Source: Patescibacteria group bacterium (lineage in GTDB: Bacteria; Patescibacteriota; Patescibacteriia; UBA1558; GWA2-36-10). From it: 64,000 nt of DNA. The position numbers were made by a program, and so were the translations under genes. The notes under the pieces were generated by a model, which saw only the letters and a list, made by a program, of their open reading frames with translations, did no database searches and was not told the origin of the DNA. This document shows positions 1-64,000 of this stretch, piece by piece (within the stretch, counting starts at the first letter, position 1; the number at the start of each line of letters is the position of its first letter). Location of the stretch: contig JBAZKN010000002.1 of assembly GCA_041650755.1 (NCBI GenBank), positions 5,030 through 69,029 on the forward strand. The letters are read 5' to 3'.

Positions 1-368
1 TTTTTATTTTGTTCATTTTGCAGATCTTGCCAAATACGCCTAGCTCCTTCTCGGGGGTCAACTTTTATATAAATTTTAATAGATTCTGGTATAAAATAAA
101 ATTGAGTGCGTCCCTCGGCAATGACAATATTGTTTACAGCCAAATCACGTGCTTGTTTGGCCGCTGCCTTATCTACGTCGACATCGGTTTCCGGATGATT
201 TAAGGCGTATTCATTTAATTCGGCTAGGCTCATGCCCATATCAAGCGCCAGTTGTCGACGAATGCCACCGACATAGATTCTTTTAGCCAATAGTTTTTCA
301 GCTAAAATTTTGGCAATAGTGCTTTTGCCACTTCCACCGGGCCCAGAGATTGTAATAATTGGGTGCAT
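1..368 (-). CDS. cmk: Cytidylate kinase, N-terminal 122 aa; 3' end runs off the window
   Basis: Minus-strand translation MHPIITISGPGGSGKSTIAKILAEKL (P-loop) ... IVIAEGRTQFYFIPESIKIYIKVDPREGARR matches the Cmk G-R-D/T and lid regions. ATG at 368, 6 nt after the rluD-like stop. Not listed in the ORF track because it has no stop in the window. Confidence 0.75.
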   Translation of the reverse strand, partial: MHPIITISGPGGSGKSTIAKILAEKLLAKRIYVGGIRRQLALDMGMSLAELNEYALNHPETDVDVDKAAAKQARDLAVNNIVIAEGRTQFYFIPESIKIYIKVDPREGARRIWQDLQNEQNK

Positions 369-373
369 AAAAA

Positions 374-1294
374 CTATTTTAACTCTTTTAAAAAATTTTC
401 CATCTCCAGAGGTAATCTCGAGCTGTATTTGTGCCAATGATTTTTGGTATCTTGAAATTTTAATAAGTTGGCATGTAAAAAAATTCTCAAATCAATATTT
501 TTTTTCTTTTTGCGCACATCTCTGGTTTGGTAAAGCTTGTCGCCCACCACCGAGTGTCCGATACTGTAAAGATGAGCCCTGATCTGGTGCATGCGCCCGG
601 TTTTGATCTGGATTTTGAGCAGAGTATAATTGGTATAACGCCTGACGACCTCATAAATAGTGTGGGCCGGCAAACCTGGGCTTTCGGTGTGGACTTTCAT
701 CAGACCAGTTTTGTGGTCACGCTCTAGGGGTGTAATAATTTCACCATTATCATTGAGCAAGCGGCCATGGACTAGAGCGATATATTCTTTAATAATGGTG
801 CGCTCTTGAAATTGTTTTTTTAAAGTTTGAAAAAAATCTTGGTTTAAAGCAACCACCATCAGACCAGACACCTCTCTATCAAGACGGTGGACTATGCCGG
901 GGCGCGTTGTGTCGTCACCCACATTTTTTACTTGGGGGAATTTTTTTAGTAGCCAGGCAGTCAGTGTATCTGGTTCTTGTTTTTCTGTGGGGTGAACCAG
1001 TAAACCACTGGGTTTATTCAGCACTACATAGTCTGTAGTTTTTTTGACAATTTTTGGTGTGGGCTTTTTAGTAAATTTTACTGGGGTGACTTGGGTAGCC
1101 GTTTTTTTGTCTGGCTCAAAAATAATCACATCGCCGCTTTTTAGCCAAAAATGCACCGGTGCCTCATGTTGGTTGACGGTCACTTGGTTATTGACGATCA
1201 TTTTTTGGATTTGGCTGCGGCTTAAGCTAGGATTTTGCTCATGCAAGAATTTATCTAAACGCGCCTTGTCTTTTCCCTGATATATAAATTGCAT
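374..1294 (-). CDS. RluA-family 23S rRNA pseudouridine synthase with N-terminal S4 domain (RluD-like)
   Basis: 306 aa. S4-like N-terminus (LDKFLHEQNPSLSRSQIQKMI) and the catalytic HRLDREVSGLMVVALN motif. Confidence 0.85.
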   Translation of the reverse strand: MQFIYQGKDKARLDKFLHEQNPSLSRSQIQKMIVNNQVTVNQHEAPVHFWLKSGDVIIFEPDKKTATQVTPVKFTKKPTPKIVKKTTDYVVLNKPSGLLVHPTEKQEPDTLTAWLLKKFPQVKNVGDDTTRPGIVHRLDREVSGLMVVALNQDFFQTLKKQFQERTIIKEYIALVHGRLLNDNGEIITPLERDHKTGLMKVHTESPGLPAHTIYEVVRRYTNYTLLKIQIKTGRMHQIRAHLYSIGHSVVGDKLYQTRDVRKKKKNIDLRIFLHANLLKFQDTKNHWHKYSSRLPLEMENFLKELK

Positions 1295-1382
1295 AGCTTT
1301 AATTTACCAGAAATTCATCTGAAAAGAAAGAGCGGCGCGCGCTGGGCGCGTGCCGCTGTCTAGTATCTCAAGGTCCATCTAG

Positions 1383-2126
1383 CTAGGAGCGCTGGAAGGC
1401 TTCAATGGGCGGATTACCGCCGAGCCCTGCACCCAAAGAGTAGATAGCCCGAGTAGCTCTATCAGCAATGGCCCGTTTGACTGTTCGTGGGTCTGTTTGG
1501 TCGGCATTGGCGATAAGGTCGCTATAGTCGACCGGCTGTCCGAAAGCAATCAGAATGTCTTTTCCGTTGTGGAAACGCTCCTCTCCCAAGGGGAAGACCT
1601 TTTCCATACCATCGATCCAGACCGGGACAATGGTAGCCCCAGTTTCATAGGCCACGTGGCCTATGCCGATACGCGGCGTGATTGGTTTGTTTGGACGCTC
1701 TCTGGTGCCGCCCGGAAATACAAAGAGTCGGCCATATCTGGCTAGCCGGCTCATGGCTCGCAAGGCACCAGGATCAATCCGGCTATGGGCGATGGGCTGG
1801 ATTTTCATGCACCAGCCCCAGATAGCCATCAATCTAGTCTTCATGTAGTTGGCCTTGTCTGCCGTGTGCCACGGTAGCAGCCACGGGCAGAAGAAGTCCC
1901 TTAGCCGCATAGCTGCTAGGGTCACCGGGAAGGAGTCTACTAACGTAAGGTGCCGACAGGCATAGATCACATTGCGGCCATGGGGTACGTGATGACGGCC
2001 AATGACCCGAGTGCGGTTGAATATGAAGAAGATGACGAAGGTCGCCGATCCAAATAGCGCTAGGATCGGCCAGCGCACCAGGTCAGCCAAGTACATCTTG
2101 GTGACCCTCCACCCAGAGATCTTCAT
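1383..2126 (-). CDS. Lysophospholipid (1-acyl-sn-glycerol-3-phosphate) acyltransferase-like protein (high-GC cassette A)
   Basis: The FPGGTRER acyltransferase motif and an N-terminal TM segment. Local GC about 56% against a backbone below 40%. Strong SD GAAAGGAG 7 nt before the ATG at 2126 (MKISGWRV). GC-rich terminator hairpin downstream (1330-1360). Confidence 0.55.
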   Translation of the reverse strand: MKISGWRVTKMYLADLVRWPILALFGSATFVIFFIFNRTRVIGRHHVPHGRNVIYACRHLTLVDSFPVTLAAMRLRDFFCPWLLPWHTADKANYMKTRLMAIWGWCMKIQPIAHSRIDPGALRAMSRLARYGRLFVFPGGTRERPNKPITPRIGIGHVAYETGATIVPVWIDGMEKVFPLGEERFHNGKDILIAFGQPVDYSDLIANADQTDPRTVKRAIADRATRAIYSLGAGLGGNPPIEAFQRS

Positions 2127-2287
2127 CGCGAGCTCCTTTCTATGCACCCGCCGGGTGCTTTTATTTGAACCATTTGGTGGCTCTTTATGAACCTGAGTTT
2201 TAGAAAGAGGTGATAAGAACGAGATAGATTACCTTATCATATTAACCAAAAAAAGCAATCTGGTAAAGGATTATAATTAATAAAAAA

Positions 2288-2312
2288 ACAACCCGTCGGG
2301 TTGAAATTTTAG
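2288..2312. terminator. Bidirectional intrinsic terminator
   Basis: aaaaaaacaacccgtcgggttgaaatttt: stem aacccg/cgggtt flanked by A and T runs. Confidence 0.6.
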
Positions 2313-2320
2313 GATTCATT

Positions 2321-2848
2321 CTAAAGCGTCTGATTGATCTTTTTGCCTATATTTTTTGGGGTAATAGCAAAAACAAAAAGAATCATTGCGACTGCCAGAA
2401 AAACTAATTCTTTTTCTGTGCCACAGACCTTTGCCCAGCCGCCCAACGGGTCGTCCGTGTTATAGATTATCGTACATTTAAAAACTTCTATTTTCAAGAA
2501 AAATTGTTGCAAGATTAGTGTTAAGATAAGACCAGTAATGGTTTTTATGCCAGTATTCTTAAGACCATGCAGATATTCGCTGAGAGACCGTGATACTTTT
2601 TTACTGGTATTAGATATATTTTTGCCTCGCTGGCCAATCAGATCAGCGATTAAGGTGATAAGGCTAGTCACGATCAAAATAATTCCTAAAATTAAAATAT
2701 ATGTTGCGTTGGATGCTTGAGCGCTATCGCTCATACCAAAAAAATTGGCTACCCACTGGTAATCAATAACATTAATTGCGCCAACAGAACTTAATAAAAA
2801 GAAAAGTGAAAGTAAGATCAAAATTATTTTTCTGGTGATAACACTCAT
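2321..2848 (-). CDS. Hypothetical multi-pass membrane protein
   Basis: 175-aa ORF with AT-rich host-like codon usage and 4-5 hydrophobic segments. Confidence 0.5.
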   Translation of the reverse strand: MSVITRKIILILLSLFFLLSSVGAINVIDYQWVANFFGMSDSAQASNATYILILGIILIVTSLITLIADLIGQRGKNISNTSKKVSRSLSEYLHGLKNTGIKTITGLILTLILQQFFLKIEVFKCTIIYNTDDPLGGWAKVCGTEKELVFLAVAMILFVFAITPKNIGKKINQTL

Positions 2849-2872
2849 GGTAATGCGTGTCTATTTTTATTT

Positions 2873-2955
2873 TGGTGCCCCCAGGAGGACTCGAGCCTCC
2901 AACCGTTTGCTTAAGAGTCCGCCAGCTGGCGATCTATCAACTGAGCTATGAGCGC
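2873..2955 (-). pseudogene. tRNA-Lys(CTT)-like gene disrupted by a palindromic insert; probable pseudo-tRNA
   Basis: Reverse complement GCGCTCATAGCTCAGTTGATAGATCGCCAGCTGGCGGACTCTTAAGCAAACGGTTGGAGGCTCGAGTCCTCCTGGGGGCACCA. Its acceptor, D, T arms and 3' anticodon half are near-identical to the intact tRNA-Lys at 3373-3449. The 5' anticodon stem is replaced by TCGCCAGCTGGCGGA (a 14-nt perfect palindrome), so the anticodon helix cannot form. Confidence 0.5.
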
Positions 2956-3116
2956 ATCAATAAATTGCTAATTGTTAATTGATAATAGTTAATTGTTTTT
3001 GGTACTCCCTGAAGAGCGGCAATTATTAAATTAGCAATTAACTATTTACAATTAAATAGTAGTGCGGCCGGTAGGAGTCGCCGCGCCCGCTGCCTAGTGG
3101 CAGCTTAGGCGGCCAG

Positions 3117-3150
3117 GGAACCCACAATCCCTTGGTCCGAAGCCAAGTGC
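3117..3150 (-). repeat. Partial duplicate of the tRNA-Arg(TCG) anticodon arm plus variable/T region (tRNA fragment)
   Basis: cttggtccgaagccaag (17/17) recurs 70 bp from the same sequence inside tRNA-Arg, followed by a GGGTTC T-arm remnant. Embedded in a GC-rich 120-bp non-coding stretch (3061-3168). Confidence 0.5.
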
Positions 3151-3168
3151 TCCCCGCCTGCCATAACC

Positions 3169-3243
3169 TGGTGCCCTCGTCAGGAGTCGAACCCGAAATT
3201 CTTGGTCCGAAGCCAAGCGTGATATCCATTTCACTACGAGGGC
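3169..3243 (-). tRNA. tRNA-Arg (anticodon TCG)
   Basis: Reverse complement GCCCTCGTAGTGAAATGGATATCACGCTTGGCTTCGGACCAAGAATTTCGGGTTCGACTCCTGACGAGGGCACCA. Cloverleaf with anticodon loop CTTCGGA. CCA is encoded. Confidence 0.85.
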
Positions 3244-3372
3244 CTAGGATAATGAATTTTGATGCCCCTCGACTTCGCTCAGGGCACTCGATTTATAATA
3301 CGCAATGGTCGTAGGTGCTAATAGCACTGAAGACCACGAGTGAGACTTTTGCGAAGCGAAAGGCGAATCGAG

Positions 3373-3449
3373 TGGTGCCCCCAGTAGGATTCGAACCTAC
3401 GACCGTTTGCTTAAGAGGCAACTGCTCTACCAACTGAGCTATAGGGGCA
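3373..3449 (-). tRNA. tRNA-Lys (anticodon CTT)
   Basis: Reverse complement TGCCCCTATAGCTCAGTTGGTAGAGCAGTTGCCTCTTAAGCAAACGGTCGTAGGTTCGAATCCTACTGGGGGCACCA. Anticodon loop CTCTTAA. Confidence 0.85.
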
Positions 3450-3526
3450 AATGCGATAGAAAAATATAGCTTATTATAAGCTATACGGCAAGTAGTTTAC
3501 TATAAAATTTATGAAAAATCAAGGCC

Positions 3527-4480
3527 TTAGGCCAAAGGGTCAATATAAGCCTTTTTTAAATCAGCTGTTGCCTCTTCCAAACCTATTAGTCGGCTATGTT
3601 GGATAATAGCAGCTAGCTGGGCAGCTACCGCCTCCAGTAATATTTGATTGTTGGCGCTATATTCCTGACCGTAGCGTTTATTTTTCAGCACAATAAAACC
3701 AATGGCTTTTTGTGTGAGGCAAATAGGGGCAATGATCATGGTCGACTTAGTTTGTCCTGGCCAAAGTAAATTTTTGCTAGGCCAATCATTTGGTCCCAAA
3801 ATAAGTGTGCGCGGATGGCGAACCAAGTCTTGAAAGATTGGGAAAGCAGCCGCAGGATAATAGGCGCGATCTTTGATGTCTTTAAAATTAAGACTTCGAT
3901 AGACATGGAGTTTGTCGGTGGTTTGGGAATAGGTCATAAAAATAGCTGCTTGGGACGGGATGACGTTTAGAATAATATCCAAGACAAAGCCGGCAATATT
4001 GTTGAGATTTGATTGTCGGCTGATAGCTTGGCTGATGGCGAACAAGGCGGTTAATTTATTATCAGCATGCTCCAAGCGTTGATATAATATGCCAGCTGTA
4101 TTTTTATAGATTTTCTCCGCTATTTTGGGAGCCTGTTTTATGATCTTGGGCCAGTGGCGTTGGGACAGCTCCAAGGTAGTCAAAGCCTTCAGGGCTTTGA
4201 GGCTGTGCCGGTGGTATAAAATATTGTTTAACAGGGAATTTTCTCCAATAAATTCACACTTGTTGAACAAGGCAATGATTTGTTTTTCTGAACCAACTTG
4301 GGCTTCTAGACCGGCTTGGCCGCTAGCGACAATTATCAGGCGATCGGCGGCTTTTTGATCTTGATAAAGATAGACATCAGCCGGATACTTTTTTTCTATC
4401 AGAAAATTGCCCAGCAGAGCTGTCTCTGACTTGGCTAAACCAGCCAACAAAGGAATTTTTTCTAAAGATATTTTAGCCAT
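3527..4480 (-). CDS. cNMP-binding (Crp-like) domain plus GAF domain protein, probably co-transcribed with pilT
   Basis: N-terminal cyclic-nucleotide-binding signature (FNKCEFIGENSLLNN) and a C-terminal GAF-like region. The stop lies 15 bp downstream of pilT's stop on the minus strand... more precisely the gene starts 15 bp after the pilT stop in the direction of transcription. Confidence 0.55.
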   Translation of the reverse strand: MAKISLEKIPLLAGLAKSETALLGNFLIEKKYPADVYLYQDQKAADRLIIVASGQAGLEAQVGSEKQIIALFNKCEFIGENSLLNNILYHRHSLKALKALTTLELSQRHWPKIIKQAPKIAEKIYKNTAGILYQRLEHADNKLTALFAISQAISRQSNLNNIAGFVLDIILNVIPSQAAIFMTYSQTTDKLHVYRSLNFKDIKDRAYYPAAAFPIFQDLVRHPRTLILGPNDWPSKNLLWPGQTKSTMIIAPICLTQKAIGFIVLKNKRYGQEYSANNQILLEAVAAQLAAIIQHSRLIGLEEATADLKKAYIDPLA

Positions 4481-4494
4481 GCAGTTTTGGCTTT

Positions 4495-5529
4495 TTAGGA
4501 AGTGTGGTTGAGATAAGCTAGAGCGGTAGCTTCATCGATAATATTATTCTCCAAAAGTTCTTTGATGTTTTGCTCCAAGCTAAACATGCCTTCATCGGCG
4601 CTGGTTTGGATGACGCTTTTAATCTGGGGTATTTTATTTTCTCGGATGATGTTGGCAATTGCCGGAGTGTTGACCAATATTTCTCGCACAGCCACGCGGC
4701 CGCCGTTTATTTTTGGCACTAATTGTTGGGAGATAATGCCGCTTAAGGAGATGGACAGCTGCAGGCGGACCTGAGCCTGCTGATGAGGCGGAAAAACATC
4801 GATAATACGATCAATAGTCTGGGCGGCGCTATGAGTGTGCAGGGTAGCCAGCACCAAGTGGCCGGTTTCTGCCAGAGTGATGGTAGTGGCGATAGTTTCT
4901 AGATCACGCATTTCGCCGACCATGATGACATTTGGGTCTTGACGCAGGACATGTTTTAAGGCTCCATCAAAACTCAGCATGTCGGTGCCTAGTTGGCGCT
5001 GCTTGATAATGCTTTTTTTTGGTTGATGGATAAATTCTATTGGGTCTTCGAGAGTAACAATATGAGCAGTACGGCTTTGGTTTATTTTTTCTATCATGGC
5101 AGCTAGAGTAGTAGACTTACCGCAGCCGGTCGGACCAGTGACCAGGATCAATCCGCTGGTGCGGGCAATCAGCTGCAGGACAATTTCTGGCAGGCCAATA
5201 TCTTCTATCGAGGGTATTTCACCAGAAATGACCCTGGCGACTAAACCGGGGTTATCTTTTTCCCAGTGGAGATTGACGCGGTAGCGGGAGTATTCGGCTA
5301 TTTCATAAGAAATATCCAGCTCTCTTTCTTCGGTGTATTTTTTTTGCTGTCGTTCAGTCAAAATACCAAAGATCATTTTTTCCGCTATTTCTCTAGTGAC
5401 CACTTCGGTGTCAGGCATGAGTTTCAGTTCGCCATCAATACGCAAGATGGGTGGCTTGCCAACAATGATGTGCAGATCAGAAGCTTTGTTTTTGGTGGCG
5501 ATTTTGAAAAGGTTGTTGATGTTAAGCAT
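4495..5529 (-). CDS. pilT: Type IV pilus retraction ATPase PilT
   Basis: 344 aa. Walker A GPTGCGKSTT, Asp box and His box. The length and motifs are typical of PilT rather than PilB. Confidence 0.85.
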   Translation of the reverse strand: MLNINNLFKIATKNKASDLHIIVGKPPILRIDGELKLMPDTEVVTREIAEKMIFGILTERQQKKYTEERELDISYEIAEYSRYRVNLHWEKDNPGLVARVISGEIPSIEDIGLPEIVLQLIARTSGLILVTGPTGCGKSTTLAAMIEKINQSRTAHIVTLEDPIEFIHQPKKSIIKQRQLGTDMLSFDGALKHVLRQDPNVIMVGEMRDLETIATTITLAETGHLVLATLHTHSAAQTIDRIIDVFPPHQQAQVRLQLSISLSGIISQQLVPKINGGRVAVREILVNTPAIANIIRENKIPQIKSVIQTSADEGMFSLEQNIKELLENNIIDEATALAYLNHTS

Positions 5530-5607
5530 TTTTTTGCTTGCTTTTTATTTATATAATTTGAATGTATTTATTATATCATATTTGTCAATGGTAAGGTATA
5601 TCTCAAA

Positions 5608-5652
5608 TGTCAACAACAAAAAAATCCGCCCAGCCCTTGGTGAAGGGCTGGG
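5608..5652 (-). terminator. Intrinsic terminator for the 5670-6194 gene
   Basis: 11-bp stem ccgcccagccc/gggctgggcgg followed on the minus strand by a T-run. Confidence 0.7.
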
Positions 5653-5669
5653 CGGGACAGGTTTTAAAA

Positions 5670-6194
5670 TTATTTATTAGTAGCCAGCTGTCTGTTTTTG
5701 ATGGTAGTCATGATTTTTACTGGGGCAAACAGTAGTCCGGTGTATAAGATATTACTAAGCAAGGTATTAAAGAAAAATGGTATAGCCAAAGTAAAACAAA
5801 GCATTAAGCCAGTCAGACTATGAGCATACCAGTGGCTAAATTGCCAGACAGCTAGATTGGTGATCAGAAAGAAAGTTAGAGCTGAAAGCAGCGTGGCAGA
5901 GCCGACATTTATCCAGTGGCCATGCTTTTTTAAGTAAAGTCCAAATAATAAGTTGAGAGCCAGACTGCCATAGATCGTTAGCATCAGCTGCCAAGCATAG
6001 AGGCCGAGCGCCAGATCGGATAATATGAGCGCCAAAAATGGCAGGATCCAATATTTCCGCTGGCTGGCATAAGCGCCGGCAAATAGCAGCAGGCTAGCCA
6101 GTGGAGAAAAATTTGGCAGATGCCAGATCAGCCTGGCCAGCAGCGCCAAAACACTTAAGATTATGAAGAGGTAGAGATTATCTTTTTTCATCAA
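5670..6194 (-). CDS. Small polytopic membrane protein (possible ECF-type S component)
   Basis: 174 aa with 5-6 TM helices. Adjacent to DUF4430 and CobO genes. Function inferred from context only. Confidence 0.45.
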   Translation of the reverse strand: MMKKDNLYLFIILSVLALLARLIWHLPNFSPLASLLLFAGAYASQRKYWILPFLALILSDLALGLYAWQLMLTIYGSLALNLLFGLYLKKHGHWINVGSATLLSALTFFLITNLAVWQFSHWYAHSLTGLMLCFTLAIPFFFNTLLSNILYTGLLFAPVKIMTTIKNRQLATNK

Positions 6195-6214
6195 ATTAAA
6201 ATTATTTATTAAAT

Positions 6215-6658
6215 TTAGAAATTAGCAGTTTCAAAACGCCATTCAATCTGGTCGCCCACTTTTGGCATGTATTGGCTGGCGCCCACTTGGCCCAAAATGT
6301 CGTTGATATAATATTGCCAGTATTTATTATCCCGGCCGTTGATTTTGTCATTAATCTGAGTAATTAGTCTGCCCATAGTGCTATAATCTGCATAGTTAAA
6401 AGTCCAAGCCTGTTTAGCCGCGACACTTTCCGTGATAGTAAAAAGGTTAGTGCTCAATTGGTCGGAGTAAGGATAAGCTAAGCTGATTTTTTTATCATCA
6501 CCGAAATTAAATATTATGGATATTTGCCCTTGCTCTTGGCCGGTAAGCTGCCCTATGGTTTCATTTTGATTTTTAATTGTTCGTGGCACTTGCCAGAAGA
6601 TCAGGGCTACTATTAATAACAGTGCCAGAAAAATAATAAGCTTAAGATTTTTTCGCAT
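6215..6658 (-). CDS. DUF4430-like secreted/anchored protein
   Basis: N-terminal signal/TM segment. C-terminal KYWQYYINDILGQVGASQYMPKVGDQIEWRFE resembles the DUF4430 consensus. Confidence 0.5.
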   Translation of the reverse strand: MRKNLKLIIFLALLLIVALIFWQVPRTIKNQNETIGQLTGQEQGQISIIFNFGDDKKISLAYPYSDQLSTNLFTITESVAAKQAWTFNYADYSTMGRLITQINDKINGRDNKYWQYYINDILGQVGASQYMPKVGDQIEWRFETANF

Positions 6659-6693
6659 ATATTTTATTTTGACAATTAGATGAATTAAAAATA

Positions 6694-7239
6694 TTAGTAG
6701 TCAATACCCGGTCTGGCAATCAAGCCCTGGCTGATGTAGTGTTTTTTGGCATTCATTTCGGTCACCAAATCCGCCAGATCCACGATTTCTTGGGGGCAAT
6801 AGCGCCCTGTCAAAATCAGCTCCAAGTTTTTTGGTTTTTGCTTGATCAAGATAAGGATATCGTCGCAATTTAGCAGGCCAGTTTTTACCGTGGTATTTAT
6901 TTCATCCAGTATCAGTAAATCAAAATTTTTTTTGAACCATAGTTTTGCCTGTTTGATGGCCGCAGCTGCTCCTTTGATGTCGCCAACCTGATTTTTGAAA
7001 CGGAAGCCCTTATTTTTTGACAGGCGCGGTAGACCGAAAGCGCAATAATCTATGTTTAGGTGCTTTATCTTGTCCAGGATTTTTCTTTCACTATAATAAT
7101 CGCCGCCTTTATCAAAATATATGATGCCCACCTTTAGTCCTTGTCCTAAGGCGCGGATAGCCAATCCTAAAGCAGCTGTGGTTTTACCTTTGCCGTGGCC
7201 AGTATAGACATGGATTTTTCCTAATTTATTATTTGACAT
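6694..7239 (-). CDS. cobO: Cob(I)alamin adenosyltransferase (CobA/CobO/BtuR family)
   Basis: P-loop VYTGHGKGKTTAALGLAIRALGQG is typical of BtuR/CobO. Start taken at MSNNK (7239). The 17 upstream codons in the ORF track are GC-rich sequence belonging to the adjacent island. Confidence 0.8.
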   Translation of the reverse strand: MSNNKLGKIHVYTGHGKGKTTAALGLAIRALGQGLKVGIIYFDKGGDYYSERKILDKIKHLNIDYCAFGLPRLSKNKGFRFKNQVGDIKGAAAAIKQAKLWFKKNFDLLILDEINTTVKTGLLNCDDILILIKQKPKNLELILTGRYCPQEIVDLADLVTEMNAKKHYISQGLIARPGIDY

Positions 7240-7304
7240 AAAGTCAGCATTTGTGTTTAAATTTTGAGGTCCCCCGGCTGTTCTTTTCATCAGGGAGGGC
7301 AGCC

Positions 7305-7475
7305 ATGCATTGGTGGCAGACTCGGCCTTTTTGGGTCACATTCTGTGTGGCCATCGGCGCGGTCATGATCTGGCGTATCCAGCATCACGTCTTTGACGTC
7401 ATCGGCGGTTTGTTTATCGCCCTTGGCATAACCATTGCCCTAATCAAGGACAAGGAAGGGAGAAGATGGAGATGA
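7305..7475 (+). CDS. Small membrane protein (56 aa), high-GC cassette C gene 1
   Basis: SD AGGGAGGG 5 nt before the ATG at 7305. Two hydrophobic segments. GC about 60%. Overlaps the next ORF by 10 nt (ATGGAGATGA). Confidence 0.5.
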   Translation: MHWWQTRPFWVTFCVAIGAVMIWRIQHHVFDVIGGLFIALGITIALIKDKEGRRWR

Positions 7476-7834
7476 ACGAAGGCGGCGCGTATCGCTACTT
7501 TTGGCCACTAATGGTCACACTGACGGGCGCGATCATTGTCCTATTCTCGGTTGGCGAGTCGAACCTCGTCTGTTTCATCGGCGCGCTGGTGGCTATCTCG
7601 GGCCTGATCTTCTTTCTGGCCAGGTCTCGCCTGTCCGCCACCCGGACCGTGATTCCAATCAACTGGTTTGCACTAGCGACAATGCTGGCGCTCTATCTCT
7701 GGACCCACGGTGGCCTGGAGGTTTCAACCGGCGATTGGCTGGTCAGCCTCTTGTTGGCTTTGGTGGGTACAGCTGTGCTCTGCTTTTTGCTATTGCTGAC
7801 CGGTTTTTGGATCGCGATCAGCCGTCGTCTATGA
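7466..7834 (+). CDS. Membrane protein (122 aa, 4 TM), cassette C gene 2
   Basis: SD AAGGAAGGGAG upstream. GC3-rich codons. Four hydrophobic helices. Confidence 0.55.
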   Translation: MEMNEGGAYRYFWPLMVTLTGAIIVLFSVGESNLVCFIGALVAISGLIFFLARSRLSATRTVIPINWFALATMLALYLWTHGGLEVSTGDWLVSLLLALVGTAVLCFLLLLTGFWIAISRRL

Positions 7835-7857
7835 TCCGAGTAGACGGAGGTGTGGAT

Positions 7858-7992
7858 ATGCTACAGGAGTTTTTGAAGCAATTGACCCAGTTGCGGTCAG
7901 TCTACATCGTGATGGCCGCGACAATCCTGCTCTTGTTCGCAATCTGGGCAGGGTGTGATTATCTGCCTCGCATTAGGGCGCGGCGACGCTAG
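7858..7992 (+). CDS. Small single-TM protein (44 aa), cassette C gene 3
   Basis: SD GGAGG 7 nt before the ATG at 7858 (MLQEFLKQLTQLRSVYIVMAATILLLFAIW...). Confidence 0.45.
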   Translation: MLQEFLKQLTQLRSVYIVMAATILLLFAIWAGCDYLPRIRARRR

Positions 7993-8039
7993 CCCCGCCC
8001 ATCCATCCCGAAGGGCAGACATGGTTCCGTGTACCTGAC

Positions 8040-8072
8040 CCGTCGAGCCGAGCTCGACGGTTTTTTATTTTT
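8040..8072 (+). terminator. Intrinsic terminator ending cassette C
   Basis: ccgtcgagc cga gctcgacgg followed by ttttttattttt. Confidence 0.8.
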
Positions 8073-8108
8073 AATCAAGACACCTTTTTAAATTTAGTCA
8101 TGATTAAT

Positions 8109-8717
8109 TTATATTAAAAATTTTCTGGTTAGATTATCAATATTTTTATTTTTTAAATATCTATCAATATTTTTTATAGCTTTAGCATGAAAATTATCTC
8201 TATAATATTTTGGCGTCAGCTGAATTTTTGGTTTTAAATAAGAGAGTATTGACTTGGTCCAAGCTCGTATGGGGAATGGTCTACCGTCGTGTAATAGATG
8301 ATATTCTCTTTCTATTTTTTTGCTGGCTGCTAAAAAGTTTTTATAACTTTCAGTAAACGATGATAAGTCGGCAGCTCGTAATATTTTTTGCTCAGTGGTT
8401 TTTAGGGGGTAGCCAGCTTTGGTCGCCATAATTGTTTGTTGGACTTGCTTAACAGCCCCAGTTGGGTATTTTAAAGTTTTTAATTCTCGAGCGGTAATTT
8501 TGCCAGCTAGTTCTTCTTTGTTATTTTTAACTTTATCATAGCCAGCATCATGAAATAGGGCGGCTATTTCTACTATCTCCCGATTGACTGGCACCTTGTA
8601 TTTTTTGCAGCGGTGGATAAATTTTAAAGCTACTCGCCTGACCTTGAGAGCATGAGCAAAATTGTGATAGGGAAGTTTGCCATAATGTTTTCTGGCAATA
8701 GTTTCAATTTTAGTCAT
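8109..8717 (-). CDS. HD-domain phosphohydrolase
   Basis: HNFAHALKV ... LFHDAGY, the H..HD metal-binding motif. Confidence 0.7.
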   Translation of the reverse strand: MTKIETIARKHYGKLPYHNFAHALKVRRVALKFIHRCKKYKVPVNREIVEIAALFHDAGYDKVKNNKEELAGKITARELKTLKYPTGAVKQVQQTIMATKAGYPLKTTEQKILRAADLSSFTESYKNFLAASKKIEREYHLLHDGRPFPIRAWTKSILSYLKPKIQLTPKYYRDNFHAKAIKNIDRYLKNKNIDNLTRKFLI

Positions 8718-8767
8718 TAGTTTTTATTTTATTTAAACTTGTCAAATAAATGCAGGTTTTGGCATTA

Positions 8768-8796
8768 TTGACATTTTTGTGCCATCAGTATAAAGT
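8768..8796 (+). promoter_or_regulatory. sigma70-like promoter (TTGACA ... TATAAA/TAAAGT) in AT-rich DNA, just before the high-GC cassette D
   Basis: ttgaca tttttgtgccatcag tataaagt. The GC-rich ORF starts 80 bp downstream. Confidence 0.4.
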
Positions 8797-8877
8797 AATA
8801 CGTCGTATAGTCAGGAAACTTTGCCAGTGGCTACAAGTGTTCGTTCTGGCCATGTACACACGAGACAAGGAGGCACC

Positions 8878-9210
8878 ATGAAGAAGAAGTCTGCTTTGCT
8901 TGCCATGACCACGGATCACCCCGAATGGGGCAAGTTCATGGCCCGCCTGCATGGTCCAAGGGGGTGCAATGCTCGTCAGAAGAAGGGCGTGGGGACCATC
9001 TACACCTGTGGGCATGAGTCTGATCGTCCTCGCATCAGGGCAATTCTCCAGGAGATGGGGGATGTCGATATCCCTCATACGATGGGGTGCTTCACGAAGC
9101 GGGGCCTCATGTGCGACTGCGCGGTCGCCCGCAGCGGCATCGCGCCCGCGCCGAAGCGGGTGCTGCCAGAGCAGCGTTCGTGGTGGGAGATCATGATGTC
9201 GCGACCGTAG
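8878..9210 (+). CDS. Cys/His-rich small protein (110 aa), cassette D gene 1
   Basis: Perfect SD caAGGAGGcacc before the ATG at 8878. Strong GC3 periodicity. Motifs GCNAR..., CGHESD, HTMGC, LMCDC suggest metal binding. Terminator-like hairpin downstream. Confidence 0.6.
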   Translation: MKKKSALLAMTTDHPEWGKFMARLHGPRGCNARQKKGVGTIYTCGHESDRPRIRAILQEMGDVDIPHTMGCFTKRGLMCDCAVARSGIAPAPKRVLPEQRSWWEIMMSRP

Positions 9211-9527
9211 GCTTGCCTTTAGCCGTCCACTGGGACCCTTCGAGGGTTCTGTGGGCGGTGTTTTTTTATTTTTCAATTATTTTTTTCTTGCCACCTTTTT
9301 ACCCTTCAACTCCCCCTCGACTTGGTTCGACTACGCTCACCACAAGTCGCTCGGGGTCAGACAACACGGTTTTTTAACGTGGCTAGTCGCTGCCAAATTT
9401 TAAGTTTTTCTAAGGGCGGGGTCGTTTGATTTATTTTTTAATCAAATTTTCTAAGTATAATTATTATAGAAAACATCCTGAGAGGGGGCGGGGATGCGTC
9501 GGGTGCATCCCCGAGAAGACTGGTGAT

Positions 9528-9713
9528 TCAGTACTTGCGATAAGGGTGCTCAGGCCCAGGGCCGCCGTGCTTGATCGGCTCGCCGTTCATTGGCCAGCGG
9601 CATCGTGGGCACTTGCGGAATGGAGGAGGATTGTTCACATCCTCGTGGCTGGTGTCGGTGTATAGACATCCAACGTTAGAGCACGCCCAAGTGTAATTTG
9701 GCGGAGGGAACAT
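9528..9713 (-). CDS. Zinc-ribbon-like mini-protein (61 aa), cassette D gene 2, convergent with gene 1
   Basis: SD aAAGGAGaaagacc before the ATG. CxxxxC ... CPRC spacing. An 8-bp perfect hairpin GGGGATGC/GCATCCCC lies just past the stop. Confidence 0.55.
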   Translation of the reverse strand: MFPPPNYTWACSNVGCLYTDTSHEDVNNPPPFRKCPRCRWPMNGEPIKHGGPGPEHPYRKY

Positions 9714-9865
9714 GGTCTTTCTCCTTTGGGGGATGTGGTTCTTTGGCCTCTTCTCAAGATGTTTTAAAGAGCGAGATTATGTAATTAATTTTATTTATTT
9801 TGTAATATAAATGGGAAATGTATTTCACTACACTAAACCCCTACCTTTTTGGCAGGGGTTTATAA

Positions 9866-12814
9866 TTATTTCATATCACATGCCCCTTTGAATCCACACT
9901 GCTTTGAACATTCCGTGCAACCGCCCATTTTGACCATAATGCCTTGCTTGCAGTTGGGGCAGATTTTACCGACCTCTGTGCCATAGCGATCATCTAGCTC
10001 TTCTTGCAGTACTTCTTTGGCAATTTCCAAGTGCTTTAAGGGGTTTTGGATTTCCGGCATTTCTACCGTATCTGGCGTGGGGGCAATGGCCACCTTAAGA
10101 GTTTTCTGCTCGGTTTCTTTTTTGCCGTTGTAAGCCAGATTTTTCTTTTCGGTTTCTTTATCTAGAGACAATACCTGTTCTTGCCGGCTGGCATCACGAT
10201 AAATAGTCACACCTTTACAACCTAGCTCGTAAGCTTGTTCATAGAGAACAGTAGTTTGTTCGACGCTGAAGTCAGCTGGAGCATTAGCCGTTTTGCTGAT
10301 AGAAGAGTCTGTCCAGCGTTGGACAGCTGCCTGCACCTTGATGTGATCGAGAGGAGACAGGTCCATGGCTGATACAAAGAAATCAGGCAGGTGACCATTG
10401 TGTTTGTAGAGATCAGCTAGCGGTATATAGACTTCGTGAAAACCAAGTCTGGATTGGCGGTAAAATTTGAAAGCATAATATGGCTCGATGCCGGTAGACG
10501 TCCCCAACATTGATCCGACTGTGCCGGTTGGCGCTTGCGTAGTCAGCGTGACATTGCGCAGGCCCTGCTCGCGGATCATGCCTCTCACATCTTCGGGCAA
10601 AGTTTTGACAAATCCGGTTTCTAAGAATTTTTCTGATTCAAACTTCGGGAATGAGCCTTTTTCTTTGGCCAGCCGAGATGATTCACGGTACATCTCGATT
10701 GTAATAGTCTGGAAAAGGCGGTCAATAAGTGGGGCTGCTTCACTGGAGCCATATTTGAGGCGCAGTTTTATTAATAATTCGCCCAAGCCCAAAGTGCCGC
10801 CACCGATGCGGCGCTCATTTTTTTGATTCAGCTCATTTTCTTTGAAGTGATAGGGCGTAAGGTCAATGACATTATCCAAAAATCTGGTCAAAACTCTGGC
10901 AGATTTTTTCAGGCCCTCCCAATCAAGCTCATACAATGGCCCTAGTTCGTCTTCACCCACCTGTCTGGCAAAAGAAGCCAAGTAAAGATGTCCTAAGTTG
11001 CAGACGCCCCAGGGCGGTAAGCCTTGCTCGCCGCAGGGATTGGTGGACACTAGCTTGTTGTAGTAGCTGGAATTGCTCAGTTTGTTGTAGCGCTCCATAA
11101 ATACTACGCCCGGTTCAGCACTGGCATGGGCCGAAGCAATGATTTTGTTCCATAGATCCCGCGCCTTGATGGTCTTGTATATTTTTACCGGATAGCCGGC
11201 GGCTTTCCAGGCATGCAGGTCGCCATCCCAGATATTGTCATAGATATCTTTATAGGCCGGGTTTTCATAGTCGGGGAACTCCAGATTCCAATATTCGTCA
11301 TTTTTGACGGCCTTCATAAAGGCATCAGATACCATGACGGAAATATTAGCATTTTCTATTTGGCCGGCTTTGGTTTTGGAGCTGATAAATTCTAAAATAT
11401 CCGGATGCCAGTCCCATTGCATCAGCATCAGGGCTCCTCGGCGCGAACCGCCTTGTTCTATCAGCCCGGTAGCATAAGAAAATAATCCCCCCCAAGAAAC
11501 AGAGCCAGAAGATTTGCCGTGCACGCCTTTGACGTAGGCATATCTGGGGCGCAAGGCAGATAGCGACATGCCCACGCCGCCACCGCGAGAAAAAACTTCG
11601 GTCATATGATAGAGCGTGTCAGCAATGATGGCTTTGCGGGAGTCGCGCGGTCCGGGCAAGACATAGCAATTGAATAGTGTCAGGTTGGAGGTGTAGTTGC
11701 CGTGGGTGTCGACGTTGGCGCCGGTCATGATGCGGCCGCCTGGCTGGATATGCTTGTCGTGCAATTCTTCAAAAAATATTTCAAAATATTTTTCTTTATT
11801 TTCCGGGCTAGTTTCCACTGAAGCCACAGCCTTGGCAATCCGGCGGTGAGCATCCTCTATGGATTCTCGCGGCTTGTCGCATTTATATAGGTCTTGCTCA
11901 AATTCAAAATTATTGGCCGGATCAGCAAAAGCGCCAGTCAGCATATGCAGGATAGTTTTGTCATCGGGCAAAATGTGCTTGATGATGCCCAAGTCTTTTT
12001 TGGGATATTTGCGGTCTTCTTTGGAGATGACAATTACCAGATCACCTAGCTCTATATCCTCCCTTTTATCTTTGATAGAGTAGCGATCAAGAAAAATGAT
12101 CCGACCCAGCTCATCAAAGCCAACAGAGTTATTTAGAATATGCTTAGCCTGCTTGCTGAGATTGATGCCTTTGGCCTCCAGAGCCTTTACTTCCGGCGAA
12201 GTGACTTCCTTACCCAGTTCGAGGCGGATTTTTTTGCGCTGTTCGCGGTAGAGGATAAAGGCTTTGGCGGTTTTGGCCCAATTTGACTGGATCAAGATGA
12301 TTTCTATGATATCTTGGATTTGTTCGACGTTTGGTATGGTGTGGCCGTCATACTTATGCTCTAGTATGGAGATGGTAATATCCGCCAGTTTTTTGGCTTC
12401 CAGCTCATCAAACTCCTGGGTAGCATTGCCGGCCTTAAGAATCGCCATAAAGACCTTGTTTTTATCAAAGTCAACAATGGTGCCGTCCCGTTTGCGTATT
12501 TTAGTGATATTAGAAAAAATTTTTTGCTGGGCGTCAGCCTTAGCATTTCTAGTTTTAAAGTAAGCCTTGGCTACTTGGGGCAGATTGTTTTCCAATAATA
12601 CTATATTTACAGCACTGCGGATGTCGTCGCTGGTAATCAATTCTTCGTCTGAATAGATATTTTCGATATATTTGACCACTTGTTGGGCGAATTTATCAGT
12701 TAAAGGGTTGTCTTGCAGGCCGGCACTCAAAAGGGCGCCTTTTAGAGAAGCGGCGATTTTGTCTTGGTCAAAATCTTCGGTGTTACCGGAGCGTTTTTTC
12801 ACTTGGCGAGCCAT
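9866..12814 (-). CDS. nrdJ: Class II (adenosylcobalamin-dependent) ribonucleotide reductase with N-terminal ATP-cone and C-terminal Zn ribbon
   Basis: ATP-cone (VKKRSGNTEDFDQDKIAASL), the catalytic NPCGEQ motif and a C-terminal CPNCKQG...CTECSKQC. Start taken at MARQVKK (12814). The 28 extra N-terminal residues of the ORF-track model (ATG at 12898) would overlap the upstream palindromes. Confidence 0.85.
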   Translation of the reverse strand: MARQVKKRSGNTEDFDQDKIAASLKGALLSAGLQDNPLTDKFAQQVVKYIENIYSDEELITSDDIRSAVNIVLLENNLPQVAKAYFKTRNAKADAQQKIFSNITKIRKRDGTIVDFDKNKVFMAILKAGNATQEFDELEAKKLADITISILEHKYDGHTIPNVEQIQDIIEIILIQSNWAKTAKAFILYREQRKKIRLELGKEVTSPEVKALEAKGINLSKQAKHILNNSVGFDELGRIIFLDRYSIKDKREDIELGDLVIVISKEDRKYPKKDLGIIKHILPDDKTILHMLTGAFADPANNFEFEQDLYKCDKPRESIEDAHRRIAKAVASVETSPENKEKYFEIFFEELHDKHIQPGGRIMTGANVDTHGNYTSNLTLFNCYVLPGPRDSRKAIIADTLYHMTEVFSRGGGVGMSLSALRPRYAYVKGVHGKSSGSVSWGGLFSYATGLIEQGGSRRGALMLMQWDWHPDILEFISSKTKAGQIENANISVMVSDAFMKAVKNDEYWNLEFPDYENPAYKDIYDNIWDGDLHAWKAAGYPVKIYKTIKARDLWNKIIASAHASAEPGVVFMERYNKLSNSSYYNKLVSTNPCGEQGLPPWGVCNLGHLYLASFARQVGEDELGPLYELDWEGLKKSARVLTRFLDNVIDLTPYHFKENELNQKNERRIGGGTLGLGELLIKLRLKYGSSEAAPLIDRLFQTITIEMYRESSRLAKEKGSFPKFESEKFLETGFVKTLPEDVRGMIREQGLRNVTLTTQAPTGTVGSMLGTSTGIEPYYAFKFYRQSRLGFHEVYIPLADLYKHNGHLPDFFVSAMDLSPLDHIKVQAAVQRWTDSSISKTANAPADFSVEQTTVLYEQAYELGCKGVTIYRDASRQEQVLSLDKETEKKNLAYNGKKETEQKTLKVAIAPTPDTVEMPEIQNPLKHLEIAKEVLQEELDDRYGTEVGKICPNCKQGIMVKMGGCTECSKQCGFKGACDMK

Positions 12815-12894
12815 AAATTTGCTTTTATTTAAGGATTTTTTATTAGTTTTATTGGCCGATAAAAAAATGGCCAAAGGACATTTTACGCTGTAAA

Positions 12895-12910
12895 ACACAA
12901 CATATTGTGT
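12895..12910. promoter_or_regulatory. NrdR-box-like 16-bp palindrome upstream of nrdJ
   Basis: acacaacatattgtgt, immediately preceded by a second palindrome ttttacgctgtaaaa (12880-12894). It resembles the NrdR operator consensus. No nrdR gene lies in the window. Confidence 0.3.
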
Positions 12911-13024
12911 TCAAAATCATTATAGCATACAAGATATAGGTTTAGCAATTTTGTTAGTTTGTGGCTATTTTTAGCCAAAATATTATAACCCAAAGATTTT
13001 AAAAATCCAAGCTGTGCATAACTT

Positions 13025-13080
13025 GCCCTCCTTTGCGGGAAAACAGGGATTAAATTATTAGAAAATGGGCAAAGGAGGGC
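13025..13080. repeat. 12-bp perfect inverted repeat (gccctcctttgc / gcaaaggagggc) with a 32-nt loop in the nrdJ upstream region
   Basis: Read directly from the sequence. Followed by a second GC-rich hairpin, ccccgc...gcgggg (13083-13108). Confidence 0.5.
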
Positions 13081-13138
13081 ACCCCGCGGAGCTTCAGCGG
13101 AGCGGGGTTTGCTCCAAGACGGCAAAGTCTTACTAAAG

Positions 13139-13167
13139 TTGGCAAAAATTTACCTTTCTGCTATTAT
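13139..13167 (+). promoter_or_regulatory. sigma70-like promoter TTGGCA-N17-TATTAT
   Basis: Positioned 17 nt upstream of the ATG at 13184 (short or absent leader). Confidence 0.35.
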
Positions 13168-13183
13168 TGCTTTAACTATACAT

Positions 13184-13399
13184 ATGGCCAGTATTTTTAA
13201 GAAAAAGAAGAATTATAGAAAAGAAGGCCCAAAAAATAGGCCTCGCCTTGAGCGGCATAGACCGCGCACCTCTGATAAGGACCTGGTTGACCCGGTTGCT
13301 TATTGCGGAGATTTGGATTTGGGTAAATATCCTGTTTTGCCGCCCACCAAAAAAGAAGAACAGGAGTTTGACGTAGAAAATCCATTGAATAAGAGATAA
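13184..13399 (+). CDS. Small basic hypothetical protein (71 aa)
   Basis: ORF MASIFKKKKNYRKEGPKNRPRLERHRPR... No SD, which is consistent with host genes. Followed by a bidirectional terminator. Confidence 0.35.
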   Translation: MASIFKKKKNYRKEGPKNRPRLERHRPRTSDKDLVDPVAYCGDLDLGKYPVLPPTKKEEQEFDVENPLNKR

Positions 13400-13403
13400 A
13401 TAT

Positions 13404-13444
13404 AAAAAACGCGCTAGTTTTTCATTGAATCGGCGCGTTTTTTT
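13404..13444. terminator. Bidirectional intrinsic terminator between convergent genes
   Basis: aaaaaacgcgc ... gcgcgttttttt. Confidence 0.6.
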
Positions 13445-14801
13445 AATTTAAAACAATACTTTCCTTTATTTTTATAGCCTGGACCGCAAAACCCAGATCT
13501 TTTTGGATTTTGTCAGCCAAAATTTGAGTTGCAGTCGGATCACCATGCACCAAAAACACCTTTGGTTTATTTTTAAAAGCTTCCAGCCACTTTAGTAGGC
13601 CAGCTTGATCAGCGTGGGCTGAAAAACCATCGATTTTTTCTACCCCGGCCCGGATTGGTATTTTGTGCCCGCCGTAGCGGAAATCAAAAGCGCCATTAAC
13701 GAGAGCATGGCCTAGGGTGCCAGGCACTTGATAGCCCATAAACAGAATGTGATTTTTTTCTTGGCTGGCATAAACAGCCAGATGGTGGATGATGCGGCCG
13801 CCATCGGCCATACCAGCTCCGGCCAAGATGATTTTCGGAGCAGGAGCCAGATTTATTTGTTTTGACTGGGCGGCAGTGTTGGTGATCTTGAGATGCGGAA
13901 AACTAAAGATATCATGATCATGCTCTAAGGCGCCTTGGGCGGCTACGTTTAAATCCTGGACATTTTGTTTGTATATCTTGGTAGCTTCATAGGCCATAGG
14001 ACTGTCCAAATATACCGGCACTCTAAAGTCCAGATGTTTTTCATAATAATCATTGAGGACTTTTAGGATATCTTGAGCACGCTCAATAGCAAAGACAGCA
14101 ATAATCAAAGTAGAGCTATGGCGGGTGACTCTTTGCACAGCTTCTAGGAGTTTGGCGTTGCGATTTTTGATCTGTTCATGCAGCCGGTCGCCATAAGTGC
14201 TTTCCATGATGACAAAGTCAGCTTTAGATAAATATTCAATATTTTTCACCAAAGGCATATTTTCTCCGCCAATGTCACCGGTGAAAACAATAGTTTTTGG
14301 TCCGGCTTTTATTTCCACCAGGCTGGCGCCCAAAATATGGCCAGAATTGTAGAGGGTAAAACTTAATTCAGAATTCAGCTGATTATTTTTGTGGTAGTTT
14401 ACTAGAGTCCAGTGCTTATTCAATTCGTCTAAATCAGTTTGAGCATATAGCCAGCTCAGAGAATGCTCAGCCACCCTTTCCTGCATTACTTTGAAGCTGT
14501 CGGCTAGGATAATGTCAGCTAGCTGCCGGGTTGCTTTGGTAGCAAATACAGGCCCGCGGAAGCCTCTTTTAAAAAGCAGGGGCAATCGGCCGCAGTGGTC
14601 AAGATGGGCGTGGGTCAAAATCACAGCATCAATGCTTTTGGCATCAAAATCAAATTCCGACCAATTTTTCAGATAATTTTCATCACCGCCTTGCCAAAAG
14701 CCGCAATCAATTAAAACCCTAAAATCGTCCACTTTGAGCAAGTGGCAGGAGCCGGTGACTTCTTGCGTGGCACCATAGGATGTTAGGGTGATTTTTGGCA
14801 T
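13443..14801 (-). CDS. MBL-fold beta-CASP ribonuclease (RNase J/CPSF73-like)
   Basis: The HAHLDHCG (HxHxDH) motif, a beta-CASP region, and a length of 452 aa. Confidence 0.7.
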   Translation of the reverse strand: MPKITLTSYGATQEVTGSCHLLKVDDFRVLIDCGFWQGGDENYLKNWSEFDFDAKSIDAVILTHAHLDHCGRLPLLFKRGFRGPVFATKATRQLADIILADSFKVMQERVAEHSLSWLYAQTDLDELNKHWTLVNYHKNNQLNSELSFTLYNSGHILGASLVEIKAGPKTIVFTGDIGGENMPLVKNIEYLSKADFVIMESTYGDRLHEQIKNRNAKLLEAVQRVTRHSSTLIIAVFAIERAQDILKVLNDYYEKHLDFRVPVYLDSPMAYEATKIYKQNVQDLNVAAQGALEHDHDIFSFPHLKITNTAAQSKQINLAPAPKIILAGAGMADGGRIIHHLAVYASQEKNHILFMGYQVPGTLGHALVNGAFDFRYGGHKIPIRAGVEKIDGFSAHADQAGLLKWLEAFKNKPKVFLVHGDPTATQILADKIQKDLGFAVQAIKIKESIVLN

Positions 14802-14802
14802 T

Positions 14803-15465
14803 TTATCCGCAATTTATGCAGTCATAGCTTTGCAATTCTTGATAAAATGGTTTTAATTTCAAAATATCAATAACCTTTACCGTATTTTTCAATTGCCACT
14901 GTTTGCAACTGGCATTGGCGGTATTCTTTTGGATGCACTGAAAACCAATTTGCTTAAATGTCGTTTGCAGATCGGTAGACGGATTATTATTCAATGATAT
15001 ATTCGCTCCGAGCGTATAATTTTCTCCACTAACGCCGAAGATTTTACTTAGGCGATCGGCGTCACCACAGTCGGAAGCAGTGAATAGTTCTCCTAGATGC
15101 CTCAGGGATTCATACTTTGTGTCTATTGGGTATATGTTGTAGCCAGCTTCTGTTGGCGTTGGCGCGGCAGTGCATAAGTTATTTATTGTTTGGTTTTTTT
15201 CTAATTCAGTTAATTTATTTTCATTCTCCGATAATTTGTTTGTTAGTTTTGTAATTTGATTTTCCGCAGCATTAAGCTTGTTTTGCATTTCAGTGCGTAT
15301 TTTTTCTTCATTAGCTTTGATTAATTTCCTGGCTTCCATATTTTGCCAATAATATACTCCACCACCAACCAGCAGAGCAACGATGATGGCAATCAATACT
15401 ATTGGACCAGAAGAGCTACTTTTTGGCGGCGTGGAACTTACATAAATAGGTTTTTTGTCGGGCAT
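14803..15465 (-). CDS. Membrane-anchored coiled-coil protein with C-terminal Cys-containing domain
   Basis: N-terminal TM segment, heptad-rich segment (KLTNKLSENENKLTELEKN) and 6 Cys residues in the C-terminal half. Confidence 0.5.
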   Translation of the reverse strand: MPDKKPIYVSSTPPKSSSSGPIVLIAIIVALLVGGGVYYWQNMEARKLIKANEEKIRTEMQNKLNAAENQITKLTNKLSENENKLTELEKNQTINNLCTAAPTPTEAGYNIYPIDTKYESLRHLGELFTASDCGDADRLSKIFGVSGENYTLGANISLNNNPSTDLQTTFKQIGFQCIQKNTANASCKQWQLKNTVKVIDILKLKPFYQELQSYDCINCG

Positions 15466-15470
15466 AGTTT

Positions 15471-16052
15471 TTATTTTTTTAAAAATGGGTTAGGCATATT
15501 AAATATTATTTTTGGTGTGTGATTATTTATTCTATCCAGAGATATTTTGTATTTTTTGGCGTAGATGATGTCGGCAGCACCAAAAATAGCTTTTTTGTAA
15601 TCCAAACTAAGCCGCCGGCAAATATTTTTGACCTTTTTTTCTGAACAATCTTCGATTTCTAGATATGGGTCTAGGAAGGGCCAATGGTCGATTGTTATTT
15701 CGGCGCCATTTAGTTTCCACAATTCCCGCCAGTTTTCTTGATAGGCTTTTTGTTCGCAGCCCAAGCACAGTAATAATTGTCTAGCTGTTTCCAGGTTGTC
15801 TATTTTTAAGCAAATTTCTTTTTGGTCGGTGATTTTTGAGCCGCGGACCACTTTTAGACTCATGGTAATTTTGTCTTTTTCCTGGCGCAGTCTTAGCCAT
15901 GATCCTTTTTTGTTTTTAGGTAAATTAAAAATGTACCGTTTTTGCAAAAAAGAGGAGTAGATTTTTTTGGCGCCAATTTTTTTAAGTTGTCTTCGGATTG
16001 CCGAGACATTAATATCCAAAAAAGTGGCCTCGTATTCTATGGGTAAACGCAT
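15471..16052 (-). CDS. CYTH-domain protein (CyaB/thiamine-triphosphatase-like)
   Basis: N-terminal EYEATF motif region, 193 aa. Family call is moderate. Confidence 0.45.
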   Translation of the reverse strand: MRLPIEYEATFLDINVSAIRRQLKKIGAKKIYSSFLQKRYIFNLPKNKKGSWLRLRQEKDKITMSLKVVRGSKITDQKEICLKIDNLETARQLLLCLGCEQKAYQENWRELWKLNGAEITIDHWPFLDPYLEIEDCSEKKVKNICRRLSLDYKKAIFGAADIIYAKKYKISLDRINNHTPKIIFNMPNPFLKK

Positions 16053-16095
16053 ATAGGCAATTATACCATATTTTTTTGTGTTTAGGGGGCGTGTA

Positions 16096-16124
16096 TTGAC
16101 AATTTTATTATATTTTGCTATAAT
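16096..16124 (+). promoter_or_regulatory. Perfect-consensus sigma70 promoter TTGACA-N17-TATAAT preceding cassette E
   Basis: ttgaca attttattatattttgc tataat. A roughly 120-nt leader follows, with a hairpin (cagtc...ggcctttgtgaaacaggcc...gactg), then the SD AAAGGAGG. Confidence 0.55.
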
Positions 16125-16248
16125 ATTTTGATACAGTCAAAAGTTGGCCTTTGTGAAACAGGCCCTAGACTGTTACTTTGAACCTTCAATTATTCTCCCA
16201 AGTACTATGCTATAACAAAACGCCTAACGGCAGGCAAAAGGAGGCCTC

Positions 16249-16968
16249 ATGGACAAAGCGTTGTTGGAACAGGTGGCCGGGCGACTAGACGAGAAAGTCG
16301 CCGTGGCCCAACTACTGGTGGTGCACATGCTCGCTTCTGACCCTCCTTCATCCGAGGTTGATATGCTGGCCATTCACGGACTCTCGGCCGGCATGTACCA
16401 GAGCGGGAATCTCCTGGAGTGCGCTGCCGAGCTCTGGCGTTCAGGGCTTGCCAGCCACATGGCAGTGGTCGGCGGTGACGGCAGTCCGACGGGCCAGTCG
16501 GCTCCGGGAGCATCCTGGGTCGGGTCCAGCTTTCTGATCGAAGAGCTGGCCAAGCGCGAAGTCCCCCAAGACCAGATCATCGTGATGGATCCCATCACCC
16601 ACACCAAGGAGGAGGCTTACGCCATCGTCCGGGCGGCCATGAAGCACGGGTACCGGAGCGTGATGAGCGTAACGGTGCCTTACCATGGCCCCAGAGTGCT
16701 CTCCTGCCTGGTCGCGGTGATGAAAGAGTTGGGCTACTGGATCGAGTGGCACATGATGGTGCCGCCCAAGGTCAACTGGACCCTGGAGATGGTCGCTTCC
16801 CAGGGCAAGGGCACGACCAACTCCCTGTTCGCGGCCATGGACGATGCCGCCAAGGTCCAGAAGTACGTGGACAACAGTTTCGGTGCTTCCTACCCGGAGG
16901 TGATCTACTACCTGCTCAATCGTGCTCGGATCGTCGAGCACCAGCAGTGGGATTTCCCTGGGGCGTAA
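16249..16968 (+). CDS. DUF218 (YdcF/ElyC/SanA)-like protein, high-GC cassette E
   Basis: SD aAAGGAGGcctc ATG. GC about 62%. Motifs VVGGDGS, THTKEEAYAI and TVPYHGPRV align with the DUF218 GG, NTxENA and TSxxHMxRA boxes. Confidence 0.5.
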   Translation: MDKALLEQVAGRLDEKVAVAQLLVVHMLASDPPSSEVDMLAIHGLSAGMYQSGNLLECAAELWRSGLASHMAVVGGDGSPTGQSAPGASWVGSSFLIEELAKREVPQDQIIVMDPITHTKEEAYAIVRAAMKHGYRSVMSVTVPYHGPRVLSCLVAVMKELGYWIEWHMMVPPKVNWTLEMVASQGKGTTNSLFAAMDDAAKVQKYVDNSFGASYPEVIYYLLNRARIVEHQQWDFPGA

Positions 16969-17070
16969 CCCAGCAGATGAGCATAGAGCCGGCCGCGTCG
17001 TCGTTTATCAAGCGATGGCGCGGCTTTTATTTTTATATGAGTAATACCATTTTTTTAGGGTCTATGATAG

Positions 17071-17136
17071 AATTTACCCTGTTAAATAACTCCGCTTAGC
17101 GGAGTTGCCGCGCGGCGGCATTTAACAGGGTAAATT
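17071..17136 (+). repeat. Structured 66-bp element, copy 1
   Basis: 17-bp perfect outer inverted repeat aatttaccctGTTAAAT / ATTTAACagggtaaatt enclosing hairpins aactccgc-ttag-gcggagtt and gccgc-gcg-gcggc. Ends 21 nt before the DUF2207 ATG. Confidence 0.7.
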
Positions 17137-17157
17137 TGTAAGATTAATAAAGTATTT

Positions 17158-18915
17158 ATGAAAAAACATTGGAAACTATTTTTATCCGCGTTTATCTTGA
17201 GCTTATTTTGGTTTAGGCCAGCCTTGGCTCTAGAAAAGATAAATAATTATCAAGCAATAGTCCAACTGAATGCCGATAATACTATGACGGTGACCGAGCG
17301 GATCGATTATGATTTTGGTGATGCCCAAAGACATGGTATTTACCGCAATATACCCTATTTATATAATAATTTTTTATGGAGTCGAGCTGCCGAAATTAGC
17401 CAGATATCCGTGGCCGATGAAAATGGCCAGGCTTACAATTTTGTGGTCAGTAATCACAATAAAGATAAGCAGATAAAAATAGGCAAAGCCGATGTTTATG
17501 TGACTGGTCAAAAAATATATGTTATTAAATATAAAGTTTCTGATCCATATCTTTTTCGTCAGGACAGCGACCAATTTTATTGGGATATTATAGGTGGTGG
17601 CTGGCAGGTACCCATTAGCCAAAGCACGGTGACAATTTGGTTGCCCCAAAGTATTTCAACTGGCGATTTAGAAGCAGATTGCTATGCCGGCAACTATGGC
17701 AGTAATTCGTCTTGTAATTCGATCAAGTATTTGTATGCTGATGACGGTAGTACCTTAGTGAGTGGCCTGGTTCTCAAGCAAGATGATTTATCGGCCGGCG
17801 GCATTTTGACGGTTTTGATAGGCTTGCCAAAAGGCGCGATCATGGAGCCGGGTTTTTGGCATAAAACTTGGCAGATTTTCAAATATAACGGCATAATATT
17901 TTTGCCGCTCTTAGCTTTTATTATCGCCTTTATCCTTTGGTTTAAACGCGGCCGTGATCCAAAAGGCCGGGGCAATATTATTGCCGAGTATGATGTGCCG
18001 GATAAGCTGTCGCCGGGTGAAGTAGCGGTAGTAGTTAATGAGAAAATTTCCAATCAAGACATTTCTGCCGAGGTCATATATTTAGCCATCAATGGCTACT
18101 TGAAAATTACCAGACTAGAAAAATCGGGCCTTATTAAAAAGTCAAGCGATTATCTGCTGGAAAAATTCAAAGATGAAAAAGATTTGCCCAATGAATTTCA
18201 AAAAGATCTGCTGGCCAATTTATTCCACCGAGCCAGCTCTCCCGATAAACTAAAGGGTTATCAGCTTGATCCTCGGACCACAGTGGCGGTTTTGTTGTCA
18301 GATCTGGATAAAGCTTATGAATGGCGCCCAATTGTTGATAACAAACTCCTTCAGTCAGTAGCTGATAAGGGATATTTTATCAAAAATCCAAATAAAATCA
18401 GAGGCATATATATTACCGTATTTTTGCTTTGCCTCCTGCCGATTGTCATTGTTTTGGGTCTGCTGGGAATTTTTACTCCTTTGGCACGCATAGCCCTGGC
18501 CTTGAGCATGATAATATTGATTATCTTTGGCTGGCAAATGCCAAAGAAGACCCCAAAAGGCGCATTGACCAAAGAATATATTCTGGGGCTAAAAGAGTAT
18601 TTGCGAGTAGCGGAAAAAGACAGAATAAAATTTCATAATGCTCCGGAAAAAAATCCACAGCACTTCGAGGCTTTATTGCCCTATGCCATGGTGCTGGGCG
18701 TAGAGAAAGAATGGGCCAAACAGTTTGAGGGCATATACAGAGAAAATCCGAGTTGGTGCGCTGGTTTTTATGTGGGTACTTTCAGCAGTGCAGATTTTTC
18801 TCATAGTCTAGAAAATTTTGGCGCCCAAGCCAAAGCTACTTTTGCCACTCCTAGCTCTAGTGGTGGTGGTTTTGCCGGCGGTGGCGGCGGTGGCGGCGGT
18901 GGCGGCAGCTGGTAA
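17158..18915 (+). CDS. DUF2207 family membrane protein
   Basis: Signal peptide, mid-protein TM segments, and the diagnostic C-terminal Gly tail SSSGGGFAGGGGGGGGGGSW. Confidence 0.8.
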   Translation: MKKHWKLFLSAFILSLFWFRPALALEKINNYQAIVQLNADNTMTVTERIDYDFGDAQRHGIYRNIPYLYNNFLWSRAAEISQISVADENGQAYNFVVSNHNKDKQIKIGKADVYVTGQKIYVIKYKVSDPYLFRQDSDQFYWDIIGGGWQVPISQSTVTIWLPQSISTGDLEADCYAGNYGSNSSCNSIKYLYADDGSTLVSGLVLKQDDLSAGGILTVLIGLPKGAIMEPGFWHKTWQIFKYNGIIFLPLLAFIIAFILWFKRGRDPKGRGNIIAEYDVPDKLSPGEVAVVVNEKISNQDISAEVIYLAINGYLKITRLEKSGLIKKSSDYLLEKFKDEKDLPNEFQKDLLANLFHRASSPDKLKGYQLDPRTTVAVLLSDLDKAYEWRPIVDNKLLQSVADKGYFIKNPNKIRGIYITVFLLCLLPIVIVLGLLGIFTPLARIALALSMIILIIFGWQMPKKTPKGALTKEYILGLKEYLRVAEKDRIKFHNAPEKNPQHFEALLPYAMVLGVEKEWAKQFEGIYRENPSWCAGFYVGTFSSADFSHSLENFGAQAKATFATPSSSGGGFAGGGGGGGGGGSW

Positions 18916-18925
18916 TTTTATATGA

Positions 18926-18950
18926 GAAAAAAGAGTCCGTTGCCGGACTC
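18926..18950 (-). terminator. Intrinsic terminator for the minus-strand small ORF
   Basis: gagtccg ttgc cggactc with a T-run on the minus strand. Confidence 0.6.
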
Positions 18951-18975
18951 TCAAGGCAGAGGCCCCTAGTCGTTA

Positions 18976-19131
18976 TTAGTGACTCACGCTCATGGCATCG
19001 TTGATGCCATAGCCCAGCAGACATATTCCCGATATGATGATTATCACTAGCACTAGGACGATTCCGATCTTGCTAGAGCGGGACTCACTCCGCCAAAACG
19101 CGTTGAGTAGGATTTCTGATTTTTTAGGCAT
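18976..19131 (-). CDS. 51-aa hydrophobic peptide (type I toxin-like) with strong SD; moderately GC-rich micro-cassette F
   Basis: ggaAAGGAGGgcc ATG, then MPKKSEILLNAFWRSESRSSKIGIVLVLVIIIISGICLLGYGINDAMSVSH. Not in the ORF track (below 60 aa). Followed by the terminator above. Confidence 0.4.
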   Translation of the reverse strand: MPKKSEILLNAFWRSESRSSKIGIVLVLVIIIISGICLLGYGINDAMSVSH

Positions 19132-19250
19132 GGCCCTCCTTTCCTTTTATCAGGCTATGTATGAGGGAAGGAACGTTGGTAAATATTTTTTTAACATATA
19201 TATTGCATCTTGTCAACTATATAATTAAGTAATAGAATTTTAGGAAAACA

Positions 19251-19366
19251 AAAACCGCCGATATTTTGTTGTTATGGCGAGAGCTTTGGCCCGAAGCAAC
19301 CTATAAGCTGGTAGATTGCCACGCCCTTTGCACTTGCAATAACAATGTAGAACGCTCGGCGGTTTT
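19251..19366. repeat. Long imperfect hairpin closed by a 10-bp perfect stem (aaaaccgccg ... cggcggtttt), downstream of the peroxiredoxin gene
   Basis: A- and T-runs flank a roughly 95-nt interior containing sub-hairpins (ttgcacttgcaa). Candidate structured RNA or an unusually large terminator. Confidence 0.4.
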
Positions 19367-19373
19367 ATAAGTA

Positions 19374-20018
19374 TTATATTTTACCCACCAAGTCCATTCC
19401 TGGCCTTAAAGTTTTTTCGCCCGGCTCCCAGTTGGCTGGGCAAGCCTGGTCGCCATACTTGGAGACAAATTGCGCAGCTTGTAGTTTGCGCATGAGCTCT
19501 TTGCTGCTGCGGCCGATCCCATTGGCATGAATTTCCATAGTTTTTAAGTTGCCATCGGGGTCAATAATGAAAGTGCCACGTAGGGCCAAGCCCTCATCTT
19601 TTATATAGACGCCGTAGGCGCGGCTGATATTACCAGTCGGATCAGCCAACATTGGGAAATTTATTTTTTTAATCGCGTCCGATGTATCATGCCAGGCCTT
19701 GTGTACATAGACAGTGTCGGTAGAGACTGACAGTATCTCGGCATTCAGTTTTTTTAATTCCTCATAGTGATGAGCCAGATCTTCGAGCTCGGTTGGGCAG
19801 ACGAAAGTGAAGTCAGCCGGATAAAAGAATAGTATGACCCAGCGGCCTTTATAATCAGACAATTTTATCTTTTTTTCCTCATCGTGATGATAGGCAGTGG
19901 CGGTAAAATTTGGTGCAGGAGCATTTATTTGGGGAGTGCTGATCTTGCAACACGAGCAGTCGCAGATATTGTGGCAGCAATAGTCAGTATTGCATTGGCA
20001 AATATTTTTTTCTTGCAT
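19374..20018 (-). CDS. 2-Cys peroxiredoxin (AhpC/Prx1 family) with a Cys-rich N-terminal extension
   Basis: FTFVCPTE peroxidatic Cys and ACPANW resolving Cys. The first 25 aa, MQEKNICQCNTDYCCHNICDCSCCK, carry 9 Cys. Confidence 0.8.
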   Translation of the reverse strand: MQEKNICQCNTDYCCHNICDCSCCKISTPQINAPAPNFTATAYHHDEEKKIKLSDYKGRWVILFFYPADFTFVCPTELEDLAHHYEELKKLNAEILSVSTDTVYVHKAWHDTSDAIKKINFPMLADPTGNISRAYGVYIKDEGLALRGTFIIDPDGNLKTMEIHANGIGRSSKELMRKLQAAQFVSKYGDQACPANWEPGEKTLRPGMDLVGKI

Positions 20019-20028
20019 ATATCTTAAG

Positions 20029-20928
20029 TTAATTATTATCCAAATTAGATTTTAATTTTTTTAATATATCTTTACCCTTGGTCTGGCCATATTGATACGA
20101 TCTCAGGGCCCTTTCTTTGTCTACGCGTAATTTGTAGTTTTTAGTATCGTCAAAGAGCAAGTGGACATGAGGATATTTACGTAGATTGTGTGCATAGGGA
20201 TAGTTCATGATATTGCGCAAATGTTTGCGGCCATACTTGATGCCAAAATATCTGGTTTTCATGGCAATATCCAGTAGATCATACCACAAAGATCTAGCTA
20301 CAGAAAATTTTGTCTTTTTTTCATTGAGGATGTAGACGATTTGTTTGTCAAGATTTTTTTCCACAACATTTTTGATGAAATCATCAGTCGGCATAATGCC
20401 GCCGTCCACATACATATCTTTTTGGTGCAAGGAGCTGGCATAAAGCGGCATGTTTGATGATTGGATGATGCGCTCAATGGTATTTTCTCTGGCATCCAGG
20501 TATTTTATCTGCAAAGATTTTGGGTCTAGAACTTTGACATAAAAATTTATCGGTGAGGATTTTATTTTTTCTATATTAAGGGGGAAGATTTTGGTTTCAA
20601 TATCTTCTAGATAGGTCAAATCCATAACGTCAAAATTGCGCTTAAAAAGTATCATCATGAAGAATTGCTTGGCCATCCTAAAAAAAGACAGGTTGCGCAA
20701 AAAAATATCTTTGCGGCCCAAATAATCCAAATATACTATCAAGCCCTTATCGGTTTCTTCTGATAAAAAATAGGCGGCGTTGTGTGAGCCGCAAGATACA
20801 GCATAGATGGAGTGAATGCGGGGGTAGAGATTAGCTGCCTGAAAAGCCGAAAATACTCCAGCGCTAAATACACCGCGGATTGATCCGCCCTCAACGATGA
20901 TAATAATGTCCCGTTGGTCTTGCCCCAT
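20029..20928 (-). CDS. Patatin-like phospholipase with a non-canonical nucleophile motif
   Basis: GGSIRG oxyanion motif and a DGG catalytic Asp are present, but VSCGS replaces the usual G-x-S-x-G. Confidence 0.6.
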   Translation of the reverse strand: MGQDQRDIIIIVEGGSIRGVFSAGVFSAFQAANLYPRIHSIYAVSCGSHNAAYFLSEETDKGLIVYLDYLGRKDIFLRNLSFFRMAKQFFMMILFKRNFDVMDLTYLEDIETKIFPLNIEKIKSSPINFYVKVLDPKSLQIKYLDARENTIERIIQSSNMPLYASSLHQKDMYVDGGIMPTDDFIKNVVEKNLDKQIVYILNEKKTKFSVARSLWYDLLDIAMKTRYFGIKYGRKHLRNIMNYPYAHNLRKYPHVHLLFDDTKNYKLRVDKERALRSYQYGQTKGKDILKKLKSNLDNN

Positions 20929-20931
20929 GGA

Positions 20932-21552
20932 TTATTTTTTGGCCGCCATAAATTTTTTAGCTACCACTGACCAGTTTATCACTGACCAGAAGTTTTGGAT
21001 ATATTCTGCTCGGCGATTCTGGTATTTTAGATAATAGGCATGTTCCCATACGTCGATGCCCAATAAGGGTGTGTGCCCGAGAGAATAAGGGCTGTCTTGG
21101 TTGGCGGTTTTTTCAATAATCAATTTATTATCATTGAGTGACAGCCAAGCCCAGCCTGAGCCAAAGACAGTGCTGGCGGCGTTGTTGAATTCTTCTTTGA
21201 ATTTATCCAAACTGCCGAAATGCTTGTTAATGGTTGCCAGTAATTCATCTTTAGGGTGTGTGTTTTCGTCAGCTGGGCCCATGATCTGCCAGAGTATATT
21301 GTGGTGCAAGTGCCCGCCGCCATGATTTTTAACCGTTAGTCTGATATCTTCGGGTATTAGGTTGAGATTACTTAGAATATCTTCAATAGTTTTGTCAAAA
21401 AAATCAGGGTATTTCTCCAAAGCCTTGTTTAGGTTGGTAGTATATGTAGCGTGATGCTTGTCGTGGTGAACTCGCATTGTCGCTTCATCAATATATGGCT
21501 CGAGCGCATTATAACCATAAGGCAGCTCGGGCGTAATAAATTGTTTGCTCAT
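20932..21552 (-). CDS. sodA: Fe/Mn superoxide dismutase
   Basis: HHDKHH and DVWEHAYYL motifs. 206 aa. Confidence 0.9.
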   Translation of the reverse strand: MSKQFITPELPYGYNALEPYIDEATMRVHHDKHHATYTTNLNKALEKYPDFFDKTIEDILSNLNLIPEDIRLTVKNHGGGHLHHNILWQIMGPADENTHPKDELLATINKHFGSLDKFKEEFNNAASTVFGSGWAWLSLNDNKLIIEKTANQDSPYSLGHTPLLGIDVWEHAYYLKYQNRRAEYIQNFWSVINWSVVAKKFMAAKK

Positions 21553-21570
21553 ATGTTTTTATTTAATTGA

Positions 21571-22248
21571 TTAGCCAAAATATTTTTCTTTATAAAATCT
21601 GATTAGTTGTTCCACTTCTGGTATGACTATGGGGTTACCTATACCAACTTTGGTTTTTTTCTGCACAGCTTCTAGGGTTGTGGCGCCCTCCAAAACAGCT
21701 TCTTCTATATCGTGGTCGCTGACTCCTGACACTTTATCAATCAGGCGGGCGCTTTCTTCAACAATGCGTTGTTTCTGGTCAGAACGCAAAAAATAATTAT
21801 TGATGGCGCTGCGCAGGGCTTTGTCGCCCAAGACCGAGCAATGGATTTTGCGAATCGGCAAGCCGCCTAAGCGATTAGTGATGTCCTGGGCCTGGATTTT
21901 TAGAGCTTGATCAATTTTCATGCCACCCTTTTCCGTGGCCATGACCGATAGCATTGAGGTGGCGCCGATAGCTGAAGCACAACCAAAGGTTTGCCACTTT
22001 AGCTTTCTTATGCGGTCAGTTTTTTTATTAACCCAGATCCACATTTTCATCATGTCGCCACAAGCCGGTGAGCCAATCATGCCCACGCCATCATAATTTT
22101 TTATTTTATTGGCATCCATGATGAGATTTTTGGGATGGAAAAAATGTTCCTTGACGATGTCGGTATATAGCCAGGTATCTTCCTGGCCGGTCGGCAAGAC
22201 ATCGATACTTGATAAGATCGATTTTTTATTTTTTTTATATGTAGGCAT
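21571..22248 (-). CDS. NifU/IscU-like Fe-S scaffold protein with C-terminal extension
   Basis: GSPACGD and GCASAI scaffold cysteines. 225 aa. Confidence 0.75.
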   Translation of the reverse strand: MPTYKKNKKSILSSIDVLPTGQEDTWLYTDIVKEHFFHPKNLIMDANKIKNYDGVGMIGSPACGDMMKMWIWVNKKTDRIRKLKWQTFGCASAIGATSMLSVMATEKGGMKIDQALKIQAQDITNRLGGLPIRKIHCSVLGDKALRSAINNYFLRSDQKQRIVEESARLIDKVSGVSDHDIEEAVLEGATTLEAVQKKTKVGIGNPIVIPEVEQLIRFYKEKYFG

Positions 22249-22253
22249 TTTAT

Positions 22254-23516
22254 TTAACAGGGCAAATTAATTATTTTTTTAGGTGCCAAGCGTATGCTTT
22301 TTTCCAAGCTCGCCATATCTACTCTGACTGGCGACCCTTTGCGTAAATAGTCAACTATATCAGGCAGCTTAGTCATCAGATATTCTAGATCTTTTTTGGT
22401 GGTGTATTTACCCAAAGTAAAGCGTAGTGAGCCGTGGGCGGCTTCATAAGGCCTGCCCAAAGCGCGGATGACGTGGGATGGCTCTAGGGTAGTAGAGGTA
22501 CAGGCCGAGCCAGTAGATGCCTGAACGCCAACTTCATCTAAGTACAATAACAAGGCTTCACCTTCTATGTCCAGTATAGAAATATTTATATTGTTGGGCA
22601 GCCTTTTTTCTGCGTGGCCGTTGAGTATAGTTTTGGGGATTTTTTTGAGGATAGATTTTATCAGCCAATCTCGTAAAATAATTAAGCGTCGATTTTCTTT
22701 TTCTCTATTTTTTTGAGCTAATTTTAAAGCTGCGGCCAGGCCGATGATGCCAGGTACATTTTCTGTTCCTGAACGCAGATTTTTTTCTTGACCGCCACCA
22801 TCTATCAGCGGCGCTAAAGGTGTGCCGCGTCGCGCATAGAGCAAACCAACTCCTTTGGGACCATAGATTTTACTGCCGTTAATGGTCAGCAAATCAACGT
22901 GCATTTTTTGGACATCAAGCGGCAGGGCTCCGGCTGCTTGGCAAGCATCAGTGTGAAAATAAATCTTATTGAGCCCGCTTTTTTGTCTAGCCATATTGAC
23001 CCTAGTAAGATTAGCGCCAATTTTTTGGATGGGTTGGAGCGTGCCAATCTCATTGTTGGCAGTCATGATGCTCACCAGCATTGTATTTGGCCTAATAGCT
23101 CGATTGAGCAGCGGCTCCATGATAATGCCGTCATCGTCAACTGGTACAATGGATACGGTGAAGCCCTGTTTGGCCAGATGTTCGGCTGTATGCAGGACAG
23201 CATGATGCTCGATGGCTGAAATTATCAGGTGCGGTTTATTTTTTTCTGTCAAAAAATTATAAGTCAAGCCCTTGATAGCCAGAGCAATGCTTTCAGTACC
23301 GCCGCTGGTAAAGATTATTTCTTCAGCTTGGCAATTTAGAATTTGAGCAAGATCAGTCCGAGCATTTTCAACAGCTTGTTTAGCCATTAAACCAAGAGAG
23401 TAGAGGCTGGATGGATTGCCAAATTTATCCGACCAATATGGCGCCATAGCCCGAAGCACGACCGGGTCGACGGGAGTGGTGGCCGCGTAGTCCAAATAAA
23501 TATTTTTTCTAGGCAT
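22254..23516 (-). CDS. Cysteine desulfurase (NifS/IscS class V aminotransferase)
   Basis: HTDACQAAG, PLP-lysine region INGSKIYGPKG. 420 aa. Confidence 0.85.
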   Translation of the reverse strand: MPRKNIYLDYAATTPVDPVVLRAMAPYWSDKFGNPSSLYSLGLMAKQAVENARTDLAQILNCQAEEIIFTSGGTESIALAIKGLTYNFLTEKNKPHLIISAIEHHAVLHTAEHLAKQGFTVSIVPVDDDGIIMEPLLNRAIRPNTMLVSIMTANNEIGTLQPIQKIGANLTRVNMARQKSGLNKIYFHTDACQAAGALPLDVQKMHVDLLTINGSKIYGPKGVGLLYARRGTPLAPLIDGGGQEKNLRSGTENVPGIIGLAAALKLAQKNREKENRRLIILRDWLIKSILKKIPKTILNGHAEKRLPNNINISILDIEGEALLLYLDEVGVQASTGSACTSTTLEPSHVIRALGRPYEAAHGSLRFTLGKYTTKKDLEYLMTKLPDIVDYLRKGSPVRVDMASLEKSIRLAPKKIINLPC

Positions 23517-23746
23517 TATTTTTGGGGAGGATGAAGTTGCTGTCCATTATCGTCAAAAATGCGGATAGCATTGACCGGGCAGCTTTGAGCAGCCTGTAAA
23601 ATAGTTTTGGCATCGTCGCCAGTCGGATTTTTGATGATGGCAATACCCTTGTCATCCAATACAAAAGTATTTGGGGCGACCGCCACGCAAGAAGCTACAC
23701 TAATGCAGGCTTCTCGATCGATTTCTATTTTCATATATAAGTGCAA
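23516..23746 (-). CDS. Small ferredoxin-like protein (4 Cys)
   Basis: CISVASC ... SCP spacing, 72-76 aa. Lies directly upstream of nifS in the same orientation. Confidence 0.55.
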   Translation of the reverse strand: MHLYMKIEIDREACISVASCVAVAPNTFVLDDKGIAIIKNPTGDDAKTILQAAQSCPVNAIRIFDDNGQQLHPPQK

Positions 23747-23824
23747 GTTAATATTTAGCTTTTATAGTATTAATAATAATGAAAATAGATAAAACAGTCA
23801 ATTTTTGAGTAAAATATATGAATA

Positions 23825-23853
23825 TTGACAATTTTTTCTATATATGATATAAT
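23825..23853 (+). promoter_or_regulatory. Perfect-consensus sigma70 promoter TTGACA-N17-TATAAT preceding cassette G
   Basis: ttgaca attttttctatatatga tataat. A 70-nt leader with the hairpin tggcc-tttt-ggcca follows, then the SD AAGGGAG. Confidence 0.55.
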
Positions 23854-23924
23854 ATAATGTTAAGTCGTACATAGACAACTATTCTGTAGCTTTTCTTGGC
23901 CTTTTGGCCAGAAGGGAGACCATA

Positions 23925-24959
23925 ATGAGCGGGACAGTTCGTCTAGTCAAGAAAATCGTGACTCATGTCAAGCCCCATCTGGATGAGCTGGTGGCCATTT
24001 GGCTGCTCGTCCGGTGGGGGGAGAAACACTTCCCCGGCATCAACACTGTGCCAGTAGAGGTCTGGCGCAAGGGGTTGGAGTCCGCCGACGGCCGCTCCTT
24101 TGAGGAGCATGAGGACGAAGGCACGATGTTCATCGGGATTGGCGGCGGCCAGTTCGATGAGCACCCGACCAACGGCACTGACGATCTGTCTGGTGAGTGC
24201 GCGGCCACTCTGGTCGCCAAGCGTCTGGGCATCCAAGACGACCCGGCTCTCGAAAGGATTCTGGACTTCGTTCGTCGGATTGACACCAAAGGTGGCGCCA
24301 ATCCTTGGGACATCTCGGCTGTCGTTAAGGCGGCCAACGAAGTCGGCAAAGGTCTGCCGGAGCTGCTCACCTGGGTGTTCTTGGCGCTTGATGCCAAGTA
24401 TGAACAGCAGGTCAAGTTCCTCGAGGCAGAGGCCGATGCCAACATCGCCCAATGGGATACGGTCGGCTCTGTGCGGGTAGCTACCGCAGAATCTGACAAC
24501 CAGCAGGTCTACAAGGTGCTTTTCACTAGGGGTGCGGCGGTGGCGATTGTTCGCCGGCGTCAGGATGGCCGAGTGGCCATCTTCACGCAGAAGCGTGACA
24601 ACATCAGGCTCACTGACGCTGTCAGGATCATCCGCCGCTTGGAGCAGAAGGCTCGCGGCGATGTCAGGACTACCAACTGGAAGGAGCTGGCAGCGCCTGG
24701 TTCCATCGACGCTGTGGCGCGCTGGTACTATCTTAAGGAGGGTGAAATGCTGCTGAACGGCAGCGATACCCACCCCGATACGCCGGCTACCGGTCTGTCC
24801 CTTTCCACCATCCGTCAGGCGGTCATCTTGGCCCTTTCTGGCGAGATGATCTGCTCGCAGGCCAATGTCTGCGACGGGAAGTCCTGCAAGTGGTATCAGC
24901 TCGGCCTGAGCCGGTGCCAGACAATTCGCTACAGAATGTCGAGTGGCCAATCGCAGTAG
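23925..24959 (+). CDS. MYG1/UPF0160-like metal-dependent hydrolase, high-GC cassette G
   Basis: N-terminal KKIVTHVKPHLDELVAIWLL fits the MYG1 T-H-x-x-x-H-x-D-E signature. GC about 60%. SD present. Terminator downstream. Confidence 0.45.
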   Translation: MSGTVRLVKKIVTHVKPHLDELVAIWLLVRWGEKHFPGINTVPVEVWRKGLESADGRSFEEHEDEGTMFIGIGGGQFDEHPTNGTDDLSGECAATLVAKRLGIQDDPALERILDFVRRIDTKGGANPWDISAVVKAANEVGKGLPELLTWVFLALDAKYEQQVKFLEAEADANIAQWDTVGSVRVATAESDNQQVYKVLFTRGAAVAIVRRRQDGRVAIFTQKRDNIRLTDAVRIIRRLEQKARGDVRTTNWKELAAPGSIDAVARWYYLKEGEMLLNGSDTHPDTPATGLSLSTIRQAVILALSGEMICSQANVCDGKSCKWYQLGLSRCQTIRYRMSSGQSQ

Positions 24960-24983
24960 GTCGCACTACTGATTGGGCACACG

Positions 24984-25030
24984 AAGAGCTCGGAGCGGCG
25001 TCAGCCGACACCCCGAGCTCTTTTCTTTTT
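24984..25030 (+). terminator. Intrinsic terminator ending cassette G
   Basis: aagagctcgg ... ccgagctctt ttctttttat (10-bp stem). Confidence 0.75.
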
Positions 25031-25087
25031 ATAAATTTTTTACAAAAGCGTATTCGAAACCAGCAAAGCAACCTGAGCTAAGATAAA

Positions 25088-25140
25088 TTTTGAGGTTGCG
25101 AAGCAAGTTGAGCGCAGGCGAGCTGAGTTCGCCGAAGTCG
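25088..25140 (+). promoter_or_regulatory. Three to four degenerate ~17-18-bp direct repeats (gcRaagcaaSYtgagc-like) immediately upstream of a promoter
   Basis: gcaaagcaacctgagc / gcgaagcaagttgagc / gcaggcgagctgagttc / gccgaagtcgaaacttgac. Candidate binding array for a transcription factor. Confidence 0.35.
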
Positions 25141-25144
25141 AAAC

Positions 25145-25173
25145 TTGACAAAACCATTTTTTTGTGCTATCAT
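25145..25173 (+). promoter_or_regulatory. sigma70-like promoter TTGACA-N17-TATCAT
   Basis: ttgaca aaaccatttttttgtgc tatcat. Confidence 0.5.
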
Positions 25174-25188
25174 TACTATGTAGTTTGA

Positions 25189-25230
25189 AATTGGCTTTGA
25201 GCCCCAGTAGAAGGGGCGGCCAATTTTTTT
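25189..25230 (+). terminator. Attenuator-like intrinsic terminator between the promoter and the first small ORF (or 3' end of a ~45-nt sRNA)
   Basis: aattggc tttga gcccc agtagaa ggggc g gccaatt ttttttt. Confidence 0.5.
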
Positions 25231-25243
25231 ATTATAAAAATAT

Positions 25244-25402
25244 ATGATTACTAATGCTCTTCAAACCCCAAAATTACAGTCATTTAAAATGGTAATAAAG
25301 CCCGGCGATAGCAAATTACGTTCGGGCGATTATTGGGCAATTTTGGTTTTGTGCTTGGTTGGCTCTATTACCTTAATTGTGATGATGACTCAGGCCATTT
25401 AA
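25244..25402 (+). CDS. Small single-TM peptide 1 (52 aa)
   Basis: MITNALQTPKLQSFKMVIKPGDSKLRSGDYWAILVLCLVGSITLIVMMTQAI. Paralogous C-terminal half with peptide 2 (xWAIxxLxxL...VLM). Confidence 0.3.
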   Translation: MITNALQTPKLQSFKMVIKPGDSKLRSGDYWAILVLCLVGSITLIVMMTQAI

Positions 25403-25426
25403 AATTAATAATTAAATATAAAATTT

Positions 25427-25573
25427 ATGACTCCAGAAGGACCAATGTGCCAAGTAAAGTCTTGGAAGAGAGCTGGCTTTTATTGTAGCCCAGAAGTAGC
25501 CAGCCATGAAAATTGGGCAATTTTCAGCTTGGTAGTTTTGAGCTACTTTGTGTTAATGAGCACCATAGTATAA
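25427..25573 (+). CDS. Small single-TM peptide 2 (48 aa)
   Basis: MTPEGPMCQVKSWKRAGFYCSPEVASHENWAIFSLVVLSYFVLMSTIV. Confidence 0.3.
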   Translation: MTPEGPMCQVKSWKRAGFYCSPEVASHENWAIFSLVVLSYFVLMSTIV

Positions 25574-25586
25574 AGATTTAAAATAT

Positions 25587-25664
25587 ATGTGGTCAAAAAC
25601 ACAGCTCTTGGGCCCCCTGATATTATTATTATTTACCTGGGCCCCCTATGCTCTTTATTGTTAA
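25587..25664 (+). CDS. Small hydrophobic peptide 3 (25 aa)
   Basis: MWSKTQLLGPLILLLFTWAPYALYC. Speculative. Confidence 0.2.
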   Translation: MWSKTQLLGPLILLLFTWAPYALYC

Positions 25665-25718
25665 AAAATAAACAATATGTCACCATGATTTTTTAAGGTT
25701 CGCTCTAAGGCCTACCTG

Positions 25719-25753
25719 CCCACCCTGTACCATATGGTATGGGGTGGGTTTTG
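25719..25753 (+). terminator. Intrinsic terminator ending the small-peptide unit
   Basis: cccaccctgtaccata/tggtatggggtggg followed by tttt. Confidence 0.65.
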
Positions 25754-25813
25754 ATTAGAAAATAATCAGTATTTTTGTTATAATACCATTAGCTTAGAAA
25801 ATTAAACATTATT

Positions 25814-27550
25814 ATGGAGAACAGAAATAATTTGAGTTGGAAAATCGGTGGTGAGGCCGGTTTTGGCATAAAGTCGGCCGGCATAAGCCTTGGCAAAATT
25901 TTCATGAAAGCCGGTTATGAAGTTTTCGACTATACCGAATATCCATCTTTGATAAGGGGCGGGCACAATACTTACCAATTGATGATAGATAGTCAAAAGG
26001 TGAACGGCGTCAGTTTGGCGATAGATGTCCTGGTGGCCCTCAATCAGGAGACTATTACCAAGCATGCTGGTGAACTGGTAGACCAGGGCGTGATAATTTT
26101 TGATCACGAAAATATTGAGGCCAAAAATTTGAAATTAGACAAAAAAATAAACCTTTTGGGCGTGCCTTTGTCTGTTCTGGCAAATCAAGCTGGTGGCGAG
26201 TTGATGCGCAACGTAGTGGCTATGGGCGCCACCTTGGCTTTGGTTGGGCAGGATTTAGCGATTGCTAACCGAGTCATCAAAGACACTTTTCAGAGTAAGG
26301 GAGAGGGGGTTGTCAAAAATAATTTACAGGCGCTGTCTTTGGGTTTTGAATATGTCAAAAAGAATTACAGGCAAAAATTCATTTGTCATCTACCCACTAA
26401 GACTGATCACCATAATATCTTACTGGCTGCCAACGAAGCCATGGCCTTGGGGGCTTTGGCCGGCGGTTTAAATTTTTATGCTGGCTATCCCATGACGCCA
26501 TCTTCTTCAATTCTGCACTATTTGGCTGGTGTAGCCGAGTCAGCCAGTATAGTGGTGCGTCATGCGGAAGATGAAATATCAGTAATTAATATGGCTTTGG
26601 GGGCTGCTCATGTTGGCGCTCGGGCTATGATAGCTACTTCGGGCGGCGGTTTTGCCTTGATGGTAGAGGCTTTGGGTTTGGCTGGTATGACTGAGACTCC
26701 TCTGGTGATTATCAATGTTATGCGGCCTGGTCCAGCTACTGGTCTTCCTACCTGGACTGAGCAGGGTGATTTACAATTTGTCCTGCGGGCAGCTCAGGGA
26801 GATTTTCCCAGGATAATTTTGGCGCCTGGCGATGCAGAGGAGGCTTTTTATTTGACAGCCGAAGCCCTGAATTTAGCTGAAGTTTACCAGACGCCGGTGA
26901 TAATTTTATCGGACAAATTTATCGGTGAAGGTAATAGCACCGTGCCTAAATTTGACACCAAAAAAATTAAAATTGACAGAGGCAAATTATTGACCGAAGA
27001 GCAGCTCAAGAAGATCAAAGATTACCAGCGTTATCAGGTGACCAGTGACGGCATTTCTTCGCGCGCCTTGCCGGGCATGATAGGCGGCTTGTTTGTGGCC
27101 AATAGCGATGAGCATGATGTCTATGGCTTCGTGTCAGAAACATCGTCTGATCGCAAGCAGCAAGTAGACAAACGGCAGCGCAAATTGGAAACTATGGCCA
27201 AGAATTTGCCCGAGCCACCGGTACACGGTAATCTAAAAGGGCCAAAAACCATTGTTTTGTGGGGTTCGACCAAGGGCCCGGTTTTGGATGTATACAATTC
27301 TTTGCCGGCAGAGAAAAAAGCCGAGATCAAGATTTTGCAGCTTCAATATTTGTGGCCATTTCCGGTAGATTTTGTGGCAGAAATTTTGCGGAAGTCCAGC
27401 AAAGTTTTGTTAATAGAAAATAATAATAATGCTCAAGCCGGTCAATTAATTGCCCAAGAAACGGGGATCATTATTAAAGATAAATTATTAAAATATGATG
27501 GCCGCCCGTTTTTCAGGGAAGACTTGGTTGCGGCTTTAAATAAATTATAA
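25814..27550 (+). CDS. 2-oxoacid:ferredoxin oxidoreductase alpha subunit with fused N-terminal gamma domain
   Basis: The N-terminal 180 aa resemble the POR/KOR gamma subunit (GGEAGFGIKSAG), followed by the alpha domains. 578 aa. An extended -10 (tgttataat) lies upstream. Confidence 0.8.
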   Translation: MENRNNLSWKIGGEAGFGIKSAGISLGKIFMKAGYEVFDYTEYPSLIRGGHNTYQLMIDSQKVNGVSLAIDVLVALNQETITKHAGELVDQGVIIFDHENIEAKNLKLDKKINLLGVPLSVLANQAGGELMRNVVAMGATLALVGQDLAIANRVIKDTFQSKGEGVVKNNLQALSLGFEYVKKNYRQKFICHLPTKTDHHNILLAANEAMALGALAGGLNFYAGYPMTPSSSILHYLAGVAESASIVVRHAEDEISVINMALGAAHVGARAMIATSGGGFALMVEALGLAGMTETPLVIINVMRPGPATGLPTWTEQGDLQFVLRAAQGDFPRIILAPGDAEEAFYLTAEALNLAEVYQTPVIILSDKFIGEGNSTVPKFDTKKIKIDRGKLLTEEQLKKIKDYQRYQVTSDGISSRALPGMIGGLFVANSDEHDVYGFVSETSSDRKQQVDKRQRKLETMAKNLPEPPVHGNLKGPKTIVLWGSTKGPVLDVYNSLPAEKKAEIKILQLQYLWPFPVDFVAEILRKSSKVLLIENNNNAQAGQLIAQETGIIIKDKLLKYDGRPFFREDLVAALNKL

Positions 27551-27554
27551 AAAT

Positions 27555-28415
27555 ATGTTGACCGAAAAAGATTTTTTGACCCCAAATCGTCCGACTTGGT
27601 GCCCGGGCTGCGGTAATTATGCGATTTGGCTAGCACTGCGTCAGGCTCTGGCTGAACTAAATTTAGCCCCACACAATGTTTTGTTGGTTTTTGGCATTGG
27701 CTGTTCTGGCAATGGCTATAATTTTACTAAAGCTTATGCTTGGCACTCTTTGCATGGTCGCAGCGTGCCCACGGCCGTAGGCGCAAAACTGGCTAATAAA
27801 GATTTGACCGTGATTGCGCTGGCTGGCGACGGTGATGGCTATGGCGAGGGTTTAAATCATTTATTGCAAGCTATCCGCGGCAATGTTGATATTACTTATA
27901 TTGTGCATGATAACAAAGTTTATGGCCTGACTACCGGCCAAGCTTCGCCGACTTCAGATCAGGGCTTTGAGACAAAGTCTTCACCTCAAGGTACGACCGA
28001 CGAGGCCCTCAATCCTATTGCTCTATCTTTGGCTGGCGGCGCTAGCTTTGTAGCCAGAGGATTTTCCGGCCAAGCCCAGCATTTAAAAGAACTATTTAAA
28101 GCGGCTATTACTCACAAAGGTTTTTCTTTGGTTGATGTTTTCCAGCCCTGCGTGACTTTTAATAAGGTAAATACTTTTAAATGGTTTTTTGATCGATTAT
28201 ACAATTTGGATACGCAAGCCGCTTATGATAAGAAAAATTTAGGCAGCGCTCTAGAACAAAGCCTGATTTGGGGGGATAAAATTCCTTACGGCATTTTTTA
28301 TCAGAAAGATAAAAGAGAATTGACTGCTAGTCTACCGGTTTTATCTGGTGCAGCTTTAGCCAAGCGCCCGATGAATATACGAAATTTAGATAAGTGGCTG
28401 GCTGAATTTAGCTAA
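27555..28415 (+). CDS. 2-oxoacid:ferredoxin oxidoreductase beta subunit (TPP-binding)
   Basis: CPGCGNYAIW and GDGDGYGEG TPP motifs. Confidence 0.85.
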   Translation: MLTEKDFLTPNRPTWCPGCGNYAIWLALRQALAELNLAPHNVLLVFGIGCSGNGYNFTKAYAWHSLHGRSVPTAVGAKLANKDLTVIALAGDGDGYGEGLNHLLQAIRGNVDITYIVHDNKVYGLTTGQASPTSDQGFETKSSPQGTTDEALNPIALSLAGGASFVARGFSGQAQHLKELFKAAITHKGFSLVDVFQPCVTFNKVNTFKWFFDRLYNLDTQAAYDKKNLGSALEQSLIWGDKIPYGIFYQKDKRELTASLPVLSGAALAKRPMNIRNLDKWLAEFS

Positions 28416-28416
28416 T

Positions 28417-29223
28417 ATGAAAAATATTTTTTTTAGTAGACAGAACGGTGGGTTTTCTCTGGCAGAAATAGTGATAGTAGTGGCTATTTTGGCGATTTTG
28501 GGAGCAGTTATATTTTATTGGGTTGATCCAGCTGCCAAAGTGGGTACTGCTAGAGATAAAAAGCGCCAGCATGATGTTTTGGTGATTAGTGGCGCATTGT
28601 CTGATTATGTGCAGAAACATAAAGGAGCTCTGCCAGTTTTGGGCGCAGTGACCACCAATAAAAAAGTGCTTTGCTCCAGCCAAAGCGGCAGCAATCTGAC
28701 TTGCGATGGTACCTCACAGCTTTGTTTAGTAGTTGATGACCAAAACTTTTATGATAAATATTTGTCGGCCTTGCCGGTAGATCCGGAAAAAACCGATACC
28801 ACTGATACAGGGTATTATCTCCAGAAAGATTCAGATGGAAATTTGGTGGTTGGCGCTTGTACTTATACTGATTCAGCTATCAGCACCAAGCCGGGCATCA
28901 GGGTCAGCTGCACAGCTTATGCCGGCGGTCACTGCTGGTATGCGGGCATAGCTGGGCAGACTTGTGATACGGTTTGTGCTGCTCAAAGCCTGGTTTGTTC
29001 CTCGGGTGCGACCTATGGTCCCGATGTTTATACCGGCAATCATCCATTCTGCGTTTTAAATAAAGCCTTGGGGGCTACCTGCGGCACCAATTGTCAGGCT
29101 GGCACCAGTGATTACCCGCCTTCTTATACCAGTGACGGCTTGAGTTGTTGGACGCAAAGCAGTGCTATTGCCTGCGATAGTATTCGCGATGCGGGCGACA
29201 TCAACGCTTGCCCGTGCGAATAA
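28417..29223 (+). CDS. Type IV pilin/pseudopilin with prepilin N-terminal methylation motif and Cys-rich C-terminal domain
   Basis: GFSLAEIVIVVAILAILG class III signal. About 20 Cys in the C-terminal 150 aa. Confidence 0.75.
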   Translation: MKNIFFSRQNGGFSLAEIVIVVAILAILGAVIFYWVDPAAKVGTARDKKRQHDVLVISGALSDYVQKHKGALPVLGAVTTNKKVLCSSQSGSNLTCDGTSQLCLVVDDQNFYDKYLSALPVDPEKTDTTDTGYYLQKDSDGNLVVGACTYTDSAISTKPGIRVSCTAYAGGHCWYAGIAGQTCDTVCAAQSLVCSSGATYGPDVYTGNHPFCVLNKALGATCGTNCQAGTSDYPPSYTSDGLSCWTQSSAIACDSIRDAGDINACPCE

Positions 29224-29234
29224 TTTTAGAGTAA

Positions 29235-29262
29235 AACTTCAAGCCAAACTTGAAGTTTTTTG
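29235..29262 (+). terminator. Intrinsic terminator after the pilin gene
   Basis: aacttcaag ccaa acttgaagtt tttt. Confidence 0.7.
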
Positions 29263-29309
29263 TTGTATTTTTTTGTGTTATAATAAAGCCATTATTTGAT
29301 TAAAATCTT

Positions 29310-31970
29310 ATGTTTTGGAAAAAAGTTTATCATCACGCCAGTTTTATATTTTTAGCTATTTTGCTTTTTGCCCAATGCTTGGTTTTGGTGGCCACTCAAG
29401 CCCGGCCAAAAGCCAGCTATGATTTGGCGGCTATTTTTATTGAGCCAATGCCTTATACCAGCTTGGCAATCGGCGATTCCGTCAGTCTACAGGCCAGATT
29501 ATCCAGTAAAGCGGCTAACAATTTTTCTTCGGTATATTTTATTGTTGCCAATGCTGATAAAAACATTAGTTTAAATTTTGAAGCAAGTAAGCAAGTTGAT
29601 GGCTCGTGGCTGGCTGACAGCACCTGGCAGACCACTGATTGGCCCGGAGCGATTTATCAAATTTCAGTCACAGCCAACATCACAGATGCCAATGGTCAGC
29701 TGATTGATAGCTTGAATTCTGCTCCGCAACTTGTTCAACTGGTGGATATGGGTACTGGAGAAAGTGTTTTGCCAGCAAAAACCAGTAGCGTTTCGACTAG
29801 CACCCAGGCAGCCGCTGATGAGTCCATGCCCCTCCCCACAAAGACAAACCAAACTACTTCTACGCCGCCGGATACTAGTTCGGATAATAGCCCCTCTAGT
29901 GATGCCAGCACACCGACCAGCACCAGTCCCACCAGTACTACCACCCCCAGTGATTCAGATAAAAACATAATTTTATTATCGCCGGCTAGCGGTAGTATTA
30001 TTAGTGATTCACAACTATCGGTGAAACTAACCACTAATTTTGAGGCTGACGTCGTCAGTGTGGAATTAATAAATACAAATAATGCAGCTATCAGTACCGG
30101 TAGTATAGATATAAATAAGGTGGATGGTTTGAGTTGGGACAAAACTCTCACCTTGGGCAACACTTTTATAGATGGCGACTATAAACTATTGGTATCGGCC
30201 GATCCAAAAGATGATATGGCAAGCATTGAAAAGGCGTTTGATTTTATGTTGGCTCTGACTGGCGCTGATACTGAAAATCAAGATTTAGCAATATCTTTGC
30301 TTAATATTGGTTCTAATTTATCTGGTTCAGTGACTTTGAGGGCTATGGCGACGGCTAATGCCAATAGCGCGGGATTTTTAATCACAAATTCTTTGACTGA
30401 TGCGGAAGTTTTACTGGCAGCTGGAGTCCGCAAGGCAAGTACTGCTAGTACAAGCAGTGAATATTTATATATTTGGGACACGAAAACCGCAGCTAATGGT
30501 AATTATTTTATCCAAGCTCTAGCCTATGCTGGCGGGAACACAGTCAAAAGCGAGAAAAAATTGATCAGTGTTTTTAATGAAACCACCGGCAATGAAGAAA
30601 TTGTCAGCTCCACCCAAGAAATAGAAGGCGAACCTACCGATATTCCAACCCCAGAGGAGCCAATTTCAGAACCGAGTGATAGTGGGCTAGATTGCGCAAA
30701 GTCAGGCATCGCCGATCAAATAGCCTGTGCTAAATTTATGGCTGAGTTGAGTGGAGTTTTCCCCAGTGCCTGCCTTAAGGCTGGCGTGTATGATGCTGAA
30801 GCCTGTGAACAATTTTTGAACCAAAGCCTTTCAGTAGAATGCCAGGAGCAGGGCATTACTGACGCTGAAAAGTGCAAGGATTATTTGATGCAAAAATATG
30901 CCAGCCAAGTAGTTTGTCAGCTGACAGCTACTAGCACTTGTGCTGATTTATTACGCGACGATTATTTGAATCGCCTAGCAGCCATTATCAAACAGCGAGA
31001 TTTTTTATCAAGCGCTACCGCGGCAGTATTAAATCAGACTTTATCAGTCACCGACCTTAATCAAAAATTAAAGGAAAGCGGCTTGTCAGAAGATCTGTCT
31101 ACTTTAGCCACCCCAGAATTGAAGGTTATGGTAGTCAAGGCTCAGGCAGAGACGATTTTGGCTGCAGATGATAAACTCGAAATTACGCCACCGGCCATTC
31201 TTTTGCCGGATAACGACAGTGATATGCTACCTAATGATTTGGAAAAATATTATGGCACTGATTTGAATAATGCTGACACTGACAATGATGGCTACAAAGA
31301 TGGAGAGGAAGTCAAAAATGCCTATAACCCCTTAGGCCAAGGCAAATTAGCTACTGTTAGGACAGTTTTAGACCAAATTATTTTAAGCAACTTGAGCCTA
31401 GAACAACCAAAAAGCTCTTCTGGACTGCTTTTGGATACCAACTGGCAAGTGATGGCGGCCGATTCTCAAAATGGCAACTTGGCTTTGAGCGGTCAAGCTG
31501 ATCCCGAAACTTGGGTCAATATTTATTTATATAGCGGCTTGCCCATATTGTTGACAACTAGAACTGATGCTAGCGGCAAGTGGACTTATGATTTGCCGGC
31601 TAATTTGAGTGAGGGTGTGCACCAAGCTTATGTAGCCATTAATGATGCTAGCGGCAAGATCATTAAGCAATCAGCCGCTTTGATATTTTCTGTGACAAAT
31701 TTATCCGCCCCAGCAGCCAGCGCCCAAGTCACTTTTACGGATGAATCTCCCGTCAAACCTAGTTTTCAATTTGTTTGGTGGTATTTTATTTTAGCCGGTG
31801 TAGCGGTCTTGATCGTGGCCTTAGTTATTATTTCGGTAGCTCGCCATCGTCGCCAAGAAGCGTTCCTATCGAGTAGTCAGCCTATCGCCGGAGCAGTTGA
31901 TAGCCGGGTCAATACCCAGACCATGCCCAGTACGCCTCCTAGTGATACGCCAACCGGTTTTCCTCAATAG
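29310..31970 (+). CDS. Large secreted/cell-surface protein (886 aa) with Ser/Thr-rich linker, thrombospondin-type-3-like Ca-binding motif and C-terminal TM anchor
   Basis: Signal peptide. STSTQAAADESMPLPTKTNQTTSTPPDTSSDNSPSSDASTPTSTSPTSTTTP linker. DNDGYKDGEE motif. TM segment FQFVWWYFILAGVAVLIVALVII near the C-terminus. Confidence 0.7.
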   Translation: MFWKKVYHHASFIFLAILLFAQCLVLVATQARPKASYDLAAIFIEPMPYTSLAIGDSVSLQARLSSKAANNFSSVYFIVANADKNISLNFEASKQVDGSWLADSTWQTTDWPGAIYQISVTANITDANGQLIDSLNSAPQLVQLVDMGTGESVLPAKTSSVSTSTQAAADESMPLPTKTNQTTSTPPDTSSDNSPSSDASTPTSTSPTSTTTPSDSDKNIILLSPASGSIISDSQLSVKLTTNFEADVVSVELINTNNAAISTGSIDINKVDGLSWDKTLTLGNTFIDGDYKLLVSADPKDDMASIEKAFDFMLALTGADTENQDLAISLLNIGSNLSGSVTLRAMATANANSAGFLITNSLTDAEVLLAAGVRKASTASTSSEYLYIWDTKTAANGNYFIQALAYAGGNTVKSEKKLISVFNETTGNEEIVSSTQEIEGEPTDIPTPEEPISEPSDSGLDCAKSGIADQIACAKFMAELSGVFPSACLKAGVYDAEACEQFLNQSLSVECQEQGITDAEKCKDYLMQKYASQVVCQLTATSTCADLLRDDYLNRLAAIIKQRDFLSSATAAVLNQTLSVTDLNQKLKESGLSEDLSTLATPELKVMVVKAQAETILAADDKLEITPPAILLPDNDSDMLPNDLEKYYGTDLNNADTDNDGYKDGEEVKNAYNPLGQGKLATVRTVLDQIILSNLSLEQPKSSSGLLLDTNWQVMAADSQNGNLALSGQADPETWVNIYLYSGLPILLTTRTDASGKWTYDLPANLSEGVHQAYVAINDASGKIIKQSAALIFSVTNLSAPAASAQVTFTDESPVKPSFQFVWWYFILAGVAVLIVALVIISVARHRRQEAFLSSSQPIAGAVDSRVNTQTMPSTPPSDTPTGFPQ

Positions 31971-31974
31971 ATTT

Positions 31975-32009
31975 TAAAAAAGCCCCGCATTATTTGGTGG
32001 GGCTTTTTA
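31975..32009. terminator. Bidirectional terminator between the surface-protein gene and rpe
   Basis: aaaaaagccccgc attatttggt ggggcttttt. Confidence 0.65.
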
Positions 32010-32643
32010 TTTTACGTAAAGCTTTTCTAATATCTGGGGCAGTCTGCAGATACTTACCTATGACGGCCATATCGGCGCCGGCATTTTTTATGCGCAGAAA
32101 ATTTTTGTCACTGATGCCGCCATCAACGGAGATTTTTTGCCGGGGGAATTTTTTTCTCAATTTTTTTATTTTCAAAATAGCCTTAGCGTGGAAGGCGCGG
32201 CCTTGGGCGCCGGATTTTATGCTCATCAGTTGAATGGTGTCAAAATACTTGGCTATTTTGGCGATTTTTTCTACCGGAGTGGTCAAATTTAGGCAAAGAC
32301 CGGTCTTTATTTTTTTCTTTTTTAGATAATCATTGAGGCAGAGGATGACGGCCAGATTTTTCTTAGCTTCGTAGTGCCAGATTATTTTTTTGACATTAGA
32401 TAATTTTTCCCAGAGATTTATATACTTAGCCACATCTCTGACCATGAGATGTATTTCTAGTTGATGCTGGCGGGTGATTTTTTTGACTGTAGCGGGGCGG
32501 AATTTAGTCTGGCCGCTGACAAATTTGCCATCCATGATGTCTAGTTGGATATAAGAAAAAAAAGGAGCAACTTTGCGCCATTGTCGGTAAAATTCTCTTT
32601 TGTTTTTGGCAAGGATTGCCGGAACAATTTTTATTTGCCTCAT
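31990..32643 (-). CDS. rpe: Ribulose-phosphate 3-epimerase
   Basis: PAILAKN ... LDIMDGKFV ... HLMV ... DGGI motifs. Confidence 0.8.
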   Translation of the reverse strand: MRQIKIVPAILAKNKREFYRQWRKVAPFFSYIQLDIMDGKFVSGQTKFRPATVKKITRQHQLEIHLMVRDVAKYINLWEKLSNVKKIIWHYEAKKNLAVILCLNDYLKKKKIKTGLCLNLTTPVEKIAKIAKYFDTIQLMSIKSGAQGRAFHAKAILKIKKLRKKFPRQKISVDGGISDKNFLRIKNAGADMAVIGKYLQTAPDIRKALRKIKSPTK

Positions 32644-33083
32644 CCGATTTTTTTTATGCGTCGGGCATGCCTTTCTTCTCCGGGAAAATCTGTTTTAAGA
32701 AAAGTCTCGACTAAGTGTACGCCTTGAGTAGTACTTAAGAAGCGGCCGGCCAAACAGAGGACATTGCTGTCGTTGTGCTCGCGTCCGACCATGACAGCGC
32801 TGACCGAGTAGCCTAAGATAGCCCGGACTTTTTTGAAGCGATTGGCGGCAATGCACATGCCGTGCCCGCTGCCGCAGATCAGTATGCCGAAATTTTTTGG
32901 CTGGCGGCTGATGGTCTGGGCAACCTTTTTGGCAAAATCAGGATAATCATCATCTGACGTTAGCGTGTCAGCGCCAAAGTCCACATAATTGATTTTGGTT
33001 TCAGATAAATATTGTTTGATAGCATTTTTCAAGCGCAAGCCAGCATGATCGGCCCCCAGATAAACTTTAAATTCTTTTTCCAT
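32640..33083 (-). CDS. rpiB: Ribose-5-phosphate isomerase B
   Basis: GADHAG and GILICGSGHGMCIAANRF motifs. Start at MEKEFKV (33083). Overlaps the rpe start by 4 nt. Confidence 0.8.
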   Translation of the reverse strand: MEKEFKVYLGADHAGLRLKNAIKQYLSETKINYVDFGADTLTSDDDYPDFAKKVAQTISRQPKNFGILICGSGHGMCIAANRFKKVRAILGYSVSAVMVGREHNDSNVLCLAGRFLSTTQGVHLVETFLKTDFPGEERHARRIKKIG

Positions 33084-33213
33084 AAGAATATTTTTACTTT
33101 TGTTTATATGGTTAAACTTTAGCATACTTTGGATTTTTTTACCATTGACGTAATGGCTGTTTATTGTTATACTTGGCTGTGTTTATTTGAAAAAATGGAC
33201 ATTTTACATATTA

Positions 33214-33250
33214 GCCCCGGTAGTTCAATGGATAGGAACATTAAGATATA
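33214..33250 (+). pseudogene. tRNA 5'-half fragment (acceptor and D arm only)
   Basis: GCCCCGGTAGTTCAATGGATAGGAACATTAAG parallels the 5' half of the adjacent tRNA-Arg(TCT), then diverges. No matching 3' half is found. Confidence 0.45.
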
Positions 33251-33325
33251 AGTGCCTTCCCCCGCAAAATGTATGAGCGAAGCGAATACTATTTTGCGCG
33301 GTCCCGCAACACGAAATTTTTTTAA

Positions 33326-33400
33326 GCCCCTATAGTTCAACGGATAGAACAGCGGCCTTCTAAGCCGTCGATGTAGGTTCGATTCCTACTGGGGGCACCA
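33326..33400 (+). tRNA. tRNA-Arg (anticodon TCT)
   Basis: GCCCCTATAGTTCAACGGATAGAACAGCGGCCTTCTAAGCCGTCGATGTAGGTTCGATTCCTACTGGGGGCACCA. Confidence 0.85.
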
Positions 33401-33514
33401 CCGATAGTTTTTGCGGGACTCCGCCAGTTGGCGGACTCGCAGAGAGAGTAAACCCCTGTGGTAATAGTAGTTATGCACCTTTACATTTTTTACCACAGAT
33501 GTTAATATATCCCC

Positions 33515-33958
33515 ATGACATGGGAATATATAGCAGGTTTTTTTGATGGCGAAGGATCCATAGTTTACAATGGTAGTGGTTTTAGATTAACAATCGCCCA
33601 AACGAACCTTACGGTGTTAGATAGTATAAGTAGGTTTACAAAAATTGGTCAGGTTATAAAGGTCACCAAACGTCAGGTTCACTGGAAAGATAGTTGGGTA
33701 TATTATATAAGCAAACAGGAAGACATTTTATTTTTTGTGAGACATATCCAAAATTTTTCAATAGTTAAAAAACAAAAAATAAATATAGTATTGCCGAGGC
33801 TCATAAAAGCAGTTTCCAATAATAGAGATAGGATTTTAAAGAGACAACTATTGACTAAATCAGCTAAAGCTCTGAGAAAAAATGGTTTAAGTTATAGAGA
33901 AATAGGCAAGAGATTAAATATGGATTTTGGACAAGCGCGTCGTTTGATAAAAAGATAA
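33515..33958 (+). CDS. Free-standing LAGLIDADG homing endonuclease with C-terminal HTH
   Basis: MTWEYIAGFFDGEGSIVYNGSGFRL: single LAGLIDADG motif (IAGFFDGEGS). C-terminal GLSYREIGKRLNMDFGQARRLIKR. 147 aa. No flanking intron or intein context found. Confidence 0.7.
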   Translation: MTWEYIAGFFDGEGSIVYNGSGFRLTIAQTNLTVLDSISRFTKIGQVIKVTKRQVHWKDSWVYYISKQEDILFFVRHIQNFSIVKKQKINIVLPRLIKAVSNNRDRILKRQLLTKSAKALRKNGLSYREIGKRLNMDFGQARRLIKR

Positions 33959-33970
33959 GATTATTTACAT

Positions 33971-34048
33971 GGTGGCAGTAGCTCAGTTGGTTAGAGCATC
34001 GGGTTGTGGTCCCGGCGGTCGTGGGTTCGAGACCCATCTGCCACCCCA
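33971..34048 (+). tRNA. tRNA-His (anticodon GTG) with encoded G-1 and CCA
   Basis: G-GTGGCAGTAGCTCAGTTGGTTAGAGCATCGGGTTGTGGTCCCGGCGGTCGTGGGTTCGAGACCCATCTGCCAC-C-CCA. Confidence 0.85.
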
Positions 34049-34086
34049 TCGAAGATCCTGAGCGAACGTAGTGAGTCGAAGGATCA
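34043..34086 (+). repeat. 44-bp direct repeat, left copy (overlaps the last 6 nt of tRNA-His); attL-like
   Basis: accccatcgaagatcctgagcgaacgtagtgagtcgaaggatca, identical to 35761-35804. Each copy is followed by a similar hairpin plus T-run. Confidence 0.85.
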
Positions 34087-34350
34087 AAAAACACCCAATT
34101 TTCTTTGAGTGTTTTTTGTTCGTTATAATTTGACTAAATATATAATAATTGCTATAGTATCTTGTTGTTTTTCATATATTTCGTAGTCTGCTTTTTGTTT
34201 ATTTATATGAGTAAAAAGCAGGCTAAGAAAACGCTTAGTCTTTGTTCCGTTAAATAATTTTTTGTGTACGAAGGGGGGTGAACCAGACCGTTGTTCTGTC
34301 GGCAATCTCGTGTGCTAGGGTTCTGGATTCATTCAAGGAGGTATGGGAGG

Positions 34351-35613
34351 ATGTCGACCATGCTGCAATCCCAGGTCATCGAAAGGCTTCTGAAGTACGC
34401 GCGGGTCAACACCCGTTCGCTTCAGGCCATGCCGGGCGAGGAGCTCCCTCACCCAAGCAGTCCGGAGCAGGTGGTCTTGATCGACCTGTTGCTCTCCGAG
34501 CTGTCCGACATGGGGGTGCCGTCCAACTGGACCAGGAAGCTCGAAGACGCTTCGTTCCTGATCGAGATCCCCGCGACCGAGGGCCACGAGAACGCCCCGC
34601 ACGTCGTTCTGGCTGCGCACGTGGACACCTACTTCGGCTGTCCCGGCGGGGCCAACCCGATCATCCACGAGTACCAGGGCGGCGACATCGCGCTCCCGAA
34701 CGACAACGTGGTCATCCCGGCCTCGGACCTTGCCGGTCTCGAGGGCAAGGGGATCATCACCGCTGACGGCACCACGCTGCTCGGTGGCGACGACAAGTGC
34801 GGAGTCGCGGCCATCATGACCTTCATCGAGAGCATGCTGGCTCACAATCTGCCGCACGGTCCGCTGACCATCTGGATCTGTACCGACGAGGAGGTCGGCG
34901 AGGTCGGCGTGAAGTTCCTGCCTTCGGGCACGGCGGAGAAGTGGGACTTCTTCTGGACCGTGGACGGGGAGCGTCTCGAAGTCGTGGACATTGGCTGTTT
35001 CTACGGCTCCTCGGTCGACGTCGAGTTCATCGGCAACGATTCCCATCCGGGTGTCTCCGGCCACTCGCTCAAGCCCGCCCACTACGCCGCCTGTCGCTTC
35101 GTGGATCAGCTCGGCCTGGCGCCGACGCCCTGGCGGACCAGCGGCGAGGAGTCGTTCATCTACGTGCCCTCTCTGCCCGCCTGCACGGCCGGCAAGTCGA
35201 CGATCAAGGTCTTCCCGCGTACCTTCCGCCAGGAAGAGATCCCTGAGATGCGGGAGACGATCCGGCTCGTGGCCGAGGAGGCGGCTTCGCACTACGGCGT
35301 CCAGGCCGTGGTCAGTGAGGCCAAGATCCTCTACGTCTCCACCGAGGTCGCGATCGACCAGAACCGCCACCTGTTGCAGCCGGGTCTGGACGCGATCCGG
35401 AAGTTCTGGGTCGAGCCCAAGCTGCATCGCGTGCGCGCTGGCACCGACGGCGCCATGCTGAACATGACGTACCCGAAGATCCCGTCGCCGAACATGGGAG
35501 CCGGGGCCCGCAACTTGCACGGCGTTCGCGAGTTCGTCGTGCGGGAAGAGCTCCAGCTCGTCCCGGAGATCATCTCCGAGATGATCGGAATCTACGCGAC
35601 CATGTCGCGCTGA
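34351..35613 (+). CDS. M20-family peptidase (peptidase T/PepT-like tripeptidase), high-GC cassette H cargo
   Basis: HVDT, GGDDKCGVAAIM, TDEEVGE, GTDGA and NLHGVREF motifs of M20B. GC about 62%. SD AAGGAGG 9 nt before the ATG at 34351. Confidence 0.75.
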   Translation: MSTMLQSQVIERLLKYARVNTRSLQAMPGEELPHPSSPEQVVLIDLLLSELSDMGVPSNWTRKLEDASFLIEIPATEGHENAPHVVLAAHVDTYFGCPGGANPIIHEYQGGDIALPNDNVVIPASDLAGLEGKGIITADGTTLLGGDDKCGVAAIMTFIESMLAHNLPHGPLTIWICTDEEVGEVGVKFLPSGTAEKWDFFWTVDGERLEVVDIGCFYGSSVDVEFIGNDSHPGVSGHSLKPAHYAACRFVDQLGLAPTPWRTSGEESFIYVPSLPACTAGKSTIKVFPRTFRQEEIPEMRETIRLVAEEAASHYGVQAVVSEAKILYVSTEVAIDQNRHLLQPGLDAIRKFWVEPKLHRVRAGTDGAMLNMTYPKIPSPNMGAGARNLHGVREFVVREELQLVPEIISEMIGIYATMSR

Positions 35614-35760
35614 TCCGCCATCGTGAGAGGTTCGCAACCCAAACTGCCGTCTCAACAATCCTTGCAGGTGAGAGATGGCGTTTTCATTTATTTAAAATTG
35701 TAGATAGGGTATATGATAAGTATTTGAAATTAGTATAGTCCCGATACGTTTTACGACGCG

Positions 35761-35804
35761 ACCCCATCGAAGATCCTGAGCGAACGTAGTGAGTCGAAGG
35801 ATCA
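35761..35804 (+). repeat. 44-bp direct repeat, right copy; attR-like
   Basis: Perfect match to 34043-34086. Followed by tcaccc..gggtgg ttttttg terminator-like hairpin. Confidence 0.85.
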
Positions 35805-35868
35805 CAAAATCACCCTGAGCGTAGTCGAATGGGTGGTTTTTTGATATAATGGAGAAAATAAATTCACC

Positions 35869-36105
35869 ATGAAATACTTTGTGATAATTGCTATAAGTAT
35901 GATTTGGGCTGGCGTTATTGCCTTTTATTTTATAATGAAGAAATATTCAACTAAAGAGGAATTGGCTAATTGGAAATATGTGCCTATTTTAAATCTTTGG
36001 TCTACAAACTGGGGTTTTGTTAAAAGGTATTGGAAAACTTTTATTATTGCATGGTTCATAGTATTGATAGTTGCGTTATGGTGGTCATTAACTAAAAATT
36101 CATAA
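35869..36105 (+). CDS. Small membrane protein (78 aa)
   Basis: Two hydrophobic helices. AT-rich host-like codons. Confidence 0.45.
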   Translation: MKYFVIIAISMIWAGVIAFYFIMKKYSTKEELANWKYVPILNLWSTNWGFVKRYWKTFIIAWFIVLIVALWWSLTKNS

Positions 36106-36142
36106 TATTAATTTATAATCATTATTTTTATTGGGTCTTATT

Positions 36143-36172
36143 AAAAAACCCTCAGGTGACGCGAGGGTTTTT
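36143..36172. terminator. Bidirectional terminator
   Basis: aaaaaaccctc aggtgacgc gagggttttt. Confidence 0.7.
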
Positions 36173-36178
36173 ATAAAA

Positions 36179-36448
36179 TTATATATTATCCTGTTTGTCT
36201 TTTTGGCTGTTAGCCTTAATTATCGGCAAAAAATACATGATCAATCCAGATATAGCCATGCCCAACAATAATATACCAAAGATAATGCTCATCTGGTTGT
36301 GCAGATATTGAGCTAAGCTAAAATTTAAAAAATCAAACAAGTGGGGGTATTTTAGGATTAGGCCAGTAATCATCATGATTAGGCCTGAGCAGGCCGTGAC
36401 CAGAGTCAGATAGCGGTGAACCTTTCTAGATATTAGATAGATATTCAT
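36179..36448 (-). CDS. Small membrane protein (89 aa)
   Basis: Three hydrophobic segments. Confidence 0.45.
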   Translation of the reverse strand: MNIYLISRKVHRYLTLVTACSGLIMMITGLILKYPHLFDFLNFSLAQYLHNQMSIIFGILLLGMAISGLIMYFLPIIKANSQKDKQDNI

Positions 36449-36457
36449 AGAAATAAA

Positions 36458-36868
36458 TTATGGAGTGTATTGATCACCTATTTGGCCAATGAATAATTGT
36501 CCGAGAGCATTGATAGCTTTACTGCTCTGATGTTTTTCCTGGCTGGAAAATTGTCCGCTTACGTCTTGGCCGCAATATGGCACGATCAATTGATCGGGTC
36601 GGGGGTGTTGGTCTAAATAATTGGTAGCGTCATAAACTTTATTATTGATAATCAGCCAGCAGTCGTTGCTAGTGTCGTGCTTAGCCACTTCAGCGGCAGA
36701 TAGGGTGCTTTGGCTGCCTGGGTTAATGTTGTTTACCTGATTGTTGTTGGTTAAATTAAAATTCGGCAAATTTTTGCCAGCTTGATTTTTGTAGTGCACA
36801 GCCATGGCTATTGCAAATATTACTACAGCCACGGTTATTAATACGCCAATAATCAGTTCTTTTTTCAT
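36458..36868 (-). CDS. Membrane-anchored cytochrome b5-like heme-binding domain protein
   Basis: KVYDATNYLDQHP resembles the cyt-b5 VYDVTxFxxxHPGG motif. Start at MKKELIIGVL (36868). Confidence 0.45.
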   Translation of the reverse strand: MKKELIIGVLITVAVVIFAIAMAVHYKNQAGKNLPNFNLTNNNQVNNINPGSQSTLSAAEVAKHDTSNDCWLIINNKVYDATNYLDQHPRPDQLIVPYCGQDVSGQFSSQEKHQSSKAINALGQLFIGQIGDQYTP

Positions 36869-36982
36869 AATAAAATTTAATCTTAGCTTTATTATATAAT
36901 ACGCCGGGGTAATAGACAATATTTCATGCGCCGCTTACCTTTACCATGGTTTTTTGCTATACTTAATCAATAAAATATAAAC

Positions 36983-37588
36983 ATGAAAAAATCCATCTTA
37001 TTAGTTTTAGCGCCGGTTATTATTTCTGGCTGCACATTGATTCCCAAAGGGATTGAGCGCCCAAATAACGCGAATACGTCAGCGGAAGTAAATGCGAAAT
37101 GTAAAGAAGAGTGCCTTGCTAGTACAGCCGATAACCGTTGCCGTTTTGGCACGCCCACCGGCGGCGAATTTATCAACGGGGAGTGTAAGTGTCATTGCTA
37201 TGAAACGCCGCCGCCAACCAATCAGCCAAATGCCGGCACAAATAATCCGGCTTCAGTAAATTGCCTTCAAAAAGGTGGCCGGGTAGAAATTAGGCAAGCC
37301 AAGAATGGTCAGTATGGTGTTTGTCTTTTTGACGATAATCGTCAATGCGAAGAATGGGCTCTCTTACGGGGCGAATGTCCGGCAGGCGGCCTAAAGATTA
37401 CTGGTTATGAAAATGAAGCTGAAATTTATTGCGCGATTACAGGTGGCGAGGTTCAGGGTGTGGGCACGGCCACTCCGATGTGCAAGCGTATTGATGGTAC
37501 ACTTTGTAATGCTCAGGCTAATATGGATGGCGATTGCCCAAATCCGTATGATCCTAATCCAAGTGCCGGAAATATCGAAACCCCATAA
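36983..37588 (+). CDS. Lipoprotein with two DUF333 (COG3042 putative hemolysin-like) domains
   Basis: Lipobox IISGC. NPASVNCLQKGGRVEIR ... CLFDDNRQCEEWALLRGEC, with a second repeat CAITGGEVQG ... CNAQANMDGDCPNP. Confidence 0.6.
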   Translation: MKKSILLVLAPVIISGCTLIPKGIERPNNANTSAEVNAKCKEECLASTADNRCRFGTPTGGEFINGECKCHCYETPPPTNQPNAGTNNPASVNCLQKGGRVEIRQAKNGQYGVCLFDDNRQCEEWALLRGECPAGGLKITGYENEAEIYCAITGGEVQGVGTATPMCKRIDGTLCNAQANMDGDCPNPYDPNPSAGNIETP

Positions 37589-37792
37589 AATTATTAATTA
37601 TAAATTATATGAATAAAAACAGCGGAGTATCAGGGGGCATTTATGGTTTAGCTTTTATTGGCGCCTTGATTTATAACATTCAACATTCCAATACTTTCTG
37701 GTTGGGGGTGCTGGGATTTCTTAAGGCCCTAGTCTGGCCAGCTTTTCTGGTCTATAAATTAATGGGTTTTTTAGGTATGTAGATTTAACAAA

Positions 37793-37826
37793 AAAACACC
37801 CCGCATTTGATGCGGGATGTTTTTTA
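37793..37826. terminator. Bidirectional terminator
   Basis: aaaaaacaccccgcatttgatgcgggatgtttttt. Confidence 0.7.
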
Positions 37827-37836
37827 TTTCAAAGAT

Positions 37837-38949
37837 TTATTTATTGTGTCCTTTACCATTGCCAGATGATTGTTTTGGCATAGCTTGTTTTAAGTTGCCA
37901 TTGAACTTAGCCATTTTTTGTTGTAGTCTATTTTTTAGAATATGGATTGGGTTGCGATCATTTTCACGATTTTTTTCACACCAATCATCGCACTTGCATT
38001 CACATTGGCATCTTTGATTGTTGTTTCTACCCAACGTGGTTACTGAAATAATACTAGAGTTTGGGGAGACATTGCCAGCCGCATCATAGGCTTTGACAAA
38101 GTAAGAGTAGGTGGTAGATGCAGTTAGACGGATGTCGTTATAATGGGGATTTTTAACTTGAGCAATTTGGATTCCATCTCTAAATACTTTATAGCCAACC
38201 ACAGCTAGATCATCGGTTGAAGTTGACCATTTTAGATTGACGTGCTGGAAAGAGACCACATGGGCGACTAAATTAGTTGGTGCATTAGGTATAGTCGTGT
38301 CAGTGGGGTTTGCCAAGGTTATAGCCGAGACAGTATTGGAGGCAGTTGATATGTTGCCAGCCGCATCATAGGTTTTTACAAAAAAGCTATAGGTAGTAGA
38401 AGCAGTTAGACCAGTGTTATTGAAAGTAGTATCGGTTGATGTGGCAATTTGTATATTATTTCTAAATATTTTATAGCCAGCTACTCCAATATTATCAGTA
38501 GCAGCGGTCCAGCTCAAATTTATTTGGGAAGAAGACACTGTGTTGGCGACTAGGTTAGTTGGCGCACTGGGCACAGTCAAATCAACGGGCATAGCCAGAG
38601 TCGTAGTTGATACTGGATTAGAAAAATCCGATTTATTACCAGCCACATCATAGGCCTTAATAGCATAGGTATAAGTAGTAGAGGCTGTCAGTCCCAAGTC
38701 GTTGAATGTGGTGGTAGCTACATTGGCGACTCCAAGACCATTTCTAAATATACTATAACCAGCTACTCCAATATTATCAGTAGCAGCGGTCCAGTTCAAA
38801 TTTATTTGGGAGTTTGAAACTGCAGTGGCCGCTAAATTAGTTGGTATAGATGGAGGAGTGGTGTCATCCACAGCTAGAGCGGACTTGATAAGTGTCAAAG
38901 AGGAGTAGGCAGCTACGAGTACGCCCAAGATTAAAAGTATTTTTTTCAT
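37837..38949 (-). CDS. Secreted protein with four fibronectin type III-like repeats and a C-terminal Cys/charged tail
   Basis: Four repeats of about 90 aa (PTNLxAxxVSxxQINLxWTAATDNIGVAGYxIFRNG). Signal peptide. Tail QRCQCECKCDDWCEKNREND. Confidence 0.7.
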   Translation of the reverse strand: MKKILLILGVLVAAYSSLTLIKSALAVDDTTPPSIPTNLAATAVSNSQINLNWTAATDNIGVAGYSIFRNGLGVANVATTTFNDLGLTASTTYTYAIKAYDVAGNKSDFSNPVSTTTLAMPVDLTVPSAPTNLVANTVSSSQINLSWTAATDNIGVAGYKIFRNNIQIATSTDTTFNNTGLTASTTYSFFVKTYDAAGNISTASNTVSAITLANPTDTTIPNAPTNLVAHVVSFQHVNLKWSTSTDDLAVVGYKVFRDGIQIAQVKNPHYNDIRLTASTTYSYFVKAYDAAGNVSPNSSIISVTTLGRNNNQRCQCECKCDDWCEKNRENDRNPIHILKNRLQQKMAKFNGNLKQAMPKQSSGNGKGHNK

Positions 38950-39161
38950 AAGTTTTATTTAATTATTATAGGAGAAAGTATTATCCTTTCATGAAATTAA
39001 TACAAAATAACCCCCTTTTTGTTACAAGTAGGGTTTGGGGTATTATAATGAGAAATATTTAATATTTTAGCTAATTTTAGTCAAAATATTATTAAAATTA
39101 GACAAGGAAAAATATTCTGCTATATTAGATATATTAGACACGCAACAAAAAGGCGATTTAT

Positions 39162-39668
39162 TTGTATATTATTATGGGATTTAGTCAGGACAATTTTATA
39201 GCCCATTACGAAAAATACAAAGATAAAATATATGTATATTTTTTGTATCGAGTCGGCTTTAATAGGGAAACAGCCGAGGACCTGACCTCCGAAGTGTTTT
39301 TGAAAGCTCTCAAGAGTTTTTCGACCTTTGACCAAAATAGATCTTTTCAGTCATGGATTTATGCCATTGCTCATAATCATTTGGTTAATCATTATCGAGT
39401 AGCTAATCGCGAAGTGGAGCTGACGGAAAATGTTTCCATCACCCAAAGCGACCACAAAAAAATAGAGCTAGGATATGAGCTAGAGTTGATTTTAAAAGAA
39501 ATAAATAAAATGGAAGCCAACGACAGAGATATTTTATTGCTGCGCTTTGTGGATCAGCTGGATAATTCTGAAATAGCCGAGCTTTTGGGCAAAGAAGAAG
39601 GAGCAGTCCGCACCAAAATTAGTCGCAGCTTGGCAAAGTTAAGAGAAAAATTAGACGGACATGGATAA
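39162..39668 (+). CDS. ECF-type sigma-70 factor
   Basis: Region 2 (ETAEDLTSEVFLKALKSFSTFD...SWIYAIAHNHLVNHYR) and region 4 HTH (DNSEIAELLGKEEGAVRTKISRSLAKLRE). Confidence 0.8.
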   Translation: MYIIMGFSQDNFIAHYEKYKDKIYVYFLYRVGFNRETAEDLTSEVFLKALKSFSTFDQNRSFQSWIYAIAHNHLVNHYRVANREVELTENVSITQSDHKKIELGYELELILKEINKMEANDRDILLLRFVDQLDNSEIAELLGKEEGAVRTKISRSLAKLREKLDGHG

Positions 39669-40524
39669 TTTAGAAAAAAATTTATTAAACCTACCCAAAC
39701 CCAACTTAGGTAGAAACACGGATTTAAAAATCAGATCAAAAATCCGCTGGTTTGTTTTTTTCAAGAATTTGCGGGTAGCCCTTGATCTGCCGATACCCAA
39801 GACCCCGATTTTACGACCAATATTTTTGAGCTTGCTAATCGTGGCTGTTATTTTTGGCTCAACGGCGGCTTATGCATATGCTAATGATAGCGTAACCATA
39901 GGTAGCGCCCTGTATCCGCTCAAGAAGGCAGTCGAAAACGTCCAGCAGAATTTGTCCTTGACCAAAAATTCAAAAGTTGATACTTTAAATAATTTTTCAG
40001 AAAGAAGGCTAAAAGAGGCGGTGAATTTAGTTGAAGAAAACCAGCAAAATGATAGAATTGATCAGCAAGCGGTAGCCAGTAATAATATTCAAGCAACCAT
40101 TGATGAAGCCGTTAATAATATTGATTCAGCTGTCAAAACTTCCCAAGAAATAGTTGATGTCAAGGCTGCGCAAAGAGCCAAGGATAAGATCAAGAAAAAG
40201 AATGAGGCCATTGTTCAATACTTGGATAATATTGAAAAAATTGCCGATATCAATCAAAACAAAGAAGTTATCAATAAAGTAAATGAGGCCAAAAGGGCCA
40301 TTGATAAATACAACGCAGTGTTGGATAAAGGCAATAAACACAAAAAGTCCGACAATGGAACTTCGGGCAGGGATAATGATTCTGTCCAGAATCCAGTCCC
40401 ACAAAACCTTAATACGCAAAGTGATTTTCCCAAGCGTGATACGGGCAGCCAAAACAAATCGGCTGATAAGCTGGAAAGAAATATAAACATGAGTGAGAGG
40501 GACTATTCTCATTTACCAAGATAA
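39661..40524 (+). CDS. Single-pass membrane protein with extracytoplasmic coiled-coil region (putative anti-sigma partner)
   Basis: Overlaps the sigma gene stop. TM segment at aa 55-75. Low-complexity Q/N/K-rich extracellular part. Confidence 0.5.
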   Translation: MDNLEKNLLNLPKPNLGRNTDLKIRSKIRWFVFFKNLRVALDLPIPKTPILRPIFLSLLIVAVIFGSTAAYAYANDSVTIGSALYPLKKAVENVQQNLSLTKNSKVDTLNNFSERRLKEAVNLVEENQQNDRIDQQAVASNNIQATIDEAVNNIDSAVKTSQEIVDVKAAQRAKDKIKKKNEAIVQYLDNIEKIADINQNKEVINKVNEAKRAIDKYNAVLDKGNKHKKSDNGTSGRDNDSVQNPVPQNLNTQSDFPKRDTGSQNKSADKLERNINMSERDYSHLPR

Positions 40525-40627
40525 AATAATAAAACATCTAAAACAACTTTGCACCGGACAGTACAGAGTTGTTTTTTTATTGATTTTTTTGTTATACTAG
40601 CTAAGTTGATTATTTGATCGAAAAAAT

Positions 40628-42139
40628 ATGCATCAAGATTTACTAGACAAATTTTTACAAGACAAGCGATGTCTTGCCGTAGTTTGCAACCAGTGGGGTG
40701 ATACTGGCAAGGGCAAGCTGGTGGATCTTTTATCCACTTGGGCTGATATTATTATTCGTGGCACCGGTGGAGCCAACGCCGGACACACCATTGTAGTGGG
40801 CAACCAGAAACACATTTTTCATCTTTTGCCTTCAGGGATTTTGCACGATCTGGCTGGCAAAATAAACGTGATTGGCCGCGGCGTGGCTTTTGATCCGCAA
40901 GCCGTGATAGATGAGCTAAATATTTTGCAGACCGCCGGCAGTGATGTGAAAAATTTAAAGATCAGCCATCAGGCGCCGCTTATTTTGCCCTATCATATTT
41001 TGGTAGATAGGATTGGCGATAAAGAGCAAAAGATCGGGACAACCGGCAGAGGTATTGGGCCGCTCTATACCGACTACGCTGCCCGCCAAACTATTTTTGT
41101 AAACGATATTTTTAATCAGGAAGTTTTTAGAGAAAAATTGACCAAGTATTTAGCCGGTAAACAAAATGTTTTGCTTGGTCTTGATAAAAATATAGCTAAA
41201 GAAGTTTTATCCCATCCGCATTTAGGTGGCGGAATCTATTTTAACAGCGAAACAATTTTGGATATAGAGGCTATTGTAGAAAAATACACCGGAGATTTTG
41301 CCGTCAGGCTAAAGCCATATATTATTGATTTAGAAAATTTCGTCCGAAAGGCTTTGGCTGACAATAAAAAGATTCTTCTGGAAGGCGCCCAGGGCGCATT
41401 ATTAAGTGTTGATCATGGCACTACCAAATACCAGACTTCTTCAGACTGCACTATAGCCGGCCTGGCCAAGGGAGCAGCTTTGAGAGAAAATCAAGTTGAC
41501 CATGTTTTTGGTATTGCCAAGGCATTTTATATGACTAGAGTCGGGCACGGGCCATTTCCCAGTGAGTTTGGTGGCCGGGAAAGCGAGGAGTATTGTGAAC
41601 GCGGCATTACTCGAGAGCAGGAAAAAGCTGATCACGCCAATAAAATAGATGAGTATATAAATTCAGGAGACCAACTAAAGACGGGCATAGCAGTGCGTTT
41701 ATTGGGGGATGAATACGGGGCAACTACTGGCCGGACTCGTCGCAATGGCTGGCTAGATTTAGTAGCTCTTAAATATGCCATGGGGTACAATAGCCATAGT
41801 TTAGCCTTGACCAAGGTAGATGTTTTGGATAAATTTAAAAAAATAAAATTATGTATAGCCTATAAATATATCGGCCCAAATATTTTTTATGCTGGTAGAG
41901 AATTAAAGACCGGTCAGCAAATAGATTTTTTTCCGCGTTTTTCAGAAATTTTATATAATTGCGAGCCAGTCTATCAGGAGTTTGACGGCTGGCAGACAGC
42001 TATTTCCAGTATAGAAGATTATGCTACCCTACCCCAAGCCATAAAAACCATAGTGGAATTTATTGAACAATATACTGTCGGTAAAATTAATATTATTTCT
42101 GTGGGGCCAGATAGACAGCAGACCATTTTAAAGATATAA
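40628..42139 (+). CDS. purA: Adenylosuccinate synthetase with a ~50-aa internal insertion
   Basis: QWGDTGKGKLVDLL, GHTIVVG, GTTGRGIGP, and GATTGRTRRNGWLD...SVGPDR. 503 aa against a typical length of about 430. Confidence 0.85.
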   Translation: MHQDLLDKFLQDKRCLAVVCNQWGDTGKGKLVDLLSTWADIIIRGTGGANAGHTIVVGNQKHIFHLLPSGILHDLAGKINVIGRGVAFDPQAVIDELNILQTAGSDVKNLKISHQAPLILPYHILVDRIGDKEQKIGTTGRGIGPLYTDYAARQTIFVNDIFNQEVFREKLTKYLAGKQNVLLGLDKNIAKEVLSHPHLGGGIYFNSETILDIEAIVEKYTGDFAVRLKPYIIDLENFVRKALADNKKILLEGAQGALLSVDHGTTKYQTSSDCTIAGLAKGAALRENQVDHVFGIAKAFYMTRVGHGPFPSEFGGRESEEYCERGITREQEKADHANKIDEYINSGDQLKTGIAVRLLGDEYGATTGRTRRNGWLDLVALKYAMGYNSHSLALTKVDVLDKFKKIKLCIAYKYIGPNIFYAGRELKTGQQIDFFPRFSEILYNCEPVYQEFDGWQTAISSIEDYATLPQAIKTIVEFIEQYTVGKINIISVGPDRQQTILKI

Positions 42140-42163
42140 AGTATTTATTATCACCATCTATGG

Positions 42164-42190
42164 TGAAATAAAAATTTCAGCATTTGCGTA
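42164..42190 (+). promoter_or_regulatory. ECF (sigmaW-like) promoter TGAAAT-N17-CGTATTAA upstream of the ECF sigma gene; transcript effectively leaderless
   Basis: tgaaat aaaaatttcagcatttg cgtattaa. The ATG lies about 9 nt after the -10. The same bipartite motif recurs at 43491 and 44091. Confidence 0.6.
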
Positions 42191-42199
42191 TTAATACAT

Positions 42200-42778
42200 A
42201 TGGTGAGCGAACAGATCGTGGCTGATAAAACCGATATAGAGCTAGTCAGACTGACCTTGGCCAATCAAGAGAATTTTTTGTATTTGGTCAATCGTTATGA
42301 CCAAAAACTCCTAAAGTTTATCAAGAGAATATCTGGTCTAAATAAAGAAGATGCCGAAGATTTATTACAAGAAGTATTTATAAAAGTTTATCAGAATCTA
42401 AATGATTTTGATCAGAACTTAAAATTTTCTTCTTGGCTTTACCGTATAGCGCATAATCAGGTGATCAGTAATTATCGTAAAAATAAAAGCCGGCCAAGAA
42501 TGTCTTTATTTGATTTGGATTTAGAGTCGTGTGAGCAGTTGGTTAGTGATTTTGATATCAATCATAATGTCGATCAGCAAATTTTGCGGGAAAAAATAAC
42601 CACCGTTTTACGGGGCTTAGACTGGAAATATCGTGAGGTGATGATTTTAAAGTACCTAGAAGATAAAAGCTATGAGGAAATTTCCGATATTATCAAAAAA
42701 CCGGCTAGTACGGTCGGTACCCTATTACGACGGGGTAAAAAAATCCTTCGACAAGAGCTAAAAAAAGAAAATATATGA
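42200..42778 (+). CDS. ECF-type sigma-70 factor (second copy)
   Basis: Region 2 DAEDLLQEVFIKVYQNL...SWLYRIAHNQVISNYRKN and region 4 YEEISDIIKKPASTVGTLLRRGKKILRQEL. Confidence 0.8.
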   Translation: MVSEQIVADKTDIELVRLTLANQENFLYLVNRYDQKLLKFIKRISGLNKEDAEDLLQEVFIKVYQNLNDFDQNLKFSSWLYRIAHNQVISNYRKNKSRPRMSLFDLDLESCEQLVSDFDINHNVDQQILREKITTVLRGLDWKYREVMILKYLEDKSYEEISDIIKKPASTVGTLLRRGKKILRQELKKENI

Positions 42779-43485
42779 ATAATTTTGGTCAACAAATTTT
42801 GACGGAAATAAAAGAGCATAATATTCAGCCCAAAAAACGCTGGGAGTTTTTGTTTAAGAATATTATTCTTTGGGTCATCTTGATTTCGGCTATTTTTTTA
42901 GCCAGTCTAGCTAGTTCGGTCACGATTTTTATGCTCAAGCATGCAGTGGGATCTACTTATATACCAGATTTTCATCCACTCAAAAGATTATTGCTAGATT
43001 TGCCATTTTTTTGGCTAGTCAGCCTGGCATTATTTTCTTTGCTGGCCTGGTATGATTTTAAAAACACCAAGCGCGGCTACAAATACCATACTTGGGTGAT
43101 AGTGATCGGCAGCTTGCTGGTGAGCATTGTTTTGGGTGCTGTTATTTATCAGGCCGGCGTGGGTGAAAGGCTAGAGGATGTATTTTTTAGGCGCGTGCCT
43201 TTTTATAAAGAGATGTTTAGAAGGGGTGGCAGGATTTTAGTCGAGCCAGATAAAGGGCATTTGGCTGGAGTAGTAAGATCAGTGGCGTCCGATGCTATTA
43301 CCGTGGAGGATTTTAAAGGAGATGTCTGGGTTATCAACACTAGTACTAGCCAGTTTCGTGTTGGCCAGAGAGTGATGTTGATCGGCAAAATAGGAGATGA
43401 CGATAGGTTTGTTTGCGAGAGCATTAAGCCTTGGCTTAAACCGCAGGGTCATGTGGCCCCACCACCAATGTTTCCGCGGCCATAA
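42775..43485 (+). CDS. Polytopic membrane protein overlapping the sigma gene stop (putative anti-sigma factor)
   Basis: 4-nt overlap (ATGA). Short cytoplasmic N-terminus, four TM segments and a C-terminal soluble domain. Confidence 0.5.
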   Translation: MNNFGQQILTEIKEHNIQPKKRWEFLFKNIILWVILISAIFLASLASSVTIFMLKHAVGSTYIPDFHPLKRLLLDLPFFWLVSLALFSLLAWYDFKNTKRGYKYHTWVIVIGSLLVSIVLGAVIYQAGVGERLEDVFFRRVPFYKEMFRRGGRILVEPDKGHLAGVVRSVASDAITVEDFKGDVWVINTSTSQFRVGQRVMLIGKIGDDDRFVCESIKPWLKPQGHVAPPPMFPRP

Positions 43486-43490
43486 TTATT

Positions 43491-43517
43491 TGAAATAATT
43501 TTTATTTGTTTGGCGTA
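43491..43517 (+). promoter_or_regulatory. ECF (sigmaW-like) promoter TGAAAT-N17-CGTATAAT
   Basis: tgaaat aatttttatttgtttgg cgtataat. Confidence 0.6.
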
Positions 43518-43573
43518 TAATCTAGTGTCGAAGGAATTTGGCCAATTCCTATTAACTATTAATCAAATAAATT

Positions 43574-44023
43574 ATGGACAAAAAAAGATATTTACTAGTA
43601 GCATTTTTGGGGCTATTGATCACTACGGTAGCGGTCGGGGCAACCACTTTAGCTTTTGGTGGCCGAGCTAACCTTGGCGCCAATGGAAATAGCCAGACAT
43701 GGCCAGCTAAAGAGCAGCGACAAGCCCCCGCGAACATGCAAGCTATCACCAATAATGATTATAATTCTTGGGCAGCGTCTATGACGACTCGAGTGGCTGA
43801 AATGCGCCAGCAAGCTAGTGATTTGGAAGCCAAAATAAATCAGGAGACTTTCAACAAACTAGTGCAGGCTCATGAGCTTATGCAAGCCGGCAAGCAAGAT
43901 GAGGCTAAAGCTATCTTTGACGAATTGGGCATGTTCGGCCCATTTGGCGGGCGCATGGGAGATAAGGGCATGGGCCACGGACCAAATGCAGCTAGTACAA
44001 ATACTGGGCAAACAACTGAATAA
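43574..44023 (+). CDS. Secreted low-complexity protein (149 aa)
   Basis: Signal peptide followed by a Q/A/G/N-rich sequence. Under the ECF-type promoter. Confidence 0.5.
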   Translation: MDKKRYLLVAFLGLLITTVAVGATTLAFGGRANLGANGNSQTWPAKEQRQAPANMQAITNNDYNSWAASMTTRVAEMRQQASDLEAKINQETFNKLVQAHELMQAGKQDEAKAIFDELGMFGPFGGRMGDKGMGHGPNAASTNTGQTTE

Positions 44024-44047
44024 TTTTTTAGCAAAAAACTCACCTCT

Positions 44048-44086
44048 AAAATCCAGCCCCGAGTAACTCATAAGGGCTGGATTTTA
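44048..44086 (+). terminator. Intrinsic terminator (12-bp stem aaaatccagccc / gggctggatttt)
   Basis: Read directly from the sequence. Overlaps the next promoter's -35 region. Confidence 0.75.
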
Positions 44087-44090
44087 GGTT

Positions 44091-44117
44091 TGAAATAAAT
44101 TGAGTCAGTTTGGCGTA
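44091..44117 (+). promoter_or_regulatory. ECF (sigmaW-like) promoter TGAAAT-N17-CGTATTAT for the efflux operon
   Basis: tgaaat aaattgagtcagtttgg cgtattat. Confidence 0.6.
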
Positions 44118-44165
44118 TTATATAAAAGATGCTCTGGTTTATTGGTTAGTTATTATTTATAAATT

Positions 44166-45935
44166 ATGTCTAAAAAACGTAAATTATGGGGAGCGATTAT
44201 TTTAGCCTTTGTGCTGGTAGTCGGGTATTTTGTTTGGCAAAATATGGCCAACAAAAAAGTAGAAACCAAGTATGTTTTAGCCAAAGTAGAAAAAGGAGAC
44301 CTGATCAAAAATATTTCCGGCAGCGGTCAGGTGTCAGTATCCAATCAAGTAGATGTTAAGCCGAAAGTCTCCGGCGATGTCATCAGTGTTGCAGTCAGCG
44401 TTGGCCAATCAGTTAAGGCTGGAGATATTATAGCACAGATCAATGCTAGAGACGCTTACAAAGCAGTCAGAGATGCCCAGGCTAATTTAGCCAGCGCTAA
44501 ATTGTCTTTAACAAAACTTCAACAGCCAGCTGATGATCTAAGTATCTTGCAAGCAGAAAATTCTTTGGCTCAAGCCCAAGAATCAAAACAAAGCAGCCAA
44601 GAAGACCTGCAAAAAGCCTATGACGATGGTTTTAATGACGTGGCTAATGCTTTTTTGGATTTGCCGAACATAATTTCAGGAATTTATACTATGCTTTATG
44701 GTAGTGCTATCAATATTAGTCAGAGCAATATGGATTATTATACTGACAGCGCTAGTCAGTATGACTTGAAAGCCCTGAGTTATCGCGACGATGTTACGGC
44801 TGCCTATAATACAGCCCGCAGTTCTTATGATAAAAATTTTAGTGATTATAAGGTAACGGACAGATTTTCTAACATCAGCACCATTGAAGCATTGATTAAC
44901 GAAACTTATGGTGCCAGTAAAAACATTGCCCAATTAGTCAAAAGCGCTAACAATTTAATTCAGTTTTATGAAGACCAACTATCCAAACATGATTTGAAAC
45001 CGCTGGCAACTGCCGATACTTACCTGAGCAGTCTAAATACTTATACCGGAAAGATTAATAATCATATTGCTAGCTTGCTATCTATCAAACAGACAATTCA
45101 AAAAAACGAACAGGCGATTATTGACGCTGATCGTACTATTGCAGAAAAGACAGCCAGTTTGAGCGATCTAAAGGCTGGTACAGACCTCCTAGATTTACAA
45201 GCGCAGCAATTGGTGGTGCAGCAACGGCAGAATGCCCTGCTTGATGCTCAACAAGAACTAGCCGACTATGTGATCAAGGCGCCATTTGATGGCGTGATTG
45301 CTGCTTTGGATGTCAAAAAAGGAGATATAGTTTCATCAGCTACGGCTATAGCCACTTTGATTACTAAGCAACAGATGGCGGAGATTTCCCTAAATGAAGT
45401 AGACGCAGCTACAGTAAGGCCGGGGCAAAAGGCTGTTCTAACTTTTGATGCTGTTTCCGATCTGACTATTTCGGGGGAAGTGGGAGAAGTTGATACTCTA
45501 GGAACCGTCAGTCAGGGAGTAGTGACTTATGGCGTCAAGATTGTTTTTGATATTCAAGATGAAAGAGTGAGGCCTGGTATGAGCGCTAGTGTTTCCATTA
45601 TCACTGATCTCAAGCAGGGGGTTTTATTGCTTGCCACTGCGGCCGTCAAATCAAGTGGGGAAAATTATTATGTTGAAGTGCCAAACGAAGAGCTGGATAG
45701 CGCTGCGGCCACAGCTAGTACTGGCGTGGTTTTGCAGAATCAACTAAAACAGCAAGCGGTGCAGATAGGCATAGCCAACGATTCTTTGACAGAAATAAGT
45801 AGCGGTTTATCTGAAGGTGATCTGGTAATTTTGCGATCCATAAGTTCCGGCAGCTCCACCAATAATACAAATTCTTCTTCCCAGGGGAAGAGCATTTTCC
45901 AAATGACTGGTGGTGGACCGCAAGGCAGACCATAA
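44166..45935 (+). CDS. HlyD/MacA-family periplasmic adaptor (membrane fusion) protein
   Basis: N-terminal TM segment, long coiled-coil region and C-terminal beta-barrel region. 589 aa. Confidence 0.7.
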   Translation: MSKKRKLWGAIILAFVLVVGYFVWQNMANKKVETKYVLAKVEKGDLIKNISGSGQVSVSNQVDVKPKVSGDVISVAVSVGQSVKAGDIIAQINARDAYKAVRDAQANLASAKLSLTKLQQPADDLSILQAENSLAQAQESKQSSQEDLQKAYDDGFNDVANAFLDLPNIISGIYTMLYGSAINISQSNMDYYTDSASQYDLKALSYRDDVTAAYNTARSSYDKNFSDYKVTDRFSNISTIEALINETYGASKNIAQLVKSANNLIQFYEDQLSKHDLKPLATADTYLSSLNTYTGKINNHIASLLSIKQTIQKNEQAIIDADRTIAEKTASLSDLKAGTDLLDLQAQQLVVQQRQNALLDAQQELADYVIKAPFDGVIAALDVKKGDIVSSATAIATLITKQQMAEISLNEVDAATVRPGQKAVLTFDAVSDLTISGEVGEVDTLGTVSQGVVTYGVKIVFDIQDERVRPGMSASVSIITDLKQGVLLLATAAVKSSGENYYVEVPNEELDSAAATASTGVVLQNQLKQQAVQIGIANDSLTEISSGLSEGDLVILRSISSGSSTNNTNSSSQGKSIFQMTGGGPQGRP

Positions 45936-45945
45936 TTTAGCATCC

Positions 45946-46629
45946 ATGGTAGAATGTAAGGACATCATTAAGGTTTACCAGAGCGGTGAAGCCGAGGCAA
46001 AAGTCTTGAAAGGCATATCTTTTGTGATTGAAGACGGAGAATTTGTGGCTATCATGGGCCCATCCGGCTCAGGTAAATCCACCCTGATGCATATTATTGG
46101 CGCTTTGGATACGCCTACCAGTGGCCAGTATTTTTTTGATGGCAAAGATACGTCAGAGCTAGCCGATGATGAGCTGGCTGATATTAGAAGAAAAAAAATT
46201 GGTTTTGTTTTTCAGAGCTTTAATCTTTTATCTAGGGCCACAGTTTTGAGGAATGTAGTTTTACCCTTGGTTTATACCGGTATAGACAAGAGTAAAAGAG
46301 AAAAGCTAGCCAAGGCCGCCTTGATAAACGCTGGCTTAGATGAAGCGCATTTTCACCATCTATCCAATCGGCTATCTGGTGGCCAGATGCAGCGAGTGGC
46401 GATAGCCAGGGCTTTAGTTAATGATCCTAGCTTGATTTTGGCTGATGAGCCGACAGGTAACCTAGACACCAAGACTGGCTTAATTGTTTTGGATACATTC
46501 CGTAGGCTTAATACTCAAGATCATCGCACCATTGTTTTAATTACTCACGAGCACGATGTTGCCCAGCATGCAGACAGAATTATTACCATTAGAGATGGTT
46601 TGATTGTTGGAGACACAAGGCATCGTTAA
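45946..46629 (+). CDS. ABC transporter ATP-binding protein (MacB/LolD-type)
   Basis: Walker [10 protein letters not shown], signature [15 protein letters not shown] and Walker [12 protein letters not shown]. Confidence 0.85.
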
Positions 46630-46638
46630 AATAATAAT

Positions 46639-47862
46639 ATGCGAAGTTCAGATATATTCGAGGAAACATATTTGGCCCTGCTGGCCAATAAAGTCAGATC
46701 GGTCTTGACCATACTTGGTATTGTCATTGGTATTGCTTCGGTGATTGCCATGATAGCTATTGGCCAGGGATCGCAGGGGACAATTCAATCCAGCATTCAA
46801 TCTCTGGGGTCCAATTTGATTCTGGTAATGCCGGGCATGCAGAGAGGGGTGGGCACGCAAATAAGTCAGGGGCGAGGCTCAGCTCAGACGCTTACCCTGG
46901 AGGATGCTTATGCTATTAGAGATGAGGTTGATAGTGTTGAGGCAGTAGCCCCGGAATTATCTGGTCGTTATCAAGTGACTGCCAAAGGCACCAACACTAA
47001 TACTTCTATAGTCGGCACTACGTCCAGTTATCCCAGCATTAGAAATGTAGAGATTGATAGTGGTTTATTTATATCAGATCAAAATGTTGGCAGTATGTCC
47101 AAGGTGGCTGTCCTGGGGCCGACTACTAGGGATGATGTTTTTGGTGAGGGGGTAGATCCGGTGGGACAGACCATTCGTATTAATCAGATAGATTTTAAAG
47201 TGATTGGCATCACCAAGGTCAAAGGCGGTAGCGGTTTTAGTAATCAAGATGATATGATTTTTGTGCCGATTACGACAGCTCAACAATTTTTAGCGGGTAA
47301 TGATAGGGTTAGCACTATCAGCGTGCAGGCCACCGATCAATCAGTTATGATGCAGATGCAATCGGATATTACCTCCCTATTATTAAGTCGACACAATATT
47401 TCTGATTCTACTTTGGCTGATTTTAGCACCTTGAATCAGACTGATATAGTAGCCGCCGCTACTTCTGTGGCCGACACTTTTACCACATTATTGGCTTCAG
47501 TAGCCGCCATTTCACTTTTGGTGGGTGGTATAGGTATTATGAATATGATGTTGACCACTGTGACAGAGCGGACTAAAGAAATTGGTTTACGAAAAGCTAT
47601 TGGCGCCAAGCGCAGGGATATTAGTTCCCAGTTTTTAGCAGAAGCTGTGGCTCTGACTTTTATTGGCGGCTTTATTGGTATAATTTTAGGTTGGTTAGTG
47701 TCTTGGGGCGTGCATAAATTTGGTAATATTGCTACTCAAGTATCGTTATCGTCTATTATTTTGGCTTTTTGTGTTTCAGCTGGCATCGGCATTATCTTTG
47801 GCTATTATCCAGCTCGCCGGGCGGCTCGTCTCAATCCGATCGATGCTTTGCGTTTTGAATAA
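46639..47862 (+). CDS. ABC transporter permease, FtsX/MacB family
   Basis: N-terminal TM segment, a periplasmic domain of about 220 aa and C-terminal three TM segments. 407 aa. Confidence 0.8.
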   Translation: MRSSDIFEETYLALLANKVRSVLTILGIVIGIASVIAMIAIGQGSQGTIQSSIQSLGSNLILVMPGMQRGVGTQISQGRGSAQTLTLEDAYAIRDEVDSVEAVAPELSGRYQVTAKGTNTNTSIVGTTSSYPSIRNVEIDSGLFISDQNVGSMSKVAVLGPTTRDDVFGEGVDPVGQTIRINQIDFKVIGITKVKGGSGFSNQDDMIFVPITTAQQFLAGNDRVSTISVQATDQSVMMQMQSDITSLLLSRHNISDSTLADFSTLNQTDIVAAATSVADTFTTLLASVAAISLLVGGIGIMNMMLTTVTERTKEIGLRKAIGAKRRDISSQFLAEAVALTFIGGFIGIILGWLVSWGVHKFGNIATQVSLSSIILAFCVSAGIGIIFGYYPARRAARLNPIDALRFE

Positions 47863-47885
47863 AAATAATTAATTATATAAAAAAC

Positions 47886-48326
47886 ATGAAGAAATTTTTA
47901 CCAATCATGATTATTCTGGCAGTCATAATAGCGGGAGGAGCTTTCTATGGCGGCATAGTTTATCAAAGGTCAAAGATGAGTCAAAAAAATATGGCCAATT
48001 TTCCTAACGCTGGGCAAATGAATGGCACCAACCGAGCGATCAATAATCGCTCTGGCATGGATTTTGTGAGTGGGGAGGTTCTAAAGCAAGATGTTGCTAG
48101 TTTGACTATTAAGTTGAAAGACGGTGGCTCTAGGATTATTTTGTATGCCAGTTCTACGCCAATCATGAAATCTACTATTGGTTCTGTTGGTGATTTGCAG
48201 ATCGGCCAAAGTGTCAGTGCCAATGGCACAACTAATTCTGACGGTAGTCTTAGTGCTCAAGCAATACAGATTAGGTCGGAGATGCCGGTTGGGGCCGAGC
48301 CTGCTCCGGGGCCAGTCGGGGGATAG
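47886..48326 (+). CDS. Secreted/anchored small protein (146 aa)
   Basis: N-terminal TM/signal segment. Last gene of the efflux operon. Confidence 0.5.
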   Translation: MKKFLPIMIILAVIIAGGAFYGGIVYQRSKMSQKNMANFPNAGQMNGTNRAINNRSGMDFVSGEVLKQDVASLTIKLKDGGSRIILYASSTPIMKSTIGSVGDLQIGQSVSANGTTNSDGSLSAQAIQIRSEMPVGAEPAPGPVGG

Positions 48327-48370
48327 CTGTTTTTGAGAATTAGTTTTAGCTACGATTTTAAATATTCCCC

Positions 48371-48432
48371 AATAAAATTTTCTGGTTATTAACTGCTTTA
48401 CAGATGAGGAGTTAGAGCCAGAAAATTTTATT
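48371..48432. repeat. 15-bp perfect inverted repeat (aataaaattttctgg / ccagaaaattttatt) with a 32-nt spacer, in the 5' region of the M23 peptidase gene
   Basis: Read directly from the sequence. A T-run follows the 3' arm. Confidence 0.5.
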
Positions 48433-48453
48433 TTTAGCCCTCAGATAGTTTTT

Positions 48454-49149
48454 TTGCTATACTTAAAATATATGAAAAAATATATATCGTTGGTTTTAAT
48501 AATTTTTGTTTTAAGCGGGCTGATTTATTGCTTGCGTTTTTATACCTTGCAAAGATCGCGGGGTGTGGGCACGAATCTACCGGTAAGTAACGAGGCACAG
48601 AAAGACGTTTTATCTACTAATAGTATTGATATTGCAGATCAAGATCAGTCAGTCATAGGTGAGCCAATTAGCGATGCTTTATCCCGCATCACTAAAAAAC
48701 CGTTTGGTATAAAAATTTCGCCAAAAGACTCACCAATTCAGCCGGAAAAATTTTCCGGTTATCACACTGGCATTGATTTTGAGACGACCAGCATTGAACA
48801 AAATATAGATATACCAATTTATGCCGTTTGTTCTGGGCCACTGATCTTGCAAAAGCGGGCCGGCGGTTATGGCGGGGTGGCTGTGCAGAGTTGCACGATA
48901 GATAAACAGGCGGTAACAGTTGTTTATGGCCATTTGCGTCTTGCCAGCATCACGGCAAAAATTGGGCAGGAGCTAAATCGTGGAGAACAGATTGGTTTTT
49001 TGGGTAGCGGATTTAGCGTCGAGACTGATGGTGAGAGAAAGCATTTACATTTAAGCATACACAAAGGCACCGGCGTCAATATTTTGGGTTATGTACAGAA
49101 GCCGGAACATTTAAGCGCTTGGATAAATCCGGCAGATTTATTAAAATAA
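48454..49149 (+). CDS. M23 (LytM-type) metallopeptidase
   Basis: YHTGIDF (HxxxD) and HLHLSIH (HxH) motifs. N-terminal TM anchor. Confidence 0.75.
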   Translation: MLYLKYMKKYISLVLIIFVLSGLIYCLRFYTLQRSRGVGTNLPVSNEAQKDVLSTNSIDIADQDQSVIGEPISDALSRITKKPFGIKISPKDSPIQPEKFSGYHTGIDFETTSIEQNIDIPIYAVCSGPLILQKRAGGYGGVAVQSCTIDKQAVTVVYGHLRLASITAKIGQELNRGEQIGFLGSGFSVETDGERKHLHLSIHKGTGVNILGYVQKPEHLSAWINPADLLK

Positions 49150-49166
49150 TAATTAATTACAATATT

Positions 49167-49478
49167 ATGTCCAAAAAAATTATTAAGTATTGCCTTATTG
49201 AAGCTGGGGCAGCGATTATTTACGTGGGCTTGGTGGTCGGGCTGATGAATAATTCTGAGAAAATTTTTGATCAGCATAGCGATGTCTGGGCCGGGGTAGC
49301 CATGTTACTGTTGCTGGTTTTTTCGGTAGCGGTCATGGGCCTGACTATTTTTGGCCGCTCAATCATCTGGTATGTGGATGGCCAAAAAAAAGAAGCGCTT
49401 AGGCTGATATTTTGTAAATTAGCCTTTTTGCTGATTATAATATTATTGGTTTTTCTGGGGCTGGTGATTATCAAATGA
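49167..49478 (+). CDS. Small membrane protein (103 aa, 3 TM)
   Basis: ORF beginning MSKKIIKYCLIEAGAAIIYVGLVVG. Confidence 0.45.
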   Translation: MSKKIIKYCLIEAGAAIIYVGLVVGLMNNSEKIFDQHSDVWAGVAMLLLLVFSVAVMGLTIFGRSIIWYVDGQKKEALRLIFCKLAFLLIIILLVFLGLVIIK

Positions 49479-49544
49479 TCAAATTAAACCATTGCCAGCC
49501 AGCCTTATTTTGGCTATACTTTCTATATAATTTAACAAGAATTT

Positions 49545-51005
49545 ATGGCTAAAAAAGCAAAAAAAGGATCCGAACTAAGTATTACTAAGCGAACCGACGA
49601 TTATTCCCAGTGGTATCTGGACGTAGTTGCCGCGGCTGATTTAGCGGAGAATTCACCGGTCAGGGGTTGTATGGTTATTAAACCCTATGGCTATGCCTTG
49701 TGGGAGAATATTCAAATAGAGATAAACAGAAGGTTTAAAGAGCACGATATACAAAATGCTTATTTTCCGATTTTTATTCCAGAAAGTTTTATCAAAAAAG
49801 AAGCCGAACATATCGAGGGTTTTGCCCCAGAGTTAGCCGTTGTCACCCAAGCTGGTGGCAAAAAATTGGAAGAGCCACTAGTTGTCCGACCGACTTCCGA
49901 AACTATTATAAACAAGTCTTTTAGTAAATGGATAGAATCATATCGCGATTTGCCATATATAATCAATCAATGGGCTAATGTTGTCCGTTGGGAGATGCGA
50001 CCTCGATTGTTTTTGCGTAGTTCCGAGTTTTTGTGGCAAGAGGGGCATACTGCGCATGCTACTCCAGAGGAGGCGCGCGACTATGCCTTGATGATTTTAC
50101 AAAAAATATATCAGCCGTTTGTGGAAGAGTTTTTGGCTATGCCGGTTTTGGCTGGCATCAAGTCAAGATCCGAGCGTTTTGCCGGGGCTAAAGATACTTA
50201 TGGCATAGAAGCCTTAATGCAGGACGGCAAATCTTTGCAGGCCGGCACCTCGCATGATTTATCCGATCATTTTGCCAAGTCTTTTGATATAAAATATTTG
50301 GACAAGGACGGCAAATTGCAATATGTCTATCAAACTAGCTGGGGAGTGAGTACCAGACTGATTGGTGGCTTGATCATGATGCACGGTGATGACAATGGTC
50401 TGATCTTGCCGCCTAAAATAGCCCCTCATCAAGTAGTTATTATTCCCATTGCTCAAGCTGCTAGCGATCCTGTGGCCAAGCAGTCAGTCAATTTAAAGAG
50501 AAAATTAGAAAGGAAATACAGGGTGCATCTGGATAAGCGCTACAATCTTCGTCCTGGTGAAAAATACTACGAGTGGGAAAAGAAGGGCGTACCGGTCAGA
50601 GTAGAGATTGGTCCGCGCGATTTAGAATCCAAAGCGGCAATCCTGGTACGTCGTGATACCGGTGAAAAGATGACGGTAAAATTAGTTGATTTAGAAAAAA
50701 AAATTAGTCAGGCTTTGGTGGAAATACAAAAAAATCTATATCAGCAAGCCTTGAATCGTCGAGAAGACTCAACTCATAGGGTAGATACTTGGCCAGAGTT
50801 TGCCAAAGCCCTAGAGAAAGGCGGCTATGTCTTGGCTCATTGGTGCGAATCCGAGGAGTGCGAAGCTGACATCAAAGCCAAAGTAAAGGCCGTCAGTCGT
50901 TGCTTGACTTTTGATGCCAAAAAAGAAACGGGGGAGCATAAGTGCATTGCTTGCGGTAAAAAATCTCCTAGCAATAAGCGTTGGGTATTTGCTAAAGCTT
51001 ATTAA
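49545..51005 (+). CDS. proS: Prolyl-tRNA synthetase (archaeal/eukaryotic-type, with C-terminal Zn-binding domain)
   Basis: Class II aaRS motifs (FLRSSEF, GTSHDLSDHFAK). C-terminal CESEECEADIK...CIACGKK. 486 aa. Confidence 0.85.
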   Translation: MAKKAKKGSELSITKRTDDYSQWYLDVVAAADLAENSPVRGCMVIKPYGYALWENIQIEINRRFKEHDIQNAYFPIFIPESFIKKEAEHIEGFAPELAVVTQAGGKKLEEPLVVRPTSETIINKSFSKWIESYRDLPYIINQWANVVRWEMRPRLFLRSSEFLWQEGHTAHATPEEARDYALMILQKIYQPFVEEFLAMPVLAGIKSRSERFAGAKDTYGIEALMQDGKSLQAGTSHDLSDHFAKSFDIKYLDKDGKLQYVYQTSWGVSTRLIGGLIMMHGDDNGLILPPKIAPHQVVIIPIAQAASDPVAKQSVNLKRKLERKYRVHLDKRYNLRPGEKYYEWEKKGVPVRVEIGPRDLESKAAILVRRDTGEKMTVKLVDLEKKISQALVEIQKNLYQQALNRREDSTHRVDTWPEFAKALEKGGYVLAHWCESEECEADIKAKVKAVSRCLTFDAKKETGEHKCIACGKKSPSNKRWVFAKAY

Positions 51006-51007
51006 AT

Positions 51008-51040
51008 AAAAAGGCCCTTATTATGGGGCTTTTTTATTTA
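51008..51040 (+). terminator. Intrinsic terminator after proS
   Basis: aaaaaggccc ttattatg gggctttttt. Confidence 0.6.
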
Positions 51041-51106
51041 CACTTGACAGCATTTTATTTTTGTTATATATATTTAGACATATATCTAAATATCTAATTA
51101 ATTCCC

Positions 51107-51391
51107 ATGTCTTTAACAGAAACATTTGCCGCCCTTTCCGAGCCAAATAGGCAAAAAATCTTAGATTTATTGAAAAAAGGTGAATTGTCAGTCAATGAGA
51201 TCGCCAAGAATTTAGACATTACTTTGGCCACCCTATCTCATCACTTGGATATCCTCAAGCGAGCTGACCTGATTTCCAGTCGTCGTAAGGGGCAGCAGAT
51301 TATTTATTCTTTAAATTTTAGCATTTTAGAGGAGGTCGCCGAAAAAATCGCTAAATTTTTAGCCGTAAAAAAATATAAAAATAATAATTAA
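51107..51391 (+). CDS. ArsR/SmtB-family transcriptional regulator (SdpR-like)
   Basis: Winged HTH LSVNEIAKNLDITLATLSHHLDILKRADLI. A TTGACA-N17-TATATA promoter and a near-palindrome tagacatatatcta lie upstream. Confidence 0.75.
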   Translation: MSLTETFAALSEPNRQKILDLLKKGELSVNEIAKNLDITLATLSHHLDILKRADLISSRRKGQQIIYSLNFSILEEVAEKIAKFLAVKKYKNNN

Positions 51392-51399
51392 TAATCATT

Positions 51400-52065
51400 A
51401 TGAAATCACCAATTAAGTTAACTTGGAAAAGCGAAATTTGGGCGATACTTTTGGTCATCGCCGTTATCGTATTAAGCTTTTATTTTTATGCTCATTTTCC
51501 CGAGCGGGCAGTCACCCATTGGGATTTTAGAGGCGTGCCCAATGGCTGGTCAGGTCGAGCGGGGGCGGCCTTTGGTGTAATGGCTATCATACCTGGTCTA
51601 TATCTGATGTTTTTATTGCTACCACTTGTCGATCCTAAAAAAGAGCGCTATGCCGAATTTGCCAAAGTCTTTCAGGCCTTTAAAAATATTTTGTTAACCT
51701 TATTTTTCATTATTTATATCGTAGCCGGTCTATATAATATGGGCATACCAGTCAGAGTGGAATTTTGGATACCATGGTTGATAGGTCTGTTGATGATTTT
51801 TATCGGTAACTACCTGGGTAAGATCAAGCGCAATTGGTTTATGGGCATTCGTACCCCTTGGACTTTGTCTTCGGAAAATGTTTGGAACAAGACGCATCGA
51901 GTTGGCGGTTGGGCGTTCATTTTATTTGGTGTTTGCATTATTATTTCGCCAAACTTATCACCGTTTTGGGGCGCTGTCATATTTTTTGCAGGCGTTTTGT
52001 TGGCGGTTGTTGGCACCATACTTTATTCTTATATTATTTTTCGTCAGGAGCAAAAGAATAAATAA
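51400..52065 (+). CDS. SdpI/YhfL-family membrane protein (DUF1648 plus SdpI domain)
   Basis: AVTHWDFRGVPNGWSGRAGA (DUF1648 box) and NWFMGIRTPWTLSSENVWNKTHRVGG (SdpI box). Six TM segments. Confidence 0.75.
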   Translation: MKSPIKLTWKSEIWAILLVIAVIVLSFYFYAHFPERAVTHWDFRGVPNGWSGRAGAAFGVMAIIPGLYLMFLLLPLVDPKKERYAEFAKVFQAFKNILLTLFFIIYIVAGLYNMGIPVRVEFWIPWLIGLLMIFIGNYLGKIKRNWFMGIRTPWTLSSENVWNKTHRVGGWAFILFGVCIIISPNLSPFWGAVIFFAGVLLAVVGTILYSYIIFRQEQKNK

Positions 52066-52077
52066 CTTTTTATAAAA

Positions 52078-52116
52078 AATAGATCAGCCTCGGGAAATCC
52101 CGGGGCTGATTTTAAT
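52078..52116. terminator. Bidirectional terminator between the sdpI-like gene and mgtA
   Basis: atcagcctcggg aaat cccggggctgat flanked by A and T runs. Confidence 0.7.
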
Positions 52117-54718
52117 TTATATGCATTTTTTTGAGCAGCCAATTTTTAGCTATCTGTGTGCTGGTGAAATATAGCAGTAAGATGATTGCTAGATATAGCC
52201 AATAGCGAGGCGGCGGCATTACTAGACCAAGATAGTTGGCTAGAGGCGAAAAAGGCAGATAGATGCCTATCGCAGATATAGCTAAAGTGGTGATAATCAA
52301 TGGCCAGCTGGCGCGGCTTTGAATAAAAGGCAGGCGGCGGGTGCGAATAACGTGAATGATTAGAGTTTGGCTCAAGAGAGATTCTATGAACCAGCCAGTA
52401 TGGAAAAGGGCCGGGTTGAACCAACAGTTGAAAGCTAAAATCATAGTAAAATAGGTGATATAGTCAAAGATGGAGCTGATTGGCCCGATTGATAAAATAA
52501 ATTTTTTGATGTGCTCGGTACTTAGAGTTTCTTGCCGCTTAAGCTGTTCTTTGTCAACATTGTCGGTGGGGATAGTAGTTTGGGAAATGTCATAAAGCAA
52601 ATTGTTGAGTAAGATCTGTAGAGGCAGCATAGGCAAAAATGGCAAGAAAATACTGCTGCCGACTACGCTTAGCATATTGCCAAAATTTGAGCTGGCCGCC
52701 ATGCGTATGTATTTTATAATATTAGAAAAAATGCGGCGTCCTTCCAAGACTCCATCTTTGAGGACGAGCAAATTTTTCTCCAGCAGGATAATGTCAGATG
52801 ACTCCTTGGCAATATTGGCTCCACCATCTACTGATATACCGACATCGGCTGCCCGTAAAGCCGGGGCGTCGTTGATGCCATCGCCCAAGTAGCCGACTGT
52901 ATGTTGGTTTTGTCGTAAGGCGCGGATAACCCTTTCTTTGTGCAGAGGAGAAAGTCGAGCAAAAATATTATTTTCTTCAACTAATTTACTTAAAAGTTGA
53001 TCGCTGGCTGATTCGATTTCTTGGTCGGTCACTATGCCCTTTATTTTAAAGTCCACTTGTTGGCAGACTTGTTGGGTAATCAGGTGATTGTCGCCGGTCA
53101 ATATTTTTATATCAACGCCCAGTTCGGCCAATTCTTTTATGGTATTTTTGGTGCTGGGTTTCGGTGGGTCCAAAAAAGCTAAGTAGCCTAAAAAAGTCAA
53201 CTCTTTTTCATCGTGATGGGTGTATTTTTTTTCACGGACAGCAGTTTTTTTTATGGCCAAGCCCAAAACTCTAAAACCATCGTTGCTCAACTGTTCAAAA
53301 TCTTTTTTTAAGCGAATAAAAATTTGTTTATTGACGTGATGGCTTTGGCCAGCCAGCTCATAGGAGTCGCAGCGGGCAAAAATTTCTTCAGCTGCACCTT
53401 TGGCAATTAAATAATGGTGTTCCCGGTCTTTGACTACTATAGACATTAACTTGCGTTCAAAATCAAAAGGTATTTCAGCCACCTTTTTGTATTGAGAAAT
53501 AGGGACATCCTCATAGTGCAATATAGCCTGATCTAGTATATTTTTTAATCCAGTCTGAAAATAGCTGTTTAAATAAGCATATTTGAGAACGGTCGGGCTT
53601 TCTTGGTGATTAATATCACAATGTTTTTCCAAAATAATTCTATTGAGGGTCAGAGTGCCGGTTTTATCGGTGCACAAGATATCCATGGCCCCAAAATTTT
53701 GAATGGCGCTTAGGTGTTTGATGACCACTTTTTTCTTGGCCATGCGCAGAGCACCGTTGGATAAGTTGACAGTCACTATCATGGGCAGCATTTCTGGGGC
53801 CAGCCCCACGGCTACAGCCAGAGCAAACAAAAAGGATTGCCAAAAGTCACCCTTGGTCAAAAGATTTATCAAAAATACGGCTGGCACCATGATCAATACA
53901 AATCGCATGATCAACTTGGTGAAATTCTTTATCCATTTATCAAAGTTGGTCAGCTCTCGATCAGCTAAAATCGTCTTGACCATTGACCCAAAATAAGTTT
54001 CTTGGCCGGTGGCCACCACCACAGCCTTGCCAATGCCGCTATCTACATTGGTGCCCATAAAGCATATGTTGGAAAAATAAAGCGGGTTTTTGAGGTCTTG
54101 CTGCTCTAGGTCTTCGGTTTTTATTACCGGTAGCGATTCGCCAGTCAACATTGATTGGTCAATCAAAAGATTTTGTGATTCGATCAACCTGATGTCAGCC
54201 GGTATCATGTCGCCGGCTGTTAAAGATATGATATCGCCTGGCACTAGTCGGGGTAAGGATATTTTTTTAGTTTCACCGTCACGGATGACCGTGGCCTGGC
54301 TCTTGATGATTTTTTCTAATTTATCGGCAGCTAGTTGGGCCCTAGTTTCCTGCCAAAATTTTATTACAGCGCTTATCAGCACCATGACTAGAATCATGAC
54401 CACAGAGGCTGGGTTATTGGTCAAAAGTGATATGAAAGCTAAGGCCAGTAATAAGATAGCCAAGGGGTCCTTGAAAGCCAAAATCAACCTCAGGGTTATT
54501 GGTTTGGGTTTTTGTTGAGTGGTGATATTTAGCCCATATTTTATTAGGCGATGTTTTACCTCATTTTTATCTAGGCCGCCTAGCTTGCTGTTGAGATTAT
54601 GTAAAACCTGCTTATAATTCTGATAGGCGGCCTGTTTTAAGGATAATAAAATTTTTTCACCTGGCTGGTGGGCGGTGGTCTTATCAGAGTGTCTTAAAAC
54701 TAAGCGCAGTGAGTTCAT
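52112..54718 (-). CDS. mgtA: Magnesium-translocating P-type ATPase
   Basis: DKTGTLT phosphorylation site, TGESLP, and the GDGINDAPALRAADVGI hinge. 868 aa with MgtA-like topology. Confidence 0.85.
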   Translation of the reverse strand: MNSLRLVLRHSDKTTAHQPGEKILLSLKQAAYQNYKQVLHNLNSKLGGLDKNEVKHRLIKYGLNITTQQKPKPITLRLILAFKDPLAILLLALAFISLLTNNPASVVMILVMVLISAVIKFWQETRAQLAADKLEKIIKSQATVIRDGETKKISLPRLVPGDIISLTAGDMIPADIRLIESQNLLIDQSMLTGESLPVIKTEDLEQQDLKNPLYFSNICFMGTNVDSGIGKAVVVATGQETYFGSMVKTILADRELTNFDKWIKNFTKLIMRFVLIMVPAVFLINLLTKGDFWQSFLFALAVAVGLAPEMLPMIVTVNLSNGALRMAKKKVVIKHLSAIQNFGAMDILCTDKTGTLTLNRIILEKHCDINHQESPTVLKYAYLNSYFQTGLKNILDQAILHYEDVPISQYKKVAEIPFDFERKLMSIVVKDREHHYLIAKGAAEEIFARCDSYELAGQSHHVNKQIFIRLKKDFEQLSNDGFRVLGLAIKKTAVREKKYTHHDEKELTFLGYLAFLDPPKPSTKNTIKELAELGVDIKILTGDNHLITQQVCQQVDFKIKGIVTDQEIESASDQLLSKLVEENNIFARLSPLHKERVIRALRQNQHTVGYLGDGINDAPALRAADVGISVDGGANIAKESSDIILLEKNLLVLKDGVLEGRRIFSNIIKYIRMAASSNFGNMLSVVGSSIFLPFLPMLPLQILLNNLLYDISQTTIPTDNVDKEQLKRQETLSTEHIKKFILSIGPISSIFDYITYFTMILAFNCWFNPALFHTGWFIESLLSQTLIIHVIRTRRLPFIQSRASWPLIITTLAISAIGIYLPFSPLANYLGLVMPPPRYWLYLAIILLLYFTSTQIAKNWLLKKMHIN

Positions 54719-54839
54719 TTTTTGTTTTTGCTTTGATTAAATATATTATAACACAAATCGCGATTTTTGGGGGATAAACTATTTTATTTTTAAATCAAAG
54801 TGGTATAATAAATTTGCCTTTAATTTTAAATTTAAATTC

Positions 54840-56129
54840 ATGGGAAAGAAATTTTTATTTATTAGTATTGAGGGTTTGCTTTGCGATATTGCTTGGATTA
54901 TTTCCAAGGAGGGCAACGAAGTAAAATTTTATATTAGAGATGCCAGCGCTAACGACATTGGTCTTGGCTTTGTGGAGCGAGTCGATAATTGGGAAAATTG
55001 GGTTGACTGGGCAGACGTCATTGTCTTTGATGATGTTTTGGGGCATGGTGCTATGGCTGAAGATTTGCGCAAACAGGGCAAGCTGGTCATAGGCGGTACC
55101 AGGTATACCGATCGTCTGGAAGATGACAGGAGTTTTGGCCAGGAGGAGATGAAAAAACACGGCATTTCCATTATTCCTTATCAAATTTTTACCTCCTTTG
55201 ATGAGGCCGTTGAGTTTGTCAAAAAAAATCCCTCCCGTTATGTTATTAAATCAAGCGGCGAATCACACGTTTCTAAGGCTTTTTTATTTATTGGCGAAGA
55301 GGATGACGGTCAGGATGTCTTGCATATTTTGGAGGCCTATAAAAAAGTTTTTGCTGATCAGGTCAAAGAGCTCCAGCTGCAAAAGAGGGTAGTCGGCGTT
55401 GAGGTGGCAGTGGGAGCATTTTTTAATGGGCATATTTTTTTGAATCCGATCAATGTAAATTTTGAACATAAAAAATTATTCCCCGGCAACATCGGCCCCT
55501 CGACCGGTGAAATGGGCACCAGCATGTTTTGGAGTATGCCCAATAAGATATTTAATGCCACTTTAAAAAAATTGGAAGAAAAATTACGCGAAGAGCATTT
55601 TGTCGGCTATATTGATATTAATTGCATAGTCAACGGTAACGGCATTTATCCCCTGGAATTTACTTCCCGCTTTGGTTATCCGACTATTTTTATTCAACAA
55701 GAGGGCATAGCTATGCCGATGGGAGAATTCTTTTACAAAATGGCAGCCGGCGAAGATTTTGCCATCAAGACCAAAAAGGGTTTTCAAATAGGTGTCAGGA
55801 TTATAGTGCCGCCCTATCCATTTGATGACCCAGCCACCTTTGATTCTTTTTCTAAAAATGCCGTGATTTTGTTCAGAAAGCCAAATTATGATGGTGTGCA
55901 TTTTGAAGATGCCAAGCAAGATAAGGGCGAATGGCTGGTAGCCGGCGATGCCGGCGTAGTGCTGACTGTCACCGGCAGTGGATTGACCATGAAACAGGCC
56001 CAACGGCATGTGTATAATCGGGTGAGTAACATCATGATACCTAACATGTATTATCGTACGGATATTGGCGATCGCTGGTATGAAGATAGCGATAAGTTAA
56101 ATACCTGGGGCTATTTAAGAGACTCATAA
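54840..56129 (+). CDS. Phosphoribosylamine--glycine ligase (PurD)-like ATP-grasp enzyme, divergent
   Basis: VIKSSGESHVSKAF compared with PurD VIKADGLAAGKGV. GNIGPSTGEMG compared with GPNTGGMG. EFTSRFGYPT compared with EFNCRFGDPE. 429 aa. Confidence 0.6.
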   Translation: MGKKFLFISIEGLLCDIAWIISKEGNEVKFYIRDASANDIGLGFVERVDNWENWVDWADVIVFDDVLGHGAMAEDLRKQGKLVIGGTRYTDRLEDDRSFGQEEMKKHGISIIPYQIFTSFDEAVEFVKKNPSRYVIKSSGESHVSKAFLFIGEEDDGQDVLHILEAYKKVFADQVKELQLQKRVVGVEVAVGAFFNGHIFLNPINVNFEHKKLFPGNIGPSTGEMGTSMFWSMPNKIFNATLKKLEEKLREEHFVGYIDINCIVNGNGIYPLEFTSRFGYPTIFIQQEGIAMPMGEFFYKMAAGEDFAIKTKKGFQIGVRIIVPPYPFDDPATFDSFSKNAVILFRKPNYDGVHFEDAKQDKGEWLVAGDAGVVLTVTGSGLTMKQAQRHVYNRVSNIMIPNMYYRTDIGDRWYEDSDKLNTWGYLRDS

Positions 56130-56131
56130 AT

Positions 56132-56914
56132 ATGGCAAAAATAGGTTTAGTGTTGAGCGGCGGTGGGACAAGGGGCCTAGCCCATATCGGTGCTTTAAAA
56201 ATTTTACAGGCTTTGGGCATAAAATTTGATTATGTGGCTGGTTGTAGCATCGGTGCCATCATCGGTGCTTTTTATGCGGCCGGCAAGAGCGCCAAAGAGA
56301 TGGAGGATTTTATTTTATTAAACAAGGTTTATAAATTATTAAATTTTTCCTTATCATCGCTGGGCATAAACAAGACAAGTAATTTAGAGAAGGCCATTTT
56401 TGATGTTATCAAAGTAAAAAAATTTGAAGAATTAAAATTGCCGCTTTTTATCAATGCTACCAACTTGAGCCAAGGCCAGGAAGTTATTTTTAAATCGGGT
56501 GATTTATTTGCCGCCATTAGGGCCAGCATTGCCGTGCCGGGAGTATTTGCTCCGGCAAAAATAAAGGGGGACTTTTATGTTGATGGCGGAGTCTTAAACC
56601 AAAATCCATTTGCCATTTTGCCCAAAGATACCAGTCATTATATCATTATTAATGCTTCACCTTTTGAAAAAATGGGGTATAAGAAAAAATTAAATTTAGT
56701 AGATATTTTGGCAGCCAGTATAAAAATGATGCAAAACGAGATTAGTTATTTGAAGCTTTCCCAAGTGCCAGACGACAAGGTAGTATTGATTGAGCCAGAT
56801 TTGGAGGGGCGCAGTCTTTTGCAGGGCACTAAACATTTTCATGATTTGATAAGAAAGGGAGAACAGGCAGCCCTAGCTAAGCGGTCAGAAATAAAAAATA
56901 AATTTAATATCTAA
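56132..56914 (+). CDS. Patatin-like phospholipase (canonical)
   Basis: GGGTRG oxyanion box, GCSIG nucleophile elbow and the DGG catalytic Asp. Confidence 0.8.
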   Translation: MAKIGLVLSGGGTRGLAHIGALKILQALGIKFDYVAGCSIGAIIGAFYAAGKSAKEMEDFILLNKVYKLLNFSLSSLGINKTSNLEKAIFDVIKVKKFEELKLPLFINATNLSQGQEVIFKSGDLFAAIRASIAVPGVFAPAKIKGDFYVDGGVLNQNPFAILPKDTSHYIIINASPFEKMGYKKKLNLVDILAASIKMMQNEISYLKLSQVPDDKVVLIEPDLEGRSLLQGTKHFHDLIRKGEQAALAKRSEIKNKFNI

Positions 56915-56924
56915 AAATAAAAAA

Positions 56925-56962
56925 CCGCCCGGACCAAGTTCGGCCAGCGGGCGAGGAGGTGG
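56925..56962 (-). terminator. Intrinsic terminator for the small minus-strand gene
   Basis: ccgcccgctggccgaacttggtccgggcgg followed by tttttattttt on the minus strand. Confidence 0.7.
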
Positions 56963-56969
56963 GGTGAAA

Positions 56970-57182
56970 CTATCTTGCCAGACGGGCGCGGATCGGACCG
57001 CGAGGATAGCGGCGTGGATTGCGGCGGCGCAAGCCTTCTCCCAAGCCCTCGGCTTGGGTTTTGGATCTTGCCCATAAGTTGGCCACAAACACTTCTTGGC
57101 CTTGGGCGTCTACATAGACATTGTAATACTGCTTTTTGTTCTTGTCTGGAGAAGGACGGCTGGTGTTGGAGCATCTAGACAT
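56970..57182 (-). CDS. Small basic protein (70 aa), high-GC micro-cassette I
   Basis: SD GGGGAGG 8 nt before the ATG. MSRCSNTSRPSPDKNKKQYYNVYVDAQGQEVFVANLWAR... GC about 58%. Has its own terminator. Confidence 0.45.
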   Translation of the reverse strand: MSRCSNTSRPSPDKNKKQYYNVYVDAQGQEVFVANLWARSKTQAEGLGEGLRRRNPRRYPRGPIRARLAR

Positions 57183-57367
57183 CTTGTTGGCCTCCCCAAA
57201 GAGCAGAAGGAACAGATGGTAGCAAAAGCAATCCTAGTTTCAATTTTAAATATTGTCAAGCTCGTGCTATATTGATTATATATGGCCGATAGGACATATC
57301 ATATTATTGGCTGATTGTGGTAGTAGCTTAAGCATAGGTTCAATCAGGCCCTAAGATTGATAACACC

Positions 57368-57814
57368 ATGCAGATTATTAGTTCAAAATTTGCCAATCAA
57401 CAAATCATACCTAGTGACTATACTTGCGATGGCCGCGACGTTAATCCGCCACTGGAGTTTAAAGAGGTACCAGAAAATACCAAAAGTTTGGTGTTGATCA
57501 TGGACGACCCTGATGCTATGAAGCCGGCCGGTAAGGTTTGGGATCATTGGATAATTTTTAATATTCCGCCGGACATCAGAACAATAAGAGAAGGCGAGGA
57601 ACCGCTTGGTGTTCATGGCTTAGGTACCAGTAACAACTTAAAATATCATGGGCCTTGCCCACCAGACGGTCAGCATCGTTATATTTTTAAGTTGTACGCC
57701 TTGGACACCAGTTTAGATTTGCCCCAGTCTAGTACCAAGGGCCAATTAGAGCAGGCGGTGTCCGGGCACATTCTGGCCCAGGCGGAACTAGTTGGTTTGT
57801 ATCAGAGAAGATGA
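57368..57814 (+). CDS. YbhB/YbcL-family PEBP (Raf kinase inhibitor-like) protein
   Basis: DGRDVNPPLEF ... DDPDA ... GKVWDHWIIFNIPPD ... HRYIFKLYALD. Confidence 0.8.
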   Translation: MQIISSKFANQQIIPSDYTCDGRDVNPPLEFKEVPENTKSLVLIMDDPDAMKPAGKVWDHWIIFNIPPDIRTIREGEEPLGVHGLGTSNNLKYHGPCPPDGQHRYIFKLYALDTSLDLPQSSTKGQLEQAVSGHILAQAELVGLYQRR

Positions 57815-58452
57815 TTTTTTAGTAATTCAATAACTTCTTGATCGGTCGTTTGCTCAAATTCCTCATAAAAATTTCCCACAGCGCCAAAGTAGTCTGGCGC
57901 CTCCAGATAAACCAATTTATCAACTAATTTTTTTATTGTTTGAGCTGTGTCGCGGGCAATCACCGGCACGGCTACAATTATTTTTTTTGGTTTTTGTGGG
58001 CCGACAGCCAAAAGGGAGGCTCGCATAGTAGCCCCGGTAGCTATACCATCATCTACTAAAATAGCGGTTTTATTTTTTAGTATCAGCGGCGGCCGATTGG
58101 CTCGGTATATTTTTTGGCGTCGCGCGGCTTCTTGCTTGGCGGCGGCTATGCTTTGCTCAAGATAAACATCAGATATGCCGTAAGCAACGATTGAACCATG
58201 ATCCAGGAAAGCTTCTCCGGCCAGAGTGACAGCACCAATAGCAAATTCTGGGTTTTGCGGGGCACTGATTTTTCTGGGTACGATGATATCGAGCGGTAAA
58301 GCTAATTTTTTGGCAACTGCCGCGGCGACTACTACACCGCCACGCGGCAAACCTAAGATGATTGCCTGCCGGTCGTTTTGGCAGGCCTTTAATTTGTCAG
58401 CTAAGTGCCGGCCAGCCGTTTGGCGATTGGTAAATATCATAATTTTTGCCAA
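57802..58452 (-). CDS. Type I phosphoribosyltransferase-family protein
   Basis: PRPP-binding loop ILVDDGIATGATM. 216 aa. Confidence 0.65.
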   Translation of the reverse strand: MAKIMIFTNRQTAGRHLADKLKACQNDRQAIILGLPRGGVVVAAAVAKKLALPLDIIVPRKISAPQNPEFAIGAVTLAGEAFLDHGSIVAYGISDVYLEQSIAAAKQEAARRQKIYRANRPPLILKNKTAILVDDGIATGATMRASLLAVGPQKPKKIIVAVPVIARDTAQTIKKLVDKLVYLEAPDYFGAVGNFYEEFEQTTDQEVIELLKNHLL

Positions 58453-59225
58453 TATTTTTGAGTGGCACGGGGATTTTGTAAGTGGAGACCAGATTGGACA
58501 TCTCTACCCAAGCCACCTTGACGCTTTATTTGGTGGGCTAGAGTATGGCGGAGGATTTGCGGGGTAATGATAAGCGGCGGCCTTAGTCGGCGGGCATATT
58601 TATCAATAATCCTTTCTACTGATCTAACCGACAGATGATTGACGACTGGATTTTTTTGCGCCCGATCAAAGTTTATAAATAACCAGGGGCTATTGTCGTG
58701 CCGCCAAGCTAAATATTTTTCCAAGTCCGCCCAAGTGAGAGGATCCAAATGAATGCTTTGCCCGTTGATAAATATTTCTTGTTTAATAGTATCGATATCG
58801 TGGCGTTTTAATTTGATTAGTTGGCTGACTTTTAAGCCGCTGTAGTAGAGTATTTCCAGCATAGCTTTATCGCGCCGGCCGATCAGGCTTGTTTGATCAG
58901 AATCAGCAGCCAAAAAAGCAGTCAGCTGTTTTTGGCTTAGCACTTTGACGGCCGGCGCTTGATAGGAAAGCAAGGCAAACTTAAATTTGACCTGTAAAAA
59001 CTCCAGATAGTCGTTGATGATAATAAAATGCAGGTTGAGGCTGCCGACATTTTGGCGCGAGCGTAATAATCGCTCTTGATATTTTTTTAGATTAGCAGTG
59101 TTTATTTTTTGTTTGCCCAAACTAAGCAGAAATTTATCTATATGCCAGAGATAATTTTTAATGGTCAAAGGTTTTAGGCCACGTTTTTTGAGCAGATTTT
59201 GGTATTTGTTTATATTTTTTTCCAT
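58437..59225 (-). CDS. Tyrosine site-specific recombinase (XerC/XerD-like, short form)
   Basis: N-terminal core-binding-like LKPLTIKNYLWHIDKFL, R...HxxR box (ILRHTLAHQ), and C-terminal GGLGRDVQSGLHLQNPRATQKY with the catalytic Tyr. The start codon is 2 nt from structured-element copy 2. Confidence 0.75.
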   Translation of the reverse strand: MEKNINKYQNLLKKRGLKPLTIKNYLWHIDKFLLSLGKQKINTANLKKYQERLLRSRQNVGSLNLHFIIINDYLEFLQVKFKFALLSYQAPAVKVLSQKQLTAFLAADSDQTSLIGRRDKAMLEILYYSGLKVSQLIKLKRHDIDTIKQEIFINGQSIHLDPLTWADLEKYLAWRHDNSPWLFINFDRAQKNPVVNHLSVRSVERIIDKYARRLRPPLIITPQILRHTLAHQIKRQGGLGRDVQSGLHLQNPRATQKYWQKL

Positions 59226-59226
59226 A

Positions 59227-59292
59227 AATTTACCTTGTTAAATAGTTCCGCAAGGCGGAACTGCCGCTTTGTGGCATTTAACAGAGTAAATT
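59227..59292 (+). repeat. Structured 66-bp element, copy 2
   Basis: aatttaccttGTTAAAT ag ttccgc-aag-gcggaa ct gccgc-ttt-gtggc ATTTAACagagtaaatt. Same architecture as copy 1, with compensatory changes in the inner stems. Confidence 0.7.
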
Positions 59293-59388
59293 TTATCATA
59301 AAACGACACAAAAAGAAAAACTCGCCGCGTGAGTCCACCTGATGGTGGCGCAGCGAGCTTGAGGGAGAGGGGGGGGTGGGCGGGGTGC

Positions 59389-59868
59389 TTATGTCGAAGG
59401 AGGGTCGACAGCCCTGGTAAGGAAGATGAGGTTTCCCATTCGCCCGTTAAGTCGAGCGATTACAGAGATCGAGACGTCGCGCAGGCAATAGCCCTGGTCG
59501 AGCTTGTGCAGCATGAAATCGTCGATGCGGCCATAGACGCTGGTCGGCAGGATGGTCGTGTTGCCCCTAGTGACCACTGTGTCATCCGGGCTGTAGCAAT
59601 CACCAGTGATGTTGTAGCTGATTTCAATCAGGCCAACTCGCGTCTTGATCTGCTCTTGGTGTGCGTTGCAGTAGTTGACTGTGGCATTCAGACCTTGGTC
59701 GTAGTAGACCATCAAGGCCGCATTCATCATCTGCGCGGCGGAATCTTGGATGGCGGCGATCTCGTCTTTGTTGGGTCCGGTGTGGTGGGCGATTGCGATG
59801 ATGATCACAACCAAGAGTAGTAGGGAGGCAATCGCTGCCGACATATTGTTTCGGTTCATGGGAGTCAC
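59389..59868 (-). CDS. Secreted/membrane-anchored Cys-containing protein (159 aa), high-GC cassette J
   Basis: SD gAAAGGTGactcc ATG. Signal/anchor AAIASLLLLVVIIIAIAHH. Five Cys. GC about 58%. Terminator hairpin after the stop (about 59330-59385). Confidence 0.55.
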   Translation of the reverse strand: MTPMNRNNMSAAIASLLLLVVIIIAIAHHTGPNKDEIAAIQDSAAQMMNAALMVYYDQGLNATVNYCNAHQEQIKTRVGLIEISYNITGDCYSPDDTVVTRGNTTILPTSVYGRIDDFMLHKLDQGYCLRDVSISVIARLNGRMGNLIFLTRAVDPPST

Positions 59869-59939
59869 CTTTCAAATGAATGAACATTACCCCACATTCC
59901 CTGGGGCAGGGGTTTATGGCTATTTGCCAACAACTTTAT

Positions 59940-59968
59940 ATAATAACATATATTTAATTATTTGTCAA
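59940..59968 (-). promoter_or_regulatory. Near-consensus sigma70 promoter TTGACA-N17-TATTAT driving cassette J
   Basis: Minus strand: ttgaca aataattaaatatatgt tattat. A roughly 70-nt leader with the hairpin cccctgcccc/gggg follows. Confidence 0.5.
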
Positions 59969-60105
59969 TAATGTTAAAAAAAATTGACTTTTTACCTGCA
60001 AAATGTTAGTCTATGATTACTTTTAATCATAGAACCCTATGCTTGGTTTGGCCCGACTTAGCTAACTTGAGGTCAGGCTCGGCTTTTGGGAGAAAGGTAA
60101 ATATT

Positions 60106-60468
60106 ATGTTAGACAAGAAGAAAAAGATTAAAATCATCGAAAAGTTCAAAACCCACAAAAATGACACCGGTTCTCCGGAGGTGCAAATTGCTATTTTGAC
60201 AGAAGAGATCAAAGAACTGACCAAGCATTTGCGGGAAAATAAAAAAGACTTTTCTTCTCGCCGCGGCCTACTGGCCAAGGTATCTTTGCGCCATCGTCTC
60301 TTGCGCTATTTGGAGCGGGAAGACGAAAAGCGTTTTGTTAAACTCATCAAGGCTTTGGGTTTAAAGTTTGCCAAAAAGGAAAAACAGGATATTTTGGGAG
60401 ACGAGATGATCTTGGGTGCTCCAGAAGAAGCCGAGACCAGCGAAGACAGCAAAGAAATAAAAGAATAA
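60106..60468 (+). CDS. rpsO: Ribosomal protein S15 with ~30-aa acidic C-terminal extension
   Basis: TGSPEVQIAILTEEIKELTKHL ... SRRGLLAKVSLRHRLLRYL. Extension KFAKKEKQDILGDEMILGAPEEAETSEDSKEIKE. A 90-nt structured leader lies upstream. Confidence 0.85.
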   Translation: MLDKKKKIKIIEKFKTHKNDTGSPEVQIAILTEEIKELTKHLRENKKDFSSRRGLLAKVSLRHRLLRYLEREDEKRFVKLIKALGLKFAKKEKQDILGDEMILGAPEEAETSEDSKEIKE

Positions 60469-60477
60469 TTTTTATGA

Positions 60478-60515
60478 AACCCCAAGGCCGTAAAAACCTT
60501 AGGGTTTTATAAAAT
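60478..60515 (+). terminator. rpsO-pnp intergenic hairpin/terminator
   Basis: ccccaagg ccgtaaaaa ccttaggg tttt. Confidence 0.55.
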
Positions 60516-60651
60516 AAATATATTAACAATTAAGGCAAAATAGCGGAGCTTTAGTAGTTGGTAGGCAGATTTTAGATCATGGACAGTGATCTGGAATTTG
60601 TCATATCAACTATAGAACCGACATTTTGCCTATAGGAAAGTATCAAAAAAT

Positions 60652-62877
60652 ATGTCGGTACGACAATTTAAGACCGAGGTAGCCGGAAAAGAGCTTACAG
60701 TAGAGATCGGTAAGCTGGCTCAACAAGCTCATGGCTCTTGCACTGTCATTTATGGTGAGACAGTAGTTTTAGCAACTGCTGTGACTAGCTCAACCCAGCG
60801 CGAGGGCATAGATTATTTCCCTTTGCTGGTTGATTATGAAGAAAGGCTTTATGCTGCCGGTAAAATAAAGGGTTCGCGCTTTATCAAGCGTGAAGGCCGG
60901 GCTACCGATGAAGCAATTCTCACCTCTCGTTTGATTGATCGGTCCATCAGGCCATTGTTTAAAGAATCAGAACGGAATGACGTGCAGGTAGTGGTGACAG
61001 TTTTATCTTATGACGGCATCAATGAGCCTGATTTTCCCAGCCTGATAGCCACTTCTATAGCCTTGGGCATTTCACCGATTGTCTGGGGTGGGCCACTGGC
61101 CGGCATTAAGCTTGGTAAAATCGGCGAGGAGTGGGTAATAAACCCCAGCGTCGAGGCTAAACAAAAAAGCGAGTTTGATTTACTGGTTGCCGGCACAGCT
61201 GATCAAGTGGTAATGATTGAAGCCGGAGCCAAACAAGTCCCAGAAGACACCATGATAGCTGCTATTGAATTTGCCGGTAAGCATATTCAGCGTCTGATGC
61301 CCTTTATTGAGGGCGTTATTCGGGATGCTGGCTTACCCAAAATTCAGCCCAAGGTAGATGGAGATGCCGAAGCAGCTCAGCAGATGATTCATGATAAGGT
61401 TTTGGCATTTTTGCAAAGCAAAGATTTATTAGCTTGTTTTCAGCCCGATAAATCAAAGATGAAAACAGCCATTGAGGACATTAAAGCTGAGCTTGATCAG
61501 GTATTAAAAGTTGATAATGAAGTTTCTAAAGATGCTCGAGCCATGGGGGTAGCCATGCTCGATTCTATGTTAGAGAAATCTTTCAAATCTTTGGTTTTGG
61601 ATAAAAAACAGCGTCCAGATGGCCGCGCTTTTGATGAAATCAGACCACTATCTGCTGAAGTGGGGATTTTGCCCCGCACTCATGGCAGTGGTTTATTTGC
61701 TAGGGGCGAAACCCAGGTTTTGTCTATAGTGACTTTGGGTGCGCCGGGAGATCAGCAGCTGCTTGATTCAATGGAAGAATCTGGTTCCAAGCGCTATATG
61801 CATCATTATAATTTTCCGGGGTTTTCTACGGGTGAAGTAAAGCCTTTGCGCGGTCCGGGTCGTCGGGAGATCGGCCACGGCGCCTTAGCTGAAAAAGCCC
61901 TAGTGCCAGTTTTGCCGGATGAGGAGAGCTTTCCCTATACTATCCGGGTTGTTTCTGAAGTATTGAGCTCAAACGGTTCATCTTCACAAGCCTCTATCTG
62001 TGGTTCCACCTTATCCTTGATGGACGCTGGTGTGCCAATTATTGCGCCGGTAGCTGGTATTGCCATGGGTTTGGTAGTTGATGATAATGACCCCAAAAGA
62101 TATGAGATTCTGACAGATATCCAGGGCATTGAAGATCATTCTGGCCATATGGATTTTAAAGTAGCGGGCACCGAAGCTGGCATTACCGCCATTCAATTGG
62201 ATATAAAATTGGGCGGCATTAGCTATCAGGTTGTCAAAGAGACCATTCAGCGGGCCCGTGAAGCTAGAATGAAGGTTTTGTCGGTCATGAAGCAGGCAAT
62301 TGCCGCTCCGAGAGCGGAACTTTCTCCTTATGCGCCGCGGATTATTACTTTGCGCATTGATCCGGATAAAATTCGGGAAGTTATTGGTACTGGTGGTAAA
62401 ATCATCAATGAAATTATTGATAAATGTAATGTCCAGATCGACATTGAGCAGGATGGTTTGGTATTAATTACTTCTACCGACCAAGTTGGCGCTCAAAAGG
62501 CCAAGCAGTGGATAGAAAACATTGTCAAAGATATTACGGTGGGTGAAATTTATGAAGGTAAAGTCACCCAAATAATCAAAGACAAAAATAATGGCAATGA
62601 AATAGGCGCTATTGTAGAATTGTTGCCAGGTAAAGATGGTATGGTTCATATTTCCCAAATTTCTCACTCAAGAATTGCCAAGATCACTGACGTGGTAAAT
62701 ATTGGCGACACAGTCAGAGTCAAGGTAATGGATGTGGATACTGCCAATAATCGCATTAGTTTATCCATGAAAGAGCTTGTGCCCCGTCCAGCCGGCTTGC
62801 CGGAGCATGACACCAGAGATTTTCGGCCTCGTCGTCCCGGCGGTCCAGCCAAAAAGCCATTTTTTAAGCGCTCATAA
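60652..62877 (+). CDS. pnp: Polynucleotide phosphorylase
   Basis: Two RNase PH domains, KH and S1 domains (GEIYEGKVTQIIK...), and a basic C-terminal tail. 741 aa. Classical rpsO-pnp synteny. Confidence 0.9.
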   Translation: MSVRQFKTEVAGKELTVEIGKLAQQAHGSCTVIYGETVVLATAVTSSTQREGIDYFPLLVDYEERLYAAGKIKGSRFIKREGRATDEAILTSRLIDRSIRPLFKESERNDVQVVVTVLSYDGINEPDFPSLIATSIALGISPIVWGGPLAGIKLGKIGEEWVINPSVEAKQKSEFDLLVAGTADQVVMIEAGAKQVPEDTMIAAIEFAGKHIQRLMPFIEGVIRDAGLPKIQPKVDGDAEAAQQMIHDKVLAFLQSKDLLACFQPDKSKMKTAIEDIKAELDQVLKVDNEVSKDARAMGVAMLDSMLEKSFKSLVLDKKQRPDGRAFDEIRPLSAEVGILPRTHGSGLFARGETQVLSIVTLGAPGDQQLLDSMEESGSKRYMHHYNFPGFSTGEVKPLRGPGRREIGHGALAEKALVPVLPDEESFPYTIRVVSEVLSSNGSSSQASICGSTLSLMDAGVPIIAPVAGIAMGLVVDDNDPKRYEILTDIQGIEDHSGHMDFKVAGTEAGITAIQLDIKLGGISYQVVKETIQRAREARMKVLSVMKQAIAAPRAELSPYAPRIITLRIDPDKIREVIGTGGKIINEIIDKCNVQIDIEQDGLVLITSTDQVGAQKAKQWIENIVKDITVGEIYEGKVTQIIKDKNNGNEIGAIVELLPGKDGMVHISQISHSRIAKITDVVNIGDTVRVKVMDVDTANNRISLSMKELVPRPAGLPEHDTRDFRPRRPGGPAKKPFFKRS

Positions 62878-62902
62878 TCAAAAAATTTGCGACTTTAGTC
62901 CC

Positions 62903-64000
62903 GTGCCTATCAAAGAATCGCTAAAAAATAAAGCAGCCTTTTTAAAAATAAAATTTATTTGGTTTATTTTGGCGTTAGTATTTATTTTTATAGTGGCCAT
63001 GCTGTGGACGCCAAAACATTCCTTGCCAGCCATTAGCTATTTGCCCCAAGATACTGTTTTTTATTATCAATGGTCCAATCAAGAAACATTTAATCAGCAG
63101 GTTTTGGCTAAATTACCAATTATTGATGCCAGTATCCCCCAAGAGCAGCTTAGCAAATTGCAGCAGATACTTTTGGATGGTTTTGGCCAAGCCAAAGAGA
63201 TTGTTTGGTTCAAAGTAAAGGACGATAGTGACGATCACTATTTGGTTCGTTTCGATAAATCTAGGTCCATTCTCAAGTGGCTGCAAGAATATCAGATTGA
63301 TTACCTTTTTGTTGAGCCAGGTAAAAATGTTATTTTGATTTCCCATTCAGCTAGTCTTGTAGCTTCGGCGGATAGCGGAGCGCACTTTGATGTTTCAGAG
63401 AACGATTTGGGTCAGGGCGTGAATATATATTGGTCCACCCAGGACTCTCCGCAATTTTTAAAAAATTTATCTGCTTGGCTGAAAATTTCTACTGATAATC
63501 CCCATGTCTATACCAATATCAAGCTGCTGGATTCTGGTAAAACATCCTTTAATCTTTGGCAAGATAAACTACGCAAAGTGATAAACTCCACTTCTACAGT
63601 TACGTGGCCCAATGACGCCCAAATTCCTTATAACATTGATTTGGCCCTAGGTTTTTCTAGCGGTTTAAATCAAGAGGAGCAGGGTTTGATAAAAAGTTAT
63701 ATTTTGCAGCCGCTATTTGCCGACTTACCATATTATAAATTGGGAGAAAAAGATATGGCCAGGCTAATGCAGGGTAATTTTATCCTAAAAAATAGTGACG
63801 GTTGGCTGATGATGAGTCGATTAGATTGGCAGAGCCAAGCAGCTGCTTTACTGCCCAGTTTTGATTTAACTGAAGTTAAAAAAGTTCTGCCTGATGGCAC
63901 GGCCTATATAGAGTATTTAGCCAGCTCTACTCAAGCCATCAATAGCCAGGATAAGAATAACCAGAATGTCAAACAATACGATTATCGGAGCCATGTCTAT
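62903..64000 (+). CDS. Hypothetical membrane-anchored protein, 3'-partial (runs off the window); not in the supplied ORF track
   Basis: Open frame from GTG 62903 (alternative ATG at 62999) to the window end, over 360 codons. N-terminal TM segment FIWFILALVFIFIVAML. AT-rich host-like codons. Confidence 0.5.
   Translation, partial: MPIKESLKNKAAFLKIKFIWFILALVFIFIVAMLWTPKHSLPAISYLPQDTVFYYQWSNQETFNQQVLAKLPIIDASIPQEQLSKLQQILLDGFGQAKEIVWFKVKDDSDDHYLVRFDKSRSILKWLQEYQIDYLFVEPGKNVILISHSASLVASADSGAHFDVSENDLGQGVNIYWSTQDSPQFLKNLSAWLKISTDNPHVYTNIKLLDSGKTSFNLWQDKLRKVINSTSTVTWPNDAQIPYNIDLALGFSSGLNQEEQGLIKSYILQPLFADLPYYKLGEKDMARLMQGNFILKNSDGWLMMSRLDWQSQAAALLPSFDLTEVKKVLPDGTAYIEYLASSTQAINSQDKNNQNVKQYDYRSHVY

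Follow-up and report, generated by a model that had tools for sequence, protein, structure and literature searches.

The tyrosine recombinase locus of this Patescibacteria contig is probably made up of one conserved gene and two independent insertions, a dispersed palindromic repeat and a strain-specific orphan cassette, both of which would have been inserted upstream of a conserved chromosomal Xer-like gene. Open reading frames and sequence motifs on the minus strand of the window (the whole 64,000-nucleotide stretch of DNA that was analysed, 64 kb below) follow one another in the order cassette J, element copy 2 and recombinase, as an earlier sequence-only reading had stated. That reading saw here a possible integron-like or IMEX-type cassette-capture locus, a proposal which is not upheld: the recombinase lacks the IntI domain, the element is not tied to the recombinase, and the cassettes are self-promoted and also occur elsewhere without a recombinase. 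No integron or IMEX hallmark was seen at the locus. The fallback offered with it, a chromosomal Xer gene with a dif-derived site in its 5' region, was right in its larger part given the rpsO-pnp synteny in 31/31 related genomes and XerA as the closest structure; a dif origin of the element is not supported. Relatives carrying the gene alone at an invariant locus were to speak against capture; 15/32 indeed have neither element nor cargo, but the locus varies, unusually so in the gene's flanks, with different inserts in 17/32. The locus cautions that adjacency is not mechanism, a housekeeping-type gene having apparently collected two unrelated insertions.

The recombinase and its active site

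The Xer-related tyrosine recombinase gene (58,437..59,225, minus strand; 262 aa) was characterized using Pfam, NCBIfam, PDB alignments and AlphaFold/Foldseek. The element stops 1-3 nt short of the recombinase ATG, the distance varying with where that end is set, in keeping with the 2 nt given previously. Pfam matches are to Phage_integrase (3.4e-14) and SAM_1, and the best NCBIfam match is XerA_Arch, at 111.9 bits below the cut-off of 220; the curated cut-offs for XerD (68.6 vs 329.6) and XerC (63.7 vs 335) are likewise not reached. Archaeal XerA is the closest protein by sequence (7.6e-15 in the PDB alignments), and the AlphaFold model (mean pLDDT 92) has the XerA structures 5hxy and 4a8e as its top Foldseek matches (probability 1.00), so that the protein is modelled as a simple two-domain fold comprising a core-binding and a catalytic domain. 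As had been predicted from its length, there is no IntI-specific additional domain: the protein aligns with XerA end to end without an insertion, the IntI model TIGR02249, which has a cut-off of 265 bits, gives it 28.5 and covers the N-terminal half alone (residues 6-154), and Foldseek places VchIntIA (2a3v) after XerA.

The R..HxxR..Y catalytic set formerly ascribed to the protein is not present. Alignments to XerA (4a8e, 5hxy) and XerD (1a0p) place Lys132 (SGLKVSQ) at the Arg-I position (GLRVSEL) and Gln223 (PQILRH) at the His position of HxxR (His-II), leaving only Arg226, His248 and Tyr258 as canonical residues and the Xer pentad R-K-H-R-H plus Tyr nucleophile incomplete. Lys132 is invariant and Gln223 nearly so in a family alignment of 18 members (37-54% identity), and the same R/K and H/Q substitutions recur among the nearest outgroup Xer-like proteins. 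Given these residues at Arg-I and His-II, the enzyme could be weak or inactive, and a Xer-related clade with a K/Q active site under purifying selection raises the question of whether it still catalyses recombination in these reduced-genome bacteria. For candidate phyla, the literature already has a named subgroup of Xer-related recombinases, 'Cand' (Smyshlyaev et al., 2021; PMC8138268), which counts among the closest known systems.

Chromosomal setting and expression of the recombinase

The gene is divergent from rpsO (ribosomal protein S15; 60,106..60,468, plus strand), a conserved syntenic anchor which is followed downstream by pnp (60,652-62,877). This arrangement (pnp<-rpsO<-|->rec) was found in 31/31 related genomes recovered and the recombinase is therefore a fixed chromosomal gene. 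A search of viral contigs found no relatives of it, and together with the rpsO-pnp synteny this identifies the recombinase as a conserved chromosomal gene that is not borne by a mobile element. It would be inherited vertically within a Parcubacteria/Patescibacteria clade and may act as a single-recombinase Xer protein in chromosome dimer resolution or a similar housekeeping role. The 64-kb window holds no second tyrosine recombinase; a 441-aa minus-strand ORF of the tRNA-His island was considered as a possible integrase and discarded, the real gene there being a plus-strand M20 peptidase. Nor does the window contain dif-like 11-N6-8-11 palindromes with TAA/TTA inner arms, of which 0.7 are expected by chance. 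GC skew stays positive across the gene with no change of sign, and the recombinase would therefore not be at the terminus, unlike xerS/difSL.

The single-recombinase Xer systems (archaeal XerA/dif, XerH/difH and XerS/difSL) resemble this one in having a two-domain recombinase of ~260 aa, in that XerA is the best match by both sequence and fold, and in the clade-wide fixed chromosomal position of the gene. The present recombinase differs from them in falling below the curated cut-offs (112 vs 220 bits for XerA), in its Lys and Gln at Arg-I and His-II and lack of an obvious beta-hairpin Lys, and in that no dif site was found in the 64-kb window scanned.

Upstream regions of the 31 relatives reveal a recombinase promoter (59,290..59,312, minus strand) with a conserved TTTGTGTCGTTTTATG motif and an extended -10 (TGaTAAAAT), the -10 box of which (TAAAAT; 59,295-59,290) lies directly against element copy 2. 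In the relatives the recombinase ATG follows 6-8 nt after the -10, and the mRNA is therefore leaderless; in most relatives, then, a leaderless recombinase mRNA would be made from this extended -10 promoter. We also considered TTTGTGTCGTTTTATG as a recombination core and rejected it, as it occurs once in the window, at the recombinase promoter, and at none of the other cassettes. On the other side of the gene lies a phosphoribosyltransferase CDS (57,802..58,440, minus strand) with native GC content, whose ATG overlaps the recombinase stop (ATGA); this adjacency is not kept in relatives.

The palindromic element

Element copy 2 (59,227..59,293; family-consensus core 59,229-59,290) is a palindromic repeat forming a three-way junction. 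It is 81% identical to copy 1 (17,071..17,137), which is situated downstream of a GC-rich DUF218 cassette (16,249-16,968) and 21 nt upstream of a DUF2207 gene, with no recombinase nearby. The structured element recognized earlier is borne out by folding: both copies form a Y shape on both strands (z = -5.3 to -9.0) and no shuffled sequence folded as well. Members of the family are 62-67 nt long with 15-nt terminal inverted repeats, and consist of TTYACCCTGTTAAAT, an 8-bp hairpin, a 5-bp GCCGC hairpin and then ATTTAACAGGGTRAA, the P1 stem being continuous and fully paired. Pairing holds in 94.9% of cells over 113 distinct copies (92-99% per helix), and 7/7 pairs of hairpin P2 have compensatory changes.

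The element was found in at least 120 metagenome stretches (719 kb), and 0/120 of these encode the recombinase, rpsO or pnp among the matches listed. Copies are intergenic in 93/115 cases among the matches listed, lie in both orientations to the flanking genes, and are placed in tight gaps inside ordinary operons and also directly 5' of 16S rRNA. A sister repeat family of 106-136 nt has related terminal repeats. Rfam, used at E <= 10 for the element and at gathering thresholds for the window and nine loci, gave no family for the element and, over all these searches, only tRNAs and chance miRNA-like matches. A search of viral contigs found no copies. Conservation stops exactly at TTY...RAA with no direct repeat evident, and the outer position is asymmetric (T/G 42, C/A 32, T/A 19, C/G 2), which suggests either a TTYRAA-like target or inner arms that flip. 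Only small copies and the sister family were present in the loci examined, with no longer autonomous parent combining the element ends and a transposase. Because neither a target-site duplication nor such a parent was identified, the element is called mobile from its distribution only.

The element is of the MITE/REP-like type: it is short and non-coding, ends in inverted repeats, is dispersed in many intergenic copies and is polymorphic for insertion. Small palindromic repeats of this general kind, such as Correia elements, RUP and REP/BIME, have been reviewed (PMC3184786; PMC2229807). Points of likeness are the size (62-65 nt), the inverted repeats of 15 nt at the ends, the multiple intergenic copies in both orientations, presence or absence varying at orthologous sites, a sister family with related ends and a different interior, and the frequent transcription of copies within operons. 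The element differs in that its interior is a conserved three-way junction of two hairpins rather than a simple stem-loop, in its asymmetric outer position, and in that the searches turned up neither a clear target-site duplication nor a transposase or RAYT partner. We infer a palindromic repeat family of MITE/REP type that would have spread intergenically in a transposition-like manner. A widespread, structurally conserved 65-nt three-way-junction repeat of groundwater Parcubacteria thus appears to be undescribed, and it is absent from Rfam.

The element at the recombinase gene

Only 3-4 of the 32 orthologous loci have the element between the recombinase -10 box and the ATG (the window, L001, L003 and probably L024, the L numbers denoting loci of relatives), and they have it in both orientations. 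Its presence splits very close relatives, separating L001 from L002, L003 from L007 and L010, and L024 from L013. In the window a copy would have inserted at this place, so that the recombinase mRNA acquires a structured leader. The identical -10/ATG site is occupied in 3-4 separate sublineages, which is above expectation for a low-copy repeat.

We weighed two functional explanations against such a passive insertion. One takes the element to be the recombinase's own site, either folded and dif- or attP-like or an invertible switch of the gene, which we regard as very improbable. Its absence from 28/32 orthologous loci sets limits to the argument that it adjoins the recombinase in four, one of them only probably, and occurs there in both orientations; at least 120 other stretches bear the element, none of them with the recombinase nearby among the matches listed, and copies sit within tight operon gaps and directly 5' of 16S rRNA. 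The stem contains TGTTAAAT, which does resemble the outer part of the XerD arm TTATGTTAAAT, the latter being the proteobacterial consensus, and GTTAAAT and ATTTAAC match the integron letters GTTRRRY and RYYYAAC. However, the order GTTAAAT...ATTTAAC is the reverse of that in attC (RYYYAAC...GTTRRRY), the continuous, fully paired stem has neither the unpaired central spacer nor the extrahelical bases that attC shows, besides its R and L boxes, in the folded bottom strand, and a conventional synapse could hardly invert an interior of only 33 nt. The other explanation, that the element is a selected cis-regulatory RNA leader controlling translation or stability of the recombinase mRNA, is less remote but still quite unlikely. 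As the element lies downstream of the -10 box it would be transcribed, turning a leaderless mRNA into a leadered one with an AAGG near the ATG partly sequestered; its structure is strongly conserved, with covariation, and many copies of the family finish 5-15 nt short of a start codon. Yet the element is oriented differently to the recombinase in the window than in L001 and L003, its orientation to transcription is mixed across the family (29 vs 18 among the matches listed), and most recombinase orthologues work without it. Strand tests for an RNA function found no U-G bias at the outer position on the transcribed strand (19 vs 13) and no significant G-U or gene-orientation bias in the element.

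Cassette J

The promoter, Shine-Dalgarno sequence, 159-aa ORF and terminator that the sequence-only reading had assigned to cassette J were all recovered. The promoter TTGACA-N17-TATTAT (59,968-59,940, minus strand) has 11/12 matches and a -10 extended by TG. It is part of a TATTGACAAA(A)TA module which is found at the same position in clade relatives with other cargo. The ORF (59,389..59,868, minus strand) encodes 159 aa from a GTG at 59,868 or 156 aa from an ATG at 59,859, the ATG being better placed behind the Shine-Dalgarno sequence GAAAGGTGA; the NCBI annotation gives 151 aa. Its GC content is 0.54-0.56, and the protein has a hydrophobic segment at the N-terminus (the sole feature in favour of the putative secretion proposed earlier), no Pfam or NCBIfam match, and only itself as a result of a homologue search (an ORFan). 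The intrinsic terminator (59,307..59,360, minus strand) consists of a nested hairpin, whose inner stem is CCACCATCAGGTGG, and a T-run after it; the hairpin at 59,318-59,360 has a folding energy of -26.5 kcal/mol (z = -5.3) and is followed by UUUUUCUUU. L007 and L010 have a homologous terminator on another small-ORF cassette. Cassette J may thus be described as a strain-specific GC-rich orphan expression unit (promoter, Shine-Dalgarno sequence, ORF and terminator) which would occupy a slot of variable content bounded by the promoters of rpsO and the recombinase.

Cassette turnover and the question of capture

Of the 32 loci, 15 have an empty slot (155-205 nt) between rpsO and the recombinase and the other 17 carry differing cargo there, and in a second subclade the stop codon of the recombinase is followed within 0-2 nt by variable cassettes. 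The two intergenic regions on either side of the gene are enriched in GC-rich islets (17/60 vs 19/241 elsewhere; odds ratio 4.6, Fisher p = 7e-5, in a statistic that ignores phylogeny), and by a strict definition 9/12 cassettes of the relatives' loci flank the recombinase. This enrichment is therefore a possible sign of a recombinase-linked insertion hotspot, which may exist at this gene. Elsewhere in the window, about eight further sites bear similar cassettes without a recombinase, and in L155 an array of them adjoins CobO. Most GC-rich cassettes of the window are without the element, and the DUF218 cassette had only two relatives in a homologue search.

It could be supposed that the Xer-like protein inserts promoter-bearing cassettes beside its own gene, in the manner of an integron or of pdif modules, with cassette J as its current cargo. 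We consider this unlikely, the islet enrichment notwithstanding, as that statistic is not independent of phylogeny and the active site of the recombinase is non-canonical. Within one clade, a conserved TATTGACAAAATA promoter does stand at the same position and drive different cargo in the window, L001, L002, L007, L011, L013, L024 and L031, L007 has four tandem cassettes of which two are common to L010, the cassette J terminator module is common to different cargo in these same two loci, and the other subclade has its variable cassettes directly past the recombinase stop. Against these, the cassette junctions show no repeated recombination site, the 64-kb window has no dif-like palindrome, comparable cassettes and arrays exist without the recombinase (other window islands and CobO-adjacent arrays in the window and L155), and cargo common to several genomes is found only at orthologous positions. 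Instead, DNA that has been taken up may recombine homologously within shared flanks and so exchange cassettes. Slightly more doubtful still is the idea that a conserved K/Q-variant Xer-like protein is the engine of Patescibacteria-specific gene acquisition, placing self-contained, promoter-bearing orphan cassettes for preference next to its own gene and perhaps also mobilising the GTTAAAT/ATTTAAC-stem repeat; if true, it would constitute a cassette system mechanistically distinct from integrons.

The likeness to an integron consists of a tyrosine recombinase beside a slot of variable single-gene cargo, a strong promoter heading that slot, and a folded palindrome after the cassette. The contrast with canonical integrons drawn previously holds, in that the recombinase, of 262 aa and without the IntI additional domain, is co-oriented with and downstream of cassette J whereas an integron platform has attI, Pc and an intI divergent from its array. 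Each cassette here has its own promoter and terminator, whereas integron cassettes are promoterless and each end in attC, and the palindrome is a dispersed repeat which lies mostly away from cassettes. Acinetobacter pdif modules and CTX-phi-type IMEX share the idea of gene modules moved by the host Xer proteins without an integrase of their own. The present cassettes differ in not being flanked by pairs of 28-bp XerC/D-type sites; their borders are only a promoter and a terminator in a window without a dif-like site, and element copies are generally not at cassette borders. Literature searches brought up nothing specific on integrons, MITEs or GC-rich islands of Patescibacteria.

Self-contained GC-rich orphan cassettes turn over rapidly at a few chromosomal slots, both recombinase flanks included, and such turnover may be a way for small genomes to sample new genes. 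The GC-rich stretches that follow the recombinase in L004, L006, L008, L012 and L015 were also considered as structural RNA genes; Rfam returned nothing for them and they are protein cassettes.

The recombinase is a fixed chromosomal, Xer-related gene

The tyrosine recombinase gene (58437-59225, minus strand) has a fixed place in the chromosome. When one genome of each species was scanned, 31 true relatives came up, in all of which the gene is divergent from rpsO, followed by pnp, and this synteny spans a broad clade given that the PNPases of the relatives are 67% to 81% identical to that of the window. No relatives were found in the viral contigs searched, and a search of the window identified neither a second tyrosine recombinase nor a dif-like palindrome. 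GC skew is positive throughout the recombinase region, so the gene lies away from the replication terminus. The sequence-only reading had offered as a fallback a chromosomal Xer gene with a dif-derived structured site in its 5' region; the first part is largely right, and the second gives way to a dispersed repeat that is not the gene's own site.

Pfam models identify a Phage_integrase domain and an N-terminal SAM-like domain in the protein, and the top NCBIfam model is XerA_Arch (112 bits versus a cut-off of 220), with XerD and XerC scoring 69 and 64 bits. As expected from its length, the protein lacks the IntI-specific domain; the integron-integrase model reaches 28.5 bits versus a cut-off of 265 and covers the N-terminal half only. 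The nearest solved proteins in PDB alignments are archaeal XerA (4a8e and 5hxy), with XerD next, and a fold search with the AlphaFold model (mean pLDDT 92) returned XerA as the first match, with the Tn1549 integrase, VchIntIA, Cre and XerH all below it. The recombinase is Xer-related, not canonical. It had been credited with an R..HxxR..Y catalytic set, which the PDB alignments contradict: SGLKVSQ aligns with GLRVSEL in every one of them, placing Lys132 at Arg-I, and PQILRH aligns with PHxLRH, placing Gln223 at His-II. Across an 18-member family alignment (37-54% identity) K132 and Y258 never vary, and Q223 and R226 hardly ever do, so the active-site substitutions are conserved and do not reflect decay. 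A profile search covering 1.8 billion representatives delimited a compact family of ~11 representatives above 160 bits, below which scores fall to ~147 bits with generic Xer-like proteins of 280-320 aa. Among the nearest of these outgroup proteins, the first position can be R or K and the second H or Q. A 'Cand' subgroup of Xer-related recombinases has been recognised in candidate phyla and is thought to replace Xer (PMC8138268); membership of the recombinase in this subgroup is a lead.

Organization of the locus

The window resembles the genome of a Patescibacteria (CPR) bacterium. Its minus strand, followed from 59968 to 58437, confirms the order cassette J, element, recombinase. Cassette J begins with the TTGACA-N17-TATTAT promoter noted earlier (59968-59940; 11/12 matches and a TG extended -10), followed by a Shine-Dalgarno sequence (GAAAGGTGA) and an ORF (GC 0.54-0.56 in a window of 43% GC) starting either at GTG 59868 (159 aa) or at the better placed ATG 59859 (156 aa). 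It ends in a nested-hairpin terminator with a T-run (59318-59360, -26.5 kcal/mol, z = -5.3). The recombinase's own promoter lies between this terminator and element copy 2 (59227-59293), which is in turn followed by the 262-aa ORF (59225-58437). The sequence ATGA holds both the stop codon of this ORF and, overlapping it, the ATG of a phosphoribosyltransferase gene. Neither Pfam nor NCBIfam models match the cassette J protein, whose only hit in a search of 5.8 billion clusters was itself.

Nearly all relatives carry TTTGTGTCGTTTTATG(T/A)TAAAAT with the recombinase ATG 6-8 nt downstream, a predicted extended -10 promoter that would give a leaderless mRNA; the recombinase gene appears to be leaderless. 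In the window, and in relatives L001 and L003, the element occupies precisely the interval from this -10 box to the ATG; L024, in which TTAACCCT runs into an assembly gap, probably has it there as well. In a PNPase tree these carriers are split by very close non-carriers (L001 versus L002; L003 versus L007 and L010; L024 versus L013), and relative to the recombinase the inner hairpins of L001 and L003 come in the reverse of the window's order. A GTGTCG motif (59297-59312) is found 8 nt before the extended -10, a spacing too short for a -35 box. It occupies the same position in ~20 of the 31 relatives, across recombinases that share no more than 40-50% identity, and could serve as an operator or binding site.

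A dispersed palindromic repeat upstream of the recombinase

Element copy 1 (17071-17137) is 81% identical to copy 2, and both adopt a Y-shaped fold in which a 15-17-bp outer stem bears hairpins of 7-8 bp and 5 bp; shuffled sequences never folded as well as either copy on either strand (z = -5.3 to -9.0). An exact-pattern scan of metagenome contigs found the element in at least 120 stretches, those listed coming mostly from groundwater and sediment samples, with the consensus TTYACCCTGTTAAAT-A-[ATTTCGCC nnn GGCGAAAT]-T-[GCCGC nnn GCGGC]-ATTTAACAGGGTRAA and conservation ending exactly at TTY and RAA. Among the 113 distinct copies listed, 94.9% of cells are paired versus 35-43% with partners slid by 1-3 columns, and compensatory changes occur in 7/7 pairs of the longer hairpin; the inner stem and GCCGC hairpin were fixed by the search pattern, so that invariance there is uninformative. 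The family is not in Rfam and was absent from the viral contigs searched.

Most copies among the matches listed are intergenic (93/115) and far from any cassette or recombinase, often filling few-base gaps where neighbouring genes run in the same direction, with the copy itself in either orientation (29 same, 18 opposite). Some are found 3-10 nt before the 5' end of mature 16S rRNA (AGAGTTTGATCCTGGCTCAG; L049 367-437, L054 1546-1616, L072 894-963), one directly follows an RNase P RNA-like sequence (GGGAGGAAAGTCCGAACAC; L061 1067-1115), and tandem copies occur in L087, L082 and L037. The recombinase family, rpsO and pnp are all missing from the 120 element stretches listed (719 kb). At the third base from either end, the matches listed are asymmetric (T/G 42, C/A 32, T/A 19 and C/G 2 copies), with no U-G bias in the transcribed strand (19 versus 13). 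Such a pattern is not what selection for RNA pairing there would give; it fits insertion in two orientations into a TTYRAA-like target, or inner arms flipping against slightly different ends. We found no target duplication or parent transposon, and the element is best described as a palindromic repeat of MITE/REP type whose three-way-junction interior is unusual.

Integron sites have the core GTTRRRY and inverse core RYYYAAC, and TGTTAAAT resembles the outer XerD arm of the proteobacterial dif. The element's stem carries GTTAAAT and ATTTAAC, which fit the letters of the integron motifs, and also TGTTAAAT. Unlike attC, however, the element has its core motifs in reversed order and its stem is fully paired, without extrahelical bases or an unpaired spacer, and it is missing from most of the window's cassettes; we therefore rejected it as an attC or dif site.

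A second, sister family of repeats, 106-136 nt long, ends in related terminal inverted repeats, TTCACCC(T/C)GTTAGAAATT (L006 10005-10110 and 12580-12688, L012 5538-5673, L062 150-284, L094 10434-10551). The 136-nt copy in L012, with related ends (ACCCTGTTAGAAATT), lies immediately after the recombinase ATG, and the GTG at its end may be a new start codon. Other palindromic repeats, of the GTCATTGCGAGGAGC...GCTCGCAATGAC and TGTCATCCCGGA...TCCGGGATGACA types, are inserted on either side of the recombinase in several relatives (L007 4090-4200 and 6820-6930, L010 5010-5140, L011 1460-1560, L024 5800-5920, L028, L031 1250-1360). Unpartnered half-sites corresponding to one element arm (TTTACCCTGTTAAAT) occur near the pnp 3' end (L006 3007, L015 2605, L016 2997, L020 3042) and at window 22252 (minus strand).

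Variable cargo and the role of the recombinase

Cargo was anticipated to vary among relatives, and it does: the rpsO-recombinase distance is 155-205 nt in 15 of 32 orthologous loci and 260-3600 nt, with differing inserts, in the other 17. Inserts are orphan ORFs, rich in GC, that bring a TTGACA-N17-TAnAAT promoter, Shine-Dalgarno sequence and terminator of their own (the window and L001, L002, L007, L010, L011, L013, L015, L024, L027 and L031), other MITEs and, in two loci, ordinary genes. Several genomes of the window's clade have a TATTGACAAAATA promoter at the same place with unrelated cargo. The L007 slot holds four tandem units, two common to L010, and in both loci a different cassette, with a small ORF, carries the terminator module of cassette J (core CCACCATCAGGTGGAYTCA; the outer stem shows compensatory changes). 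In another subclade (L004, L005, L006, L008, L012, L015) the cassette -35 box starts 0-2 nt past the recombinase stop and the cargo varies. Arrays upstream of the recombinase in L013 (5297-5612), L024 (5276-5610) and L031 (680-730) have a ~55-nt repeated module (CCTTACAnnGTGTAAGG ... AAAGGAGTGAGTCAGACCAAGTACGAGG ... AAAATG) before each small ORF, and the ORFs differ.

The integron-like or IMEX capture unit proposed by the sequence-only reading, whose anatomy was right and catalytic set wrong, fails every defining test run. A looser proposal is that the recombinase is linked in cis to the cassettes, with a real role in their insertion. With intergenic regions defined by native ORFs, GC-rich islets occur in 17 of 60 recombinase-flanking regions versus 19 of 241 others (odds ratio 4.6, Fisher p = 7e-5, ignoring shared ancestry; some large 'islands' may be native genes), and when a cassette is strictly required to have a promoter plus ORF, 9 of the 12 found in the relatives' loci lie beside the recombinase, shared ancestry again ignored. 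Given this enrichment and the variable cargo, we retain a slim chance of such a role. It is nevertheless improbable, as about eight further GC-rich units in the window have no recombinase nearby, cargo common to genomes at the recombinase was found in orthologous positions only, and no repeated site was seen at cassette junctions. These further units (1383-2147, 7251-7992, 8785-9713, 16249-16968, 18930-19130, 23925-24959 and 56911-57174; GC 0.54-0.61 versus 0.43 for the genome) are scattered among native genes, each with an AT-rich sigma-70-type promoter, Shine-Dalgarno sequence, ORF and terminator, and their cargo includes an acyltransferase, a DUF218 protein, a beta-propeller-like protein and small membrane ORFs. 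Moreover, the DUF218 cassette beside element copy 1 has a homologue (58% identity) with a homologous TATTGACAATTT promoter at a different chromosomal site in L155, ending an array of six promoter-bearing small-ORF cassettes (1789-4790) that adjoins a CobA/CobO gene; the window CobO gene is likewise followed by cassettes (6694-7992). Each component of the locus belongs, in our rating, to a kind already known: the recombinase to a Xer-related clade, the element to a MITE/REP-like repeat family and the cassettes to flexible gene islets.

Other features of the window

A 1.7-kb island (33972-35809, GC 0.62-0.64) encodes an M20-family peptidase (34291-35613, plus strand) and is edged by 52-nt direct repeats (34040-34091 and 35758-35809, 96% identical) beginning in the 3' end of tRNA-His. 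No integrase was found inside it, and it has the look of a tRNA-integrated element that is either minimal or decayed. Between tRNA-Arg and tRNA-His is a free-standing LAGLIDADG-type homing-endonuclease-like ORF (33515-33958, 147 aa, GC 0.32). Three tandem 282-nt repeats (38031-38844, 61-85% identity) fall within an ORF (37837-38949, minus strand) that probably encodes a repeat-domain surface protein.
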